The position numbers and the translations under genes are program-made. The notes beneath the pieces are model-generated. The model searched no databases and had not been told where the DNA came from. It saw nothing but the letters and a program-made list of their open reading frames with translations. From contig CAXMWX010000005.1 of assembly GCA_963422205.2 (NCBI GenBank), positions 416,001-480,000 on the forward strand: a stretch of 64,000 bases of DNA. Reading direction: 5' to 3'. Positions 1-64,000 of the stretch are shown piece by piece. The DNA is from Gammaproteobacteria bacterium. GTDB taxonomy: Bacteria > Pseudomonadota > Gammaproteobacteria > Eutrophobiales > Eutrophobiaceae. How positions within the stretch are numbered: the first letter of the stretch is position 1; the number at the start of each line of letters is the position of its first letter.

Positions 1-752
1 TCATCACTCGGCCGCCCCAGTTCCAGTTTTATTTCAAACCGTCTCCAACTGGCGCGGTCCAACAGTTCCGGATGGTTGGTCGCTGCAACCAAGACACAAT
101 AGGAAGGCAGGTCATCAAGCTGCAACAACAGTGTTGTGACGACCCGCTTAATCTCCCCGGTTTCGTGGGGGTCGCCACGTTCCTTGCCGATCGCATCAAA
201 CTCGTCAAAAAACAGCACAAAAGGTTCAGTTCGAACGAAATCGAAGAGTCGGCGAAGCCGTTGGGCGGTTTCTCCGAGGTAACTCGTAACGACTGCATCA
301 TAGCGGACGATAAAAAGCGGCAGGACCAACTCATAAGCAAGACTCTCAGCCAGAGATGTTTTGCCGTTGCCCGGCGGACCAACAAGCAACAAACGATGCC
401 GCGGCTCAAACCCATGAGTACGCAAAACATCAGCCCGGCGCTGTTCCTCAATCAATTCTTGTGCGGCTATCCGGTTGTATTTTTCGAGAAAGAACGTAGA
501 GAGCGGCCGGTCGGGATGTCGGCGCTGTATTCCACCCGACCCATCGCGCATGCGTAGACCGCCAGCAGCACGCGCCTGCACATTTCCCCCGTTCTTAGAG
601 GGCGCGGCAAGTGCTTTAGCGATGCGCTTGGCAACGCCTGTATGTTTCTTGGCACATTCATCGACCGCGATGGCCTCAGCGGTTACCCGAACAGAATCCT
701 GGTCGCCAGTCACACCAGCTCTCACAAGCTCAATAATAAGATCACTACGCAC
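1..752 (-). CDS. AAA+ ATPase, IetA-like (usually paired with an S8 subtilase); runs off the left edge of the window
   Basis: Absent from the ORF track because it has no stop in the window. Manual translation from GTG at 752 (RBS-like ACAGGGG) gives MRSDLIIELVRAG...HRLLLVGPPGNGKTSLAE (Walker A)...VTSYLGETAQRLRRLFDF...VLFFDEFDAIGKERGDPHETGEIKRVV (Walker B)...AATNHPELLDRASWRRF. Confidence 0.85.
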   Translation of the reverse strand, partial: MRSDLIIELVRAGVTGDQDSVRVTAEAIAVDECAKKHTGVAKRIAKALAAPSKNGGNVQARAAGGLRMRDGSGGIQRRHPDRPLSTFFLEKYNRIAAQELIEEQRRADVLRTHGFEPRHRLLLVGPPGNGKTSLAESLAYELVLPLFIVRYDAVVTSYLGETAQRLRRLFDFVRTEPFVLFFDEFDAIGKERGDPHETGEIKRVVTTLLLQLDDLPSYCVLVAATNHPELLDRASWRRFEIKLELGRPSD

Positions 753-1009
753 CGTGTTACCCCCTGTCGATTTAGATGCCCATTCTATTGTCACCTATTT
801 CCAAATTATAAGCTGATATGTAAAAATATCATCTGATTTCTAGATTTTCGCACTGATTTATCGAATAAGTCGGTGAATGTGAACTTTACTCTACTGTGCA
901 TTGGTGCGTTGAAGGAGTTGATAGCCTACCAGATAAATCCTTTGAAACAATCCATATTGGAAGCTGTTTAGCAAGCTATATTCATTTAATGGTAACGAAT
1001 GAGGTGAGA

Positions 1010-1980
1010 CTATCCCAGCCGTTCAGCGATCTCAGTTGGTGTCGGATTATAGTAAATCATCAACGAGCGGGGATCACGATGTCCCACCATCCTGGCTAAA
1101 TCCAGCACATCCAGCTTCCTTGCTAACCGGGTCAAGGCTTCATGCCGGCTGTCATGGAAGGTCAGATTCTCAATACCCGCCAACCTGACCGCTTTGCGAA
1201 AATAAATGGCCCCGCTTTCCTGGGGTACAGAGAACACATTGCCCGACTTTTTAGGCTGAAGTTCCTGTAGCAATGTAATCGCCTTGCTTGATTGGGGGGA
1301 CATGGCGGCTGCTGCCGTTCTTGGTGTCATGCAGGGTAAGGTAGCGGCCAGTAAAATCAATATCCGACCAGTCCAATCCCCATATCTCGCCTTGACGCAT
1401 GGCTGTCTCCAGGGCAAGCAAAAACGCATAACCGGTCTGCTTTCGGGCTGTCAGGCCGCCATCCTCATCAAAATATAACGCCTGTAGTAGCTTGTCGATC
1501 TCAACCTTGGATATGCGCCGCTCCTTGGGCGGCGTAGCCTTCGGGCGCTTGCATTCCTTACAGGGATTGACCTTACATCCATTTCCACTTGACACAGTGG
1601 GTGAAAATGGAAGACAAGAGATTCAAGTCACGGTTGATTGTGCTGGCCGAAGTCGTTTGTTCAGCAATCCATCGGTCAATATCCGCCGTGGTCAACTGCT
1701 CCAACATGACATCAGCCAAGGGGTCACGCCGGTGTTTGTTGATGCGTATCCTGTCCCAGCGTTCGCTTTTCCTACCCTTGGACACCTCAACTTCATACCG
1801 GTTAAGCGCATCTAAAAAAGTCTTGCCTTGAATGATACCCTGCTCATCGACAAGAGACTGCTCCGTCTCCATCGCCCAGTTCAGTGCAGTTACCTTGGTA
1901 GCAAAAGTTTTGGATTTGTAGAAGCCTTTTTTGCGAACTTCTGCAAACCAGCGTTTACCATACTTGCGGATACTAGCTAT
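1010..1980 (-). pseudogene. Phage-type tyrosine recombinase/integrase, frameshifted
   Basis: Three reading-frame pieces: (M)ASIRKYGKRWFAEVRKKG...STINRDLNLLS, then LALETAMRQGEI...TKNG, then TFHDSRHEALTRLA...MVGHRDPRSLMIYY. Frameshifts lie near 1575 and 1295, and the start position reads ATA after a GAGGT RBS. Confidence 0.88.
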
Positions 1981-1990
1981 GCCTACCTCG

Positions 1991-2030
1991 TTCGTAAATC
2001 TATTCGTAAAATATTCGTAAATTTTACGAA
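1991..2030. repeat. Three direct TTCGTAAA repeats plus one inverted copy; putative integrase arm-type sites
   Basis: ttcgtaaa occurs three times at about 12-bp spacing, followed by tttacgaa, between the integrase start and the tRNA 3' end. Confidence 0.5.
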
Positions 2031-2142
2031 AAAAGTACGTATTAGAGCAAGATTACGTGAAAACCAAGGAAGGCAAGACTGCTATAACAGTATGATAATG
2101 CGAAATAAATCCCGTTTAGGTACGGTTAGGTGAGACAGTGGT

Positions 2143-2218
<76 letters not shown>

Positions 2219-2452
2219 AAATGAATGACTTTCTTTTCTCCCAGTATGCTTTTGTTTTTCTGTCTTTTGCCCTGGCGGCCATCATATCAGTCGCTATCTT
2301 GCTCGCAGGGACCCCCGTAATATCGGCCACCTTCATACAGGTTTCCGGGTCGGATTGTGCTGCGTTTTTTCTGTACATGCAAGCTGTAGCGCCTGTTACT
2401 TTTAGTGCCCTGGTGCCCTCTGCATTTGTTGTTAGTTGTTTGATTTTCTTTC
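2219..2452 (-). pseudogene. Degenerate HTH repressor resembling filamentous-phage (DUF3693-like) repressors
   Basis: Frame reads KKIKQLTTNAEGTRALKVTGATACMYRKN...PETCMKVADITGVPASKIATDMMAARAKDRKTKAYWEK and then runs into the tRNA without a proper end. The resemblance is by eye only. Confidence 0.45.
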
Positions 2453-2531
2453 AGCTGCGTGTGTTTTTAACTGAATGCTTCCATGCTGACGATGATGTTA
2501 TTATCAGCCGGGCAGACCTTCTATATATACT

Positions 2532-2831
2532 GTGAGTTATGAGGCCATCGCTTTTGATACCTTGAAGTTTGTCCAACGACTGGCGCAGGCGGTCATGTTT
2601 GCAGAAGCACAAAAAGTGGTCCTTGCCGAGGCACTGGATGACCAGGTCGCCACCAGGGCAGATATTCATCGCCTGGAACACGGTCGGGATAAATTGAGAG
2701 CGGAATTGAAAACCGATATTCACGATCTAAGGGCCGAGCAACGCCTGATGGGGTGGATGTTAAGTGTCACTCCCCTGCTTTTCTTTGCCACACCCTCCAT
2801 GGTCGCCCCCATCGTGTTGCAGAGGCCATAG
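2532..2831 (+). CDS. DUF1640/CCDC90-like coiled-coil protein with C-terminal TM (possibly degenerate)
   Basis: AFDTLKFVQRL...AEAQ...VATRADIHRLE...LKTDIHDLRAE...WML followed by a hydrophobic tail. Confidence 0.65.
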   Translation: MSYEAIAFDTLKFVQRLAQAVMFAEAQKVVLAEALDDQVATRADIHRLEHGRDKLRAELKTDIHDLRAEQRLMGWMLSVTPLLFFATPSMVAPIVLQRP

Positions 2832-2975
2832 GGCGGTGCGGGTTACTGCGCCGCTTACCACCCAGTCGCCCTTTATATCCACCAGAATTTAGACTATAGT
2901 CCAAGCTGGAGCCAACATAACATACTCAACGCAACGAATGACCCCTAACCAATGACAAGAAACAGGAATAGTGCC

Positions 2976-3401
2976 ATGAAACATGCTCGTTCAAATACAG
3001 GTTTTACGCTGGTGGAACTGATGGTCGTGATCGCCATTTTAGGCATCATCATGGGCATCGCCATCCCCAGTTACTCCGGCTATGTGATCAAGGCCAAGCG
3101 CTCCGAGGGACGGCGTGCCCTTCTGGATGTCGCCGCCCAACTTGAGCGGTACTACTCCGACAACAATGTCTTCGCCACGGCGGCCAACACCCTGCCCGCG
3201 AGTATTCAAACCAAAATCGGTGGTGCAGCCTATTCTGAACTGTACACCATCACCGTAGCAACAGCCGATCCCTACCAAGCCTTTACTCTGACGGCGACCC
3301 CACAATTTGATGATGATGGCTGCGCTTGCTACACCTACACCCATGCTGGCGCTAAGGGGATCTGCCCCGGCTCAGAGAAGAGCCTTGATGCCTGCTGGTA
3401 A
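2976..3401 (+). CDS. pilE: Type IV minor pilin PilE
   Basis: Prepilin site G|FTLVELMVVIAILGI, then AIPSYSGYVIKAKRSEG...LERYYSDN and FTLTATP; ends ...CW. Confidence 0.9.
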   Translation: MKHARSNTGFTLVELMVVIAILGIIMGIAIPSYSGYVIKAKRSEGRRALLDVAAQLERYYSDNNVFATAANTLPASIQTKIGGAAYSELYTITVATADPYQAFTLTATPQFDDDGCACYTYTHAGAKGICPGSEKSLDACW

Positions 3402-3429
3402 CTGATGCCCCGCTGCTCTGAATATCACC

Positions 3430-4167
3430 ATGCTGGTTCGGGCTTGCTTCTCCTGCCTGCTCTGTTGCCTGCTGTTGTCAGGCTGCCTGAAAAAGCAGGA
3501 TCCCAACACCACCGATCAGACTAACAAGACACAACATGTCATCGTTGCTGATGGCCGCGCAATAAAATACCCCCTGCCAAGGCGGGAATACCGCTTGTTA
3601 TTCCGCAAAATGCTGGCTGGCGCGGCAACGCTGGCCGAGACCCGTACCGCTCTGACCGATCCGAACCTGCGTGCGCTCACCAATACCGTCAACGCCCTGT
3701 ATGCGATGGCCTGGCATCGTGGCGTGCTCTATCTCATGCGCGATATCTGGCAACTGAATAAAGAAAAATACCCGGAGTTGAACTGGGCGCTCCTGGAGCG
3801 ACCGCCAGTACGCCTGGCGTTGGCGAATGTGATCAACCGGCTGCAAACCGATGATCAAAACCCGCAGTTTCTGGACTACATCCGCCGCTTTCAGCAGGAT
3901 GCGAACGACTTCAACCGCGCGCAGGCCATCATCGCGCTGGGCTATCACGGCGATGTGGCCGATATTGATTACATCCGCTCCCATGTCGATAACAAGAACC
4001 CCTACCTCACGCAGACGGCGGTTACCGCGCTGGCGCTGATGCAAAACGAGCAGGCCCGGCAGGTGCTGCTGGCACTTGAGAAGGAATATACCGGCCAGCC
4101 ACTGGGCACCCTCATCCATGACATGCTGGAAGAAGCCTACGGACAGCCGCCAGCACCTCGCACCTGA
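3430..4167 (+). CDS. HEAT-repeat lipoprotein
   Basis: Lipobox LLSG|C and helical HEAT-like repeats (RAQAIIALG, TQTAVTALA). Confidence 0.65.
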   Translation: MLVRACFSCLLCCLLLSGCLKKQDPNTTDQTNKTQHVIVADGRAIKYPLPRREYRLLFRKMLAGAATLAETRTALTDPNLRALTNTVNALYAMAWHRGVLYLMRDIWQLNKEKYPELNWALLERPPVRLALANVINRLQTDDQNPQFLDYIRRFQQDANDFNRAQAIIALGYHGDVADIDYIRSHVDNKNPYLTQTAVTALALMQNEQARQVLLALEKEYTGQPLGTLIHDMLEEAYGQPPAPRT

Positions 4168-4395
4168 TCAGCCACGCCGGCCACGCTGCCTGTCGGTAAG
4201 CGCCAGCCCTGCCTTCAGGCAAACCCTCAAAATGCGATAACAAGACACGCCCATGAACACCGCCAGCAGCCGGTTTTGCCCTTAGCTTGCAGTGCAGGGG
4301 CGTCAATGCACACGCCCCTCGCCGATTTCAGCACAGCACAACGATGGCATGACCCCCGCACTCAGCCCACCCTAAAGTGCCCGCCACCCGTACCT

Positions 4396-4428
4396 GCCGC
4401 TTATCGGCCCCATGTCGCCGCTTGTCGG
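4396..4428 (+). promoter_or_regulatory. LytTR/AlgR-like direct repeat upstream of fimT
   Basis: GCCGCTTATCGG (4396) and GCCGCTTGTCGG (4417) are spaced 21 bp apart, about 100 bp upstream of the fimT start. Confidence 0.45.
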
Positions 4429-4531
4429 TAAACGCTGAACACGGCTTCATTTTCAGGCGAAATCAGCGCACAATCAGTAACGACTTGATTTTTAGCCTGT
4501 GCTTGCAGCACGTATGCTGTAAACTGCGCCC

Positions 4532-5083
4532 ATGAAGACAAACAACCGCGGTTTTACCCTGATTGAAATGATGGTGACCATCGTCATCGCCGGCATACTC
4601 ATGGCCATCGCCATCCCCAATTTCAGAGTAGCCCAGCGCAATAACTGCATGACCACCAGCGCCAACTTGCTGGTTGCCAGCCTGCAATATGCCCGCAGCG
4701 AGGCGATTAAACGCCGTCAGGATGTCATGGTCACGGCGGGGGCAGAGTTGGGCGTGCCGCCGGCCGACTCAGACAACGAATGGGGCGGCGGCTGGTATGT
4801 TTGGACTGAGGCCAGGCAGGCCGATAACACCCTGGCCAGCGATGGATATACGGCTGGCGATGAGTTACGCATCACCACGCCCAACTGTGCACCACAGATG
4901 GATCACCCAAGCGGTGGCAATGAGTTTACCTACAAGCCGAATGGCTTTGTGGGCGATGGCGCAGATGACGATATCGAAGTGTGCATGGACAAAACCGGTG
5001 AGCGTGGCCGGGTCTTGACCGTCAGCAGAACAGGACGGCCAAAGGTGGAAAGTGATAATGATATATGCGACCCCTCACCATGA
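4532..5083 (+). CDS. fimT: FimT/FimU (GspH-like) minor pilin
   Basis: RG|FTLIEMMVTIVI, SLQYARSEAIKR, WGGGWYVW and VSRTGRP. Confidence 0.88.
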   Translation: MKTNNRGFTLIEMMVTIVIAGILMAIAIPNFRVAQRNNCMTTSANLLVASLQYARSEAIKRRQDVMVTAGAELGVPPADSDNEWGGGWYVWTEARQADNTLASDGYTAGDELRITTPNCAPQMDHPSGGNEFTYKPNGFVGDGADDDIEVCMDKTGERGRVLTVSRTGRPKVESDNDICDPSP

Positions 5084-5553
5084 GCAAGCGTCCTGAACCA
5101 CTCGTCAATAGCAGCGGCTTCAGCCTCATTGAGGTGTTGATCACCCTGCTCATCCTGGCCATAGGATTGCTCGGCATCGCCGCCCTGCAATACCGTGGCC
5201 TGCAATACAGCCACGATGCCTATCTTCGCAGTCAGGTGAATATCCTGGCCTATGACATTGCGGATCGGATGCGGCTTAACCGCGCCAGTGCCCCGGCGTA
5301 TGCGACCGCGGTGACGAACTACGCCGTGCCGGTCAGCCGTCCGGGCGGCTGCACCTTGACCGGATCAGGCTCGGCCCAGGATGTGGACAATGATGTCACC
5401 TGCTGGCAGCAGCAACTGTATGACGCCCTGCCGCCGGGCAGCACGGCGAATATAGAGCGCACCGATGCGACCAGGGAGATTTATGAGGTCACGCTGGCCT
5501 GGACTGACCGCGATGGCACCCAGCACAATGTCGCCTATTCATTCGGGCCATAG
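5080..5553 (+). CDS. pilV: Type IV pilus modification protein PilV
   Basis: G|FSLIEVLITLLILAIGLLGIAALQ...AYLRSQ...LAYDIADRMRLN...LPPG; ATGA overlap with the fimT stop. Confidence 0.92.
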   Translation: MSKRPEPLVNSSGFSLIEVLITLLILAIGLLGIAALQYRGLQYSHDAYLRSQVNILAYDIADRMRLNRASAPAYATAVTNYAVPVSRPGGCTLTGSGSAQDVDNDVTCWQQQLYDALPPGSTANIERTDATREIYEVTLAWTDRDGTQHNVAYSFGP

Positions 5554-5574
5554 CACAGCACAAGAGAGATCATC

Positions 5575-5751
5575 ATGGCCGAGCAGAACGAGGCATTAAG
5601 CAGCGAGCGGATCCAGGCGGAGATAGCCAGGCTCATCGCCGAGACCAGCAAGATCAACTCAGAGAACAAATATTATCCCATCGTCATTACCGCATCGGCG
5701 ACCCTGGCGGTGGTTGGCACGGTGGCCGCCGCCGTTAAGTTTTGGCTGTGA
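5575..5751 (+). CDS. 58-aa coiled-coil/C-terminal-TM micro-protein (paralog 1 of 4)
   Basis: Below the ORF-track length cut-off. Manual translation: MAEQNEALSSERIQAEIARLIAETSKINSENKYYPIVITASATLAVVGTVAAAVKFWL, with a GAGAG RBS; clearly homologous to the ORFs at 7388, 7702 and 8036. Confidence 0.8.
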   Translation: MAEQNEALSSERIQAEIARLIAETSKINSENKYYPIVITASATLAVVGTVAAAVKFWL

Positions 5752-5765
5752 AGGAAGAGATCATA

Positions 5766-6860
5766 ATGCACAATACAAACCCACGCCCCAACCTCATGCG
5801 GGCCCGGCCCTTAACCCACCGTCGACATTCACACTGCCATAGACAAACCCAAGCCGGTTTCTCGATTGTGGAGTTGATGGTGGCGATGACCATCTCGATC
5901 ATCCTGCTCACCGGCACTGCCGGGCTGTTCATCAGTAACAAGCGCATCTATCGAGAGCAGGATGAATCGGCCATATTGCAGGAGAATGGCCGCTTCGCCA
6001 TGCAGGTGCTCTACGATAATATCCGCATGGCCGGCTACTTCGGCTGCTCCGATAATACGCTGAATATCAAGAATAACATCTCGTCCAACTTGTCCAACTA
6101 TAGCCAGCTGTATGATCTGCGCTATCCCGTTGAGGGCGTATCCAAGACCGGCAGCACGACCATAACATGGCAGCCCTCAGGCAGCGATCAGGCAATAGCC
6201 GACATCAAAAACGGCACCGATGCCATCACGGTGCGCTACTTCCGTGGTGCATCATACAGGTTGACAGAAGATATGCCCTACCAGGACGCCGCCATTAAGG
6301 TGGATCGCAATGCCACATTGGGCGCTCGCGAGGTGCTGGGCATTTCAAACTGCGCTGGTGGCGATGTCTTTATAAGCAGTGGTCAGGGGGCCAGCGGGCA
6401 GAGCAAAACCTTATCGCATGCCGCCGGCACAAACACCAGCAACAAGTTAAACCGCACTTACAACGAAGGTGCCGAGGTGGCCAGATTCATCAGTCGCCGC
6501 TTCTACATTGATGTTGATAATGATGGTGTGCCGTGGCTGGCCTACACTGGCACCGATGACAGTGATCTCTATGAGCAGGTCAAGCTGATTGACGGCGTGG
6601 AGGACATGCGGCTGCTCTATGGCGAGGATACCAACTCGGATCAGATCGCCGATGAGTTCAGGGCAGCTGGTGATGTGGCGAATTGGGAGAATGTCGTCAG
6701 CGTCAGGGGATCCCTGCTGCTGCGTACACCAGAAGAAAACCCGGATGTGGAGAACAACCAGACCTATCACCTGCTGGATAAAACCATCACGGCACCGGGC
6801 GATGGCTACCGCCGCCGTGTGTTCACCACCACCATCCTCATTCGTAACCGAGACACATAG
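5766..6860 (+). CDS. pilW: Type IV pilus assembly protein PilW
   Basis: AG|FSIVELMVAM, LQENGRFAM...IRMAGYFGC, LIDGVEDMRLLYGEDT, WENVVSVR..LLLR and RRVFTTTILIRN. Confidence 0.92.
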   Translation: MHNTNPRPNLMRARPLTHRRHSHCHRQTQAGFSIVELMVAMTISIILLTGTAGLFISNKRIYREQDESAILQENGRFAMQVLYDNIRMAGYFGCSDNTLNIKNNISSNLSNYSQLYDLRYPVEGVSKTGSTTITWQPSGSDQAIADIKNGTDAITVRYFRGASYRLTEDMPYQDAAIKVDRNATLGAREVLGISNCAGGDVFISSGQGASGQSKTLSHAAGTNTSNKLNRTYNEGAEVARFISRRFYIDVDNDGVPWLAYTGTDDSDLYEQVKLIDGVEDMRLLYGEDTNSDQIADEFRAAGDVANWENVVSVRGSLLLRTPEENPDVENNQTYHLLDKTITAPGDGYRRRVFTTTILIRNRDT

Positions 6861-6881
6861 CCACATCATGAGGCAAGCAAC

Positions 6882-7343
6882 ATGAACAGCACAGCAAGCA
6901 AGCAATTTCACCAACGATTTAACACGCAATCCGGGGCCGCCCTGGTGACCGCCCTGATGTTTCTGGTCATCCTCACCATGCTGGCCTTATCGTCCATGAC
7001 CAGCACCACACTGGATGAGAAGATGGCGGCCAATTCCGTTGAGATGAACCGCGTATTCCAGGCCGCCGAGACCGGCTTGAGCATGGCCATGAACGATGCC
7101 CGGTCCTTTATCACAGGCAATACCGAGACCAGCCCCCATGAAGTGGACAATATCGCCATCGGTGCCTTAACGATCGAGTATCGCTCGGTTTATCGCCAGC
7201 AGACCATCCCGCCCCGCCAGTCGGGTTTTGAGGCTGGCACGGCGGCGGCCTACCACTTTGATCTGAAATCAGAGGCCGCCAGCCCGGCCAGCGCCACCAC
7301 CACCTTGAATCAGGGCGCCTACCAGATCGGGCCTAAAGACTGA
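6882..7343 (+). CDS. pilX: Type IV pilus assembly protein PilX
   Basis: QSG|AALVTALMFLVILTML...DEKMAAN...FQAAETGL. Confidence 0.9.
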   Translation: MNSTASKQFHQRFNTQSGAALVTALMFLVILTMLALSSMTSTTLDEKMAANSVEMNRVFQAAETGLSMAMNDARSFITGNTETSPHEVDNIAIGALTIEYRSVYRQQTIPPRQSGFEAGTAAAYHFDLKSEAASPASATTTLNQGAYQIGPKD

Positions 7344-7387
7344 TTATCAGCCATGTAGACTGCAAGCCCCTGTGTGAGGATACAGTC

Positions 7388-7582
7388 ATGAGTGCAAACT
7401 TCGATCAAGATACCCAACTAACCCACGATAAGATTCAGGCCGAGATAGCGAAGATCTTTGTTGAGATAGAAAAGATGCGGGCAGAGACAACCAAAATCAA
7501 TTCAGAAAACCGCTACTACCCCATCATCATCACGGCAACCGCAATGCTGGCACTTGTGGCGGTGGTGAAGCTGTTTTTATAG
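7388..7582 (+). CDS. 64-aa coiled-coil/C-terminal-TM micro-protein (paralog 2)
   Basis: MSANFDQDTQLTHDKIQAEIAK...AETTKINSENRYYPIIITATAMLALVAVVKLFL; GAGGA RBS. Confidence 0.85.
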   Translation: MSANFDQDTQLTHDKIQAEIAKIFVEIEKMRAETTKINSENRYYPIIITATAMLALVAVVKLFL

Positions 7583-7701
7583 TGAGAGTTACCGAGAACA
7601 ACAGACACAATACGACATCATATTGATGAGACTTAAGATAAAACTGGAATAAAACTGATGCAGCCATTTAGAACGCAAGCCTTTGTGTTAAGGATACAGT
7701 C

Positions 7702-7917
7702 ATGAGCGCAAACTTTGATCAAGATACCCAACTAACCCACGATAAGATTCAGGCCGAGATAGCCAAGCTGATGGCAGAGACAGCCAAGATTAACGCTGAA
7801 TACCAAAGCTATCCTATTGTGATTGAAAAACTACGCAGGGAAACCGTGATGTATCCGTTTATTGTCGGTGCCTCGGTGACACTCGCCATTGTGGCGGTGG
7901 TGAAGCTGTTTTTATAG
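7702..7917 (+). CDS. 71-aa coiled-coil/C-terminal-TM micro-protein (paralog 3)
   Basis: MSANFDQDTQLTHDKIQAEIAKLMAETAKINAE...MYPFIVGASVTLAIVAVVKLFL; AAGGA RBS. Confidence 0.85.
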   Translation: MSANFDQDTQLTHDKIQAEIAKLMAETAKINAEYQSYPIVIEKLRRETVMYPFIVGASVTLAIVAVVKLFL

Positions 7918-8035
7918 CGGGTGTTACCGAGAACAACAGGCGCAATACGGCATCACATTGATGAGACTTAAGATAAAACTGGAATAAAACTGATAGGGCC
8001 ATTTAGAACGCAAGCCCTTGTGTGGAGATACAGTC

Positions 8036-8293
8036 ATGAGCGCAAACTTTGATCAGGATACGCAACTAACCCATGAAAAGATTCATGCGGAGATAGCCAG
8101 GCTGCTCGCCGAGATCAGCAAGATCAGCACGGAGAATAATAAAATCAGTGCTGAGACAATGCGGATCAATGCTGAAACCAGCAAGATCAGCGCTGAGATC
8201 AGAAAAATCGGCGCGGAAACCACCAGGATCAACATCATCATCACGGCAACGGCAACGCTGGCGATCGTCGGCATCGCCAAATTTTTTCTCTAA
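8036..8293 (+). CDS. 85-aa coiled-coil/C-terminal-TM micro-protein with expanded heptads (paralog 4)
   Basis: MSANFDQDTQLTHEKIHAEIARLL-AEISKIS-TENNKIS-AETMRIN-AETSKIS-AEIRKIG-AETTRIN-IIITATATLAIVGIAKFFL; GGAG RBS. Confidence 0.85.
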   Translation: MSANFDQDTQLTHEKIHAEIARLLAEISKISTENNKISAETMRINAETSKISAEIRKIGAETTRINIIITATATLAIVGIAKFFL

Positions 8294-8340
8294 TGGGCAT
8301 CTCAACCGTAAAATTTTTTGCAATCAACAGGACAATCACC

Positions 8341-11300
8341 ATGAACCTACACCGCATTCCCGCATCGCCTAAAACCGACCGCACGACTTATCGATTCCAT
8401 CGCCTGCTCACGGGCCTGCTGACAGCCCTGCTGACAACCCTGCCGGCCCTTGTCCATGCCGAGGACACGGACATCTACTTCGGCGGCATCTCCTCATCCA
8501 GTGTCCATCCGAATATCCTACTCATTCTCGACACCTCCACCAGTATGGAGAATCGCGTCATCTCTACCCCGCCCAGGTCAAACCGTGCTGATGAGCCTTC
8601 CCGTCTGGAGGTGATGCAGGATGCCGTGCGGGGGATCATTGAAAACATCAACGATGTGAATATCGGCCTGATGCGCTTCAGTCGCCGGGATGGCGGGGCC
8701 GTGCTGTTTCCCATTGCCCCGATTGATGCCCCGCTCACTGACTATCTCAGCGAGGATGCCGACCGGGTGACCATCATGGCCACCCTCGGCACATCGTCTG
8801 ACGATGCGGTGCAAACGGGCAACACAGTGACACTGGACGACAATGTGCTTGAGTTTAACAATAACACGACTGTGGGGATCCGCTTCCCGGAGGTGAACAT
8901 CCCGCAGGGGGCCACGATTGAATCCGCCAGAATCACGTTTAACAGAGCAGGCAGGCTACTCGGAAATAACGGCCCTGTCACCATCGCCGTCCGGGGCGAA
9001 CGGGCTGTCAACGCCCCCCCATTCGCTGCACAGAACAGAAACATCAGCAAGCGCAACAAGACCGCCGCCCGTGTCACCTGGAGCCCTGATGACTGGGCGA
9101 CTTCGAATGATCCAGACCGCTATCACGACACGGCTGAACTCCAGCCCATTGTGCAGCAGATTGTCAATCGGGGCGGCTGGCAGCCCAACAACGCCATGAG
9201 CTTTATCTTTAAAACCAGCGGCCAGAATCGACCTGCTTGCTCCTCTCCCCCCTCTTCCCTCCCCTGCGGCCCCGACCAACGTCAGGCAACGGCGTATGAC
9301 TCCCCAGACCTCAAGCAGGCACCATGGCTGACAGTGACCTACAGGCGAACGACCAGCGAAACCAGGACCGTGCGCGACCGGCTGCTGGAGATCGTTGATG
9401 GACTCATCCCGGCCTCAGGCACGCCCATCGTCACCACGCTGCATGAGGCCGCCCGCTACTGGACGGGCGGTGCCATCAATTATGGCCAGGACCGGGGCGG
9501 CAGCCGCGTCACCCGCTTAAGTCACCCGGCCAGCTACTGCGAAGAGGATGATACCGGTGCGACCACCTGTAACGGCACCACGACCACCGACTTCGGCGTG
9601 GTCAACCCCTTCGGCTGTACCGCCGATGATCTCAACAGCCCGGCCTGCCTTAACCGCCGAATCTCCGGCACGCCCGCTTATCTCAGCCCGTTTCGCTCAT
9701 CCTGCCAGTCCAGCTATCAGGTGTTGCTGACAGACGGTCTGGCGACCCACTCCGATGATGCGGCGCGCACGGCCATTCCGACTGAATTTTTAAATGGCGC
9801 CACCTGTGTAAACAAGGCCAACGAAAATGAAGAATGCGGCGTGGAGCTGGCCGAGGCGCTGTTTGATAACGATCAGGACACCCAGCTGCCAGAGACACAA
9901 AACGTCACCACCTTCACTGTGGCATTTAACCTGGACGATGCTGGTGCCAGACAGTTTCTGGAGGACATGGCGGTGGCGGGCAGTGGCAGCGCGACCGGCT
10001 TTTATTCGGCCAGCAACAGCCAGGACCTGCTGAACGCCTTCAATACCATCCTCTCCAATGTGCAGGATGAGTCCACCGCTTTCGCCGCACCGGCCATCGC
10101 CACCAACCAGTTCAACAGCTTGGAAAGCCGCGATGCGATCTATTTCGGCATGTTCACACCGGCACGCTCGGCACGCTGGTTTGGCAATATCAAGCGCTAT
10201 CAGCTTTGTCTGGAGGAAGACCCGGATGGCGATGGCACGAACGACTGCACCTTTGGCGAGGTGCTGGATGCAAGAGGAGGAAGGGCCACCGATCCGACTA
10301 CCGATCAATTTCTGGGTACGGCGCAGAGCTTCTGGAGCACAGCCCCGGATGGCTCGCAGACCACGGAAGGCGGCGCTGGCGAGATACTGGACGACTACAC
10401 GGAGCGTGTGCTCTACACCAATGTGCGTAATCGGGTTGGTGGCCTGGCGCCCCCCGGTACTGACCTGGAGACCACGACCAGCGATGGTGGCTACAAGATC
10501 ACCGCCAGCAACTGGACGAGTCCCGGTTTAAATAAAGTCAGACGTCTGGTCTGTCGCCTGACGCCAACCACCACCCCACAACCCGCGGCCAATAACAACA
10601 ACCAGACGCGTTGCGAGGATCGCATGTTATGGATGCTGGGCAAGGCGATTGCCCCAGAGGCCACCGATCCGAGTACCTCAACACACTGGTCTATCTACGA
10701 TGTCTTGCACAGCGCCCCGGCCCCGGTCACCTACGGCGGCAGGGACAGCGATGGCGATGGTCTCATAGACACCTACTACGACAAGGTCTTCGTCGGCACC
10801 AATGATGGCATGCTGCACATGCTGGATGCGGCGACCGGCAAGGAAGACTGGGCCTTCATCCCACAGGGCATGTTGGTAAAACAATCGACCCTGTTTAACA
10901 ATGTGGAGTATGGCGGCAGCGACAGACCCACAGCGCACGTCTACGGGATAGACTCCCCGCCCACCATCCGCATGGTGGATGAAAACCGGGATGGCGTCAT
11001 TGATCCGACCGCTGGCGATTTTGTCCACCTGTATGTCGGCAACCGGCGCGGCGGCAATCGCTATTATGCGCTGGATGTCACGCCAACGCAGGCCATGGAC
11101 TCCAATACCAGCGCCGCCAGCGCCAGGATTTACCCCACATACCTCTGGGGCATCAAGGGGGAAGGCCGGATCGCTGGCGAACTACCGGTGTCAAGGTTGG
11201 CTACGAGTGGCTTTAGACGCCTGGCGCAGACCTGGTCACAGCCCGTGCTGGCCGATATACGTGTGCGTACATCATCCCCCCCCCCTAACGCTAACGACAC

Positions 11301-12480
11301 CGCCATCAAAACCGTGCTGATATTCGGCGGCGGCTATGATGAGAGGCTGGATGGTGATGGCAACTTCTCCGCCTCGGACACGGGCAGGTTTGCCATTACT
11401 GATTCCGCAGGCAACATCAGAAACGCTGTGGGCAATGCGGTATTCATCGTCGATGCGGATGAGGGTGAGTTGTTGCTGAGCATTACCGGTGGTGGGCCCG
11501 GGGCCACAGGGGGCAACCGCGCTATCCGGGTAGACGATATGAACTACTCGGTACCCGCCCCGGTTACCGTGTTTGACAGTGATGGTGATGGAGTGGAGGA
11601 TCGGATTTACTTTGCCGACACCGGTGGTCAAGTGTTCCGCGTGGATCTGGGTAATGATATCAGGGAGAACGGTACAGGTCTGGATGGCACTGTCAGCAAT
11701 CGTACCGTAGTCGGTCGGTTGGCGGCCATCGCAACGCCCGGCACGCCCGTCGATGAGCGGCGCTTCTTCACCCAGCCCATCGTCGTACAGGTGCAGGATT
11801 TTAACTACTCGGATGCGGCCAATGGTGAGTTTGATTATGTGCTGATAGGCTCAGGGTATGAGCCGCGCCCGCTGAACACCCAGGTCAATGATCGCTTCTA
11901 TGGTTTCCGTGATCTTCGCATCGCCAAAATGCAGGACACGAATGGCGATAATCTGGCCGATGGTTATCCGGCACGCTCCGGCGCGATATCAGGAACCGGG
12001 CCCATCGGTCACGGTAACGCCGCTGACCTGGTGGATATCACCCAAGCACCCCTGGCAACCACTGACACCACCCGCAGCGCGACTGGCTGGTATTATGATT
12101 TTGACAGTGATACCGATGTGATTGCCGGCGAGAAGGTCATCCGCCGGCCTCGGGTGCTGGGCGGCGTGTTGCTGTTCTCATCCTACCGTCCTGGCGCCGG
12201 TGCCAGTACGGTTGATGAATGCAGCGCCAATGTCGGTCTCAGCCATGATTACAACTGGAATATCCTCTCCGGCGCCGCAGCGCTGGATTGGGATGGTGAT
12301 GGTGATATAGACGCTGACGATCGCGCCCGCGAAGGCAGTGCTGGCGTTAACTCCGGGGGTGTGCCCATATATACCGATGATGGGGTTTTACTGCTGAAAA
12401 CCACGGGTGCCGGTCTTGGCACCGAGCGGGTAACATCGGGTGTGCCACGCTTTAGAACCTACTGGCATGATGGCCTGTAG
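8341..12480 (+). CDS. pilY1: PilY1/PilC type IV pilus tip adhesin (vWA domain plus beta-propeller)
   Basis: Signal peptide then AEDTDIYF; MIDAS-like ILDTSTSM and LLTDG; VFVGTNDGMLH...GKEDWAFIP; QTWSQP; FGGGYD; Ca-binding DSDGDGVEDRIYFADTGG; ends RTYW. Confidence 0.92.
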   Translation: MNLHRIPASPKTDRTTYRFHRLLTGLLTALLTTLPALVHAEDTDIYFGGISSSSVHPNILLILDTSTSMENRVISTPPRSNRADEPSRLEVMQDAVRGIIENINDVNIGLMRFSRRDGGAVLFPIAPIDAPLTDYLSEDADRVTIMATLGTSSDDAVQTGNTVTLDDNVLEFNNNTTVGIRFPEVNIPQGATIESARITFNRAGRLLGNNGPVTIAVRGERAVNAPPFAAQNRNISKRNKTAARVTWSPDDWATSNDPDRYHDTAELQPIVQQIVNRGGWQPNNAMSFIFKTSGQNRPACSSPPSSLPCGPDQRQATAYDSPDLKQAPWLTVTYRRTTSETRTVRDRLLEIVDGLIPASGTPIVTTLHEAARYWTGGAINYGQDRGGSRVTRLSHPASYCEEDDTGATTCNGTTTTDFGVVNPFGCTADDLNSPACLNRRISGTPAYLSPFRSSCQSSYQVLLTDGLATHSDDAARTAIPTEFLNGATCVNKANENEECGVELAEALFDNDQDTQLPETQNVTTFTVAFNLDDAGARQFLEDMAVAGSGSATGFYSASNSQDLLNAFNTILSNVQDESTAFAAPAIATNQFNSLESRDAIYFGMFTPARSARWFGNIKRYQLCLEEDPDGDGTNDCTFGEVLDARGGRATDPTTDQFLGTAQSFWSTAPDGSQTTEGGAGEILDDYTERVLYTNVRNRVGGLAPPGTDLETTTSDGGYKITASNWTSPGLNKVRRLVCRLTPTTTPQPAANNNNQTRCEDRMLWMLGKAIAPEATDPSTSTHWSIYDVLHSAPAPVTYGGRDSDGDGLIDTYYDKVFVGTNDGMLHMLDAATGKEDWAFIPQGMLVKQSTLFNNVEYGGSDRPTAHVYGIDSPPTIRMVDENRDGVIDPTAGDFVHLYVGNRRGGNRYYALDVTPTQAMDSNTSAASARIYPTYLWGIKGEGRIAGELPVSRLATSGFRRLAQTWSQPVLADIRVRTSSPPPNANDTAIKTVLIFGGGYDERLDGDGNFSASDTGRFAITDSAGNIRNAVGNAVFIVDADEGELLLSITGGGPGATGGNRAIRVDDMNYSVPAPVTVFDSDGDGVEDRIYFADTGGQVFRVDLGNDIRENGTGLDGTVSNRTVVGRLAAIATPGTPVDERRFFTQPIVVQVQDFNYSDAANGEFDYVLIGSGYEPRPLNTQVNDRFYGFRDLRIAKMQDTNGDNLADGYPARSGAISGTGPIGHGNAADLVDITQAPLATTDTTRSATGWYYDFDSDTDVIAGEKVIRRPRVLGGVLLFSSYRPGAGASTVDECSANVGLSHDYNWNILSGAAALDWDGDGDIDADDRAREGSAGVNSGGVPIYTDDGVLLLKTTGAGLGTERVTSGVPRFRTYWHDGL

Positions 12481-12619
12481 CTGGCGATGATGATAAGGCT
12501 ATCGATCGCGCCTGCCGGAAAACAGATAAGGTAACGGAATCTGCAACGACGTGTTGTCTACTTAACTTAAACCAGGTGAACTGGAAGAAGACAGACAATC
12601 TCCGAGGCCGTGTTAGTTG

Positions 12620-12890
12620 ATGGACACGTATAAAGCGCCGGAACAACTGAAGAGGCTTGCTGGTGACAGCTTGCTGCTGCCGTTGTGAGTGCGCCTGCGT
12701 TTGGAGCAAGCCGGTTTCTCAACAGAGCCAGTGACAGCTTTGGTTGAGGCACAGCGTGATGCCTTTGCCGGGCAACCAGCCACCCAGGCCGACCTGGCAC
12801 TGACTACGCAAGAACTCACCGCTGAAATACAGACCATGAAAACCAGCTTTCAGGGGAGATTGGTGTTGCGCTACTGGATGCCTGGTTTTA
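12620..12890 (+). pseudogene. Degenerate DUF1640-like coiled-coil gene fragment(s)
   Basis: MDTYKAPEQLKR... in one frame and RLEQAGFSTEPVTALVEAQRDAFAGQPATQADLALTTQELTAEIQTMK...RYWM from 12689; similar to the ORF at 2532. Confidence 0.5.
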
Positions 12891-13115
12891 GCCGGCGCAT
12901 CACGACGCTGCCCATGCTGCCAATTCTCGCCGCCATCCTGCGAACATACTCTGCCGACAATTTTCTTCTATTAACTAAACCGCAAACGCTGGCGAACAAT
13001 GATTTTTCAGGCGCTTATCTGCTCATTACTGCAATACCAGGTTGTCACGAGGCAGCCGCCTTAGAACATGCAGTGACATTGGCAGCCGGCCGGACACACT
13101 GTGTGCCAAGGGCGG

Positions 13116-13592
13116 CTATTGACAATGCTCGGCCAGATATTCCCGTGCCTTCGCCAACTCTGCCTGGCGTTGCTCCTCGCCAATACGCACACGCTGCCCA
13201 TCTTCACTCACTTTATTCACCCTGGGCCTGGAATACGATGCCAGACGCCGCCTGGCATTATCGCAACGTTGTTTTTTAGCGGCTTTCTCTTCGGCCTGTT
13301 GTTGCTTCTCATCAGCGTTCTTCTGGCGTTGGTCAGCGCGCTTCCTAAACCCTTCAACCCGGTCTTGCAAATCCTGCTGCGCCTGCGTCGATCCCTTGCT
13401 GTATTTCGGCTCCACCACATCTGACTCAACCCCTGGCGGCGGATTTTGGCTGAACTGAACATTGCCGTCCTCATCCACCCATTTATAGACTCGGGCAGAT
13501 GCCGGTGTCGTGATGATGAGGATAAAAAACAGGCCCGGCGCCAGCAGCCTGGTAAACAACGGATGAGATGTCACGCCATCGTTATTCATCAT
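13116..13592 (-). CDS. DUF4124 domain secreted protein
   Basis: Signal peptide then VYKWVDEDGNVQFSQNPPPG, a coiled coil, and C-x-AR...C. Confidence 0.85.
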   Translation of the reverse strand: MMNNDGVTSHPLFTRLLAPGLFFILIITTPASARVYKWVDEDGNVQFSQNPPPGVESDVVEPKYSKGSTQAQQDLQDRVEGFRKRADQRQKNADEKQQQAEEKAAKKQRCDNARRRLASYSRPRVNKVSEDGQRVRIGEEQRQAELAKAREYLAEHCQ

Positions 13593-13753
13593 TAATCCTC
13601 ATTAATCCACCGCCCTCGGAGGATCATAGCATACCTGAATAATACTGTTATATATAGGATTGACTATGAAATTTATCGTTCCCAAGGCACCGAAATATAG
13701 TATGCTTGAGGCGTGCAATCAAACCTATCATCTACGTACAGAGGACAGAGATC

Positions 13754-14230
13754 ATGAACAAGCGCATACTCCCGTTCCTGGCATTACCCCCGCTGTTTTT
13801 TTTTCTACTGCCAAGTCAGGCGGTTACGGTTTTTCAATGTAAAGATGCCAGCGGCCGCATAAGTTTTCAGGACCGCTGCCCGCCAGGGACAACGCGGGTA
13901 GGAGAGAAAACATACGCCAGCAGAAAATCCACGGACGATGTCGGCTCATTCAGCGGCCCGGTCACGCTCTACCGCATCCCCGATTGCGGCGGCTGTGAAC
14001 AGGTTAAGGAGTTTATGGCCGCCAGAGGCATTGCGGTGACAGAGAAAGATGTCAATGACAATGTCGATAACCAGGGCGAGTTGCAAGATAAAACAGGGGA
14101 GTTGCGGGTGCCGACCGTAATCATCGGCGACAAGGCGATCACCGGCTACAACCGCAACAGCCTGATCTCGGCCTTGAGCGAGGCAGGCTACCGATCTTCC
14201 GACCAGCAAGAGGGTGGCGGCGAGAACTGA
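13754..14230 (+). CDS. DUF4124 plus glutaredoxin (NrdH-like) domain protein
   Basis: VFQCKDASGRISFQDRCPPG; VTLY..DCGGC (CxxC); VPTVIIGDKAITGYN. Confidence 0.82.
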   Translation: MNKRILPFLALPPLFFFLLPSQAVTVFQCKDASGRISFQDRCPPGTTRVGEKTYASRKSTDDVGSFSGPVTLYRIPDCGGCEQVKEFMAARGIAVTEKDVNDNVDNQGELQDKTGELRVPTVIIGDKAITGYNRNSLISALSEAGYRSSDQQEGGGEN

Positions 14231-14334
14231 GAGACGACCTGCTAACAGCCGGGCTGTATTGAAATCATTAACCTCAGGCATTGACCTCAGGATATCGCCC
14301 CCGGAATATCAACTTTGGACATCAAGCCAAAACA

Positions 14335-15303
14335 TTAATTCTGGGCCGTATCAAGCCGCGAATCGTCGGCCATCAACTCCCTGGGCAAAGAGAACACCAC
14401 GCTCTCCCGAATGCCCGGTGCTTCGATCACCGTATCGGTGCCTGATTGCTTGAGCTTGTCTATCACCTCTTCAACCAGCACCTCGGGGGCCGAGGCCCCG
14501 GCGGTGAGACCGATACGGTTTTTCCCCTTCAGCCAGTGACTTTGAATTTCAGACGCATTGTCGATCAGATAAGCCGGCACCCCTTTTTTCTGCGAGATCT
14601 CCATCAGGCGGGTGGAGTTGGAACTGTTCTGCGAACCGACCACCAAAATCAGATCACAATCAGCCGTGAGTTTTTTCACCGCATCCTGCCGGTTCTGCGT
14701 GGCATAGCAGATATCTTCTTTTTTCGGCCCAACGATCTTGGGGAAACGCTGCCGCAAGGCATCGATCACCTCGGCGGTGTCGTCCATTGACAGGGTTGTC
14801 TGGGTGACAAACGCCAGGAAATCCGCATTATTGACTTGCAGGTTCCAAACATCCTCCACCGACTCGACCAGATACATGCCTGCCTGCGGATGCCTGGATT
14901 CGTACTGCCCGATAGTGCCTTCCACTTCCGGGTGGCCTGCATGGCCTATCAGAATACACTCGCGGCCCTCATCCTGATACCGCCCGACCTCCATGTGCAC
15001 TTTTGTGACCAAGGGACAAATCGCATCAAATACCCGCAGACCACGTTGACATGCGACTTCACGCACGGCCTTCGATACCCCGTGTGCGCTGAAGATGACT
15101 GTGGCTTCATTCGGCACCTCATCCAGCTCTTCGACAAACACGGCGCCTTTCTCCCGCAAGGTATCGACCACGTACTTGTTATGTACCACTTCATGCCGCA
15201 CATAGACCGGCGCACCAAATAACGTAAGCGCACGTTCCACAATCTCAATCGCCCGGTCAACACCAGCACAAAAGCCGCGGGGGTTAGCTAAGGTTATCTG
15301 CAT
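14335..15303 (-). CDS. ispH: 4-hydroxy-3-methylbut-2-enyl diphosphate reductase
   Basis: [42 protein letters not shown] and TAGASAPE. Confidence 0.98.
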
Positions 15304-15429
15304 AATCAGCCCATCGTTATACGTATAAAAGGGCATTGTATACTGTCAGACGGCCGCTTGCACCCGGCAAATGCGACCGGCGAGGATGATCGATTCAGTG
15401 TGACCAACTCAAGCCCCGGCACCCGCATC

Positions 15430-15939
15430 TCAGCGTGTGTCCTTTCTGCCGGCAGCCGTGCTGACCTTGGCCTGATCCAGCCAGATGGCATCGATGATCA
15501 ACATAACCGCCCCCACCGTGATGGCAGTATCGGCCACATTAAACACCGGCCAATGCCACCTGCCATAATACACATCGAAAAAATCAATGACGTACCCCAG
15601 AGAGAGACGATCCCACAGATTGCCTGCCGCCCCGCCCAGCACCAAGGCCAGGGCGCTGGCCAACCCGTGTTGTTCCCGGGGCAGGCGCAACAGCCAGACT
15701 GTCAGGACAAGCATCACGATAAGCCCCAGCACGATAAAAAAATACCGCTGCCAGCCGCCCGCATCGCCCAGCAGGCTAAAGGCAGCACCCGCATTGTGTA
15801 CCAGCGTCAGATTAACGCCGGGGAGAAGCGCATAAGGCACGGCAAAGCTCAGATATTTCGTGGCCAGGTATTTTGTCAACTGATCCAGCAACAGCACCAG
15901 CACAGACAGCAGCAGCCATTTTTTATTGCCGACCTTCAT
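15430..15939 (-). CDS. lspA: Lipoprotein signal peptidase II
   Basis: DQLTK, HNAGAAFS, GNLWDR, VIDF and WPVFNVAD. Confidence 0.97.
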   Translation of the reverse strand: MKVGNKKWLLLSVLVLLLDQLTKYLATKYLSFAVPYALLPGVNLTLVHNAGAAFSLLGDAGGWQRYFFIVLGLIVMLVLTVWLLRLPREQHGLASALALVLGGAAGNLWDRLSLGYVIDFFDVYYGRWHWPVFNVADTAITVGAVMLIIDAIWLDQAKVSTAAGRKDTR

Positions 15940-15950
15940 ATCAATGCAGG

Positions 15951-18788
15951 CTAACACCAATGCCGTGCTTCACCATCGCCCGCGATATTACCGACACAGC
16001 GCGTACACAACGCGGGATGTTCGGCCTGCTGCCCTACGTCCTGGCAACGATGCCAGCAACGCACACACTTGGCCTGTGCGGAGGCTTCAATGGCTAATGC
16101 CAGGCCGTCCAGCGTGGTCTTGCGTGCGCCTGTATCGGCACTGGCATCAACACCGGCCAGCGGCAATACCGTTGCTTTTGAGGTGATGAGAAAAAAACGT
16201 AACTCCCCGGCCACCTTGTCCAGCAGGGAACAGAATGCCTGATCACAATAAAGCGTCACCTCCGCATCCAGCGAGGAACCGATGGCACCGGCAGCGCGCA
16301 GGCGCTCCAGCTCCCGACTCACTTCCTCACGCAGCCGGATCAGGCTCGCCCAGTCCTGCAAGGCATCGGCATCGACTGCTGGGGCTGCCCCATACCACTC
16401 ATCCAGAAAGACAGAGGCACGGCGAGAGCCGGGAATGTATTGCCACAACTCATCGGCGGTAAAACTCAAGATCGGTGCCAGCCAGCGGCTCATCGCTTCG
16501 ATAATATGGTACATGCAGGTCTGTGCAGAACGTCTGGCGATCGAGTCGGCCGGCAAGGTGTAGATGCGATCTTTGATAATATCCAGAAACAAACTCCCCA
16601 GGATCACCACACAAAAATGATGAATTTTTTGATAAATCAAATGAAATTGAAACTCATGATAGGCGCAGATGATCGCCTGCTGTAGCTGCATGGCCTGATG
16701 CAACACCCACCTGTCCAAATCGAGCATCGCTGCCACCGCAACACAATCATGCGGCGGATTAAAATCATGCAGGTTGGCCAGCAGATAGCGTGCCGTGTTG
16801 CGGATACGGCGATAGGCATCGGCGGTGCGCTTGAGTATCTCCTCCGAGACGCTCATTTCTGTGCGGTAATCCGTGGCCGCCACCCACAAGCGCAACACAT
16901 CCGCCCCCAGCGTCTTCATGATTTTTTGCGGTGCCACCACATTGCCGCGCGATTTCGACATCTTGTGGCCTTTGGCATCGACAGTAAAACCATGCGTCAA
17001 CACGGTTTTGTAAGGTGCCGCCGCATGCATCCCCACGCCGGTCAGCAGGGCAGACTGAAACCAGCCTCGATGCTGATCCGAGCCCTCCAGATACAAGTCG
17101 GCAGGATGGTGTAACCCGGCATGGGTTTGCAGCACCGAGGTGTGCGTCACCCCGGAATCAAACCACACATCCAGCACATCGTCGGCTTTTTCATAGGCAG
17201 CCGCCTCCGCCCCCAGCAGGCTCTCCGGCGCAAGCTCAAACCAGGCATCAATCCCCCGGGTTTCGATCTGCTTCGCCACAGCCTCGATCAACTGCGCCGT
17301 GTCGGGATGCAACTCGCCGGTTTCCTTATGGATAAACACAGCAACAGGCACACCCCAGCAGCGTTGCCTGGAAATACACCAGTCGGTGCGCTCGGCGACC
17401 ATGCTGTGGATGCGCTGCCGCCCCCATTCAGGCAGCCATATCACCTGATCGATGGCGGCGAGCGCCTGCTCTCTTAGCTGCTGGTTGTCCATGCCAAAAA
17501 ACCATTGCGGTGTCGCCCGAAAGATGACCGGAGACTGATGCCGCCAGCAATGCGGATAACTGTGTTGAAGCCTTGCCTCGGCCAGCAGGTTGCCGTTATT
17601 TTCTACCACCTCAATGACATGCGGGTTGGCGGCGAACACATGCTCACCGGCAAAATACGTCACATCATCATCGAAACATCCGTTGTCGCCAACCGGGCTG
17701 GTCACGACCAGCTTATATTCAAGCCCTGCCTGATAGTCATCAACCCCATGCCCCGGTGCGGTGTGTACCGCCCCCGTGCCGGCCTCAAGGGTAACGTGCG
17801 CCCCTAGGATCACCGGCACCTGCCGGTCGTAGAACGGATGGCGTAACAACACCGCTTGCAGTTCCGCCCCCGTCCTCATGGCAAGGCACTCATACGCCTT
17901 GAAGCCGTATCTCTGCATGGCGGCATCGACCAGCTTTGCCGCCAGAATAAGACGCTCTCTTGTGCCATCATCGTGATGCACTTCAATCAGGCTGTAGTCA
18001 TATTCCCGATGAACTGCCACGGCTTGATTTGCCGGCAATGTCCAGGGCGTGGTCGTCCAAATCACCACCGAGGTCTTTATCTTATCGGCGATAACATCAT
18101 CACGCCCGAAGACAGCCAACACCGCCTCCTCATCGGCTACCGGAAAGCACACATCAATGGCAGGCGATCGCCGTTGCTGATACTCAACTTCAGCTTCCGC
18201 CAGAGCAGAGCCGCAATCCATGCACCAGTACACCGGCTTATAACCCTTCATGAGATGCCCGGCAGCAATCATCCGACCGAGCGCACGCACTGTATCGGCC
18301 TCCATCTTAAAGGCCATCGTCATGTAAGGTGCATCCCAGTCGCCCAGCACGCCCAGACGCTTAAAGTCATCCCGCTGTTTATCGATCTGCCCAAGGGCAT
18401 ACTCACGACAGGCACAACGGAAATCACGGGCGCTGATCTTCGCCCCGGGCTTGCCGGATTTTTTCTCTACCTGTAACTCGATCGGCAATCCATGACAATC
18501 CCAGCCAGGCACATAAGGGCTGTCAAACCCCGCCAGGCTTTTTGATTTGACGATAATATCCTTGAGGATCTTGTTGACGGCATGGCCGATATGAATATCC
18601 CCATTGGCATACGGTGGGCCGTCATGCAGCACGTATTTATCACAGCCGGCCTTGGCTTCACGCAGCCGTTGATACAGGTTCATCTCATGCCAGCGTTGCA
18701 GCATCTGCGGCTCCCGGTTGGCCAGGTTGGCCTTCATGGGGAACTCCGTGCTGGGCAGATTCAAGGTGTCTTTATACGGATTATTCAT
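15951..18788 (-). CDS. ileS: Isoleucine--tRNA ligase
   Basis: [27 protein letters not shown] and a C-terminal CxRCW...CxRC zinc finger. Confidence 0.98.
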
Positions 18789-18849
18789 GCGCTTATGCGG
18801 GATGTTCCAGTGACTGACATACGCCAATACGCCGCCATGCTGTGCGGGC

Positions 18850-19785
18850 TTACTCAGCGCTGCCTAAAATGGCCTTCGCCTGGGCGACATCAACGTGCAT
18901 TTGACCAACCAGTTCAGCCACCGTCGGGAAGGCACGGTCAAACCGGAGATGGCTGACAAACTCTACCTTGATACGCCGCCCATAAATATCCCCGGGATCG
19001 GTAAAGATAAAGACTTCCAGAAACAAGCGGGCACCATTAAACGTCGGGCGCGTACCCAGATAGGCAATCGCCGGCATCGCCTCAGACAGCAGATCGTGAA
19101 CCCGCACGGCAAAAATCCCCAGTAGCGGTGGCTTGTGATTACGCATTGAAATATTGGCTGTCGGGAAACCCAACTCACGACCACGCTTGTCGCCGTGCAT
19201 GACACGCCCGATCAGAAAATAAGGACGCCCCAGTAATTTCTCTGCCAGCCCCAGTTTGCCTTTTTTCAGGGCATCTCGGATACGGCTGCTGCTGACCCGC
19301 TCATTATCAATGGAATAGGTCTCGGTTGCAAACACCTCAAACCCCAGCCCCTGTCCCATCTGTTGCAGGGTTTGAAAATTACCGGCACGATTCTTACCAA
19401 AACGAAAATCATCGCCGACCACCACGACCTTGACATTCAGCCCGTTGAGCAAAATTTTTTTAATAAACTCTTCCGCCGTCAAGGCAGCAAATTTATGATT
19501 AAAACGCATACACACCAGGCGATCGATATCCAGCTCGCTGAACAGCAGTATCTTCTCACGGATGCTGTTAATACGGTATGGAATAGTATGCGGAGAGAAA
19601 TACTCAATACTGTGCGGCTCAAAGGTCATGATGACCGTTTCCAGATCACGCGCCCTGGCAATCGCACACACCTGCCGGTAGATGGTTTGATGGCCAAGAT
19701 GCAGACCATCGAAATTACCGATGGTCAAGACGCAGCCCCGGGCCGAGCAGGTGCTCGCATCCACATGTCGGATAAGCTCCATCAT
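18850..19785 (-). CDS. ribF: Bifunctional riboflavin kinase/FAD synthetase
   Basis: [26 protein letters not shown] and [10 protein letters not shown]. Confidence 0.97.
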
Positions 19786-21326
19786 GCCTCCCGTGCAGGG
19801 TAAAAATCTCTATAACCGGTGAGCCACATAACCGCCGTGTAAATCAACACGCCGATAGCAATCCACAGCAACAACTCCAACACGCGCTCAGTAAGTACCA
19901 GCCCTGACCAGTGATCCAAACCGGGCACAAACAGATACAGGGGCAGACTCATCAAGCCCACCGCCAGGCTGATACGCAGTAAATGCTTCGCCCAGCCCGG
20001 CTGGTACTGATAATGACCACCACGCCTTAAACGACGGTATAAAATGGCCACATTAATATACGCAGACAATGAAGTCGCCAAGGCGAGGCCAGCATGAGCA
20101 AGCGGGATCACCAGCAGCAAACTCAACACAATATTGCACAACATCGCAATAGCCGCCGCCCGCACCGGCGTTTTGGTGTCCTGTCGTGCAAAAAATCCCG
20201 ATGACAGGATTTTAGTCAATATAACACCCGGCAGACCCAGCGCATAGGCGATCAGGCTGTAGCTTGACATCTCAACATAAAAGCGGCTGAACTCATGGTA
20301 TTGAAACAGCGTTGAGATGGCCGGTGCCGCTAACAATATCAGCCCGAGTGTGGCCGGAACAGCGATGACAAAAACCCAGCGCAAGGCCCAGTCCAGAGTT
20401 TTGCTGAAAGCCTGCATCTCAGCATGGCTGTGTTTGTCGGACAGGTAAGGCAGGATCACCGTTGCCAGCGCAATGCCAAAGATCCCCAGGGGGAAGGCAA
20501 TCAGCCGGTCGGAGAAATACAGCCAGGAAATACTGCCGCTTTGCAAAAATGAGGCGATCATGGTATCGACCAGCAGGTTGATCTGCATGACAGAAGTGGC
20601 AAACAGGGCCGGCAGCATTAATTTGAAGATACGCCTTGCACCTTCCCAGTCTTTATTCAGGCCCGGCCCTGGTAACATGCCGATACGCTGCAAGAAAGGC
20701 AACTGGAACACCAGCTGCACGATGCCTGCAATCAACACCCCCCAGGCCAGGGCGATGACCTTGCTGGTCTCAGGAAACCGGGGCGCCAGCCAGATGGCAC
20801 AGCCAAGCAGCGAGAGATTCAGCAACACCGGGGTGAATGCCGGCACAGCAAAACGCCCATAGGTATTCAAAATACCCCCGGCCAGGGCGGTCAGCGAGAT
20901 GAACAGGATATAAGGAAAGGTGATCCGCAACATATCAGCCGCCAGCAGTTGTTTCCCCGGCTGCTCGATAAAACCCGGCGCAAACAGATAGATCAACCAG
21001 GGCGCCAGCAACACCCCCAGCACGGTGGTGACCAGCAACACCAGCCCCAGCACAGCGGTGATCTGCGCTACCAGCGCCTGTGCCGCCGCCGGCTCTCTTT
21101 GCTGTTTGTACTCCGCCAGCACTGGCACAAAGGCTTGGGAGAAGCCACCTTCAGCGAAGATACGCCGCAGAAAATTGGGGATGCGAAAGGCGACAATGAA
21201 CGCATCCAGCCCGCCGCTGGCACTGAAAAAAACCGCCAGGACGACATCACGCAACAGACCAAAAACCCGTGACAGCAAGGTCATCAGGCTGACGATCAGA
21301 GTCGATTTCAGCAATTTTCTACTCAT
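19782..21326 (-). CDS. murJ: Lipid II flippase MurJ (MviN)
   Basis: SRVFGLLRD, AFRIPNFLRRIFAEGGFSQAFVPVL and many TM segments. Confidence 0.97.
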   Translation of the reverse strand: MSRKLLKSTLIVSLMTLLSRVFGLLRDVVLAVFFSASGGLDAFIVAFRIPNFLRRIFAEGGFSQAFVPVLAEYKQQREPAAAQALVAQITAVLGLVLLVTTVLGVLLAPWLIYLFAPGFIEQPGKQLLAADMLRITFPYILFISLTALAGGILNTYGRFAVPAFTPVLLNLSLLGCAIWLAPRFPETSKVIALAWGVLIAGIVQLVFQLPFLQRIGMLPGPGLNKDWEGARRIFKLMLPALFATSVMQINLLVDTMIASFLQSGSISWLYFSDRLIAFPLGIFGIALATVILPYLSDKHSHAEMQAFSKTLDWALRWVFVIAVPATLGLILLAAPAISTLFQYHEFSRFYVEMSSYSLIAYALGLPGVILTKILSSGFFARQDTKTPVRAAAIAMLCNIVLSLLLVIPLAHAGLALATSLSAYINVAILYRRLRRGGHYQYQPGWAKHLLRISLAVGLMSLPLYLFVPGLDHWSGLVLTERVLELLLWIAIGVLIYTAVMWLTGYRDFYPAREA

Positions 21327-21505
21327 CTTCAAATAGCGATATGTCCCTGAGAAATCATGACCATATCGGGGCTATATCATTGTTTCCAATATATTAGTTG
21401 CAAAACCTTTGAGCATACCACAATGTCAAGAGTGATTGACAAACCACCTGCATATCCGCATAGTTATGCGCCTTTGACAAACCATATGATTTGAAGGAGT
21501 AACCC

Positions 21506-21766
21506 TTGGCCAATATTGCCTCAGCAAAGAAACGCATCCGACAATCACAGAAGCGACGGCAGCAGAACATGGCGCAACGTTCCATGCTGCGCTCCAGTAT
21601 CAAACGTGTCGCTGCTGCCATCGCCAGTGGTGACAAAGCAGCCGCAAACGCCGCCTACCCACCTGCCATGTCCATGATCGACAAGATGGCCAGTAAAGGC
21701 ATTATTCACAAGAACAAGGCCGCCCGCCATAAAAGCCGCCTGAGTGCCCAGATCCAGGCACTGTAA
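21506..21766 (+). CDS. rpsT: 30S ribosomal protein S20
   Basis: [13 protein letters not shown]...[16 protein letters not shown]. Confidence 0.98.
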
Positions 21767-21869
21767 GACAGCACGCAAGCACCTCTCAAGAGACGGACGC
21801 CGGGGCAGGCACGGCGCTCGGCTATTTTCACACCGGCACAGCCTGCACCTCATCAGGACAGCGGCCAGC

Positions 21870-24069
<2,200 letters not shown>

Positions 24070-24251
24070 TCAAGACATGCGGTTGCTGGACTCATCGGCA
24101 CGAACATCATGGCGAGCAGCACCCCAGCCATGCTGTCCTCACCTGTCGGCGAGGGCGATAGCAACAGGGGCAGCTATTGGGCGAGACAAGCGCACAGCCA
24201 AGCCGTGGATTCAGGTGGTGGCAGCCAGGCGTTCTGCCAAGGGGGTAGTTG

Positions 24252-24509
24252 TCAACTCGCCAGCACGTTCACATAGGTGCGCTTGCGCGGCCCACGGCGG
24301 GTAAATTGAACCTGGCCATCGCGCATGGCAAACAAGGTGTGATCATGCCCCATGCCCACATTGACACCGGCATGGAAGCGGGTGCCACGCTGGCGTACAA
24401 TGATGTTGCCTGCCTTGACCTGCTCGCTGCCAAAGCGCTTTACCCCCAGCCGTTTCGATTCTGAATCGCGACCGTTTTTCGAACTGCCGCCTGCTTTTTT
24501 GTGTGCCAT
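24252..24509 (-). CDS. rpmA: 50S ribosomal protein L27
   Basis: [24 protein letters not shown]. Confidence 0.98.
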
Positions 24510-24547
24510 GAGTCTGCTGCTGCTCCAACGTTATCGGATTATCCAGG

Positions 24548-24862
24548 TTATCCGGGGGTAATGTCATTGATGGTCAATTCAGTATACGCCTGCCGGTGTC
24601 CCATCTGTTTGCGATGGTGTTTGCGCCGTTTGAACTTTATAATGTTGACCTTGGGGCGGCGCCCGTGCGCCTTGACGGTGGCCGTCACCCTGGCACCGCT
24701 GAGGTGGGGCGTACCCACGCTGACCGCATCACCATCGGCAACCAGCAGCACGTCAGTCAACTCCACGGTATCATCTTTACTGACGTTCAGTTTTTCAACC
24801 CGGATGGTATCGCCTGCCGCTACCCGGTATTGTTTGCCCCCGGTCTTAATCACCGCATACAT
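24548..24862 (-). CDS. rplU: 50S ribosomal protein L21
   Basis: MYAVIKTGGKQYRV...KFKRRKHHRKQMGHRQ. Confidence 0.98.
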   Translation of the reverse strand: MYAVIKTGGKQYRVAAGDTIRVEKLNVSKDDTVELTDVLLVADGDAVSVGTPHLSGARVTATVKAHGRRPKVNIIKFKRRKHHRKQMGHRQAYTELTINDITPG

Positions 24863-25033
24863 AAATTCATGCCCCCAGATACTGGTCAGTCAGCCAGGTG
24901 GTGTTAGATAAGGGTGCAGATTTTAAGGAATTGCCGCTGTTCTCACAAGCACTATTGACAGATTAAGGGCGGGATTGTTTGGCTTTCTCTGCCAGCCTTG
25001 GCAAAATGCCGTAACAGTCAGGAAAATGACCCG

Positions 25034-26038
25034 ATGACCGCCACAACACAGGCCGTAGCCGCACCGAAAATGGATATTGCTGACATCCGTACATTGATCA
25101 AGGAGGACATGGACAAAGTGAACCGCCTGATTCAGCGCAAATTACACTCTGAAGTGAGCCTGATCGATCAGTGCGGCCATTATATCGTCAACAGCGGGGG
25201 TAAACGCCTGCGTCCGGCCCTGGTGCTGCTGAGCGCCCGGTCTTTTGCCTATGAACACGAGCAGCACATTGATTTATCAGCCATTATTGAATTTATCCAT
25301 ACCGCCACCCTGCTGCATGACGATGTCGTTGATGCTTCAGCGCTGCGGCGTGGGCGGGTGAGCGCCAATCAGCGCTGGGGCAATGAGGCCAGCGTGCTGG
25401 TGGGTGATTTTCTCTATTCACGCGCCTTTCAGATGATGGTTGAGGCAGGATCCAGCCAGGTCATGCAGATCATGGCAGATGCGACCAATACCATTGCCGA
25501 GGGGGAAGTGCAGCAGCTATTGAACAGACATGACCCGGACACGACCGAGGCGCGTTACCTGCAAGTCGTCCACAACAAGACCGCCAAGCTGTTTGCCGCC
25601 GCCGCCCAGCTGGGGGCGGTCATCGCCGGCCAGGATGAGACCACCGAGATGGCGATGGCGAGCTATGGCAAACACCTTGGCATCGCCTATCAGCTGGTTG
25701 ATGATGTGCTGGATTACAGCGCAACAGCCGATGTGCTGGGCAAGAACATGGGCGATGATCTGGCGGAGGGAAAACCGACGCTGCCCCTGCTGTATGCCAT
25801 GTGGCACGGTGATGACACCCAGTCGACCATTATCCGGCAGGCTATCAAAAGCGGTGGCCTGGAAGAGTTGGATGAAATCACCGGGGCGATTGAGCAGACG
25901 GGGGCGCTGGCGTACACAGCAGAGCGTGCCCGCCAGGAGGCCAGTACCGCCATGGCGGCGATAACCGATCTGCCTGTATCTGAATACAAAGACGCCTTGT
26001 ATGCCTTGGCGGTTTTTGTTACCCAGAGGACACATTAA
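25034..26038 (+). CDS. ispB: Octaprenyl diphosphate synthase
   Basis: GGKRLRP, LLHDDVVD (FARM), QLVDDVLD (SARM) and EGKPTLP; divergent from rplU. Confidence 0.95.
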   Translation: MTATTQAVAAPKMDIADIRTLIKEDMDKVNRLIQRKLHSEVSLIDQCGHYIVNSGGKRLRPALVLLSARSFAYEHEQHIDLSAIIEFIHTATLLHDDVVDASALRRGRVSANQRWGNEASVLVGDFLYSRAFQMMVEAGSSQVMQIMADATNTIAEGEVQQLLNRHDPDTTEARYLQVVHNKTAKLFAAAAQLGAVIAGQDETTEMAMASYGKHLGIAYQLVDDVLDYSATADVLGKNMGDDLAEGKPTLPLLYAMWHGDDTQSTIIRQAIKSGGLEELDEITGAIEQTGALAYTAERARQEASTAMAAITDLPVSEYKDALYALAVFVTQRTH

Positions 26039-26240
26039 CTGGTGCATCGGCGGGCGATGACGATGGCCTTCGCATGCGCCGGAGAGAGCCCATCACCGCC
26101 ATGGATGACAGAGCAGCAATCGTTCCTGACGATTGCTTTGCATACACGCCACACTTGGGAGATATGAAGATAAATGCAACAGGATTGCCCAGAGCAATTC
26201 TTGGCCTTGGCATCTCGGCGGGTGTGTGCCGCCCGTACAT

Positions 26241-26270
26241 AAAAAAAGCCTGCTGGGGGGCAGCAGGCTT
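26241..26270 (-). terminator. Rho-independent terminator
   Basis: Minus strand reads AAGCCTGCTG-CCCC-CCAGCAGGCTTTTTTT: a GC stem followed by a T-run. Confidence 0.8.
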
Positions 26271-26321
26271 CAAGGTTGAGTTGTCACGTGTGTAATCAAC
26301 TCTAAGGGAGGGGGATTGACA

Positions 26322-26423
26322 TCAACTGTTGTCTGATTTCTCGTTATCTGCGGATAAAAACTGCTCTGAGATAAAATCGGCGATACAAGTTATCGCAAAC
26401 AAAATAATGGCTACGTTAATCAT
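26322..26423 (-). CDS. Putative 33-aa small protein (or dual-function sRNA) divergent from the LysR gene
   Basis: AAGGAG RBS, MINVAIILFAITCIADFISEQFLSADNEKSDNS*, and the terminator at 26241-26270 downstream. Confidence 0.5.
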   Translation of the reverse strand: MINVAIILFAITCIADFISEQFLSADNEKSDNS

Positions 26424-26552
26424 TTCCAAATGCTCCTTTTAAGATAAAAATCTGTGTTAATTCGTTTTAGTCTAGCCCTTAATAGGAATAATTCAAATAT
26501 ATTGTTATCATAATAAACATGATTGATAATTATATCTTACGATGTCATCTCT

Positions 26553-27479
26553 ATGCGAAACGCACTCTCAAGAACCGATCTTAACCTGTTGGTTGCCTTG
26601 AAGGTTTTGATTGAGGAGAGAAATGTCACCAAGGCAGCAGAGCGGCTTTTTATCACCCAGCCGGCGATGAGTAAAACGCTGCACCGATTACGGCGCCTGT
26701 TTGATGATCCGCTGTTCACACGCACCTCCCACGGCCTGGTTCCCACCCCCAAAACCGAGGAGTTGAGCGCACCCCTGCATGCGATACTGGCGCAGATTGA
26801 AACTTCGCTGCTGATGCCGGATTTCAACCCCGCCAAGGTGAGGGGTAAAATCTTCATTACCGCCCCTGAATTTTTTGCGATCGGCGCGATTCCGATGTTA
26901 CTGGACAAACTACAGCAACAGGCACCTCACCTGTTGATCCAGTCACGTAACCTGCTTGATAATCAGGAGGAGCAACTGGCCAACGGTCAACTGGACTTTG
27001 CTATCGATTTGCAGCAACACTATGGCACACACATTACCTGCCATGAGCTATTTACCACGAAGGCCGTGTTATGGATGCGAGAGCAACATCCGCTGGCCAG
27101 CAAAGCAAGAGTCACCCGCAAAGAGTTGATACAATACCCTTTCATCAGCCTGCTGATCCCAAATATTCACGATATGGATTTACAAACCACCAGGGAGCGC
27201 CTGGTCAATAGCGGCATCGGCGAGCAGCCGATCTTAAGAACATCACAACTGCTAACAGCCCTGGAATCACTGGCACGCAGTGACTGTCTGCTGATCGGGC
27301 CTGACTATCTCGGCAGGTTCAAGCTGACCAAAAGCCATATCATATCCAAGGCCATACCCAAGGGGCTGAGGGTGGATAACTTTCCCATGCGCCTGTGCCT
27401 GATCCAGCATCAACGCACACACAACTCGCACCTGCACATCTGGCTGAGGGAATTAATGCTGGCGCTGTTTCAGGATTGA
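26553..27479 (+). CDS. LysR family regulator (NodD/LeuO-like)
   Basis: DLNLLVALKVLIEERNVTKAAERLFITQPAMSKTLHRLR..FDDPLF. Confidence 0.93.
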   Translation: MRNALSRTDLNLLVALKVLIEERNVTKAAERLFITQPAMSKTLHRLRRLFDDPLFTRTSHGLVPTPKTEELSAPLHAILAQIETSLLMPDFNPAKVRGKIFITAPEFFAIGAIPMLLDKLQQQAPHLLIQSRNLLDNQEEQLANGQLDFAIDLQQHYGTHITCHELFTTKAVLWMREQHPLASKARVTRKELIQYPFISLLIPNIHDMDLQTTRERLVNSGIGEQPILRTSQLLTALESLARSDCLLIGPDYLGRFKLTKSHIISKAIPKGLRVDNFPMRLCLIQHQRTHNSHLHIWLRELMLALFQD

Positions 27480-27540
27480 TGAGCTGGACAAACGGCCTGC
27501 TGCAAAAACTCCCATCGAAAAAACCCTGTTCAATCCCCCG

Positions 27541-28968
27541 ATGATCCCCCGTTTCCCCTTTTTTCTGTACAGCAGTTTTTTATCTTTCGCCCTGGCAACG
27601 GCAATGGCAACCCCCCTGCCAACCCCAATCAAATCCAGCATCAACAGCCACGGCATTCCGCCCACGGCCTATGGTCTGTATGTCAAGCAGCTGGGTTCCC
27701 ATGAGCCGCTGGTAAGCGTGAATGCCGATACTGCCCGCAACCCGGCCTCGGCGATCAAGATCGTCACCACCCTGGCGGTGCTGGAGATTCTCGGGCCGGT
27801 GTGGCGCTGGAAAACAGAAGTCTACACACGCGGCAGGATCAGCGAAGGCGTACTGCATGGTGATCTGGTGTTCAAAGGCTATGGCGATCCCTATCTGACA
27901 ACAGAAGAATTATGGCGGCTGCTGAAAAATTTACGCCGTAAAGGCATCAAACAAATCAACGGCGATATACTCATCGACAACAGTTATTTTACCATCCCCC
28001 ATGAAGACCCGGCGGCCTTTGATAACCGGCCGCTGCGTGCTTATAACGTCCCGCCCAGTGCCTTTATGGTCAATTTCAAGACGGCGTATTTTTATTTCTC
28101 CCCGGCCGCCAATGGCCGCAAGGTGCTGATCGATGTAGAACCCCCATTGCCTAACCTGAAGATAGAAAATCGTCTGCAGTTAAAGAAATCCGGCTGTCAT
28201 GGTTATCAGCGCGGCATCGCCATGCGTACAGCCGAGCAGGCCAGCGCCGATCATATTATCTTCGAAGGCAGCTTTCCTACCGGCTGCCGGGAATACGTGT
28301 TAGCGCGCACGGCACTGGCACACCCGACATTTGCCTTTGGTGTGATTGCTTCATTATGGCAGCAACTCGGCGGCAGGATCAGCGGCCAAGTCGGTTCCAC
28401 GACCGTGCAAAGGCAAGAAAAGCCTAAGCTGGTCTGGCGCTCCAAACCCCTGGCCGATGTGATCAGACTGGTGAATAAATTCAGCAACAATGTGATGACC
28501 CGGCAACTCCTGCTCACCCTTGGGGCAACACAGGCCGACAAGACCGGCACAGTTGAAAATGGTCGCCAGGTAATCTACGACTATCTGACACAACAAGGAC
28601 TGGATATCAGCTCCCTGCACATTGACAACGGGGCGGGCCTCTCACGTAATGTACGCATCTCTCCCCGGCTGTTAAGCGAGATCCTGGAGTTGGGCGCAAA
28701 CTCGTTGTTTCACGCTGAATTCAAATCGTCACTGGCGATCATCGGGATGGATGGTACAGCAAGGAGACGTCTGGCCGGCCAGCAGGAAGCCGGACATGCC
28801 CACCTCAAGACCGGCACGATTGATCATGTCTCGGCGGCGGCGGGTTACGTGACCTCAAACAGCGGCAAAAAATATGTCTATGCGGCGATGATCAATCATA
28901 CAAACGCCCACCGGGGTTCAGGCAAGGCCGTGATGAATGCCATCATCCGCTGGCTCTACAGGCAATGA
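27541..28968 (+). CDS. dacB: D-Ala-D-Ala carboxypeptidase/endopeptidase PBP4
   Basis: PASAIK (SxxK), GYGDPYL, SNN, GAGLSR and KTG. Confidence 0.93.
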   Translation: MIPRFPFFLYSSFLSFALATAMATPLPTPIKSSINSHGIPPTAYGLYVKQLGSHEPLVSVNADTARNPASAIKIVTTLAVLEILGPVWRWKTEVYTRGRISEGVLHGDLVFKGYGDPYLTTEELWRLLKNLRRKGIKQINGDILIDNSYFTIPHEDPAAFDNRPLRAYNVPPSAFMVNFKTAYFYFSPAANGRKVLIDVEPPLPNLKIENRLQLKKSGCHGYQRGIAMRTAEQASADHIIFEGSFPTGCREYVLARTALAHPTFAFGVIASLWQQLGGRISGQVGSTTVQRQEKPKLVWRSKPLADVIRLVNKFSNNVMTRQLLLTLGATQADKTGTVENGRQVIYDYLTQQGLDISSLHIDNGAGLSRNVRISPRLLSEILELGANSLFHAEFKSSLAIIGMDGTARRRLAGQQEAGHAHLKTGTIDHVSAAAGYVTSNSGKKYVYAAMINHTNAHRGSGKAVMNAIIRWLYRQ

Positions 28969-29036
28969 CGCAGCAACCTGTCAGGACACAAAATACGCAC
29001 ACCAGGCTCATGGCATCCGCTATACACGCTATTCTC

Positions 29037-29753
29037 TTATGGCCATTGCCTTATGATCGTATCGGGGCTGTGTACCCCCAAGGTCGCCACATAACCGGCG
29101 GCAACCTCCAGGCGATGCAGGGACCACTGCCTTGCCGCAGTTGCATCCGTATGCAGCCGCAACAGCCTGGCGGCACTGTCTGGCTCGACATTCACCTCAA
29201 AGGCTTTTAAGCCATAAGCGATCCCATCCCCCACGGCCTTGACAAAGGCTTCCTTGCGAGTCCAGCAGCTAAAAAATGCCGTTACGGCGTGCTCGCCCGC
29301 ATAGTGTTGCAAGGCATCATACTCAGCCGGGGAGAAAAAACGTTTTGCCAGTGCCGGCCAGCACACCTCCGGGCGGACCTTCTCTATATCCACCCCGACA
29401 GCATCAACCAATGTCAGGGCCAGCAGCACCTCGCCCTGTGAGTGGCTGACATTAAATTGAATATCGCTACGCCCATGGCGCTCATGCAACACCAGCTTGC
29501 CATGTTCAAGCGTGCTGAATTGAATATCCGCAGCGGGCAGATGCAGGTGTTCGGATAAACGCTGCCTCAAGAGGCCACGGGTGATGATAAATTCATGGTA
29601 TTTATACGCCGCCCGGCATTGCCCGGCACGGTGCAGCTCATCGCTGTTCAGTTGTTGCCGGTAGACGGGCAACTGTGCCAGCCCCTGTGCAACATTCACC
29701 GACCAGACATCAACGATGCCTCGTCGTAACCCGGGCCAGGCGGCAACGCTCAT
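29037..29753 (-). CDS. Sfp-type 4'-phosphopantetheinyl transferase (PfaE-like)
   Basis: FNVSHS, VGVDIE and WTRKEAFVKAVG; last gene of the pfa-ole run. Confidence 0.92.
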   Translation of the reverse strand: MSVAAWPGLRRGIVDVWSVNVAQGLAQLPVYRQQLNSDELHRAGQCRAAYKYHEFIITRGLLRQRLSEHLHLPAADIQFSTLEHGKLVLHERHGRSDIQFNVSHSQGEVLLALTLVDAVGVDIEKVRPEVCWPALAKRFFSPAEYDALQHYAGEHAVTAFFSCWTRKEAFVKAVGDGIAYGLKAFEVNVEPDSAARLLRLHTDATAARQWSLHRLEVAAGYVATLGVHSPDTIIRQWP

Positions 29754-30754
29754 GCGCTCTCCCGTTGGGGATCAGCCAGGGCAGCGGCCAGGGCTGCCAT
29801 CCCCCGTGCCATGCTCACCCTGGGCGTATAGCCAAGATCACGTGCAGCGGCGCCGAGATCATACCAGTGTGAACAGGCCAGCTGTCTGGCGATAAAACGA
29901 GTCATAAACGGCTCCTGCTGGATGCGAAAGAGCGCATAAAACCCTTCCGTGACTGCACCGATGCCGTACAGCAGCCTTGGGTTGATCGTCTTCGTTACCG
30001 GGTCAAGCCCGGCGGCCTGTAACATAGCGTTGATCAGGGAGGCCATCGCCACCGGCTCACCATTACCGATGAAGTAGGTCTTGCCCGCACAGGCAGCACC
30101 GCACGCCAGGGCCTCGGCTGCCAATACATGGGCATCCACGGCATTATCAATATAGACAGCATCCATCAATTTACCGGGGGCATTGACCAAGCGCAACCTG
30201 CCGGTCCTGGCGCGCTTGATAATCCGCGGCAGCAGTTGCGTATCGCCAGGCCCCCAGAGCAGATGAGGACGCAGTGCAACAGTGGCCAGCGCCGTTGAAT
30301 TGGCGGCCAGCACCAGGCGCTCGGCCTCGGCCTTGGTGCGCTGGTAATGCGTCATCATGTGATGCGAATACGGCGCAGACTCATCCACGCCCTCATCATC
30401 GGTACCATCGAAAACAACACTGGGCGAGCTGGTATAGATCAGCCTGCCGATCTGCTGCTGCCGACACGCCCGCAAGACATTTTCCGTGCCTTGCACGTTA
30501 CTGCGGTAGTAGTCCTGATAATCCCCCCAGACACCAGCCCTGGCCGCCACATGAAAGATAATATCACAGCCCTCCGCCGCCTGGCTGACACGCTCCGCAA
30601 TGGCGATATCACCCTGAAAATTTATCATCCCCGGCTGCTGCAAGCGCTCATAGCGACCACGTTGCAGGGTATGGACGGTATCACCCCGCCGCCACAGGGC
30701 CCGGGCGATAGCCCCGCCCAGAAAACCGCCCGCCCCGGTCACCAACGCCTTCAC
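29750..30754 (-). CDS. oleD: OleD 2-alkyl-3-oxoalkanoate reductase (extended SDR)
   Basis: TGAGGFLG, HVAARAGVWG, YTSSPSV, YQRTK and LRPHLLWGPGD; follows oleC. Confidence 0.9.
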   Translation of the reverse strand: MKALVTGAGGFLGGAIARALWRRGDTVHTLQRGRYERLQQPGMINFQGDIAIAERVSQAAEGCDIIFHVAARAGVWGDYQDYYRSNVQGTENVLRACRQQQIGRLIYTSSPSVVFDGTDDEGVDESAPYSHHMMTHYQRTKAEAERLVLAANSTALATVALRPHLLWGPGDTQLLPRIIKRARTGRLRLVNAPGKLMDAVYIDNAVDAHVLAAEALACGAACAGKTYFIGNGEPVAMASLINAMLQAAGLDPVTKTINPRLLYGIGAVTEGFYALFRIQQEPFMTRFIARQLACSHWYDLGAAARDLGYTPRVSMARGMAALAAALADPQRESA

Positions 30755-32394
30755 CGCATCTGCCTCTGCGCCCAGGCGGCTAATTGCTCTCGGTCAATTT
30801 TGGCATTATGCCGGACATCCACCGGGAACTGCGGATGAAAAAAGAAATGTTTTATCCTGGCGGTTTGCGCTGTGCCAGCACCAAGCGCCAACAACTCATC
30901 AACGATCGTTGCCAGCTTCACCCGCTTGATGCCTGCCTCCAGCTCAACGCACAAAGCAGGCAAGGTCGCACCGCCGATCTGTAGCGGGATCAGCGCCGTG
31001 CGAAAGACATGTGCATGGGTATTGAACACCGCCTCACAACACACCGAATAATACCTCATCCCCTGGCTTTCAACCCGGTGGCTTTTGCGCCCGCAAAACC
31101 ACACCCGCCCCTGCTCATCCAGATAACCCAGATCGCCCATGCGATGATAAAACGAATCGCCCGCCGGAATCTTTGCCAGGGCAGTGGCCTGCTGCCGATG
31201 GTAATACCCTGCCGTCACCTGCTCACCCTGCACCACGATCTCACCAGTCGCATACGCTGGCAGGGGCAGATCATCCCGCCAGTCATCAATCGCCTCATCG
31301 GTGATGCCAATAATATGCAGCGTGATCCCGGCCACAGGCGGCCCGATGCAAATGCCCTTGCCCTGCCGGGTCAGCGCACCGGTCTCATCCAGCACGGTCT
31401 GGCTGTCAATCGAACACACCGGCAGGGCTTCAGTGGCACCGTAGGGCGTATGGATACAGGCGGGCGCATCCAGGGCCGGGCTTAATTTACGCAACACCTC
31501 TACCGGCACCGGCGCACCCGCCGACAACACCCGCTTCAGGCTGAGCATATTCTTCTTATGCCATATCAGCCAGTCGCCGAGGCGATTCAGCAGGGCCGGC
31601 GAGCCGAACATCGTGGTGGGCTGGAACCTGTCAACCGCTTGCATCAGGATATCCGGGTCAACACGGCCAGGACGGCTGAAATCCATCGCCGGGATGATCG
31701 CCGTCATGCCCAGCGCCGGTGCGAACAGGGCGAACAAGGGAAAAGTCGCCAGATCAACCTCCCCCGGCCGGATGTCATACAGGGTGCGAATGGCTTTAAC
31801 CTGGGCGTTAAAATTGGCATGGGTATAGATCACGCCCTTGGGTACGCCCGTGCTGCCGCTGGTAAACAGGATCGCCGCCAGGTCGTGATGATGGGTCGGG
31901 TTCATGGCAGGCAGGGGCGAATCGGCGGCCAGGCGTCTTATCAACGGCAGATCAGACAGGCAATAACCAAACAGCCGCCACGGCTCCACCACGATCGTGA
32001 TCCTGATGCTCGGCCTGGCCCAGGCCAGCAGCCGGCGGGCAATGTGCGCCCGGCGATTGCCGATAAATGCCTGTGGCTCGGCCTCGGCCAAACACCGACC
32101 AAGCTGCCTAAGTCCCATACCGGGATCGATGGCGATCAGGATCGCACCGATCTTGAACAAGGCAAAGGCCAGCGCAAAAAAATCCCGCCCCGGCGGCAGC
32201 ATCAATGCGGTGCGTGTGCCTTTAACGACACCCGCCGCCTGTAGCCCCCGTGCCAGTTCATCGCTGGCCTGATCAAGCTCAGCATAGGTGTAGCTGGGGA
32301 AGTCCCTCGCTCGGGTTTGCACCACCACGGCCAGCGTTTCCGGCTGCTGTGCGGCCATCAACGGCAGATGCAGGGCGATATTCTCACTATCCAT
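30751..32394 (-). CDS. oleC: OleC olefin beta-lactone synthetase (AMP-dependent ligase)
   Basis: ILFTSGSTGVPKG, DLATFPLFALF, TPYGATEALPV, HRMGDLG, FCGRKSHRV and FPVDVRHNAKI. Confidence 0.92.
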   Translation of the reverse strand: MDSENIALHLPLMAAQQPETLAVVVQTRARDFPSYTYAELDQASDELARGLQAAGVVKGTRTALMLPPGRDFFALAFALFKIGAILIAIDPGMGLRQLGRCLAEAEPQAFIGNRRAHIARRLLAWARPSIRITIVVEPWRLFGYCLSDLPLIRRLAADSPLPAMNPTHHHDLAAILFTSGSTGVPKGVIYTHANFNAQVKAIRTLYDIRPGEVDLATFPLFALFAPALGMTAIIPAMDFSRPGRVDPDILMQAVDRFQPTTMFGSPALLNRLGDWLIWHKKNMLSLKRVLSAGAPVPVEVLRKLSPALDAPACIHTPYGATEALPVCSIDSQTVLDETGALTRQGKGICIGPPVAGITLHIIGITDEAIDDWRDDLPLPAYATGEIVVQGEQVTAGYYHRQQATALAKIPAGDSFYHRMGDLGYLDEQGRVWFCGRKSHRVESQGMRYYSVCCEAVFNTHAHVFRTALIPLQIGGATLPALCVELEAGIKRVKLATIVDELLALGAGTAQTARIKHFFFHPQFPVDVRHNAKIDREQLAAWAQRQMR

Positions 32395-32428
32395 AAACAG
32401 GTCACTGGCAACACGATCGCTGGCGGCA

Positions 32429-33328
32429 TCAGGCAAGAAACCGCCGTATCACATCGATCACGGCCGTACTCGCATCCTCCAGCACATAATGACCGGCATC
32501 GGCAAAGCGATGCACCTCGGCGGCCGGAAAACGCCGCTCCCATTCGGCCAGAAAATCCGCATCAAAGACAAAATCATTCATGCCCCAGCAAATCAACACC
32601 GGATTCCTTTGAAATTGATCCAGCCGCCGGGCGGTGTCGGCCATGACAGACCAGCTTGCCTGCTGTGCCGATAACGGAATATCTTCGATGAACCGGCGCA
32701 CGGCCAGCCGGCTCTGCCAATCCGCATAGGGCGCAGCATAGGCAGCCGCCACCTCTGCTGGCATCGGCTGGCGGGTGACACAGGTTTTGATCGCCCCCTG
32801 CACAAACGCATTTACGCCCTGAATCAACAGCGCATTGACAAGCCGGATGCGGCCAAGGCGCAGCGGCCAAGGCAGGCGCTTGCCCTTGCCCTCCCTGGTC
32901 CGGGGCAGATGAAAGGCGGCTGTATTGAGGATGATAAAGTGCTGCACCTGTTCGGGATGATCTGCCGCCCAGGCCATGCCGATCATGCCGCCCCAGTCGT
33001 GTACCACCAGCGTCATCGGCTCGCTGAGCTGCAAAGAGCCGATCAGCTGATCCAGATCATCCACCCGCTGCGCCAGGGTAAAACGGTATGCCTCATTGCC
33101 TGGCCTGGCTGACAAGCCCATGCCAATATGATCCGGCACGATACAACGATGCGTGGGTTTTAATGCAGTAACCAGCCGTCGATAATAATACGACCAGCTG
33201 GGATTGCCATGCAGCATCAGCACGGGCGGTGCTTCCCTGGCCCCTTCATCCAAGTAGTGCATGGCAAGCGAGTTGATGTTGAAGTAATGCGGTTGAAAAG
33301 GATAGTCCGGCCAGGCCGTTGTTGTCAT
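32429..33328 (-). CDS. oleB: OleB beta-lactone decarboxylase (haloalkane dehalogenase-like alpha/beta hydrolase)
   Basis: HGNPSWS, PDHIGMGLS, VHDWGGMIG and AGHYVLED. Confidence 0.92.
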   Translation of the reverse strand: MTTTAWPDYPFQPHYFNINSLAMHYLDEGAREAPPVLMLHGNPSWSYYYRRLVTALKPTHRCIVPDHIGMGLSARPGNEAYRFTLAQRVDDLDQLIGSLQLSEPMTLVVHDWGGMIGMAWAADHPEQVQHFIILNTAAFHLPRTREGKGKRLPWPLRLGRIRLVNALLIQGVNAFVQGAIKTCVTRQPMPAEVAAAYAAPYADWQSRLAVRRFIEDIPLSAQQASWSVMADTARRLDQFQRNPVLICWGMNDFVFDADFLAEWERRFPAAEVHRFADAGHYVLEDASTAVIDVIRRFLA

Positions 33329-33373
33329 ACTCACCATGCCGGGCTTACCAGCCCACACTGACCATGTTGAAGC

Positions 33374-34573
33374 CTACCACTCCCAGCCCATCATCAGGCA
33401 ATTCAACCCGCTGCCGATACCGAGAAAACCAACCCGGTCGCCGGATTTCAGGAAATTGCGCTGATCGGCAATCGCTGCGGTCATCGGCACGGACACCGTA
33501 CCCATGTTGCCGAGGTAAGGATAGGTGCTGAAATCTTTCTCGGCGGCAATGCCCAACTCCTTCAGGATGGTCTCCCTGTGCCCCTCGCCCACCTGATGGC
33601 AGATCACCTTGTCCACATGATCCCGCGCCCAGCCCATCGCTTTCAAGAAAGACGCCCAGGTGTTCACGCCCAGCCTGGCGCCGTGTTTCAGCACCGAGAC
33701 CGAGTCGGTGGACATGAACTCCGACATGGCCCTTGGCAGGGTCTTGGATGGGATGAGGCTAGCCAGCACAGGCGGAATCCTCTCGCTGGTCATGATCTCT
33801 CTTAACGCTGCCGGGATCACCTCCGGCTCCATCACCTCGTCAATCGTTGCCCGCAATTTATCCGGCGAGAGCATGAGCCGGCCCAACTCGGCGGGCGTGA
33901 AGGTGATCCCCCAGCGACACAGGCGATGATGCTCCGGGGCGGCCCGGGTTGTCTCGCCGATCAAACGGTGTGCGCCGCCATTGGCAAACGAGCCATCGGT
34001 AAGCAGCACCGCCGCTGCACCGGAGCCGCCGGTCAAGGTGGCCAGCGAGGAACTGAACAGGCGCATGGATTTTTCCTGTACCATGCGCTCGATCATGGTA
34101 TCGACGATCTCCCTGGCGGACTCGCAGGAGACCACGATGCCGGCACGGATCTGTTTCAGCTCAATGCGGTTGGCGATATCGATGATGCCGTTCAAGGTGC
34201 CAAGACAGGCATTGGAAATATCATAGATATAGGCATCAGTGCGGATGCCGAGCTTGTCCGCCACCGCACAGGCAGTGGCCGGTTCATAGTTCTCCCGGCA
34301 GACGCCGGAGTAGATCAACGCACCGATGTCCATTGCGCTGACGTTGCTCGCCTGTAACGCCTTGCGCGCTGCCGCCGCCGCCCCATCGGACAGGGCATGG
34401 CCCTTATCCCACCAGCGACGCTCGGCGATGCCGGTCAGCGCCTCCAACTGGCCCGGGGCGATATGCAGTGCATCGTACATGGGCATCAGGCGCTCTTCCA
34501 AATCGCCGGAGGTGATGACCTCAGCCGGCAACTCATAGCCGATGGACTCCATATAGACATGGCGATAGTTCAT
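33374..34573 (-). CDS. oleA: OleA thiolase-fold acyl-CoA condensing enzyme
   Basis: EPATA, DISNACLG, ATLTGGSGA, CHQVG, YLGNMG and GIGSGLNC. Confidence 0.92.
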   Translation of the reverse strand: MNYRHVYMESIGYELPAEVITSGDLEERLMPMYDALHIAPGQLEALTGIAERRWWDKGHALSDGAAAAARKALQASNVSAMDIGALIYSGVCRENYEPATACAVADKLGIRTDAYIYDISNACLGTLNGIIDIANRIELKQIRAGIVVSCESAREIVDTMIERMVQEKSMRLFSSSLATLTGGSGAAAVLLTDGSFANGGAHRLIGETTRAAPEHHRLCRWGITFTPAELGRLMLSPDKLRATIDEVMEPEVIPAALREIMTSERIPPVLASLIPSKTLPRAMSEFMSTDSVSVLKHGARLGVNTWASFLKAMGWARDHVDKVICHQVGEGHRETILKELGIAAEKDFSTYPYLGNMGTVSVPMTAAIADQRNFLKSGDRVGFLGIGSGLNCLMMGWEW

Positions 34574-37500
34574 GAGGATGACATTGTAAGGGTAAAATCC
34601 CGCATCTGATAGATAATTCTGCCATCAACGCTCAACAGGCCATCGGCCGTCAGCCGTTTTTGCGCCTCATCCCTGGCCGTGATCACCGCCTCAATGCTGA
34701 CCTGGCTGTCTGTGGGCAGGATTTGACCACGATAGACCCAGCTATGGGCAGCATCCCGCCCCGGTGCGGCAAAGCGGACCGACCCAGCCTGCCCGCCCCA
34801 GCGATCATAAGCCACATATTTCAATAGCTGAATGAATGACTCCAGCCCCAGCGACCCCGGCCACACCGGGTCCTGATAGAAATGCGCCTGAAAAAACCAG
34901 GCCGCCGGGTCGACATCCGCCTGCCCGCAAATAAAGCCGAGGGCCTGCGGCCCGCCGTCCGGGCTGTAGCCATCAATGCGATCGACCATACGCATCATCC
35001 GTGCCGGAAAGGGCGGCGCCGACGGGTAGTCGCATATGGTATGCCCGGCCAGCTCACTGGCAGCAGGCTGATACGGCGTACACTCTCGCAGGCCAACCTG
35101 CCGGGCCAGGGCAGCCCGGGAGAAAAAACCAAAATAGGTATCGCCCTGATACACCAGGCCAGCCGCACTGCTCACGGCAAAGTCGTAATGTTGAATGATC
35201 ATGCCGCCGGATTGTGACACCCGGGTGATCCTGATCTCGGTGGTCAGCGTGCCGACATCCGCCCGCACGGGTAAGCATTGGCGCGCCGTACCGCCCAGGT
35301 TACGAAACGACAGATCCGTCTGGCTGGTCAGCGCCGAGCCAAGGTAGGCCGCCAGCCAGCCACAGGGCTGCAAGGCCACTTCCAGCAACACGGCGAACGG
35401 CATCTCCGGCTGGCGATTCTCGATAAAATACCAGGCATCGGCAGGCACATCATACGCTGCTCTGATCACCCCGCCTGCGGCCAGTTGCCACGGCTGGCAC
35501 TGGTCGATAGAGACAATGCGATCGAGAAACTGGAACGGCGGCCCCGGCAGGCGGGCGATCACGCGCTCATCATCAAACACCCGGTAGCGCTCGCCGAAGG
35601 CCTCCGAGGGCTTGCCGACAGCAAAGGCATGGATGGAGGCATAATCAAACAAGACGGGACCCGGTGTCGCTGCCTTTTGGGTACGCCACAGGGTGTGCAA
35701 CTGCTGTTTACGCAGATTGCTCAGCTGCAACGACAGATCGGTCATCTGCACAATCGCCTGGCCATCGGCTGACATCAGCGCATCGGCGATCACATAAGGG
35801 ATGCCGGCCTCGGTATAACCGAGCGTCTTTATGCTGATGGCATACTGTACCTTGTTCGTGCTTGCCAGCACCTGACCGCGACACTTGAGTTTGCCCGCCA
35901 CACCCGGCACCGGCTCATAGACCATGCGCTCCGCCTCACCCACCCAGCCGAGGCGCAACAGATATACCCGCAGGGTATGCAGGCAGCATTCATACATCAA
36001 CGTCCCCGGCATCACCTGATCATCAATGAAGTGGCAGGTGATGAACCAGTCATCCGGGCGAATATCCGCCTCACCGATAATATGACCCATGCCGAAGCGA
36101 CCGCCAGCAGGGTTCAGTTCAAGGATGCGATGCACCAGCGTCATGCGCCCGCCGGGCAGACCGGCCGGCTGTTGCAAGTCAAGACCGGCAAATGCCGAAC
36201 CGAAACATGCCGCCAGATCGCCAGCGCGCAGGGCATCGAGTTGTGCATCGCTATAAGCTGCCGCCTGCATTGGCACCAACGCCTGCCAGCCTGTGGCGCA
36301 GCTGCCGGTTTGCACCTGCCCATCCAGGGCACTCAGCACGATGCCCTTGCCAGCCGCCAGTTGGGCCTCGGTGAAAAAACCGGCACAGCCATGCCGCATG
36401 GTGATCAGCAGTCTCCCATCCACCTCGCCGTCAAACCGGAAATGAAATAACCAGGTATCGCCCTGGCGGAAGAAGCGCTCGATCCGAATGTCATAGCGGA
36501 TCACCTGCCCGGCCTGTGGCAGCGGTGCATGAAAAGTCACTTCGGCATCCAGCAGCCGGTAGCAGGCCCGCCCCCTGGTCTGCAAATCAATGCCCAGATA
36601 AGCCGATAAAAACAGATCCGCCTGGCCGGCTTCCACGGCGATACAGGTGGGGATGCGCCCGCCGTCCAGATACCAGGCGCCCGGCTTGACATCGTGTTCG
36701 GTCACCACCCGCCCCGGCGCCATGGAAGCCGGCGCACCCTCCAGCGTGAGAATGCGATCGACCAGCATCAACGGCGGGGCGGGCAGACGCACCCGGGTTG
36801 GATGGCTGTCCACCTCGGCAAAGGCCGGGCCAAGCACCCGGGCAATCGCACCCGTTGCAAACTCCATGCACATCGCTCGATCGAACACCACATCCGCTCT
36901 TGGCGGCAACGCAACCGGCTTTGCAGGCGGTGCGGCGGGCAGCGTTGCCACCGCCACGGGCGGCTGGCCTGATGCGGATGGCACGGCATGCAACAAGGCG
37001 AGCTGCATCGTCACGGCCTGGTGCATCGTCTTGCTAATCCCCTGCGCCACTTGCAAAAAGGCCGCCTGTGCCGCCGCATGGGCAGTCTCGACCTGCTGTA
37101 ACTGCGCTACCACCTGCATGGCCGGATGCACCACGACATCGCCGCCCGCTGCGGGCAATTCACCTCGTGCCACCACGGGCGATGGCGCAGGCCGGCTGAT
37201 CCTGATGGCCGGACGCACAACGGGTATGTCGATCATGGCCGGGGACGGCTGGCAATCCGGCGACAGCGGCTCTCGATACAGATCATGCAAGTCCATCGCC
37301 ACCCGCTCGGTGTTAAGCTGTGCCAGCACCCGCAGCACCGACTCCGCCCCATGCTGCCCCTTGATGCAGGCGGCCAGGGCGAGATGCGGCCTTCCCTTCA
37401 ATATGTCGCCTATCATGCGACTGCAACTGCTGCCGGGGCCCGGCTCGATGAACAGACGCACGCCGTCCTGATAGGCGCGCTCAATAAGGCGGGGATAATC

Positions 37501-40500
37501 AAAGGGCTGCACCGCCTGCCCGATAAGGGAGTCGGCCGCTGCCTCGCTAGTCACTTCGTAGGGCCGGCCCCAGGCGGTGCTGTAGAACTGCACCCCGGCG
37601 GGCGGCGTGGTCTTGAGCAGGTGCAGTTGCCGGTATTCCTCGGCCACCGGCAAGGCCACCTCGCAATGCACCGTGGTCACGCCATGCAGCGGATGAAACT
37701 GACAGGCAAGATTCGCCACCAGCGCCTCAACCGCCGTGCGCTCGCCGCCGATGACGCACTCATTCGGTGTGTTTACGATCAGCAGATACACCCGCTGCCT
37801 GCCGCCCGGATCAATGTGCAGGCTGGCCTTGATCTGCCGGGCAGAGCGATTGACCACACCTGCCTGCCAGTCGATCGTGACCGCCTCATCGGTGATCCCC
37901 CAGGCCCGGCGCGCCGCCTCAAAAGGCCCGGCCAAATCACGCACGAACAGCGATGAGCGCTGCATGCGCCGCAACATCTGATCGCGCCCCACCCAGGTAC
38001 GGCTGGCAAACAGGCCGGTGGTCTCGCCCAGGCTGTAGCCGATGATGGCGTCCGGGCGAACGGCATGGCGGGCCAGTATGTCGCTGATCAGCGTACCCAG
38101 CCAGACCTGGCCGAAGATCACTTCCTCGCATGATGGTGCTGATCCATCCGAGGCAGACCAGAAACGCCCCCCGGCAAACTGGCTGGCAAGGTAATCGTTT
38201 TCCTGATCCAGCCGCTCCAGAACGTCCGGCCAGGCGCATGCCGCCTCCCGGCCCATGCCGTGAAAATGATTGCCCGCACCGGGAAAGACAAAGGCCAGCC
38301 GGCCCGTCGCTGCCTGTGGCCCGGCCAAAGGCTGGGGGCTGAAAAACACTTCGCCATCGGCGATGGCCGTGTTGTTTTGCACGGCTGGCAGCGCCCGCTC
38401 GATCAGCTGCCGCAGGTGCTGAGGATTGCCGGCCAGTAATGACAGGGCCAGCGGATGCTGCTGGTCATTCTCTTGCAGGCATCGCCGCGCCAGGTGTTGC
38501 ACGGATAACTGCTGGTCGGTCGCCTGTGCTGTTAATTGCTGAAGTCGTGCTGCCAGCGCACCAGGGTCAACCGCCGTCAATGACAACAGGGTCAGCGGCA
38601 ATGGCAGCGCCAATGGCTGGCTGCTCTCTGCCTGCTGTAACACCACGGCGATATGATTGCCATCCACACTGCCCGCCTGTACCAGGCGGTGACGTGGTCC
38701 GGACTTCCGATCCCGTAACCAGGGCTGTGGCTGGCCGCCGTCCCGCCCCGGCAGCAACCGATGATGCAGAGACAGGCTGTCCCGCACGACGTTGAGCAGT
38801 CCGGCCGCCGCGCCGTACTCGGCGTAATCCATCGCCGCCCCCTGCCCGCCTTCTCGCTCATCCGCATCCAGCCCGGCCTCCCGCAAGCCCTGGCCGATGG
38901 CGGCCCCGGCCTGCATCGCATTGCCCAGGCCGCTGACCAGGGCGTAGATGCGATCACCGGCCTTGAGCGCATCTTTGTGCCGCTTGAGTATTAAAGACAC
39001 GGCCGCATCGCCAGCGTGATTAATAGTATGGTCACGGGCGGCGGCCAGGCGCACATCGCTGGCAAAATCCACCGCACCCACAATGGCGGTGTTGATCTCC
39101 TGTCGCTGCAAGGCACGTGTGCCCAGCATCAGCGCGCGCAGGCCGGACGCCTGTTCATTCGATACGGTAAAACTCGGCCCGCCCAGGCGATAGGCACGGG
39201 CGATGCGGCTGGCGATGATGCCTCCCAGCGCGCCCATGGTGCGGTTGGCGGTCAGGGGCGGACTGATGGCCTGGCGTATTTCACCCGTCCAGGCGGCCAG
39301 CGCATCATCATCCCGTCGCAAACCCAGCCGCACCGCCCAGCGCCGGGCGCATTCCAACAGGCCCCAGCGCAGATGATAATTGGTCGTGTTCAAATCCAGG
39401 GCGATACCGATGTACGCCCCCGCCTCTCGCAACGCCTCAGCCTCATCCTGTTCCATGCCGGCATCGGCCAGGGCATCGGCGGCCACCTGCAGCATCAACA
39501 CCTGCTGCGGCAACATGGCTTTTAGCTCGGTCGGCGGAATGCGAAACCGCCCGGCGGGAATACCGATGGCAGCTATCGTTCGCTGTGGCTGACTCTGGCG
39601 GCCAAACAACTGCTCGGCAAATGCCGCCAGCCGTTCACACTCGCCGTGCCAGGTGGCCATCCCGATAATGGCGATGTCCTCTGTTGCCTGCTCTGTCATT
39701 CGAGGCGACCAGGCCACGGCGATGGCGTGATCCGGCGGCGGCTCACCGCACCACTCCTCCAGCAGGACGTGGGCATTGATACCGCCAAAACCAAACGCAC
39801 TGACGGCCGCCCGTCTTGGGCTTGCTGCTGTGCGCCGTGGCCAGTCAGCGGCCAACTGCAAGACCCTGAACGGGCTGGCATCCAGCGCAACGGCAGCGGA
39901 CTCAAAATTGGCCGTTGGGGGCAACACCCGGTGCTGCATGGCGAGCAAGACCTTGATCACCCCGGCCGCACCGGCGGCTGTCAACAGGTGACCGATATTG
40001 CTTTTGACCGAGCCAATCACGCACGCACGCTGTCCCCCACCCTCACCATGCAGGCGCCGCAGGCTGTCAAACTCCACGGCATCGCCAATGGGCGTGCCAG
40101 TGCCGTGGCATTCGATCAGATCAACATCGCCAGGATGCCAGTCGGCCTGTTGATAGGCGGCGTACATGGCACGTAGCTGGCCTTCTGAATCCGGCGCCAT
40201 GAGATTACCGCCAATATCATTCGACAAGCCCATACCGGCGATGGTGGCATAAATACGATCACCCTGTGCCAGCGCATCAGGCAGGCGTTTGAGCAGCAAC
40301 ATGCCACAGCCCTCGCCCACCACCAAGCCATCCGCCCGCCGATCAAACGGCGCACACCGGCCGCTGGCAGAGATGGCATGCAGGGCCGAGAAGCCCATCT
40401 GCGTATACAGGGAATCCGGCCGTGACAAGCCGCCGCAAAGCATGGCGTCCGCTCGCCCGGCCTGTAGCTCATCCACAGCATACTTCAGCGCATACAGCGA

Positions 40501-41070
40501 TGAAGCACAGGCCGCATCCAGCGTATAACTGCCGCCGGTAAGACCCAGCGCCTGTGCCAGCAGGCCGGCAGGCAGGCCAGCAACATAGGCATTGTACGGA
40601 TGGGTTGCCGCCGGCCTTGCTGCCGTGCCGAATAACTGTTGCTCAAACTGGGGTAGAACATGCTCATCGGCAAGGCGTGAGGCGGCATCGGTGGGCAGGA
40701 CGATATTGCCGATGATGATGCCGGTTCGGTGCTTGTCGATGCGCTCGGTGCGGCCATCCTGCCAGGCTTGACGCCCGGCATGGAGTAGCAGATGCACCAT
40801 GGGATCGAGTGAGTCGATGAATGCTGAGTCCAGCGCCAAACCGGTATGGCCAAGGGTGAAGCCTTCCACAAAACAGGCGCGCTTTGAATAGACCTTGTCG
40901 GGCTTGGGGCCGGCGGGATCGTAGGCATCGGCCAGCGGCAGCAGCCAGCGGCCAGCGGGCGGCTCCCTGGTACAGTCCCTGGCGGCAACGATATGCTCCC
41001 AAAATTGATCAAGATCACCGGCCCCGGGAAATATCCCCCCCATGCCAACGATGGCGATGCGTTGTTTCAT
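34570..41070 (-). CDS. PUFA synthase PfaBC/Pfa3-type subunit (KS-CLF-AT-FabA-like DH domains)
   Basis: KS DAACASS/HGTGT/NIGH; CLF-like VSNEQASGL; AT FVFPGAG...GYSLGE; FabA-like DH motifs CHFIDDQVMPG and AHFYQDPVWPGSLG. Stop overlaps the oleA ATG. Confidence 0.9.
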   Translation of the reverse strand: MKQRIAIVGMGGIFPGAGDLDQFWEHIVAARDCTREPPAGRWLLPLADAYDPAGPKPDKVYSKRACFVEGFTLGHTGLALDSAFIDSLDPMVHLLLHAGRQAWQDGRTERIDKHRTGIIIGNIVLPTDAASRLADEHVLPQFEQQLFGTAARPAATHPYNAYVAGLPAGLLAQALGLTGGSYTLDAACASSLYALKYAVDELQAGRADAMLCGGLSRPDSLYTQMGFSALHAISASGRCAPFDRRADGLVVGEGCGMLLLKRLPDALAQGDRIYATIAGMGLSNDIGGNLMAPDSEGQLRAMYAAYQQADWHPGDVDLIECHGTGTPIGDAVEFDSLRRLHGEGGGQRACVIGSVKSNIGHLLTAAGAAGVIKVLLAMQHRVLPPTANFESAAVALDASPFRVLQLAADWPRRTAASPRRAAVSAFGFGGINAHVLLEEWCGEPPPDHAIAVAWSPRMTEQATEDIAIIGMATWHGECERLAAFAEQLFGRQSQPQRTIAAIGIPAGRFRIPPTELKAMLPQQVLMLQVAADALADAGMEQDEAEALREAGAYIGIALDLNTTNYHLRWGLLECARRWAVRLGLRRDDDALAAWTGEIRQAISPPLTANRTMGALGGIIASRIARAYRLGGPSFTVSNEQASGLRALMLGTRALQRQEINTAIVGAVDFASDVRLAAARDHTINHAGDAAVSLILKRHKDALKAGDRIYALVSGLGNAMQAGAAIGQGLREAGLDADEREGGQGAAMDYAEYGAAAGLLNVVRDSLSLHHRLLPGRDGGQPQPWLRDRKSGPRHRLVQAGSVDGNHIAVVLQQAESSQPLALPLPLTLLSLTAVDPGALAARLQQLTAQATDQQLSVQHLARRCLQENDQQHPLALSLLAGNPQHLRQLIERALPAVQNNTAIADGEVFFSPQPLAGPQAATGRLAFVFPGAGNHFHGMGREAACAWPDVLERLDQENDYLASQFAGGRFWSASDGSAPSCEEVIFGQVWLGTLISDILARHAVRPDAIIGYSLGETTGLFASRTWVGRDQMLRRMQRSSLFVRDLAGPFEAARRAWGITDEAVTIDWQAGVVNRSARQIKASLHIDPGGRQRVYLLIVNTPNECVIGGERTAVEALVANLACQFHPLHGVTTVHCEVALPVAEEYRQLHLLKTTPPAGVQFYSTAWGRPYEVTSEAAADSLIGQAVQPFDYPRLIERAYQDGVRLFIEPGPGSSCSRMIGDILKGRPHLALAACIKGQHGAESVLRVLAQLNTERVAMDLHDLYREPLSPDCQPSPAMIDIPVVRPAIRISRPAPSPVVARGELPAAGGDVVVHPAMQVVAQLQQVETAHAAAQAAFLQVAQGISKTMHQAVTMQLALLHAVPSASGQPPVAVATLPAAPPAKPVALPPRADVVFDRAMCMEFATGAIARVLGPAFAEVDSHPTRVRLPAPPLMLVDRILTLEGAPASMAPGRVVTEHDVKPGAWYLDGGRIPTCIAVEAGQADLFLSAYLGIDLQTRGRACYRLLDAEVTFHAPLPQAGQVIRYDIRIERFFRQGDTWLFHFRFDGEVDGRLLITMRHGCAGFFTEAQLAAGKGIVLSALDGQVQTGSCATGWQALVPMQAAAYSDAQLDALRAGDLAACFGSAFAGLDLQQPAGLPGGRMTLVHRILELNPAGGRFGMGHIIGEADIRPDDWFITCHFIDDQVMPGTLMYECCLHTLRVYLLRLGWVGEAERMVYEPVPGVAGKLKCRGQVLASTNKVQYAISIKTLGYTEAGIPYVIADALMSADGQAIVQMTDLSLQLSNLRKQQLHTLWRTQKAATPGPVLFDYASIHAFAVGKPSEAFGERYRVFDDERVIARLPGPPFQFLDRIVSIDQCQPWQLAAGGVIRAAYDVPADAWYFIENRQPEMPFAVLLEVALQPCGWLAAYLGSALTSQTDLSFRNLGGTARQCLPVRADVGTLTTEIRITRVSQSGGMIIQHYDFAVSSAAGLVYQGDTYFGFFSRAALARQVGLRECTPYQPAASELAGHTICDYPSAPPFPARMMRMVDRIDGYSPDGGPQALGFICGQADVDPAAWFFQAHFYQDPVWPGSLGLESFIQLLKYVAYDRWGGQAGSVRFAAPGRDAAHSWVYRGQILPTDSQVSIEAVITARDEAQKRLTADGLLSVDGRIIYQMRDFTLTMSSS

Positions 41071-41176
41071 GCAGATGGTTGAGATGAGTGCAAGGCGGCA
41101 GGATAACACAGGCAAAGCGCCGTGTGGTATCTTATTGGTGAGACAGCACCCCATGCTGCATAACGGAGATAAACGG

Positions 41177-44100
41177 ATGACCCAGAGACTACTAGCCGAT
41201 TTTTGTCATCAGTATTCCCTGTCAAAGACCTTGCGTTTTGCGCTAAGACCTGTTGGGGAAACTGAACAGTTCATAGCAAACAAGGGTTTGCTTGAAGAAG
41301 ACGAGGAACGGGTTGAAAAGTATAAACAGGCCAAAAAGATCATAGATGAATATCACAAAGACTTTATCAACCGCAGTCTTGAGGGTTTTTGTTTTGAAGA
41401 AAAGGATTTGGAGAATTTCCATGAAGCCTACTACACGTTCAAGAACAGTGACAATAAAGACAGTCAAGACTTCGAGGGTAAACAGACTAAATTGCGTGAA
41501 GCCATAGGGAAACAATTCAATACACAAAGATTATTCACAAAACATTTTATTAAAGAGACATTGCCGGAATGGCTGAAAGAGAGAACCCTGCAAATTGAAG
41601 GCGTTGACGACCCCGGAGCCATTATCAAAGATTTTGAAGACTGGACGACATATTTTCGTGGTTTTAATGAAAACCGCAAAAATATTTACAAAGAAGAAAA
41701 AGGGCCCAGGAGCACTTCCATCGGCTATCGTCTCATCCATGAGAATTTACCCCGGTTCATTGACAATATAAAACGCTACAAAGACGCAAGAGAGCTGAAT
41801 GTGGATTTTTCTGACGTGGAAAGGATTTTTGACGTTGACCTGGATCAGGTCTTTTCACTTGAATATTACAACCATTGTCTGACTCAGAGGGGAATTGATA
41901 CTTACAATCAAATTTTAGGTGGGCAGAGCGAACAGGGGAATGTGAAAAAACAAGGCGTAAACGAGAAAATCAACCTTCATGCTCAGCAATTAAAAAGCGA
42001 AGGCTCAAATGCCACTGATGAGCGTAAAAAAGAACTCGAAGAAAAAGCTAAAAAAGTCCGCTCCTGCAAACTGGAAAAACTCCACAAACAAATTCTCAGC
42101 GACAGAAGTGAACTCTCTTTTCGTTTGGAGGAGATAGATAGTGATGCCAGCTTGTGTGCAGCCATATTATTAAAATTCAAAATTGACGATGCTGAAAATC
42201 TCATAGGCAAAGACAAAGATATTAACATCACAGAAAATCTTGAAAAGTCCTTAACGCCGCTTAAAGATGCCGACCCTGAAAAGATATATGTCAATAATCG
42301 CTCTATAGCAGCCATTTCACAAAATCTTTTTAAGAACTGGAATACGATTAATGATTGTCTGGAATATTATGCCGAAAAGAAACTCTATCCCGTTCCCGAA
42401 AGGGAAAAAGAAACCAAGAAACTCTTAGACCAAAGAGAACAATGGTGCAAACAGTCCTACTTCTCCTTTACGGATATTCATAAGGCGTTGGAGACTTACT
42501 TTGAGCAATATACAGGGGACGAATTGAAAGATGAGCAAAAATCAGAGGGGGTAAATGACGGCTTGAACATAAAAGAGCAAAAGGAAATCGCTGAGAGCAG
42601 GCCGCTTTTTGTCTATTTTGAAAGACTGGCTATAAGAAAAAAGAACCAGGAAAACAATACATTTGAATCAAAACATCTGCTTGAAGAAATCCAGAGAACA
42701 TTTAAGGAGGCGCTTCCGGTATTAGAAGAATACGAATGTATAGAGGAAGAAAAGCTGAAGAATGAAAAAGACAAAGTGCAAAAAATCAAACACTATCTTG
42801 ATGCCTTGATGGATCTGCAATATTTCCTGAAGTCCCTATCCGTCCAACTCAGCAAAAAAGAGGAAGAAAAAGCAGTTGAACTATATGAAAAAGACACTGG
42901 ATTTTATGAAGGTTTTGACGCTTTATTTGAAGTCGTTGAACAAATCGTTCCTCTCTACAACAAGACCCGAAACTACCTGACGAAAAAACCCTACAGCGTA
43001 GAGAAATACAAGCTGAATTTTGAAAACCAGGAACTTGCGGATGGCTGGGATAAAAACAAAGAAAAGGCTAATACCTGTGTGCTGTTGATGAAAGACGGGC
43101 AGTATTTTCTTGGCATAATGGACAGAGAACACAAGAAGATATTTGAAGGGGGCTTGCCCGATGAAGGCCAATGCTATAGAAAAATTGTTTACAAACAAAT
43201 CGCAAATGCCGGAAAAGATATTCAAAACCTGATCCGTATCAACGGCAAGTTTGAAAGAAAGACCAAAAAATTAGATGAACTCAAAAAACAGTATATTCCT
43301 GATATTTATGAAATAAGAAAGCGCGAATCACATAAAACTACAAATAAAAATTTTAACAAGGCTGACCTGATAAAATTTATTGATTACTACAAAGAAGCAG
43401 CAATAGCCTATTGGGACTGGTATGATTTTTCTTTTAAGAAGAGCAATAAATACGACAGCTTTAAAGAGTTTACCGACCATGTAAATAGCCAGGGATACAA
43501 GATTAAATTTCAGGATGTTTCAGAAACCCATATTGATGATTGCGTAAAAAAGGGGAAACTCTACCTTTTCCAGATTTACAGCAAAGATTTTTCGCCCAAA
43601 ACAAGAGGCAAGCCCAACTTGCAGACACTTTACTGGAAAGCCTTGTTTGATGATAAAAACCTGCGCGATGTTGTTTACAAACTCAACGGTAAGGCGGAAC
43701 TCTTTTACCGGAACCCATCTATTGAATATTCACCGTCAATCTGGGAAAAAGGACACCACGCTGGAAAAATAAGGCAGACATACCCCATTATCAAAGATCA
43801 CCGCTATGCCAAGGCTACATACTTATTTCATGTGTCAATCCAGTGTAACTTCAAAGCGGGCACAAAAAACTCCACCGATTTCAACCGCGAAGTCAGAGAC
43901 TCTCTCAAAGACAATTCGGAGGTGAATATCATAGGATTGATCGCGGCGAGAGACATTTGGCTTATTACACGGTAATAAACCAGAGAGGAGAAATTCTTAA
44001 AGACGCAAATGGAGAGCATTTGCAGGGGAGTTTAAACAAACCCCTCGGCGAAAAAGACTACCAGGAGCTTTTACACAAGCGGGAAAAAGACAGGGACAAA

Positions 44101-45117
44101 AACAGAAAATCCTGGGGAACAGTTGAAAAAATCAAAGACTTGAAAGAAGGGTATTTATCTCAAGTAGTGCATAAAATTGCAAAACTCATGGTGGAACACA
44201 ATGCCATAGTGGTTTTTGAAGATTTGAATTTCGGCTTTAAGAAAGGTCGTTTCAAGGTGGAAAAACAGGTCTATCAAAAGCTGGAAAAGATGCTCATTGA
44301 CAAACTCAATTACCTTGTATTCAAGGATAAAAATCCCAATGAGGCAGGCGGCCTTCTAAATGCCTTGCAACTCACCGCTCCGTTTGTAAGTTTCCAGGGG
44401 CTGGGCAAGCAAACGGGGTTTATTTTTTATGTGCCCGCATATCATACCTCTAAGGTTTGCCCCGCAACCGGGTTTGTCAACCTGCTGTATCCGCGATATG
44501 AGACCATTAAAAAAGCACAGGAGTTCTGCAAAAAATTCAACAAAATCTGTTTTAACAAAGAACAAAACTGCTTTGAGTTTCACTTTCACTATGAAAAGTT
44601 CACAAATAAAGCCGAAGGGGGCAGGCAGGATTGGGTTTTGTGCAGTCACGATGTGCGGCTGGAAAATTTCAAAAATGGAAAAAGTCAATGGCAAACTCGT
44701 GAGATAAACCTGAATGAGAAGATGGAAAAATTATTCAAGGATTATTTGATTGATTTTGATGACGGGCAATGTTTGATTGAGAAAATCGCTCAACAGGATA
44801 AAAGTGAATTTTTCAAATCATTGCTCCGCCTGCTCAAACTCACCCTGCAAATGCGTAACAACAGAATAGGAAAAGATGAAGACTGGCTTATTTCACCGGT
44901 GAAAGACAGCGAGGGTAACTTTTTTGACTCACGCAAAGCGGATACTTCCATGCCACAAAACGCGGATGCCAACGGTGCCTACCATATTGCGCTTAAAGGT
45001 TTGCTGATGCTTGAGCAACTCAGAAATAGTGAAAATGAAAATTTCAAACCGGATTTGTCCAATAAGGCATGGTATGAATTTCTGGCAGAGCGGCATGGAA
45101 ACAAAAGCAGCAATTAG
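41177..45117 (+). pseudogene. cas12a: Type V-A effector Cas12a (Cpf1), split by a 1-nt deletion at about 43936
   Basis: YSLSKTLRF, KKIIDEYHK, WTTYFRGFNENRKNIY, YRLIHENLPRF, LYNKTRNY, LADGWDKNKE, LYLFQIY.KDFS. RuvC-I IG(I)DRGERHL is split across frames; RuvC-II VVFEDLN and RuvC-III ADANGAYHIA are intact. About 1313 aa if repaired. Confidence 0.95.
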
Positions 45118-45125
45118 AACAAAAT

Positions 45126-45683
45126 ATGGAAACCTGTCTGCCCATCTCCTATCTGAACGACTTTGTTTTCTGCCCCCGCTCTATTTATTTCCATCAACTC
45201 TATGGTCGTACCGAGCAGAGGCTGTATCAGACCACCGCCCAGACCGCTGGCAAGGCGGCGCACAAGACGATTGACGAGAGGCGTTATACCACGGCGAAAA
45301 ACGTGTTGCAGGGACTTGATGTTTACAGCGAAAAATACGCTATCGGCGGCAAGATAGATGTATATGACAAATCGAAGGCTTTGCTGACGGAGCGCAAAAA
45401 GAAAATCAAAACGATTTACGATGGCTACATATACCAGCTTTTTGCACAGTATCACTGCCTGACCGAGATGGGCTATAAGGTTGCGCGATTGCAGTTATAC
45501 AGCATGGCGGATAACCGGGTTTATCCTGTTAAAACGCCATTGGAAGACCCGGAGATGCAGCGGCAGTTTGAGCAACTTGTCGCGGCAATCAGGCAGTATG
45601 ATCTCCAGGCCCCGTTTGAACCTGATGAGAAAAAATGCAGGCAGTGTATCTATTGCAATCTTTGTGATGTTGCAAAATGTTGA
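45126..45683 (+). CDS. cas4: Cas4 (type V-A associated)
   Basis: ISYLNDFVFCPRSIYFH, GKIDVY, ERKKKIK..YDGY..QL.AQY and CRQCIYCNLC Fe-S cysteines. Confidence 0.93.
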   Translation: METCLPISYLNDFVFCPRSIYFHQLYGRTEQRLYQTTAQTAGKAAHKTIDERRYTTAKNVLQGLDVYSEKYAIGGKIDVYDKSKALLTERKKKIKTIYDGYIYQLFAQYHCLTEMGYKVARLQLYSMADNRVYPVKTPLEDPEMQRQFEQLVAAIRQYDLQAPFEPDEKKCRQCIYCNLCDVAKC

Positions 45684-46639
45684 GCGCACCTGACTTTAAA
45701 CAAAAAAAGATTATCTTCGCATTGCTGAGCCATGGAGAAAAACTCAGCTTTAAAAATGATAATGTTATCATCACGGATGATGATGGCATCAGGCATCAGT
45801 CCAGTTGTTATCGCTTGTTTGCCCTGTTTGTTGTTGGCCATATCACCATCACATCAGGCTTGCTGCAACGGGCCAAAAAATTTGGCTTCAGTATTGTCTT
45901 AATGACCCATGGCCTGATCCCCCATGGAAGCTGGCTGGCTAAAGCGGAGGGTAATGTCCTGTTAAGGAAAAGACAGTACAACTATCAGGGTCTGGAGATA
46001 GCCAGGCATCTGATAAACGACAAGATCGAGCAACAGGTACAGAACCTGAAAAAGCGCAGGAAGAAGCCGGAGAAATTAAAACAGGCAATAACGGCTTTGC
46101 AAGCCTATCAATATCGACTGGCTAATGATTATGCCGACTTGCAGAACATCCTGGGCATTGAGGGGATCGCCTCCCGTGTGTATTTTCAGGCCATGTTCGC
46201 CGATATGGCGTGGGCTGGCAGACAGCCGAGGGCGAAGCAGGATATAACCAACCTGCTGCTGGACATTGGCTATATGCAGTTATTTCATATCATTGATGCC
46301 CTGCTGAATCTGTATGGTTTTGATACCTATCAGGGCGTTTATCATCAGGCGTTCTATCAGCGTAAATCGCTGGTGTGCGATCTGGTGGAGCCATTCAGGC
46401 CCATCGTTGATTTGGGGATCAGAAATGCATATCAGCGCGGGCAGATCCACCAAGCTGATTTCAGCTATGTGAACGGTCAATACCGGCTATTCGGCAAGGC
46501 CAGTCAGCCTTATGTGAGGCTCCTGCTGCAATCTGTTCTGGCGCACAAGCAGGCGATATTCCTTTATGTGCAAGGTTACTACAGGGCATTTATGCGGGAT
46601 AAACCCATTGATCAATACCCTGTATTTAAGAGAGATTGA
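45677..46639 (+). CDS. cas1: Cas1 (type V-A associated)
   Basis: LSFKNDN, GIEGIASRVYF, NLLLDIGY and GVYHQAFYQRKSLVCDLVEPFR. Confidence 0.94.
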   Translation: MLSAPDFKQKKIIFALLSHGEKLSFKNDNVIITDDDGIRHQSSCYRLFALFVVGHITITSGLLQRAKKFGFSIVLMTHGLIPHGSWLAKAEGNVLLRKRQYNYQGLEIARHLINDKIEQQVQNLKKRRKKPEKLKQAITALQAYQYRLANDYADLQNILGIEGIASRVYFQAMFADMAWAGRQPRAKQDITNLLLDIGYMQLFHIIDALLNLYGFDTYQGVYHQAFYQRKSLVCDLVEPFRPIVDLGIRNAYQRGQIHQADFSYVNGQYRLFGKASQPYVRLLLQSVLAHKQAIFLYVQGYYRAFMRDKPIDQYPVFKRD

Positions 46640-46914
46640 CATTGCTTATCGTGACCTATGATATCAGTGACAATAAACTCAGAACCAGATTTGCTGCGTT
46701 TCTTTCACGCTTTGGCTATCGATTGCAGTACTCCGTGTTTGAAATCAAAAACAGCAGGCGTCTGCTGGCGCTCATAGCGGCAGAAATACAGGCAGATTAT
46801 GAGAAAAAGTTTTCACAAAGCGATAGCGTGATTATTTTTAATTTGAGCAAGCAATGTAAAATCACCCGCTACGGCTATGCAAAAGATGATGATGAAGATT
46901 TAATTATTATCTGA
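46636..46914 (+). CDS. cas2: Cas2
   Basis: LIVTYDISDNKLRTRF...GYRLQYSVFE. Confidence 0.95.
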   Translation: MTLLIVTYDISDNKLRTRFAAFLSRFGYRLQYSVFEIKNSRRLLALIAAEIQADYEKKFSQSDSVIIFNLSKQCKITRYGYAKDDDEDLIII

Positions 46915-47035
46915 TAGAATTGCCTATGTTGGTCTTTATGGGCGCAAACGATGCGATATCAGCGTTTTTATGCAACCAGACTGTTAAGAATGCCTGGCAA
47001 GTTATTGAAATATCCTGCTTGCAGCAGATTTATCT
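46915..47035 (+). promoter_or_regulatory. CRISPR leader
   Basis: Non-coding segment between cas2 and the first intact repeat; the degenerate repeat is at the far end, which orients the array. Confidence 0.7.
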
Positions 47036-47879
47036 GTCTAAGACCGATAACTAATTTCTACTGTTGTAGATTTGGCAGGCGCCATCTTGCCATCGGTGTC
47101 TAAGACCGATAACTAATTTCTACTGTTGTAGATCATCACGCCCTTCAATCCCTTGCTGCGTCTAAGACCGATAACTAATTTCTACTGTTGTAGATTTAGC
47201 ACCCCCCGCCCTTGCAACGGTGGTCTAAGACCGATAACTAATTTCTACTGTTGTAGATTCCTGCATGCCGATCATGAGCAGAAGTCTAAGACCGATAACT
47301 AATTTCTACTGTTGTAGATGAAGACTTCTGGGTTGTAGGTTATGTGGTCTAAGACCGATAACTAATTTCTACTGTTGTAGATATACCAAGCTGCTGCTGC
47401 AGGCAAATGTCTAAGACCGATAACTAATTTCTACTGTTGTAGATTCGGACTGACCAAGTCGACGTTAAGATGTCTAAGACCGATAACTAATTTCTACTGT
47501 TGTAGATATATCCGTCTGCCATCGGTCTTCCATGCGTCTAAGACCGATAACTAATTTCTACTGTTGTAGATACTGCGGCGCATCTTGTATCTTTTTCGGG
47601 TCTAAGACCGATAACTAATTTCTACTGTTGTAGATTTCTGAGCGGTATGGTTATACGCTGTAGTCTAAGACCGATAACTAATTTCTACTGTTGTAGATAA
47701 GGCGATCTCTGAGTCCGGATCTCTTGTCTAAGACCGATAACTAATTTCTACTGTTGTAGATGAATGCGGCCATATGAGTTTCCCTTGGGTCTAAGACCGA
47801 TAACTAATTTCTACTGTTGTAGATTTGTATAAAATGACCGGAATAACAGATGTCTAAGACCGATAACTAATTTCTACTG
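47036..47879 (+). CRISPR. Type V-A array: 13 full 36-nt repeats plus 1 truncated repeat, 13 spacers of 25-28 nt
   Basis: Repeat GTCTAAGACCGATAACTAATTTCTACTGTTGTAGAT, ending in the Cas12a handle AATTTCTACTGTTGTAGAT. Starts at 47036, 47098, 47160, 47223, 47284, 47347, 47409, 47472, 47536, 47600, 47663, 47726, 47789 and 47852 (truncated). Confidence 0.99.
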
Positions 47880-47930
47880 AACTTCACACAGTCAGGCGCG
47901 AACAACCCCGCCGTCCCATAACACCTCACC

Positions 47931-50900
47931 TTATGAGGACAAGCTGGCCTGCTTATCTAGCGTGTTACGGGCGAAGGCGGCATTCAGCGATTCATCGATC
48001 ACGCATTCATACTCATCCAGCCGGGCGATCACCTGCTGTCCTTCATCCAGAAATTCGATATTCGCCCTGGCAGTGCCCTCGCTGGCGCTCACGATTTCGC
48101 TGATGATGCTGACGCCCGCCCGCGGCAGGCGTTGTTGAAACTGGCGGTAGCGGCCGATGCGGGTGGGCAGGCAACCCCTGCCGGAGTGAGCAAAACTCCA
48201 CAGGATCATCAGTTGAAACGCCGCATCCAGCAGGGCCGGGTCAGCATACCAGGAGGAGCGGATGGGCTGTGCCATCCACGCTGACGGCGGCGGGGCGGAG
48301 GCAGCGCATCCCTGGATGCCCGTATCAGAGCAAGCCAGCACCTCGGTCACGGATTGCAACAGCGGGCCGTGAAATAGCTGGCCGTTGGCATAATACGCCG
48401 GCCAGCTCAGCGCATAATCGCCGGTGATTGCGCCCAGCCGGTGGTCGGTGTTTGTCGCTGGCTGACTGCCCAGGATGATGCTCGCCCTGGCGTGACGCCT
48501 ATTGCCGCTGCACAATTCAACCGGCACGTAGCGAACATCACCGATGCCTTGCTCGGTACCGGCCATGATCTGTAATGGCCGCTGCTCGGCACCTGTCAGC
48601 GTCACCCCTTTCAGGATCTGCAAGTCATCCAGGCCAGCAAACCGCAAGCCCGGATTGGCGTGTATCGCCCCGTGGATCAACCATTCGGCGATCAAGGCGG
48701 CCGGCAGCACAGCCCGCCCGTTGATGACGTGATGCGCCAGCACCGGGTAGTCCTTGACAGTCAGCAGGCGCTCAAACGCCAGCCGGAGACCCCCGGCCTC
48801 GGTGGCGGCGGGCGCTTGTTCTTGTTCTGACAGATACGCCGGAGCCGGCGCTGACCCTGAGATAACGATCTCCACCTCATCCGCCTTGCTGCCCAACTCA
48901 TCCAGCAAGTACGCCGCACCAGCGCGCAAGCCGATCACCTCAACGCCTTCGCTGGCGAATAGCTGCTTTAGCGCGGGTGTCACCATGCCGCCATCCCAGG
49001 GCCCCCAGTTCAGACTGAGCACGCGACAGCTCGGGCGCTGCCTCCGTTGTTGCTGTGCCAGCTTGTTGAGCACCTCGTTGGCGGCGGCATAATCGGCCTG
49101 TCCGCGGCGGCCAAAACGGGCGCTGGATGAGGAGAACATGACGATCGCCTTCAGCGCATCGTTTGCCGTTGCCCGCAGCAGCGCTTCGGCCCCAGCCACC
49201 TTGGTGCTGAACACGTCCTGAAACTGCTCGGCGGTTTTATCTTCAATCAGCTTGTCGGCCAGCACGCCGGCCGCGTGAATCACCCCGCTGATCGGGCCTA
49301 ACTCCGCCCGCGCCTTGTCGATGCAGGCGGCAACGGCCTCGCCGTGTCGAACGTCCACGGCCTGGTAGCTAACCGTCACGCCGCCCTCCCGCATGCGCTC
49401 AAGGTTATGGCGGATCTCCCTGGCGGCCAGGATCGCCTGACAGGTCTTCTCGGCGATTGCCGGGCTGGCATCGGTCTGCCGCAGAATAATCGCCTGCCTG
49501 ACGGCGGCGGCATCGTTTACGTCCTGTAACCAGTCCGGCTCCTTCGCCGGTAACTCGCTGCGCCCCAGCAGCAGCAGATTCACCTTGAACTGCTCCGCCA
49601 GAGCAATCGCCACTTCCGCCGTCACGCCGCGCGCCCCGCCGCTCACCACCACCACATCGCCCGGCGCAAACACAGGCAGGCGGCTGGCAGACGCAGAGAC
49701 GGCCTCGGAGCGCAAGGCAATGGCGTAGCGATGTTGCTCGGTCAGCCCCACCTCCAGCGGGCCTGCCGTGAGCAGTTCAGGCAAGAGGCGTTCACGCAGC
49801 GTCTCACCCACATCTGCCGGGAGGTCCAGCACCTTGCAATGCACATGCGGCCATTCCTTATCGGCGGTCTTGATCAGGCCACTGATCCCGGCACTGTGGG
49901 CGCTGGCCGACAGCGACCCTGTCAGGGCAAAGCGGCCACCTTGCCGGGTGATGCCGACAAGCAGTTGCAGATGCTCGGAATTGACCGCCTGCATCAAGGC
50001 GAAACCGGCCTCAATAAACGCCGCATCGGCCGCTGGTGGGGTCAGTATGATGAGGCCACCTGTGGGCATGGCCGGATGCTCATCAATCGCGATGATCGTT
50101 GCGTTGATGCCAGCGGCATGACACTGGGCTGCCAGTTGCCGCGGCAGCCGGCTGCCATCATCGGTAATGCACAGCGGCGCATCAGCGGCCAGGATCAGTG
50201 GCTGCCCGGCCTTATCATCCAGCTCAACCAGCGTGACCGGACAGCGATACAGCGATTGCCCGACAGATTGACCAGCAGATAATTCAGATGATGGCCCAGG
50301 AGATGGCTCAGGGGATGGCTCGGTAAGGGCGGCATCAACGCGTGCATCGGCAGCGGTAGCCGGCCCGGCGGCCTGCATATAATCAATGATCTGCCGCAGG
50401 GTTTGCAGGCTGGCGAGATCTTCCGGGGCAACCGCCGGTGCCGCCGGCAGGCGCTCCTGCAAGGCAGATAAGATCTCCACCCGCTTGATGGAGTCGATCC
50501 CCAGATCGGTGTCCAGATGCATGTCCACATCCAGCATCTCAGGCGGATAACCGGTCTTCTCGGCAACCACCTCCAGCATGGTGGCCTGCCAGGTCATATC
50601 GGCAACGGCGGCCTCAACAGGCGGCGGGGTGCTGGCGGGCGCGGGCGGCGGGGCGGCCAGGTCATCGTCCGTGGCAAGGTACTCAACAATGTGCGCCAGC
50701 ACCTGAAAGGTGCCAAGTTGCTCTGGCTGGATCTTGCTCATCGCCGGCAGGCGCTCCTGCAAGGCAGATAAGATCTCCACCCGCTTGATGGAATCGATGC
50801 CCAAATCGGTGTCGAGACTCATCTCCAGGCTCAACATGTCGACCGGGTAACCGGTCTTCTCGGCAACCACCTCCAGCAACAGGCGGGCAAAAAACGCCTG

Positions 50901-53900
50901 CCCATGTGTGGCGGCATCCCTGACCGCATCAGGGATGTTGCCCGGGGCGTCATTGGCAGACCGATCTGCCGTGTCGGGTGCTGGCCTCATCTCAGGTGCT
51001 GCCGACCTGTCCGTGGCAACGGGCGGGGTGTCGACAATCGGGGGCGCCAGCTCGACAACCGGAGGCGTATCGGGCTGGATGCCGAGCTGCTGCTGCTGTT
51101 GGGTGATAAGTTGCTGAATGGATTGCTGTGCTGCCGCCTGCCCTTGCAGGTATTGTTGATGCAATGCCGCCGTTTGCTCCTGCATCTTTTGCAGGGCGAG
51201 AATGCTCTGCTGGGCGATGGGCAGGGCGCTGTCGGGCGGTACGTGATCCGGCTGCGCCGTCATCGGCAGGTGCGGGGAGGCATCAGCCTGCATCCCGGTG
51301 CGGGTGCCGTGGTCACTCACTGGCCGGGCGGGCGGGGCCTGGGGTGGCTGTGGCGGGGGAGTTACGGGGTCACGTCGGGGCCGCGGGTTGACGTGATTGG
51401 CGCCGCTGACCGTCACCGTCATGGCAGGTTTTTTCTCATTCACGCAGCGATCAAGATAACCTGCATCCCATGGCGTCAAATCCAGGCTGAAGCCGGCCAC
51501 GCTGAGGCGTGCCAGCAAACAGGCCAGATCATATTGGCCGTGGCGGCGGCCCCTGGAGGCATCCAGGGCGATGGCCTGATGCGGCTTGTCGGTCAAAATG
51601 GCCTTGACCAACGATGTCAGGGTATTGCCCGGCCCGACTTCAACGAAGGTATCAATGCCATCGGCGTACATGTTTTCGATCTGACTGACGAACTCCACCG
51701 GCCTTGCCAGTTGGCTGGCGAGTAACTGCCTGGCGGCATCGGCATCCGCCGGATACGGTCTGGCGGTGGCGTTGGCAAAGACGGGCATATCGGCCTTGCC
51801 AAATTCAACATCCTGCAGATACGCAGCGAATGGCCTCTCTGCCGCGGCCACATAGCTGCTGTGAAAAGCCGCCGCCACCGGCAGGCGGCTTGAGCGAATG
51901 CCGCGTCGGGTCAACAGCGCCTCGGCCTCGGCAATCGCCGCCGTGGCGCCGGACAGGACGACCTGGGCCGGGGCATTGTGATTGGCGATGATGAGATCCA
52001 GCGGCTCGGCCTCCAGCATCTCGTGCAGCACGGCGGCGGATGCCGAAGCCGCCAGCATGGCGCCCTGATCATCCTGCTCGCCAACATTGGCCTGCATCAG
52101 CTGGCCGCGCTTGTTCGCCAGCCGAAATAAATCCTGGCGACTGATGCGCCCGGCGGCATACAAGGCGCTGAGCTCGCCAAAGCTGTGCCCTGCCGTGGCA
52201 TGGAACGGCACGGCAAACCGCTGCAATACGTCCAGGGCGCCAATGCTGATGGCACCGATGGCCGGCTGGGCATAGCGAGTGGTACGCAGCTGCTCTGCCT
52301 GCTGTTGTGCCGCCTGTTCGGTAAATACGGACGGCGGATAGATCACATCTGACAGGTAATCGGTTACATCACATTCCCGGCATACTGCATTGGCCAGTTC
52401 CAGAGCCTGGCGCAACTGGGGAGATTGGCAGGCGAGATCAAGCAGCATATTCACATACTGTGCGCCCTGGCCGGGGAACAGCAGGGCCAGCTTGCCGTGC
52501 TCCCCGGTGTGGCTGAAACAGATCCCGTCCGGGCGATGCCATGCAGGTTCATCCGGCGGGCGGGCCAGTATCTCGGCCGCGGCGGCCAGCGTTTGCTGAT
52601 ACTCGGCGGTACGCTCCATGACCATCGCCAGGCGGCAGGGCTGTTGTGCGTCAAACCGGAGTAACGAGCGGGCGGCCACGGCGCGCAACACCGGCCAGGC
52701 AACTGTCGCATCAATATCGGCCAGTTGCTGTTGCAGGCTGTTGATGCTCTCCCCTGACAAGGCGAGCAAGAGCACCTCGCCATCCCATTCAATCTCCGGC
52801 TTGCTCTCTGGCGCCTCTTCCAGCACACAGTGAAAATTGCTGCCGCCAAAACCGAAGGCACTCAGTGCTGCCCGACGTGGCTGGCCGGTCTTGTTCACCC
52901 ACGGACGCTTGCGGGCGTTGACATACACCGGCGCACTGCCGGGCTGAAGCTGTGCCAGCGGCTGCCTGACCTTCAGCGTGGGCGGCAGGACGTGATGCTG
53001 CAAGGCCTTGATCAGCTTGATCATACCGGCGATTCCGGCGGCCGACTTGGTATGGCCGATCATGGATTTTACCGAGCCGATCGCACACCAGCTGCCGCCT
53101 GCATCCATCGGGTGAGGACCTTGGGCCTCGGCCTGCCGATAGACGCTGGACAGCGCCTCGATCTCCACCGCATCGCCGACTTTGGTGCCGGTGCCGTGCG
53201 CCTCAACCAACTCGATACTGCGGGGCGAGACGGCCGCCTCGGCATAGGCACGGCGCAGCGCCTTGCGCTGACCGTCCGCACTGGGAGCATAAATGGCATG
53301 ACCCCGACCATCGCTGGCCGCCCCTATGCCCTTCAACACGGCATAGACCTTATCGCCATCACGTTGTGCATCCGCCAGCCGCTTGAGCACCACCACGCCC
53401 AGGCCCTCGCCCAGAATGGTGCCATCACCTTCGCTGTCAAAGGGCTTGGCATCGCCCGTGGGTGACAAGGCCGGCGTCTTGCTGAAGCACATGTACATGA
53501 AGATATCGTTAAAGGTATCCAGGCCGCCGGTAATCGCCATGTCAGCCCGGTTCGTGTATAACTCCATCGCTGCCATGTGTACGGCGCTCAGGGAGCTGGC
53601 ACAGGCAGCATCGACCACGCAATTCGTACCGCCCAGATCAAACCGGTTGGCAATCCGGCCAGCCGCCACATTGCCCAAAAGACCGGGGAAGGAGTTCTCC
53701 TGCCAGGGAACATACTGCTCGCTGATGCGCTGCACCACCTCCTCGGCGGTGGCGGGATCAACGCCAGCCTCGGCCAGGGCGCGGCGCCAGAGGGGATGCC
53801 CCAGACGGGCGCCCAGCGGGATCACCAGTTCCAGCGTGCCAGTCACCCCCAGGATGACGCTCGTCCGGTCGCGGTCAAACGGGCGCCCATCGTGGTTCTC

Positions 53901-54266
53901 CCTGCTGGTGGCATAGCCGGCATCCAGCAAGGCCTCTCTGGCCACCACCATGCCCAGCAGCTGGGTGGTGTCTGTGGCCTCAATATTTGTCGGGCTTAAA
54001 CCATAGCGCAGCGGGTCGAAATCAACCGGATCAAGGAAGCCGCCGCGGCGGGCATACGTCATATCGGGAACGGCGGGGTCGGCAGCAAAATACTCCGCCG
54101 GGTCCCAGTGGGTTGCCGGGATATCCGTGATGGCATCCACGCCTTCACGAATATTCGTCCAGTATTGCCCGACACTGGCGGCCTTGGGAAACAGGCAGCC
54201 CATGCCGATGATGGCCAGCGGCACGCCCCTGACTGTGGCTTGTTTGCTGTGCTGTTGTGCGCTCAT
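47931..54266 (-). CDS. pfaA: PUFA synthase PfaA/Pfa2-type subunit (KS-MAT-ACPx2-KR-DH)
   Basis: WQENSFPGLLGNVAAGRIANRFDLGG, DAACASS, AT GHSFGE, two ACPs LGIDSIKRVEIL, KR GGARGVT...DYAAAN and DH HHVINGRAVLP. Confidence 0.93.
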   Translation of the reverse strand: MSAQQHSKQATVRGVPLAIIGMGCLFPKAASVGQYWTNIREGVDAITDIPATHWDPAEYFAADPAVPDMTYARRGGFLDPVDFDPLRYGLSPTNIEATDTTQLLGMVVAREALLDAGYATSRENHDGRPFDRDRTSVILGVTGTLELVIPLGARLGHPLWRRALAEAGVDPATAEEVVQRISEQYVPWQENSFPGLLGNVAAGRIANRFDLGGTNCVVDAACASSLSAVHMAAMELYTNRADMAITGGLDTFNDIFMYMCFSKTPALSPTGDAKPFDSEGDGTILGEGLGVVVLKRLADAQRDGDKVYAVLKGIGAASDGRGHAIYAPSADGQRKALRRAYAEAAVSPRSIELVEAHGTGTKVGDAVEIEALSSVYRQAEAQGPHPMDAGGSWCAIGSVKSMIGHTKSAAGIAGMIKLIKALQHHVLPPTLKVRQPLAQLQPGSAPVYVNARKRPWVNKTGQPRRAALSAFGFGGSNFHCVLEEAPESKPEIEWDGEVLLLALSGESINSLQQQLADIDATVAWPVLRAVAARSLLRFDAQQPCRLAMVMERTAEYQQTLAAAAEILARPPDEPAWHRPDGICFSHTGEHGKLALLFPGQGAQYVNMLLDLACQSPQLRQALELANAVCRECDVTDYLSDVIYPPSVFTEQAAQQQAEQLRTTRYAQPAIGAISIGALDVLQRFAVPFHATAGHSFGELSALYAAGRISRQDLFRLANKRGQLMQANVGEQDDQGAMLAASASAAVLHEMLEAEPLDLIIANHNAPAQVVLSGATAAIAEAEALLTRRGIRSSRLPVAAAFHSSYVAAAERPFAAYLQDVEFGKADMPVFANATARPYPADADAARQLLASQLARPVEFVSQIENMYADGIDTFVEVGPGNTLTSLVKAILTDKPHQAIALDASRGRRHGQYDLACLLARLSVAGFSLDLTPWDAGYLDRCVNEKKPAMTVTVSGANHVNPRPRRDPVTPPPQPPQAPPARPVSDHGTRTGMQADASPHLPMTAQPDHVPPDSALPIAQQSILALQKMQEQTAALHQQYLQGQAAAQQSIQQLITQQQQQLGIQPDTPPVVELAPPIVDTPPVATDRSAAPEMRPAPDTADRSANDAPGNIPDAVRDAATHGQAFFARLLLEVVAEKTGYPVDMLSLEMSLDTDLGIDSIKRVEILSALQERLPAMSKIQPEQLGTFQVLAHIVEYLATDDDLAAPPPAPASTPPPVEAAVADMTWQATMLEVVAEKTGYPPEMLDVDMHLDTDLGIDSIKRVEILSALQERLPAAPAVAPEDLASLQTLRQIIDYMQAAGPATAADARVDAALTEPSPEPSPGPSSELSAGQSVGQSLYRCPVTLVELDDKAGQPLILAADAPLCITDDGSRLPRQLAAQCHAAGINATIIAIDEHPAMPTGGLIILTPPAADAAFIEAGFALMQAVNSEHLQLLVGITRQGGRFALTGSLSASAHSAGISGLIKTADKEWPHVHCKVLDLPADVGETLRERLLPELLTAGPLEVGLTEQHRYAIALRSEAVSASASRLPVFAPGDVVVVSGGARGVTAEVAIALAEQFKVNLLLLGRSELPAKEPDWLQDVNDAAAVRQAIILRQTDASPAIAEKTCQAILAAREIRHNLERMREGGVTVSYQAVDVRHGEAVAACIDKARAELGPISGVIHAAGVLADKLIEDKTAEQFQDVFSTKVAGAEALLRATANDALKAIVMFSSSSARFGRRGQADYAAANEVLNKLAQQQRRQRPSCRVLSLNWGPWDGGMVTPALKQLFASEGVEVIGLRAGAAYLLDELGSKADEVEIVISGSAPAPAYLSEQEQAPAATEAGGLRLAFERLLTVKDYPVLAHHVINGRAVLPAALIAEWLIHGAIHANPGLRFAGLDDLQILKGVTLTGAEQRPLQIMAGTEQGIGDVRYVPVELCSGNRRHARASIILGSQPATNTDHRLGAITGDYALSWPAYYANGQLFHGPLLQSVTEVLACSDTGIQGCAASAPPPSAWMAQPIRSSWYADPALLDAAFQLMILWSFAHSGRGCLPTRIGRYRQFQQRLPRAGVSIISEIVSASEGTARANIEFLDEGQQVIARLDEYECVIDESLNAAFARNTLDKQASLSS

Positions 54267-56017
54267 AGAAGATACTGCTCCAGTTGTGATGGCGTTAATG
54301 GTCTTATCTGCGAAGCCTGCCCGGCCAGCCGAACCCCCTGCTGGCGTAATTGCGTGATACGCATGGCAAGGGCGGCGCCATAGATGAGGTTGCCAGCGAC
54401 TGTCACCACATCGCGGTTCTCCATCTGCTGCAAGAAGCTGCCCTGTGTCCATTCATTGAACGCTCCCATTGCCGGGCCGCACCAGATTTGATAGTCGATC
54501 TGCCGGTCTTCAACGCCAGTATTTGCCCAGCGCGAGGACAGCCCCAGATACCAGCGAAACACCAGCGCCATCCTGTGCCTGGCATCCGTGCGGGCGCGTT
54601 GCAGTTGCGCCGGGTCACGCGGCTGGAAAAAATCGCAGGTCTGACGCCAAACCTCATCCACAGAGCAACGGAAGATCGTCTGCTCAATATTCTGCCTGTC
54701 CTGTGCCGGGATGGCCTCCAGAGAATCGTAGGCACGGTATAGCTCATACAGGCGATTGGCGCGCATGGCGAACAGGCTGCCGCGCTTTAACACCTGCAAC
54801 TTCACGCCCAGCTCAAACATATCCACCGCTGGCGCCATCACGACATCGGCCGGCCCGGCCGCCGCCAGCATGTGGCGCACCCGATCGCTGCTGCCGGATT
54901 CACGACAGCCCTGATTGATCGTGCCGGTCACAATATACGCAGCGCCCATGGCGAATGCTGCTGCCGCCGATACCGGCGTGGCGATACCGCCCCCCAGGCC
55001 GACGCAGAGCGGCTGCTGATATCGATACTGATCCTGCAAACGATCGCGCAGGGCGATGATGGCCGGCAACAGCGCAAGGGCCGGGCGGTTATCGGTATGA
55101 CCGCCGGAATCGGCCTCAACGGTCACATCCTCGGCCATCGGTATGGCCCTGGCCAACTCGGCCTCGGCCGCCGTCAACACGCCCCTGGCGAGCAGCGCCT
55201 TGAGGTGTTTGTCCGGCGGCGGGCTGAACCACTTCTCGGCCACTTCCAGACGCGAACACTTGGCGATGATGCGGTTGGGCGTGACGATCCTGCCTTGCGT
55301 ATCTTCATGGATGCCATGCACACGGTACTGCACCACGGCGGCGGTCAAGTCCATATAGGCGGAGGCCTCTATCAGGCGCAGCCCATTGCCAAGGTAGCAG
55401 TTGACCACGGCCTGCTCCTGGCCGGTCTCGTTCGGGCTGAAGATGAGGTTAGCACAGAAGGGCGTATCGCCCAGGGCGGCCTGTAATGCCTTGATCGACT
55501 CATCGATCCTGACAACATCCAGGCCAGCCGCACCGAAGGAGCCCAGCAAGCCCGCCCTCGCCACGGCGACGACCAGCTCGGTTGAGGCGATGCCGTTGGC
55601 CATGGCCCCGGTCATGTAGGCGAAGCGAATGCCATGCCGCCGGCAAAAAACCGCATCGCCCAGGGCCCGGGCCGAGGTGGGCGGCAGAGCGGCCAGCAAC
55701 GGCAAGGCGAGTTGATCGGCCTGACCGGCGGGCAGGGTCTCATGCGGCCTGTCCTTACCGTCACCGCCCAGCCTGGCCGTGCCGGACGAACTGAAACACA
55801 CCTGCCCGGCCTGCTCAACGGCGAACACCGGTTTATCCAACGGCATCAACACGCCATACACCTGCCCGATCTCGCATAGATCCGCCGGCCTGCCCACCCA
55901 GCGACCCCATGCCCGACTCAATAGCCCGGCGCCCGGCTGGTGCGCTGAGGCAGATGACATCGCCGGGGCGGCGACATCCTCCACACCGAGATCGATTAAA
56001 TCGGAGACCGTACTCAC
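54263..56017 (-). CDS. pfaD: PfaD/Pfa1 enoyl reductase (start codon uncertain)
   Basis: YMTGAMANGIAS, EASAY, EADSGGHTDN, VFRWYLG and DYQIWCGPAMGAFNEW; stop overlaps the pfaA ATG. Confidence 0.92.
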   Translation of the reverse strand: MSTVSDLIDLGVEDVAAPAMSSASAHQPGAGLLSRAWGRWVGRPADLCEIGQVYGVLMPLDKPVFAVEQAGQVCFSSSGTARLGGDGKDRPHETLPAGQADQLALPLLAALPPTSARALGDAVFCRRHGIRFAYMTGAMANGIASTELVVAVARAGLLGSFGAAGLDVVRIDESIKALQAALGDTPFCANLIFSPNETGQEQAVVNCYLGNGLRLIEASAYMDLTAAVVQYRVHGIHEDTQGRIVTPNRIIAKCSRLEVAEKWFSPPPDKHLKALLARGVLTAAEAELARAIPMAEDVTVEADSGGHTDNRPALALLPAIIALRDRLQDQYRYQQPLCVGLGGGIATPVSAAAAFAMGAAYIVTGTINQGCRESGSSDRVRHMLAAAGPADVVMAPAVDMFELGVKLQVLKRGSLFAMRANRLYELYRAYDSLEAIPAQDRQNIEQTIFRCSVDEVWRQTCDFFQPRDPAQLQRARTDARHRMALVFRWYLGLSSRWANTGVEDRQIDYQIWCGPAMGAFNEWTQGSFLQQMENRDVVTVAGNLIYGAALAMRITQLRQQGVRLAGQASQIRPLTPSQLEQYLL

Positions 56018-56283
56018 AGTGAAAACCCAAGCTACTGTTTTATATACCCTTTTATTTGTTTGCTTCGCCTGATGGCGATGCCCGGGCCAAGCCGTAAGCA
56101 AGCCAACTGAAAACCCGGCAGCAGCAGCATCGTACAGCATTCGCCAGCCGGCCTGCCATGCTGCCGTATTATAACGCAGGTATCCAGCAACTTTATGCCA
56201 TTGTGCGTGATTTGTAATTGTTTGCTTAGCATGAGCGAAACAACATACACTTAGGCAACACGGCAATGATCTGTAAGGTGAGT

Positions 56284-57939
56284 ATGGACAGAGTCTGGCA
56301 ACAACACTATGCCGCCGGTACGCCGGCTGAGATTGATCCGGATGCGTGGGCATCGCTTGTCGAACTGCTGCAAAACCGCATCCGCCGGTTTGCCGACCAA
56401 CCCGCCTTCGCCAATGCCGGCAGCCAGTTAAGCTATGCCGAGTTTGATGAGCATGCCCTGGCCCTGGCCGCTTACCTGCAAACCGAGTTGGGTTTAAACA
56501 AAGGCGAGCGCATCGCCTTGATGATGCCCAACATCCTGCCCTATGCCGTTGCCCTGTATGCCGCCTTGCGGGCCGGTCTGGTGGTCGTCAATGTCAACCC
56601 GCTGTACACGCCGCGCGAATTGCTGCATCAGCTAAATGATGCCGGGGCCGGTACGCTCATCGTCTGGGCGGATGTGGCAGCCACCGTGGCCGAAGTCATT
56701 GAGCAAACCGCATTAACCACCGTGATCATCACGCAAACCGCAGACCTGCTGACCATGGAACTGCCGCCAACGGCGGTCGATGTACGCCTCGGCCAGGCCG
56801 TCAAGACGGTGGCGCTCGCTGATGCCTTGATGAGTGGCGGCGCACGGCGCTTTGCCGCACCTCGGCTAACGGGCGATGATCTCGCCTTTCTGCAATACAC
56901 GGGCGGCACCACCGGCGCATCAAAGGGCGCCATGCTCACCCATCGCAACATCATCGCCAATATGTTGCAGGTGTGCGCCATGTTTCAGTCCGTCCTGCAA
57001 GAGGGCGAGGAGATCATCATCACCGCCCTGCCGCTCTACCACATCTATGCGCTGACCTGTAACTTCTTCGCCGGCATCCTGTTCGGCGGCCTGAATGTCC
57101 TGATCACCAACCCGCGCGACTTGCCCGGGCTGGTAGCCACCTTATCGCGCTGGTCGTTCACCTACATGACCGGCGTGAATACCTTATACAACGGCCTGCT
57201 ACATACACCCGGGTTCGCCGAGCTGGATTTCTCAACGCTGCGGCTCTGCTCTGCCGGTGGCATGGCCGTGCAGGGCGCCGTGGCCGACCGCTGGCAGGCG
57301 GTGACCGGCTATGTGCTGACCGAGGGCTATGGCCTGTCGGAGACCTCGCCCGTGCTGACCAGCAACCCTGTGACCATCAGCCAGCACAATGGCTCCATCG
57401 GCCTGCCCGTGCCATCCACCGATATCCGCATCGTTGATGAGGCGGGCAAGGTGCTGGCGATTGGCGAGGCGGGCGAGCTGTGCAGCAAAGGCCCGCAGAT
57501 CATGACCGGCTACTGGCGCGATGCGGCGGCGACTCAACAGGCAATGACGGCGGACGGCTATTTTCGCACTGGCGATATCGCCCGCGTTGATACACGCGGA
57601 TTTTTCTACCTGATCGATCGCAAAAAAGACATGATCCTGGTGTCCGGTTTTAATGTGTACCCGAATGAGGTTGAGGAAGTCATCGCCGGCATGGAGGGCG
57701 TGCTGGAATGCGCCTGCATCGGTGTGCCGGATGCGCGCTCAGGCGAGGCGGTGGTCTTGTATGTCGTCAAACAGGCGGAGGCTGAATTAACGGCCGATCA
57801 GATCATCGCCTGGTGTGCAGACAAGCTGGCCAGGTATAAAACCCCGCAACGCATTGAGTTCACCGATGCCCTGCCCAAAAGCAATGTCGGCAAGATCCTG
57901 CGGCGGGCATTGCGCGAGCAAGGCGACAGCACAAGTTAA
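56284..57939 (+). CDS. fadD: Long-chain-fatty-acid--CoA ligase
   Basis: LQYTGGTTGASKGA, EGYGLSETSP, TGD, DRKKDMILVSGFNVYPNE and KSNVGKILRR. Confidence 0.92.
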   Translation: MDRVWQQHYAAGTPAEIDPDAWASLVELLQNRIRRFADQPAFANAGSQLSYAEFDEHALALAAYLQTELGLNKGERIALMMPNILPYAVALYAALRAGLVVVNVNPLYTPRELLHQLNDAGAGTLIVWADVAATVAEVIEQTALTTVIITQTADLLTMELPPTAVDVRLGQAVKTVALADALMSGGARRFAAPRLTGDDLAFLQYTGGTTGASKGAMLTHRNIIANMLQVCAMFQSVLQEGEEIIITALPLYHIYALTCNFFAGILFGGLNVLITNPRDLPGLVATLSRWSFTYMTGVNTLYNGLLHTPGFAELDFSTLRLCSAGGMAVQGAVADRWQAVTGYVLTEGYGLSETSPVLTSNPVTISQHNGSIGLPVPSTDIRIVDEAGKVLAIGEAGELCSKGPQIMTGYWRDAAATQQAMTADGYFRTGDIARVDTRGFFYLIDRKKDMILVSGFNVYPNEVEEVIAGMEGVLECACIGVPDARSGEAVVLYVVKQAEAELTADQIIAWCADKLARYKTPQRIEFTDALPKSNVGKILRRALREQGDSTS

Positions 57940-57948
57940 GGGGATAAG

Positions 57949-58338
57949 ATGAGCGCACCTGTCAGCGGCTTGTATGCGGCGCTCAGCGGCGTGCTCATCG
58001 TTGCGCTGGCTTTTCAGGTGATCCGTGTGCGGCGAAAGACCGCCACCGGGCTGGGCGATGGCGGGCATGATGAATTGCGGCGCGCCATGCGCGTACATGG
58101 CAATGCCATCGAGTATATTCCCGTTTGTTTACTCCTGCTGCTGCTGGCGGAGCTTAACGGCATCCAGGCGCCGTGGTTACATGCGGCGGGCCTGCTGCTC
58201 ATCATCAGCCGCCTTGCCCATGCCCGGGGCTTGAGCAAGTCGGCCGGCATCAGCCCCGGACGCTTCCTTGGCATGGTCGGTACGTTTACTGTCATCATAG
58301 GTTTAGCTGTGCTGAATCTGCTGGCATGGATTGCATGA
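57949..58338 (+). CDS. MAPEG family membrane protein (YecN-like)
   Basis: GDGG..L.RAMRVHGNAIEYIP...RLAHA.G. Confidence 0.88.
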   Translation: MSAPVSGLYAALSGVLIVALAFQVIRVRRKTATGLGDGGHDELRRAMRVHGNAIEYIPVCLLLLLLAELNGIQAPWLHAAGLLLIISRLAHARGLSKSAGISPGRFLGMVGTFTVIIGLAVLNLLAWIA

Positions 58339-58469
58339 TGGCAACTGCACAGCAAGCTGGCCGGCAGGATCAGCACGTGCAACTGACATGGATTGCGGCA
58401 GCAGCACAGCCCTGTGCATCATGAGATAAAGATGAGGCATCTCATCTGCACGGGTAAACTCAAACCATC

Positions 58470-58931
58470 ATGCCCAACCTGCTTATCATCGCACACACAC
58501 CTTCCGCCAACACCCAGGCACTGAACGATGCTGTCATCAAAGGCGCACAGCATGAAGAGATAAAGGCGGTTACGCTGCGGGCGCTGCCCGCCCTGAAGGC
58601 GACTGCCGAGGATGTACTCTGGGCTAACGGCATTATCCTCGGCAGCACAGAAAACTTTGGCTACATGAGCGGTGCCATAAAAGATTTCTTTGAACGCATT
58701 TACTATCCCTGTCTGGAAAAAACCGAAGCGCTGCCCTATGCCTTGTACATCCGCGCCGGCATCGACGGGCAGGGCGCCCTGATGAGTATGGAGCGAATCA
58801 TCACCGGCCTGAAATGGAAGCAGGTGCAAGAGCCGCTGCTATGCAAGGGAGAGTTCAAACCGGCACACCTGCCCCTCGGCGAAGAGTTCGGCATGACGAT
58901 GGCAGCGGGCCTGGATGCCGGTATTTTCTAA
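58470..58931 (+). CDS. Flavodoxin family protein
   Basis: HTPSANT, LGSTENFGYMSGAIKDFFERIYY and RAGIDGQGA. Confidence 0.85.
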   Translation: MPNLLIIAHTPSANTQALNDAVIKGAQHEEIKAVTLRALPALKATAEDVLWANGIILGSTENFGYMSGAIKDFFERIYYPCLEKTEALPYALYIRAGIDGQGALMSMERIITGLKWKQVQEPLLCKGEFKPAHLPLGEEFGMTMAAGLDAGIF

Positions 58932-59189
58932 GCAGCGACATAAGCGAAATTCGGCAGGGGAAAATAGAAAAGCAGCAGATGAATCGGCTGCCTGACATAT
59001 TGGGTTTGAACTACATTTCGGATTATACTGTAATAATGACGACATAATATTTAGAGTATTTACCTGATTATTTTCAGATAAGGGTTGCCGGCATTGACGG
59101 GAGTCGTGAGCGACGCCGCTTGTTATTTTATCAAAGATCAGTCGCTTTGTCGTACTAATAGCCTGAATACATCACCACCAGCTTTTCCA

Positions 59190-59418
59190 ACTGAAAGCGC
59201 ATTACCACGATAAATATTCGTTAGCGATGTCAGTAGAGAGTTTTAAGAAGCAAGCTGAAAAATACGAGAATGAAATAGCTTTCGAAACCTTTAATCATCT
59301 CCTGTTCAATCCGGCGGATCGCTTAACGGAAAAAGATATATTAGACGATCATCCAAGCCCACTCATGAACTGGCTGATGGACAAGCTCGGCCTTAATGCG
59401 AAGGGAGAAGGTGGTTAA
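59190..59418 (+). pseudogene. AT-rich 3' remnant of an unknown protein
   Basis: HYHDKYSLAMSVESFKKQAEKYENEIAFETFNHLLFNPADRL reads like a C-terminus; the upstream sequence is interrupted by stops. Confidence 0.35.
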
Positions 59419-59463
59419 GTCAACGGGAGATTATAACACTCTAACGAAAAAAGGCAGCGCATA

Positions 59464-61338
59464 ATGAACAAAGGCACACCTGAAAAAATGATACTCACCT
59501 CCATGGACATCGCCGGCGAGAAGCGGGCGCAGTTGCGGCGGCTTTTTCCCGAAGCGTTTGGTGAGGGGGGTATCGACTTTGAGCAGTTGCGCCGTGCGCT
59601 TGGTGATTGGGTTGCGCCGGGTAAGGAGCGCTACGGTCTGAGCTGGCCGGGCAAGGCCGATTGCATGCGGGTTATCCAGGCGCCCAGCATTGCCACGCTC
59701 AAGCCCGACCGGAAGGCGGGCGTCAACTTTGACGCGACGCAAAATGTGTTTATTGAGGGCGATAATCTGGAGGTGCTCAAGCTGCTGCAAAAGGCGTATT
59801 TTGGCAAGGTCAAGATGATTTACATCGACCCGCCGTACAACACCGGCAAAGAATTTATCTACCCCGACAAGTATCAGGAAAACCTGGCCACCTATCTGGC
59901 CTATACTGGCCAAACCGATGGCGAGGGGCGCGCGTTTGCGACCAACACCGAGGCGGGCGGGCGCTACCACGCCAACTGGCTGAATATGATCTACCCACGG
60001 CTGTATTTGGCGCGCAACCTGCTGCGCGATGACGGGGTGATCTTTATCAGCATCGATGATAACGAGCAGGCGAATTTGAAGAAGGTGTGTGATGAGATAT
60101 TTGGGGCAGAGAATTTTGTTGGCAATGTAGCATGGAAAAAAACCAGTGGTGATAACAAACCGTCATTTGCTTTCACCCATGATAGCATCTTGATATATAC
60201 GAAATCGCTCAATACATTTCCAAGAACTCCTCTAAGTCAAGATCAAAAAAGACAATACAAAAACCCTGACAACGATCCCAAAGGGTACTGGGCTGAAAGT
60301 GACTATCGCAGCAAATGGTCAAAATCTGAAAGACCGAATCTATATTATGGAATCACAAATAGAAATACTAAAGAGTTGATATTTCCCGATACATTTTCAA
60401 GCTCATCAAGGGTATGGGGCTACGAAGAAAAAACACACATTAAGAATGAAAAGCTGGGTCTTGTTTGGTGGGGATTAGATGGCAAAGCAAAGGAACCTAG
60501 AAAAAAACGCTATCTTTCAGAGCACAAAGGAGCTAATACGAGGAGCCTATGGCTAGATGCAGGTACAAATGATAATGCAAGTCAAGAATTAAGAACTTTA
60601 CTTAATGGAAACCATTTTGACAATCCCAAGCCAGTGAGTTTGCTGAAGCGAATTATTGGCATAGTTGCCAGAGAAAACGACCTCATCCTCGACTTCTTCG
60701 CCGGTTCTTGTACCACGGCTCATGCGGTGATGCAGCTGAACGCCGAGGATGGCGGCAACAGGCGCTGTATTTCGGTGCAGCTGCCCGAGCCGTGCGATCC
60801 TAAGTCGGAAGCCTACAAGGAGGGCTATAAGAACATCGCCGAGATTGGCAAGGAGCGCATGCGCCGTGCGGGGCAGAAGATCGCGGCGGAACAGGAGGGC
60901 GGCGCGCTCGATGTCGGTTTTAAGGCGTTCAAACTTGACCGCTCCAACTTTGCCCCTTGGGAAGGCGATGCGGCGAAGATTGACGACCTTGCCGCCCAGC
61001 TTGCGATGCACGTTGACCATATCAACGGGGCGAGCAGCGCCGAGGATATTCTGTATGAGGTGCTGCTGAAGGCGGGGTTTGAACTTGCCACCCAGGTCGA
61101 GCGGCGCACCATGGCGGGCAAGGCGGTGTATGCGGTGGACGATGGCGCGCTGCTTATCTGCCTTGACAGGGCGATTACGCCGGCCTTGATTGACGCGCTG
61201 GCCGAGGCCGACCCGCAGCAGGTGATTTGCCTTGATGCGGGCTTTGCCGGCAACGACCAGCTCAAAGTGAACGCGGTGCATACCTTCAAGATGCGCGCCG
61301 CCCGCAGCGAAGCGGAAATCATCTTTAGAACGGTGTGA
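59464..61338 (+). CDS. mod: Type III restriction-modification methyltransferase Mod
   Basis: YGLSWPGK, IEGDNLEVLKLL, IYIDPPYNTG, FDNPKPV and LDFFAGSCTTAHA. Confidence 0.95.
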   Translation: MNKGTPEKMILTSMDIAGEKRAQLRRLFPEAFGEGGIDFEQLRRALGDWVAPGKERYGLSWPGKADCMRVIQAPSIATLKPDRKAGVNFDATQNVFIEGDNLEVLKLLQKAYFGKVKMIYIDPPYNTGKEFIYPDKYQENLATYLAYTGQTDGEGRAFATNTEAGGRYHANWLNMIYPRLYLARNLLRDDGVIFISIDDNEQANLKKVCDEIFGAENFVGNVAWKKTSGDNKPSFAFTHDSILIYTKSLNTFPRTPLSQDQKRQYKNPDNDPKGYWAESDYRSKWSKSERPNLYYGITNRNTKELIFPDTFSSSSRVWGYEEKTHIKNEKLGLVWWGLDGKAKEPRKKRYLSEHKGANTRSLWLDAGTNDNASQELRTLLNGNHFDNPKPVSLLKRIIGIVARENDLILDFFAGSCTTAHAVMQLNAEDGGNRRCISVQLPEPCDPKSEAYKEGYKNIAEIGKERMRRAGQKIAAEQEGGALDVGFKAFKLDRSNFAPWEGDAAKIDDLAAQLAMHVDHINGASSAEDILYEVLLKAGFELATQVERRTMAGKAVYAVDDGALLICLDRAITPALIDALAEADPQQVICLDAGFAGNDQLKVNAVHTFKMRAARSEAEIIFRTV

Positions 61339-61342
61339 GGCG

Positions 61343-62434
61343 GTGGTGAAGCCTTACATTCCGCAGCCACTGCCGCTCGACAATCTGGACTATCAATTAC
61401 TGCTGCCGTTGGTGGGGCAGGCGGGTGCGGCGCTGGCGCGTTACGATGGTTTGCTGCTTGGGATTCCCAATCCAGAAGTGATGCTGTCGCCACTGACGAC
61501 ACAGGAAGCTGTGCTTTCGTCAAAAATAGAGGGTACGCAGGCCACGATGGATGAGGTACTGGAACACGAGGCCGGGCTGGAGAAGCAAGGGGAAAAACTG
61601 AAGGATATTCAGGAGATATTCAACTATCGAAAAGCCTTATATCAAGCGAGTGATTATCTGGAAGATTATCCGATTCGTTTAGGTTTTGTGCGTGAGTTGC
61701 ACAAAATACTGATGGACAGTGTACGCGGCAAAGACAAATCCCCCGGTGAGTTTCGCAAGACGCAGAACTGGATAGGTGCGCCGGGTTCTCCGGTGGAACG
61801 GGCCACTTTTGTGCCGCCAGCGCCGCTGGTGATGCACGATAGTCTGAACCTGTGGCAAGCCTATATGGATTCTGATGATATTGATCCATTGCTGCAAACT
61901 GCCATTGTGCATGCCCAGTTTGAATTGATTCATCCGTTTGAAGATGGCAATGGGCGCATCGGCCGCATTCTGATCCCGCTGTTCTTGTACCAGAAAAAAG
62001 TGCTGTTTCTACCCATGTTTTACCTGAGTGAGTATCTGGAGGCGCACCGCGACCAATACTATGACCACCTGCAATCCATATCGGCAACAGGCGACTGGAA
62101 CAGCTGGCTCGCTTTTTTCTTGCGGGCGATTGCCGAGCAATCAGCCACCAATGCAAAGCGGGTTCGGCAGATCATGGCGCTGTATGATGAAATGAAGCAA
62201 CGGACTCATGAGGTCACGCACTCCCAATACGTAAACCATGTTCTGGATGCTATTTTTGCCAATCCGGTTTTCCGAACGACCGATTTGGTCAAGCAAACCG
62301 GTATCCACAAGCCAACCGCCATGAGTTTGATCCAAAAGCTCAAAAAACAGGATATTCTGCAAGAACTGCTGCCAGGGTCCGGCAGGCGGGCGGCCATATT
62401 GTGCTTCGGGGCACTATTGGCGATTACTCAATGA
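61343..62434 (+). CDS. Fic family protein (class II) with C-terminal wHTH
   Basis: Inhibitory SSKIEG helix and Fic motif HPFEDGNGRIGR. Confidence 0.92.
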   Translation: MVKPYIPQPLPLDNLDYQLLLPLVGQAGAALARYDGLLLGIPNPEVMLSPLTTQEAVLSSKIEGTQATMDEVLEHEAGLEKQGEKLKDIQEIFNYRKALYQASDYLEDYPIRLGFVRELHKILMDSVRGKDKSPGEFRKTQNWIGAPGSPVERATFVPPAPLVMHDSLNLWQAYMDSDDIDPLLQTAIVHAQFELIHPFEDGNGRIGRILIPLFLYQKKVLFLPMFYLSEYLEAHRDQYYDHLQSISATGDWNSWLAFFLRAIAEQSATNAKRVRQIMALYDEMKQRTHEVTHSQYVNHVLDAIFANPVFRTTDLVKQTGIHKPTAMSLIQKLKKQDILQELLPGSGRRAAILCFGALLAITQ

Positions 62435-62437
62435 TGA

Positions 62438-62533
62438 TTTGTGTATCGTTCAATCGACACAAACCTGTTTGTGTATTGAAAATCGTAAAAAACGATACAC
62501 AAGGATGTTTGTGACTATTTCGTAAGACACAAA
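62438..62533. repeat. Three tandem TTTGTG...CACAA(A/G) palindromes
   Basis: TTTGTG-N14-CACAAA at 62438, TTTGTG-N24-CACAAG at 62468 and TTTGTG-N14-CACAAA at 62508. Confidence 0.6.
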
Positions 62534-62542
62534 GGAGCAGCG

Positions 62543-64000
62543 ATGAAGCTCAAGTTTGACGCGGCGCTGGAGCATCAACTCGCGGCGATTGATGCGGTGG
62601 TGGGTGTCTTTGACGGCCTGCCGCTTGCGCGTGCCAACTTCGAGATTAGCCAGCGCCTCGATGGGCTGGGGCTGGTGTACACCGAGCAGGGGGTTGGCAA
62701 TGCGATTACCCTTGATGATGCCCGCATCCTTGCCAACGTGCGCGCGGTGCAGGAGCGCAACAACATCGAGATGGTGGCGGAACTTGAGGGGCCGGCGAGC
62801 GGTGGTATGCACTTTACCATCGAGATGGAGACGGGCACCGGCAAGACCTACGTCTACCTGCGGACGATCTTCGAGCTGAACAAACACTATGGCTTCAAAA
62901 AGTTCATCATCGTGGTGCCGAGCATTGCGGTGCGCGAGGGGGTGCAGAAGAGCATCGAGATGATGGGGCAGCACTTGCGTACCCTCTACCAGAACGTGCC
63001 GTTCAAGCCATTTGTGTATGACTCCGGCAAGCTCGAACAGGTGAGCGCCTTTGCCCGCGACACGACGCTCCAGATCATGATCATCAATATCCAATCCTTC
63101 CAGCGCGAGGCCAATATCTTCAACCAGGAACACGAGCGCAGCCACGGCTACCGACCGCGCGACCTGGTGCGGGCGGCCAGGCCGATTGTGATTATCGATG
63201 AGCCGCAGAATATGGAGGGGGCGCGCTCGGCGGAGGCGATGCAGAGCCTTGAGGCGGCGGCGACGCTGCGCTACTCGGCGACGCACCGGCGTGTCTATAA
63301 CCTGCTGTACAAGCTGGACCCGGTGCGCGCCTATGATTTGCACCTGGTCAAGCAGATTGAGGTGGCCTCTATCCGCGGCGATGGCAGCTTCAACGATGCC
63401 TATGTCAAGCTGCTGGCCACCGACAATGCGCGCGGCATCAAGGCGCAGGTGGCGCTGCACCGGCGCAAGCCGGGCGGCGAGGTGGGCGTTGCCAAGCGTT
63501 GGCTGAAGCTGGGCGATAACCTGTTTGCCAAATCGGGCGGCATCGCGCTGTACCGCGCGGGCTACATTGTGCAGACGATCGATTGCACGCCCGGCGCGGA
63601 GTATATCGAGTTCAACCAGGGTACGCGGCTTGCGCTGGGCCAGGAGCGTGGCGGCATGGGCGATGAGGTTATGCAGGCGCAGGTGGCCACGACGGTAGAG
63701 CGGCACCTGGAGCGGGAGCGCGCGCTCAAGGGCAGGGGCATCAAGGTGTTGTCGCTCTTCTTCATTGACCGGGTGGCCAACTATCGCGTCTATAACGAAG
63801 ATGGATCGACCGCGCTTGGCAAGATTGGCCGCTGGTTTGAAGAGGCGTTCGCGGCGCACTCGGCAAAGCCGGACTATCGGGGGCTTATCGATCACCCGGT
63901 GGCAAATGTGCATGGCGGCTACTTCTCGCAGGATAAGCACAAGCGCGCCAAGGATACGCGCGGCAACACGGTCGATGATGAGGATACCTACGCGCTTATC
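62543..64000 (+). CDS. res: Type III restriction endonuclease Res; runs off the right edge of the window
   Basis: AAGGAG RBS; manual translation MKLKFDAALEHQLAAIDAVVGVF...FTIEMETGTGKTYVYLRTIFEL...VVPSIAVREGV...IIDEPQ...LRYSATH...IKVLSLFFIDRVANYR...HGGYFSQDK. Confidence 0.93.
   Translation, partial: MKLKFDAALEHQLAAIDAVVGVFDGLPLARANFEISQRLDGLGLVYTEQGVGNAITLDDARILANVRAVQERNNIEMVAELEGPASGGMHFTIEMETGTGKTYVYLRTIFELNKHYGFKKFIIVVPSIAVREGVQKSIEMMGQHLRTLYQNVPFKPFVYDSGKLEQVSAFARDTTLQIMIINIQSFQREANIFNQEHERSHGYRPRDLVRAARPIVIIDEPQNMEGARSAEAMQSLEAAATLRYSATHRRVYNLLYKLDPVRAYDLHLVKQIEVASIRGDGSFNDAYVKLLATDNARGIKAQVALHRRKPGGEVGVAKRWLKLGDNLFAKSGGIALYRAGYIVQTIDCTPGAEYIEFNQGTRLALGQERGGMGDEVMQAQVATTVERHLERERALKGRGIKVLSLFFIDRVANYRVYNEDGSTALGKIGRWFEEAFAAHSAKPDYRGLIDHPVANVHGGYFSQDKHKRAKDTRGNTVDDEDTYALI

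Follow-up and report, generated by a model that had tools for sequence, protein, structure and literature searches.

An apparently foreign type V-A CRISPR-Cas module with a frameshifted cas12a and self-matching spacers between two lipid-synthase genes

What is a type V-A CRISPR-Cas locus doing in antisense between two genes of lipid synthesis, and does it still work as an immune system? The locus lies in a 64,000-nt stretch of a Gammaproteobacteria genome (the window, to whose positions all coordinates refer unless a contig is named), where a 6.8-kb block of about 40% GC carries cas12a-cas4-cas1-cas2 and an array between pfaA and pfaBC. The original prediction described a complete locus whose position could couple immunity to lipid synthesis. 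That tempting reading is corrected here: rather than working immunity wired to lipid synthesis, we found a defective locus with self-spacers. Its two most telling features, the RuvC frameshift and the spacers that match the cell's own genome, were absent from the original prediction. It is best explained, with good confidence, as a type V-A module gained by horizontal transfer, in which interference is lost and adaptation retained.

The block and its place at the pfaA/pfaBC joint

The block is bounded by the following features.

34570..41070, minus strand: pfaBC-like synthase gene (KS-CLF-AT-4xFabA DH), intact, 2166 aa
41071..41176: pfaBC/cas12a intergenic region, 106 nt, GC about 0.50-0.57, closer to the host than to the island
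47881..47930: intergenic region up to the pfaA stop, 50 nt, host-like, GC about 0.55-0.60
47931..54452, minus strand: pfaA-like synthase gene (KS-AT-ACPs-KR-DH), intact, 2173 aa, stop codon at 47931-47933
54263..56353: pfaD-like enoyl reductase gene, preceding pfaA

The GC content fell from 0.62-0.66 to 0.35-0.49 across about 41000-48000 of the window, and the open reading frames of the block run on the opposite strand, in agreement with the AT-richer antisense insert first described. The whole-genome GC content is 52-56%, against which the pfa genes, at 63%, are in turn outliers on the GC-rich side. Both flanking genes are indeed intact, being long reading frames with full Pfam domain sets, and pfaBC is followed by oleA-B-C-D and a PPTase gene. 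By Pfam, the components of a Pfa-type synthase with linked ole genes were all present (pfaA, pfaB/C, ER, PPTase, oleABCD), the lipid product being predicted. Between 41071 and 47930, the reading frames of at least 85 aa with family matches were cas genes only, and neither the reading frames nor Pfam revealed a transposase or integrase, so the reported absence of mobility genes holds. The target duplication or terminal repeat sought at the flanks did not rise above shuffled sequences, again as first seen: the longest flanking direct repeat was 9 nt (6-13 nt in shuffles) and the longest inverted repeat, 7 nt, was within the shuffle range. The island's right edge falls inside a CRISPR repeat, of which 28 of 36 nt remain. 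A CRISPR-associated transposon or other self-mobile island was considered and rejected, there being no transposase, integrase, TniQ, inverted repeats or target-site duplication.

Normally the joint is a tight one: among 68 distant metagenome loci that offered enough sequence, 61 had the pfaBC start less than 300 bp past the pfaA stop. Among 38 judgeable genomes of the same bacterial family, the two genes were adjacent in 18, separated by 1-12 kb of unrelated cargo (sugar genes, HipA, Fic, PIN-Phd, RND pumps) in 10, and unlinked in 10. Among the unlinked cases are the closest relatives by pfaBC, in which this gene faces a divergent gene and hence needs its own promoter. A search of 125 other genomes of the family turned up Cas12a in three (G021, G060 and G057), none of which carried a CRISPR unit at the joint: G021, in which the Cas12a flanks were read, and G060 had no pfaBC match, and in G057 more than 100 kb separates pfaA from pfaBC. 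The comparison yielded no close relative with an empty site; the block is called an insertion on the basis of composition and distant relatives only. On these grounds, the sequence supports a foreign, probably horizontally acquired type V-A module placed in antisense at this joint.

Two of the alternatives that we weighed concern the position itself. The block might be a mis-join, with DNA of another organism from the same sample put between pfaA and pfaBC, as its composition, sharply unlike that of the flanks, would allow. In two public runs, both from one study and probably from the source sample of the assembly, independently made contigs covered 40500-47064 and 47850-48500 and agreed with the assembly at every position. 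Two contigs, 39.1 kb and 24.5 kb long, ran from pfaBC through all cas genes into the first repeat, and further contigs from the last repeat into pfaA. Both junctions are thus bridged by read-derived contigs, and the k-mer contigs left the array interior unbridged. Depth was alike on the two sides of the island (7.2 vs 7.3 in one run, 560 vs 691 in the other), the repeat was absent elsewhere in the genome, and four spacers copy this very genome exactly, one of them the same contig. A mis-join is therefore extremely improbable.

Alternatively, the position might be functional, with antisense or divergent transcription coupling CRISPR expression to PUFA/olefin synthesis; the original prediction held that pfaBC-ole needs either a promoter shared with cas12a or antisense read-through. 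Some of its observations stand. The divergent starts of pfaBC (41070) and cas12a (ATG at 41177, with GGAG upstream) are just 106 nt apart, and no clear terminator separates the pfaA stop from the array, terminator-like matches being no more frequent than in shuffles. The gap between the last repeat and the pfaA stop is likewise short, with the terminal repeat truncated, but counts 50 nt instead of 51. Against coupling, family genomes have unrelated cargo at the same joint, no relative has a CRISPR unit there, the effector gene is broken, and promoter-like matches were no commoner than in shuffles, with no consensus promoter at 41071..41176. Since the joint is so often interrupted or unlinked in the family, coupling is left without support and we consider it very unlikely. 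The module would instead occupy a variable spot for accessory cargo, its arrival or later trimming having perhaps proceeded by illegitimate recombination with the right end within a CRISPR repeat. Transcription of pfaBC-ole would most likely begin in the start region belonging to this unit, just as in relatives that carry it unlinked to pfaA.

A split effector beside intact adaptation genes

The block itself, all on the plus strand, reads as follows.

41177..43975: cas12a piece A (REC1, REC2, WED/PI), ending ...NIIG, 12 out-of-frame residues and a stop
43934..43941: frameshift site, one base missing at about 43936
43957..45117: cas12a piece B (rest of RuvC, Nuc), in a different frame, open from 43849
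45126..45683: cas4, type V TIGR04328, 232 bits, profile positions 3-176 of 178
45677..46639: cas1, type V TIGR04329, 381 bits, profile positions 1-316 of 317
46636..46914: cas2, TIGR01573, 45 bits, near full length
46915..47035: presumed leader, cas2 to first repeat, from position only
47036..47852: CRISPR array, 13 identical 36-nt repeats (GTCTAAGACCGATAACTAATTTCTACTGTTGTAGAT) and 13 spacers
47853..47880: truncated 14th repeat, 28 of 36 nt, forming the island's right edge with no terminator after it

The locus is not complete, as had been proposed, since cas12a is frameshifted into two reading frames. Homology nonetheless spans the whole effector. Both pieces exceeded the cut-off of 300 bits of the NCBIfam Cas12a equivalog TIGR04330, piece A with 624 bits (positions 3-793 and a second stretch) and piece B with 505 bits (909-1287), together covering positions 3-1287 of 1288, and Pfam recognized REC1, REC2, PI, RuvC_1 and NUC. 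Piece A aligned with residues 15-992 of the G021 orthologue, which is intact and 1422 aa long, and piece B with its sequence from residue 992 (IDRGERHLAYYT). Identity was 33-50% to the named Cas12a proteins found and 54-63% to the best relative, from a genome of the same family.

The base is missing after a Gly codon (43934-43936), directly ahead of the Ile-Asp codons in the RuvC-I motif IDRGER. With the stop of piece A at 43975, RuvC-I, -II and -III do not occur in one polypeptide, and piece B has no start codon upstream of the RuvC-I Asp. Piece B retains FEDLN and ADANGAY, which indicates a single lesion. In alignments with Cas12a chains of F. novicida, the last residue of piece A falls at about 915-917 and the first of piece B at about 923-925, around D917, the residue mutated to obtain a RuvC-dead enzyme (PMC9419969). 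With one base missing before the RuvC-I aspartate, a full-length nuclease cannot be made. The frameshifted sequence was identical (0 differences, 0 gaps) in contigs of the two runs, one at about 560x word depth, which rules out a random assembly error; because contigs drop rare variants, a minority of cells may carry an intact gene. By its sequence, the locus is type V-A by descent and a defective member of the type.

In the adaptation module, cas4, cas1 and cas2 are intact and match Pfam and NCBIfam models almost end to end. The 13 full repeats start at positions 47036-47824, are separated by spacers of 25-28 nt and end in TCTACTGTTGTAGAT, with a TCTAC/GTAGA stem whose hairpin was read off the sequence; the array runs in the direction of the cas genes. 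Searches of other genomes and of metagenome contigs did not recover the repeat, which also has no further copy in its own genome.

Self-matching spacers and their likely origin

Four of the 13 spacers (1, 4, 6 and 8), all among the eight closest to the leader, matched the cell's own chromosome at 100% outside any array, each beside a T-rich PAM. They are given here with spacer 3, all on the plus strand.

47072..47097: spacer 1, 26/26 to C9:167422-167447, Mu-like prophage protease/gpI-like gene, PAM TTTA
47196..47222: spacer 3, same sequence over 27/27 nt as a portion of spacer 89 in the type I-G-like array of contig C3
47259..47283: spacer 4, 25/25 to C5:290489-290513, citrate synthase gene between sucA and mdh, PAM TTTA
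47383..47408: spacer 6, 26/26 to C7:608570-608595, glyoxalase-family gene on the same contig as the locus, PAM TTTT
47508..47535: spacer 8, 28/28 to C9:36741-36768, PAM TTTC, and 27/28 on C11 with the same PAM

The spacer 8 target is a multi-copy gene of 251 aa and no known family beside an autotransporter gene. Because TTTN precedes 1.8% of genome positions, four of four would arise by chance with a probability of about 1e-7; the 5' PAM is thus T-rich throughout, with one instance (TTTT, spacer 6) departing from canonical TTTV. Target strands were mixed, two spacers matching the coding and two the template strand, and the four targets had no common functional theme. In comparison, the I-G-like array of the same genome, which stands beside apparently intact cas genes, had no full self-match outside arrays among its 161 spacers (0/161 vs 4/13, Fisher p = 2e-5), and so provides a built-in control.

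The two arrays have one spacer exactly in common and another in part, offset by 1-2 bases, as would be expected if both systems read a 5' TTT-type PAM. The flank of the spacer 3 match on C3 is not a TTTV PAM.

Exact self-spacers with usable PAMs beside a frameshift at RuvC-I form a known pattern of escape from autoimmunity, and tolerance of the self-spacers is the best reading of this locus; mutation of cas genes is a recognized way out of self-targeting (PMC7708048). We infer a causal link between frameshift and self-spacers. Selection may have favored the frameshift as a way out of lethal self-targeting, or the frameshift may have come first, with self-derived spacers then accumulating without penalty. 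Under either order of events, the PAMs would have been chosen by Cas4-Cas1-Cas2, and acquisition by these proteins is probably ongoing. In type V-A systems, Cas1-Cas2 is reported to be enough for acquisition, Cas4 to pick the TTTV PAM and Cas12a to be dispensable, its presence depleting chromosomal spacers (PMC9419969).

Cas12a might still be functional, through a sequencing artefact or recoding, and the self-spacers tolerated by way of an anti-CRISPR or other inhibitor, for example from the Mu-like prophage, which is present and itself targeted by spacer 1. Consensus-PAM self-targeting beside seemingly intact systems is described as common and has helped to uncover V-A inhibitors (PMC7708048). 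The frameshift, however, was unchanged in the contigs of both runs, its site, GGATTG, shows no homopolymer run or slippery heptamer, and, as weak evidence, no anti-CRISPR-annotated PHROGs family was matched by the 28 ORFs of one prophage region. We therefore regard a functional Cas12a as unlikely. Less likely still is a nuclease-dead, guide-RNA-dependent DNA binder, made of piece A alone or with piece B, whose self-spacers repress host genes. Piece A does retain REC1, REC2 and WED/PI, the crRNA-binding and PAM-reading parts, piece B overlaps its stop by 19 nt with a TTG start, making coupled translation conceivable, and all four targets have a usable PAM. According to the review by Wimmer and Beisel (PMC6990116), inactivated nucleases could regulate transcription, with no natural case reported by 2020. 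Such a protein would amount to dCas12a CRISPR interference arisen in nature, supplied with spacers by a still-active adaptation module and directed against citrate synthase, a glyoxalase-family gene, an autotransporter-linked gene family and prophage head genes. Against it, the truncation is a crude lesion that costs piece A the entire RuvC/Nuc lobe, the targets are mixed in strand and theme, and there is no sign of conservation, the repeat being confined to this genome among those searched.

Under the favored reading, a module with interference lost and adaptation retained, the locus would show cleanly, in a natural setting, what is predicted from plasmid experiments: with Cas12a gone, Cas4-Cas1-Cas2 can still write PAM-correct spacers, many of them derived from the host chromosome. 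For annotation pipelines, it illustrates that a cas operon "complete" by homology can conceal a single-base lesion; the survey of self-targeting states that such lesions are invisible to it (PMC7708048). The pfaA/pfaBC joint, as a recurrent site of accessory cargo in one family, may help studies of genomic hotspots.

Comparison with known systems

The flanking genes resemble described Pfa synthase/ole clusters (PMC3098273) in the domain order of pfaA and the fused pfaBC and in the linked oleABCD, PPTase and ER, linkage of ole genes to pfa-like clusters being reported there; unlike in these clusters, a foreign 6.8-kb block parts pfaA from pfaBC here. A literature search combining CRISPR, pfaA and pfaC returned no such arrangement, as judged by titles and abstract openings.

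The locus shares with that of FnCas12a in Francisella novicida U112 the order cas12a-cas4-cas1-cas2-array, a 36-nt repeat ending in a TCTACT-N4-GTAGAT hairpin and a 5' T-rich PAM, and FnCas12a is the nearest solved natural protein besides ReChb (PDB 8qwd), with E values of about 1e-128 (piece A) and 1e-125 (piece B). It differs in that the effector is split at the D917 position, the terminal repeat is truncated and 4/13 spacers are self-derived.

The decay is of a known kind, of which the locus is a further case. With reported CRISPR autoimmunity (Nobrega et al. 2020, PMC7708048; Wimmer and Beisel 2020, PMC6990116) it has in common exact, leader-side self-matches, a prophage target and an inactivating effector lesion. 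Unlike the surveyed cases, it has a second, apparently intact system in the same cell as an internal control, with one spacer in common, and its self-spacer PAMs were T-rich in 4/4, compared with a consensus PAM for about 13% of the type V self-targeting spacers surveyed (PMC7708048).

A further parallel is naive V-A adaptation in E. coli (PMC9419969), where acquisition likewise proceeds without Cas12a, the PAM is set by Cas4, and chromosome-derived spacers are reported to survive solely when Cas12a is absent or dead. That work was a plasmid experiment, whereas here the same outcome is apparently recorded in a natural array.

Layout and assembly of the island

The GC content of the window fell from 0.62–0.66 in the flanks to 0.35–0.49 across ~41000–48000. 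There, a plus-strand cas block lies antisense between two intact minus-strand genes, as stated in the original prediction, and the predicted spacings also held: the divergent pfaBC and cas12a starts are 106 nt apart, and the truncated repeat lies 50 nt from the pfaA stop. The cluster order is enoyl reductase, pfaA, island, pfaBC, oleA, oleB, oleC, oleD and PPTase, with the following features:

34570–41070, minus strand: fused pfaBC-like gene, intact (KS-CLF-AT-four FabA domains)
41177–43975 and 43957–45117, plus strand: cas12a, two ORFs in different frames; TIGR04330 matched
45126–45683, plus strand: cas4; type-V-specific NCBI model matched almost end to end
45677–46639, plus strand: cas1; type-V-specific NCBI model matched almost end to end
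46636–46914, plus strand: cas2
3′ of cas2, plus strand: array of 13 identical 36-nt repeats and 13 spacers of 25–28 nt
to 47880, plus strand: 14th repeat, stopping after 28 of 36 nt
47931–54452, minus strand: pfaA-like gene, intact (KS-AT-ACP-KR-DH)

Sequence scans returned 8 promoter-like sites where shuffled sequences gave 13.3 ± 3.9, and 7 terminator-like sites where they gave 8.7 ± 3.0, none of either kind within the 106-nt and 50-nt flanks, and Rfam gave no match at E up to 0.1 across 40500–48500. The pfa/ole cluster (29000–58000) has 58–65% GC versus 52–56% for the genome, so that the island's "host" flanks also deviate in composition from the rest of the genome; in family relatives, GC ranged from about 38% to 58% in the fetched regions. 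At 59464–62434, only a few kb away from the pfa genes, a Fic-domain gene (363 aa) comes immediately after an N6/N4 DNA methylase gene (624 aa); the two may form a defence or toxin-type pair, and GC drops to 0.47–0.49 at 59–61 kb.

Two public sequencing runs of one study, which are probably the source of the assembly, contained 91% of the sampled words of 40500–48500. Independently built contigs of both runs spanned 40500–47064 (one contig of 39.1 kb, another of 24.5 kb) and 47850–48500, with 0 differences and 0 gaps relative to the assembly and with similar depth on either side. Both island junctions raised as possible misassemblies were thus bridged by read-derived contigs, while the array interior remained unbridged, as expected at k = 31, and the array order is known from the assembly alone. 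The repeat occurred in a single array of the 2.99-Mb genome and had 0 matches in metagenome_contigs. Four spacers are copies of the organism's own genome, which ties the array to this organism. With both junctions bridged, one array in the genome and four spacers copied from that genome, we regard a mis-join by the assembler as improbable in the extreme.

The cas12a reading frame

The V-A locus had been described as complete; instead, cas12a is broken by one missing base. Piece A (41177–43975) aligned to residues 15–992 of the intact 1422-aa Cas12a of G021, the family genome with the nearest intact Cas12a locus, the alignment ending in NIIGL here where G021 has NVIGI. The open frame of piece B (43957–45117) aligned to the same protein from residue 992, IDRGERHLAYYT. 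At 43931–43959, the first frame reads ATA GGA TTG ATC..., and the frame shifted by one base gives ATT GAT CGC GGC GAG AGA CAT TTG (I-D-R-G-E-R-H-L). With F. novicida Cas12a chains as reference, piece A ends at ~915–917 and piece B starts at ~923–925. By the alignments to both proteins, exactly one base is therefore lost ahead of the catalytic Asp; D917, with E1006, is mutated to obtain RuvC-dead Cas12a, according to passages in PMC9419969.

The site contains no homopolymer run and no slippery heptamer, and the frameshifted sequence was also present in read-derived contigs, one at ~560x. Since piece B retains FEDLN and ADANGAY and the Cas12a profile is otherwise fully covered, the sequence points to a single lesion, which is probably recent. 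At the G021 locus (L064, 9456–11002), three small ORFs (104, 224 and 99 aa) lie between cas12a and cas4, whereas the window's locus is devoid of them.

Self-matching spacers and the type I-G array

All 13 V-A spacers, numbered from the cas2 side, were compared by BLAST with the whole genome of the organism. Four of them matched it perfectly outside any array:

spacer 1: 26/26, contig C9, 167422–167447, PAM TTTA
spacer 4: 25/25, contig C5, 290489–290513, PAM TTTA
spacer 6: 26/26, contig C7, 608570–608595, PAM TTTT
spacer 8: 28/28, contig C9, 36741–36768, PAM TTTC

A second match of spacer 8, 27/28 on contig C11, also has the PAM TTTC. As TTTN precedes 1.8% of genome positions, four out of four would arise by chance with a probability of ~1e-7. 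The target of spacer 1 is a head protease/gpI-like gene of a Mu-like prophage region, surrounded by Mu F, portal, terminase, major head, baseplate and sheath genes. Spacer 4 targets a citrate synthase gene between sucA and mdh, spacer 6 a glyoxalase-family gene, and spacer 8 a 251-aa gene without known family that has paralogues and adjoins an autotransporter gene. The five distal spacers showed no self-match in the whole genome.

The Mu-like prophage region (L069, contig C9, ~162000–177000) looks rearranged or decayed: its terminase is in two ORFs, its head protease and major head genes each align with no more than the C-terminal part of the respective profile, and its head and tail genes occupy opposite strands. 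These rearrangements were not read as scars of self-targeting, since both the protospacer of spacer 1 and the adjoining PAM are undamaged.

When the entire array was searched against phage and plasmid records, all matches were at chance level or derived from the repeat (E 0.3–0.9), with no plasmid among them, and spacers 2, 3, 5 and 7 had no exact match in viral_contigs. Spacer GC is mostly 44–67%, with only the oldest spacer at 32%; this proximity to the overall genome GC (52–56%) suggests that the array was filled in the present host or in similar hosts.

A second CRISPR-Cas system of the same genome, outside the window (contig C3, ~551750–577000; loci L075 and L076), served as an internal control. 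It encodes Cas2, a Cas4-Cas1 fusion and a Cas3 whose HD domain is C-terminal, along with GSU0053/GSU0054-family proteins in two sets, a gene complement that marks it as type I-G/U-like. Its very large array has 162 repeats and 161 spacers of 36–40 nt, none of which had a full self-match outside arrays, compared with 4/13 in the V-A array (Fisher p = 2e-5).

V-A spacer 3 (47196–47222) is wholly contained, 27/27, in I-G spacer 89 (match at C3, 557010–557036), and V-A spacer 11 (47699–47725) is 23/26 identical to a neighbouring I-G spacer (match at C3, 557447–557472). In both pairs the I-G spacer begins 1–2 nt upstream of the V-A spacer. This offset fits two systems whose 5′ TTT-type PAMs are shifted by one base relative to each other, and it suggests that both took spacers from a common invader at shared T-rich PAM sites. 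According to PMC9419969, the I-G PAM of G. sulfurreducens is similar to NTTN, the PAM of type V-B. Copying of spacer 3 from the I-G array DNA is less likely, the flank there being AGCA with no T-rich PAM. In run X2, one of the two public runs, the I-G version of spacer 3 was also present as a separate short contig. I-G spacer 94 (38 nt) has a 19-nt exact match to the pfaD-like enoyl reductase gene (~55232–55250, E = 2e-4), probably a chance match or a partial relic.

The pfaA–pfaBC joint and the origin of the locus

A search with the pfaA C-terminus gave 80 metagenome loci (29–49% identity), of which 12 with <1 kb after pfaA were set aside. In 61 of the remaining 68, pfaBC starts within 300 bp of pfaA, while four have gaps of 452–3500 bp and three have no pfaBC downstream; the joint is tight in distant relatives. 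Among 125 other family genomes, 57 had a pfaBC-type match at at least 56% identity, and the arrangement could be judged in 38, classed by match coordinates that were partly checked: pfaA and pfaBC were adjacent in 18 (6 confirmed by tblastn; spacers ~40–70 nt), separated by 1–12 kb in 10, and unlinked in 10. Eight of the ten gaps were fetched (L056–L063, from G115, G101, G102, G090, G122, G136, G087 and G134; G008 and G117 were left out). Their cargo comprised GDP-mannose dehydratase/epimerase (gmd/fcl-type) genes in five genomes, Fic in two, RND pump genes in two, HipA with HTH genes, a PIN-Phd pair, and a TonB receptor with two-component genes. In the closest pfaBC relatives (G017, G137, G057 and G007; 66–68% identity), pfaA is >40 kb away or elsewhere, and G017 and G137 carry a divergent 211-aa gene ~170–220 bp upstream of pfaBC. 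Given these unlinked relatives and the varied cargo, the joint looks like a family-wide variable spot for accessory genes, and pfaBC-ole, judged by gene arrangement, can stand as its own unit within the family. The proposal that pfaBC-ole needs a promoter shared with cas12a, or read-through, accordingly loses its footing. Cas12a was found in three of the 125 genomes (best G021, 54–63% identity), in none of them at the pfa joint, since G021 and G060 gave no pfaBC-type match and the G057 cas12a is >100 kb from pfaBC.

The insertion mechanism, called unexplained in the original prediction, stays so: we detected neither a mobility gene nor any repeat pair exceeding chance. In G021, the array closes with a degenerate repeat of full length and has a strong hairpin terminator, whereas in the window the final repeat breaks off at 28/36 nt and host-like DNA (GC ~0.55–0.60) follows directly, so the right edge evidently arose from a break within the array. 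This break may have occurred at integration or by a later deletion, which possibly removed the carrier of the island. The 106-nt left flank has an intermediate GC of 0.50–0.57. Alignment with insert-free relatives, suggested for defining the junctions, yielded no empty site among close relatives; of this region, the one same-genus genome, G001 (92% complete, ~200 contigs), contains just the housekeeping flank, where a contig ends. Family relatives share only 57–68% identity in pfaBC, and the 80 metagenome loci are more distant still, and the exact junctions and ancestral spacer therefore cannot be defined.

In type V-A systems, as set out in parts of PMC9419969, Cas1-Cas2 suffice for spacer acquisition, Cas4 sets the TTTV PAM, and Cas12a is unnecessary for acquisition and without effect on PAM choice. 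Sections of PMC7708048 describe cas gene mutation as a recognised escape route from self-targeting and self-targeting spacers as tending toward the leader. The present locus agrees with this picture: interference would be switched off by the cas12a frameshift, the adaptation genes are intact, and the self-spacers with correct PAMs are among the newest eight. Either the frameshift or the first self-spacer may have come first. Perfect, PAM-flanked self-matches might also be read as an anti-CRISPR acting beside a working enzyme, or as natural dCas12a-type regulation by the self-spacers, and the position between pfaA and pfaBC as lipid-gene coupling; the broken cas12a frame argues against a working enzyme, and the varied cargo at the joint in the family against the coupling. 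Together with a mis-join, these readings are unlikely, and we give dCas12a-type regulation by itself very little credence.

Limited literature searches on self-targeting found no natural V-A case with such a combination, although one may exist, and titles and abstract openings on CRISPR with pfaA and pfaC disclosed no such arrangement. The island is a type V-A locus by descent with a defective effector. It offers a natural experiment with an internal control, unsurprising to specialists, and it fits the known pattern of self-targeting and escape.
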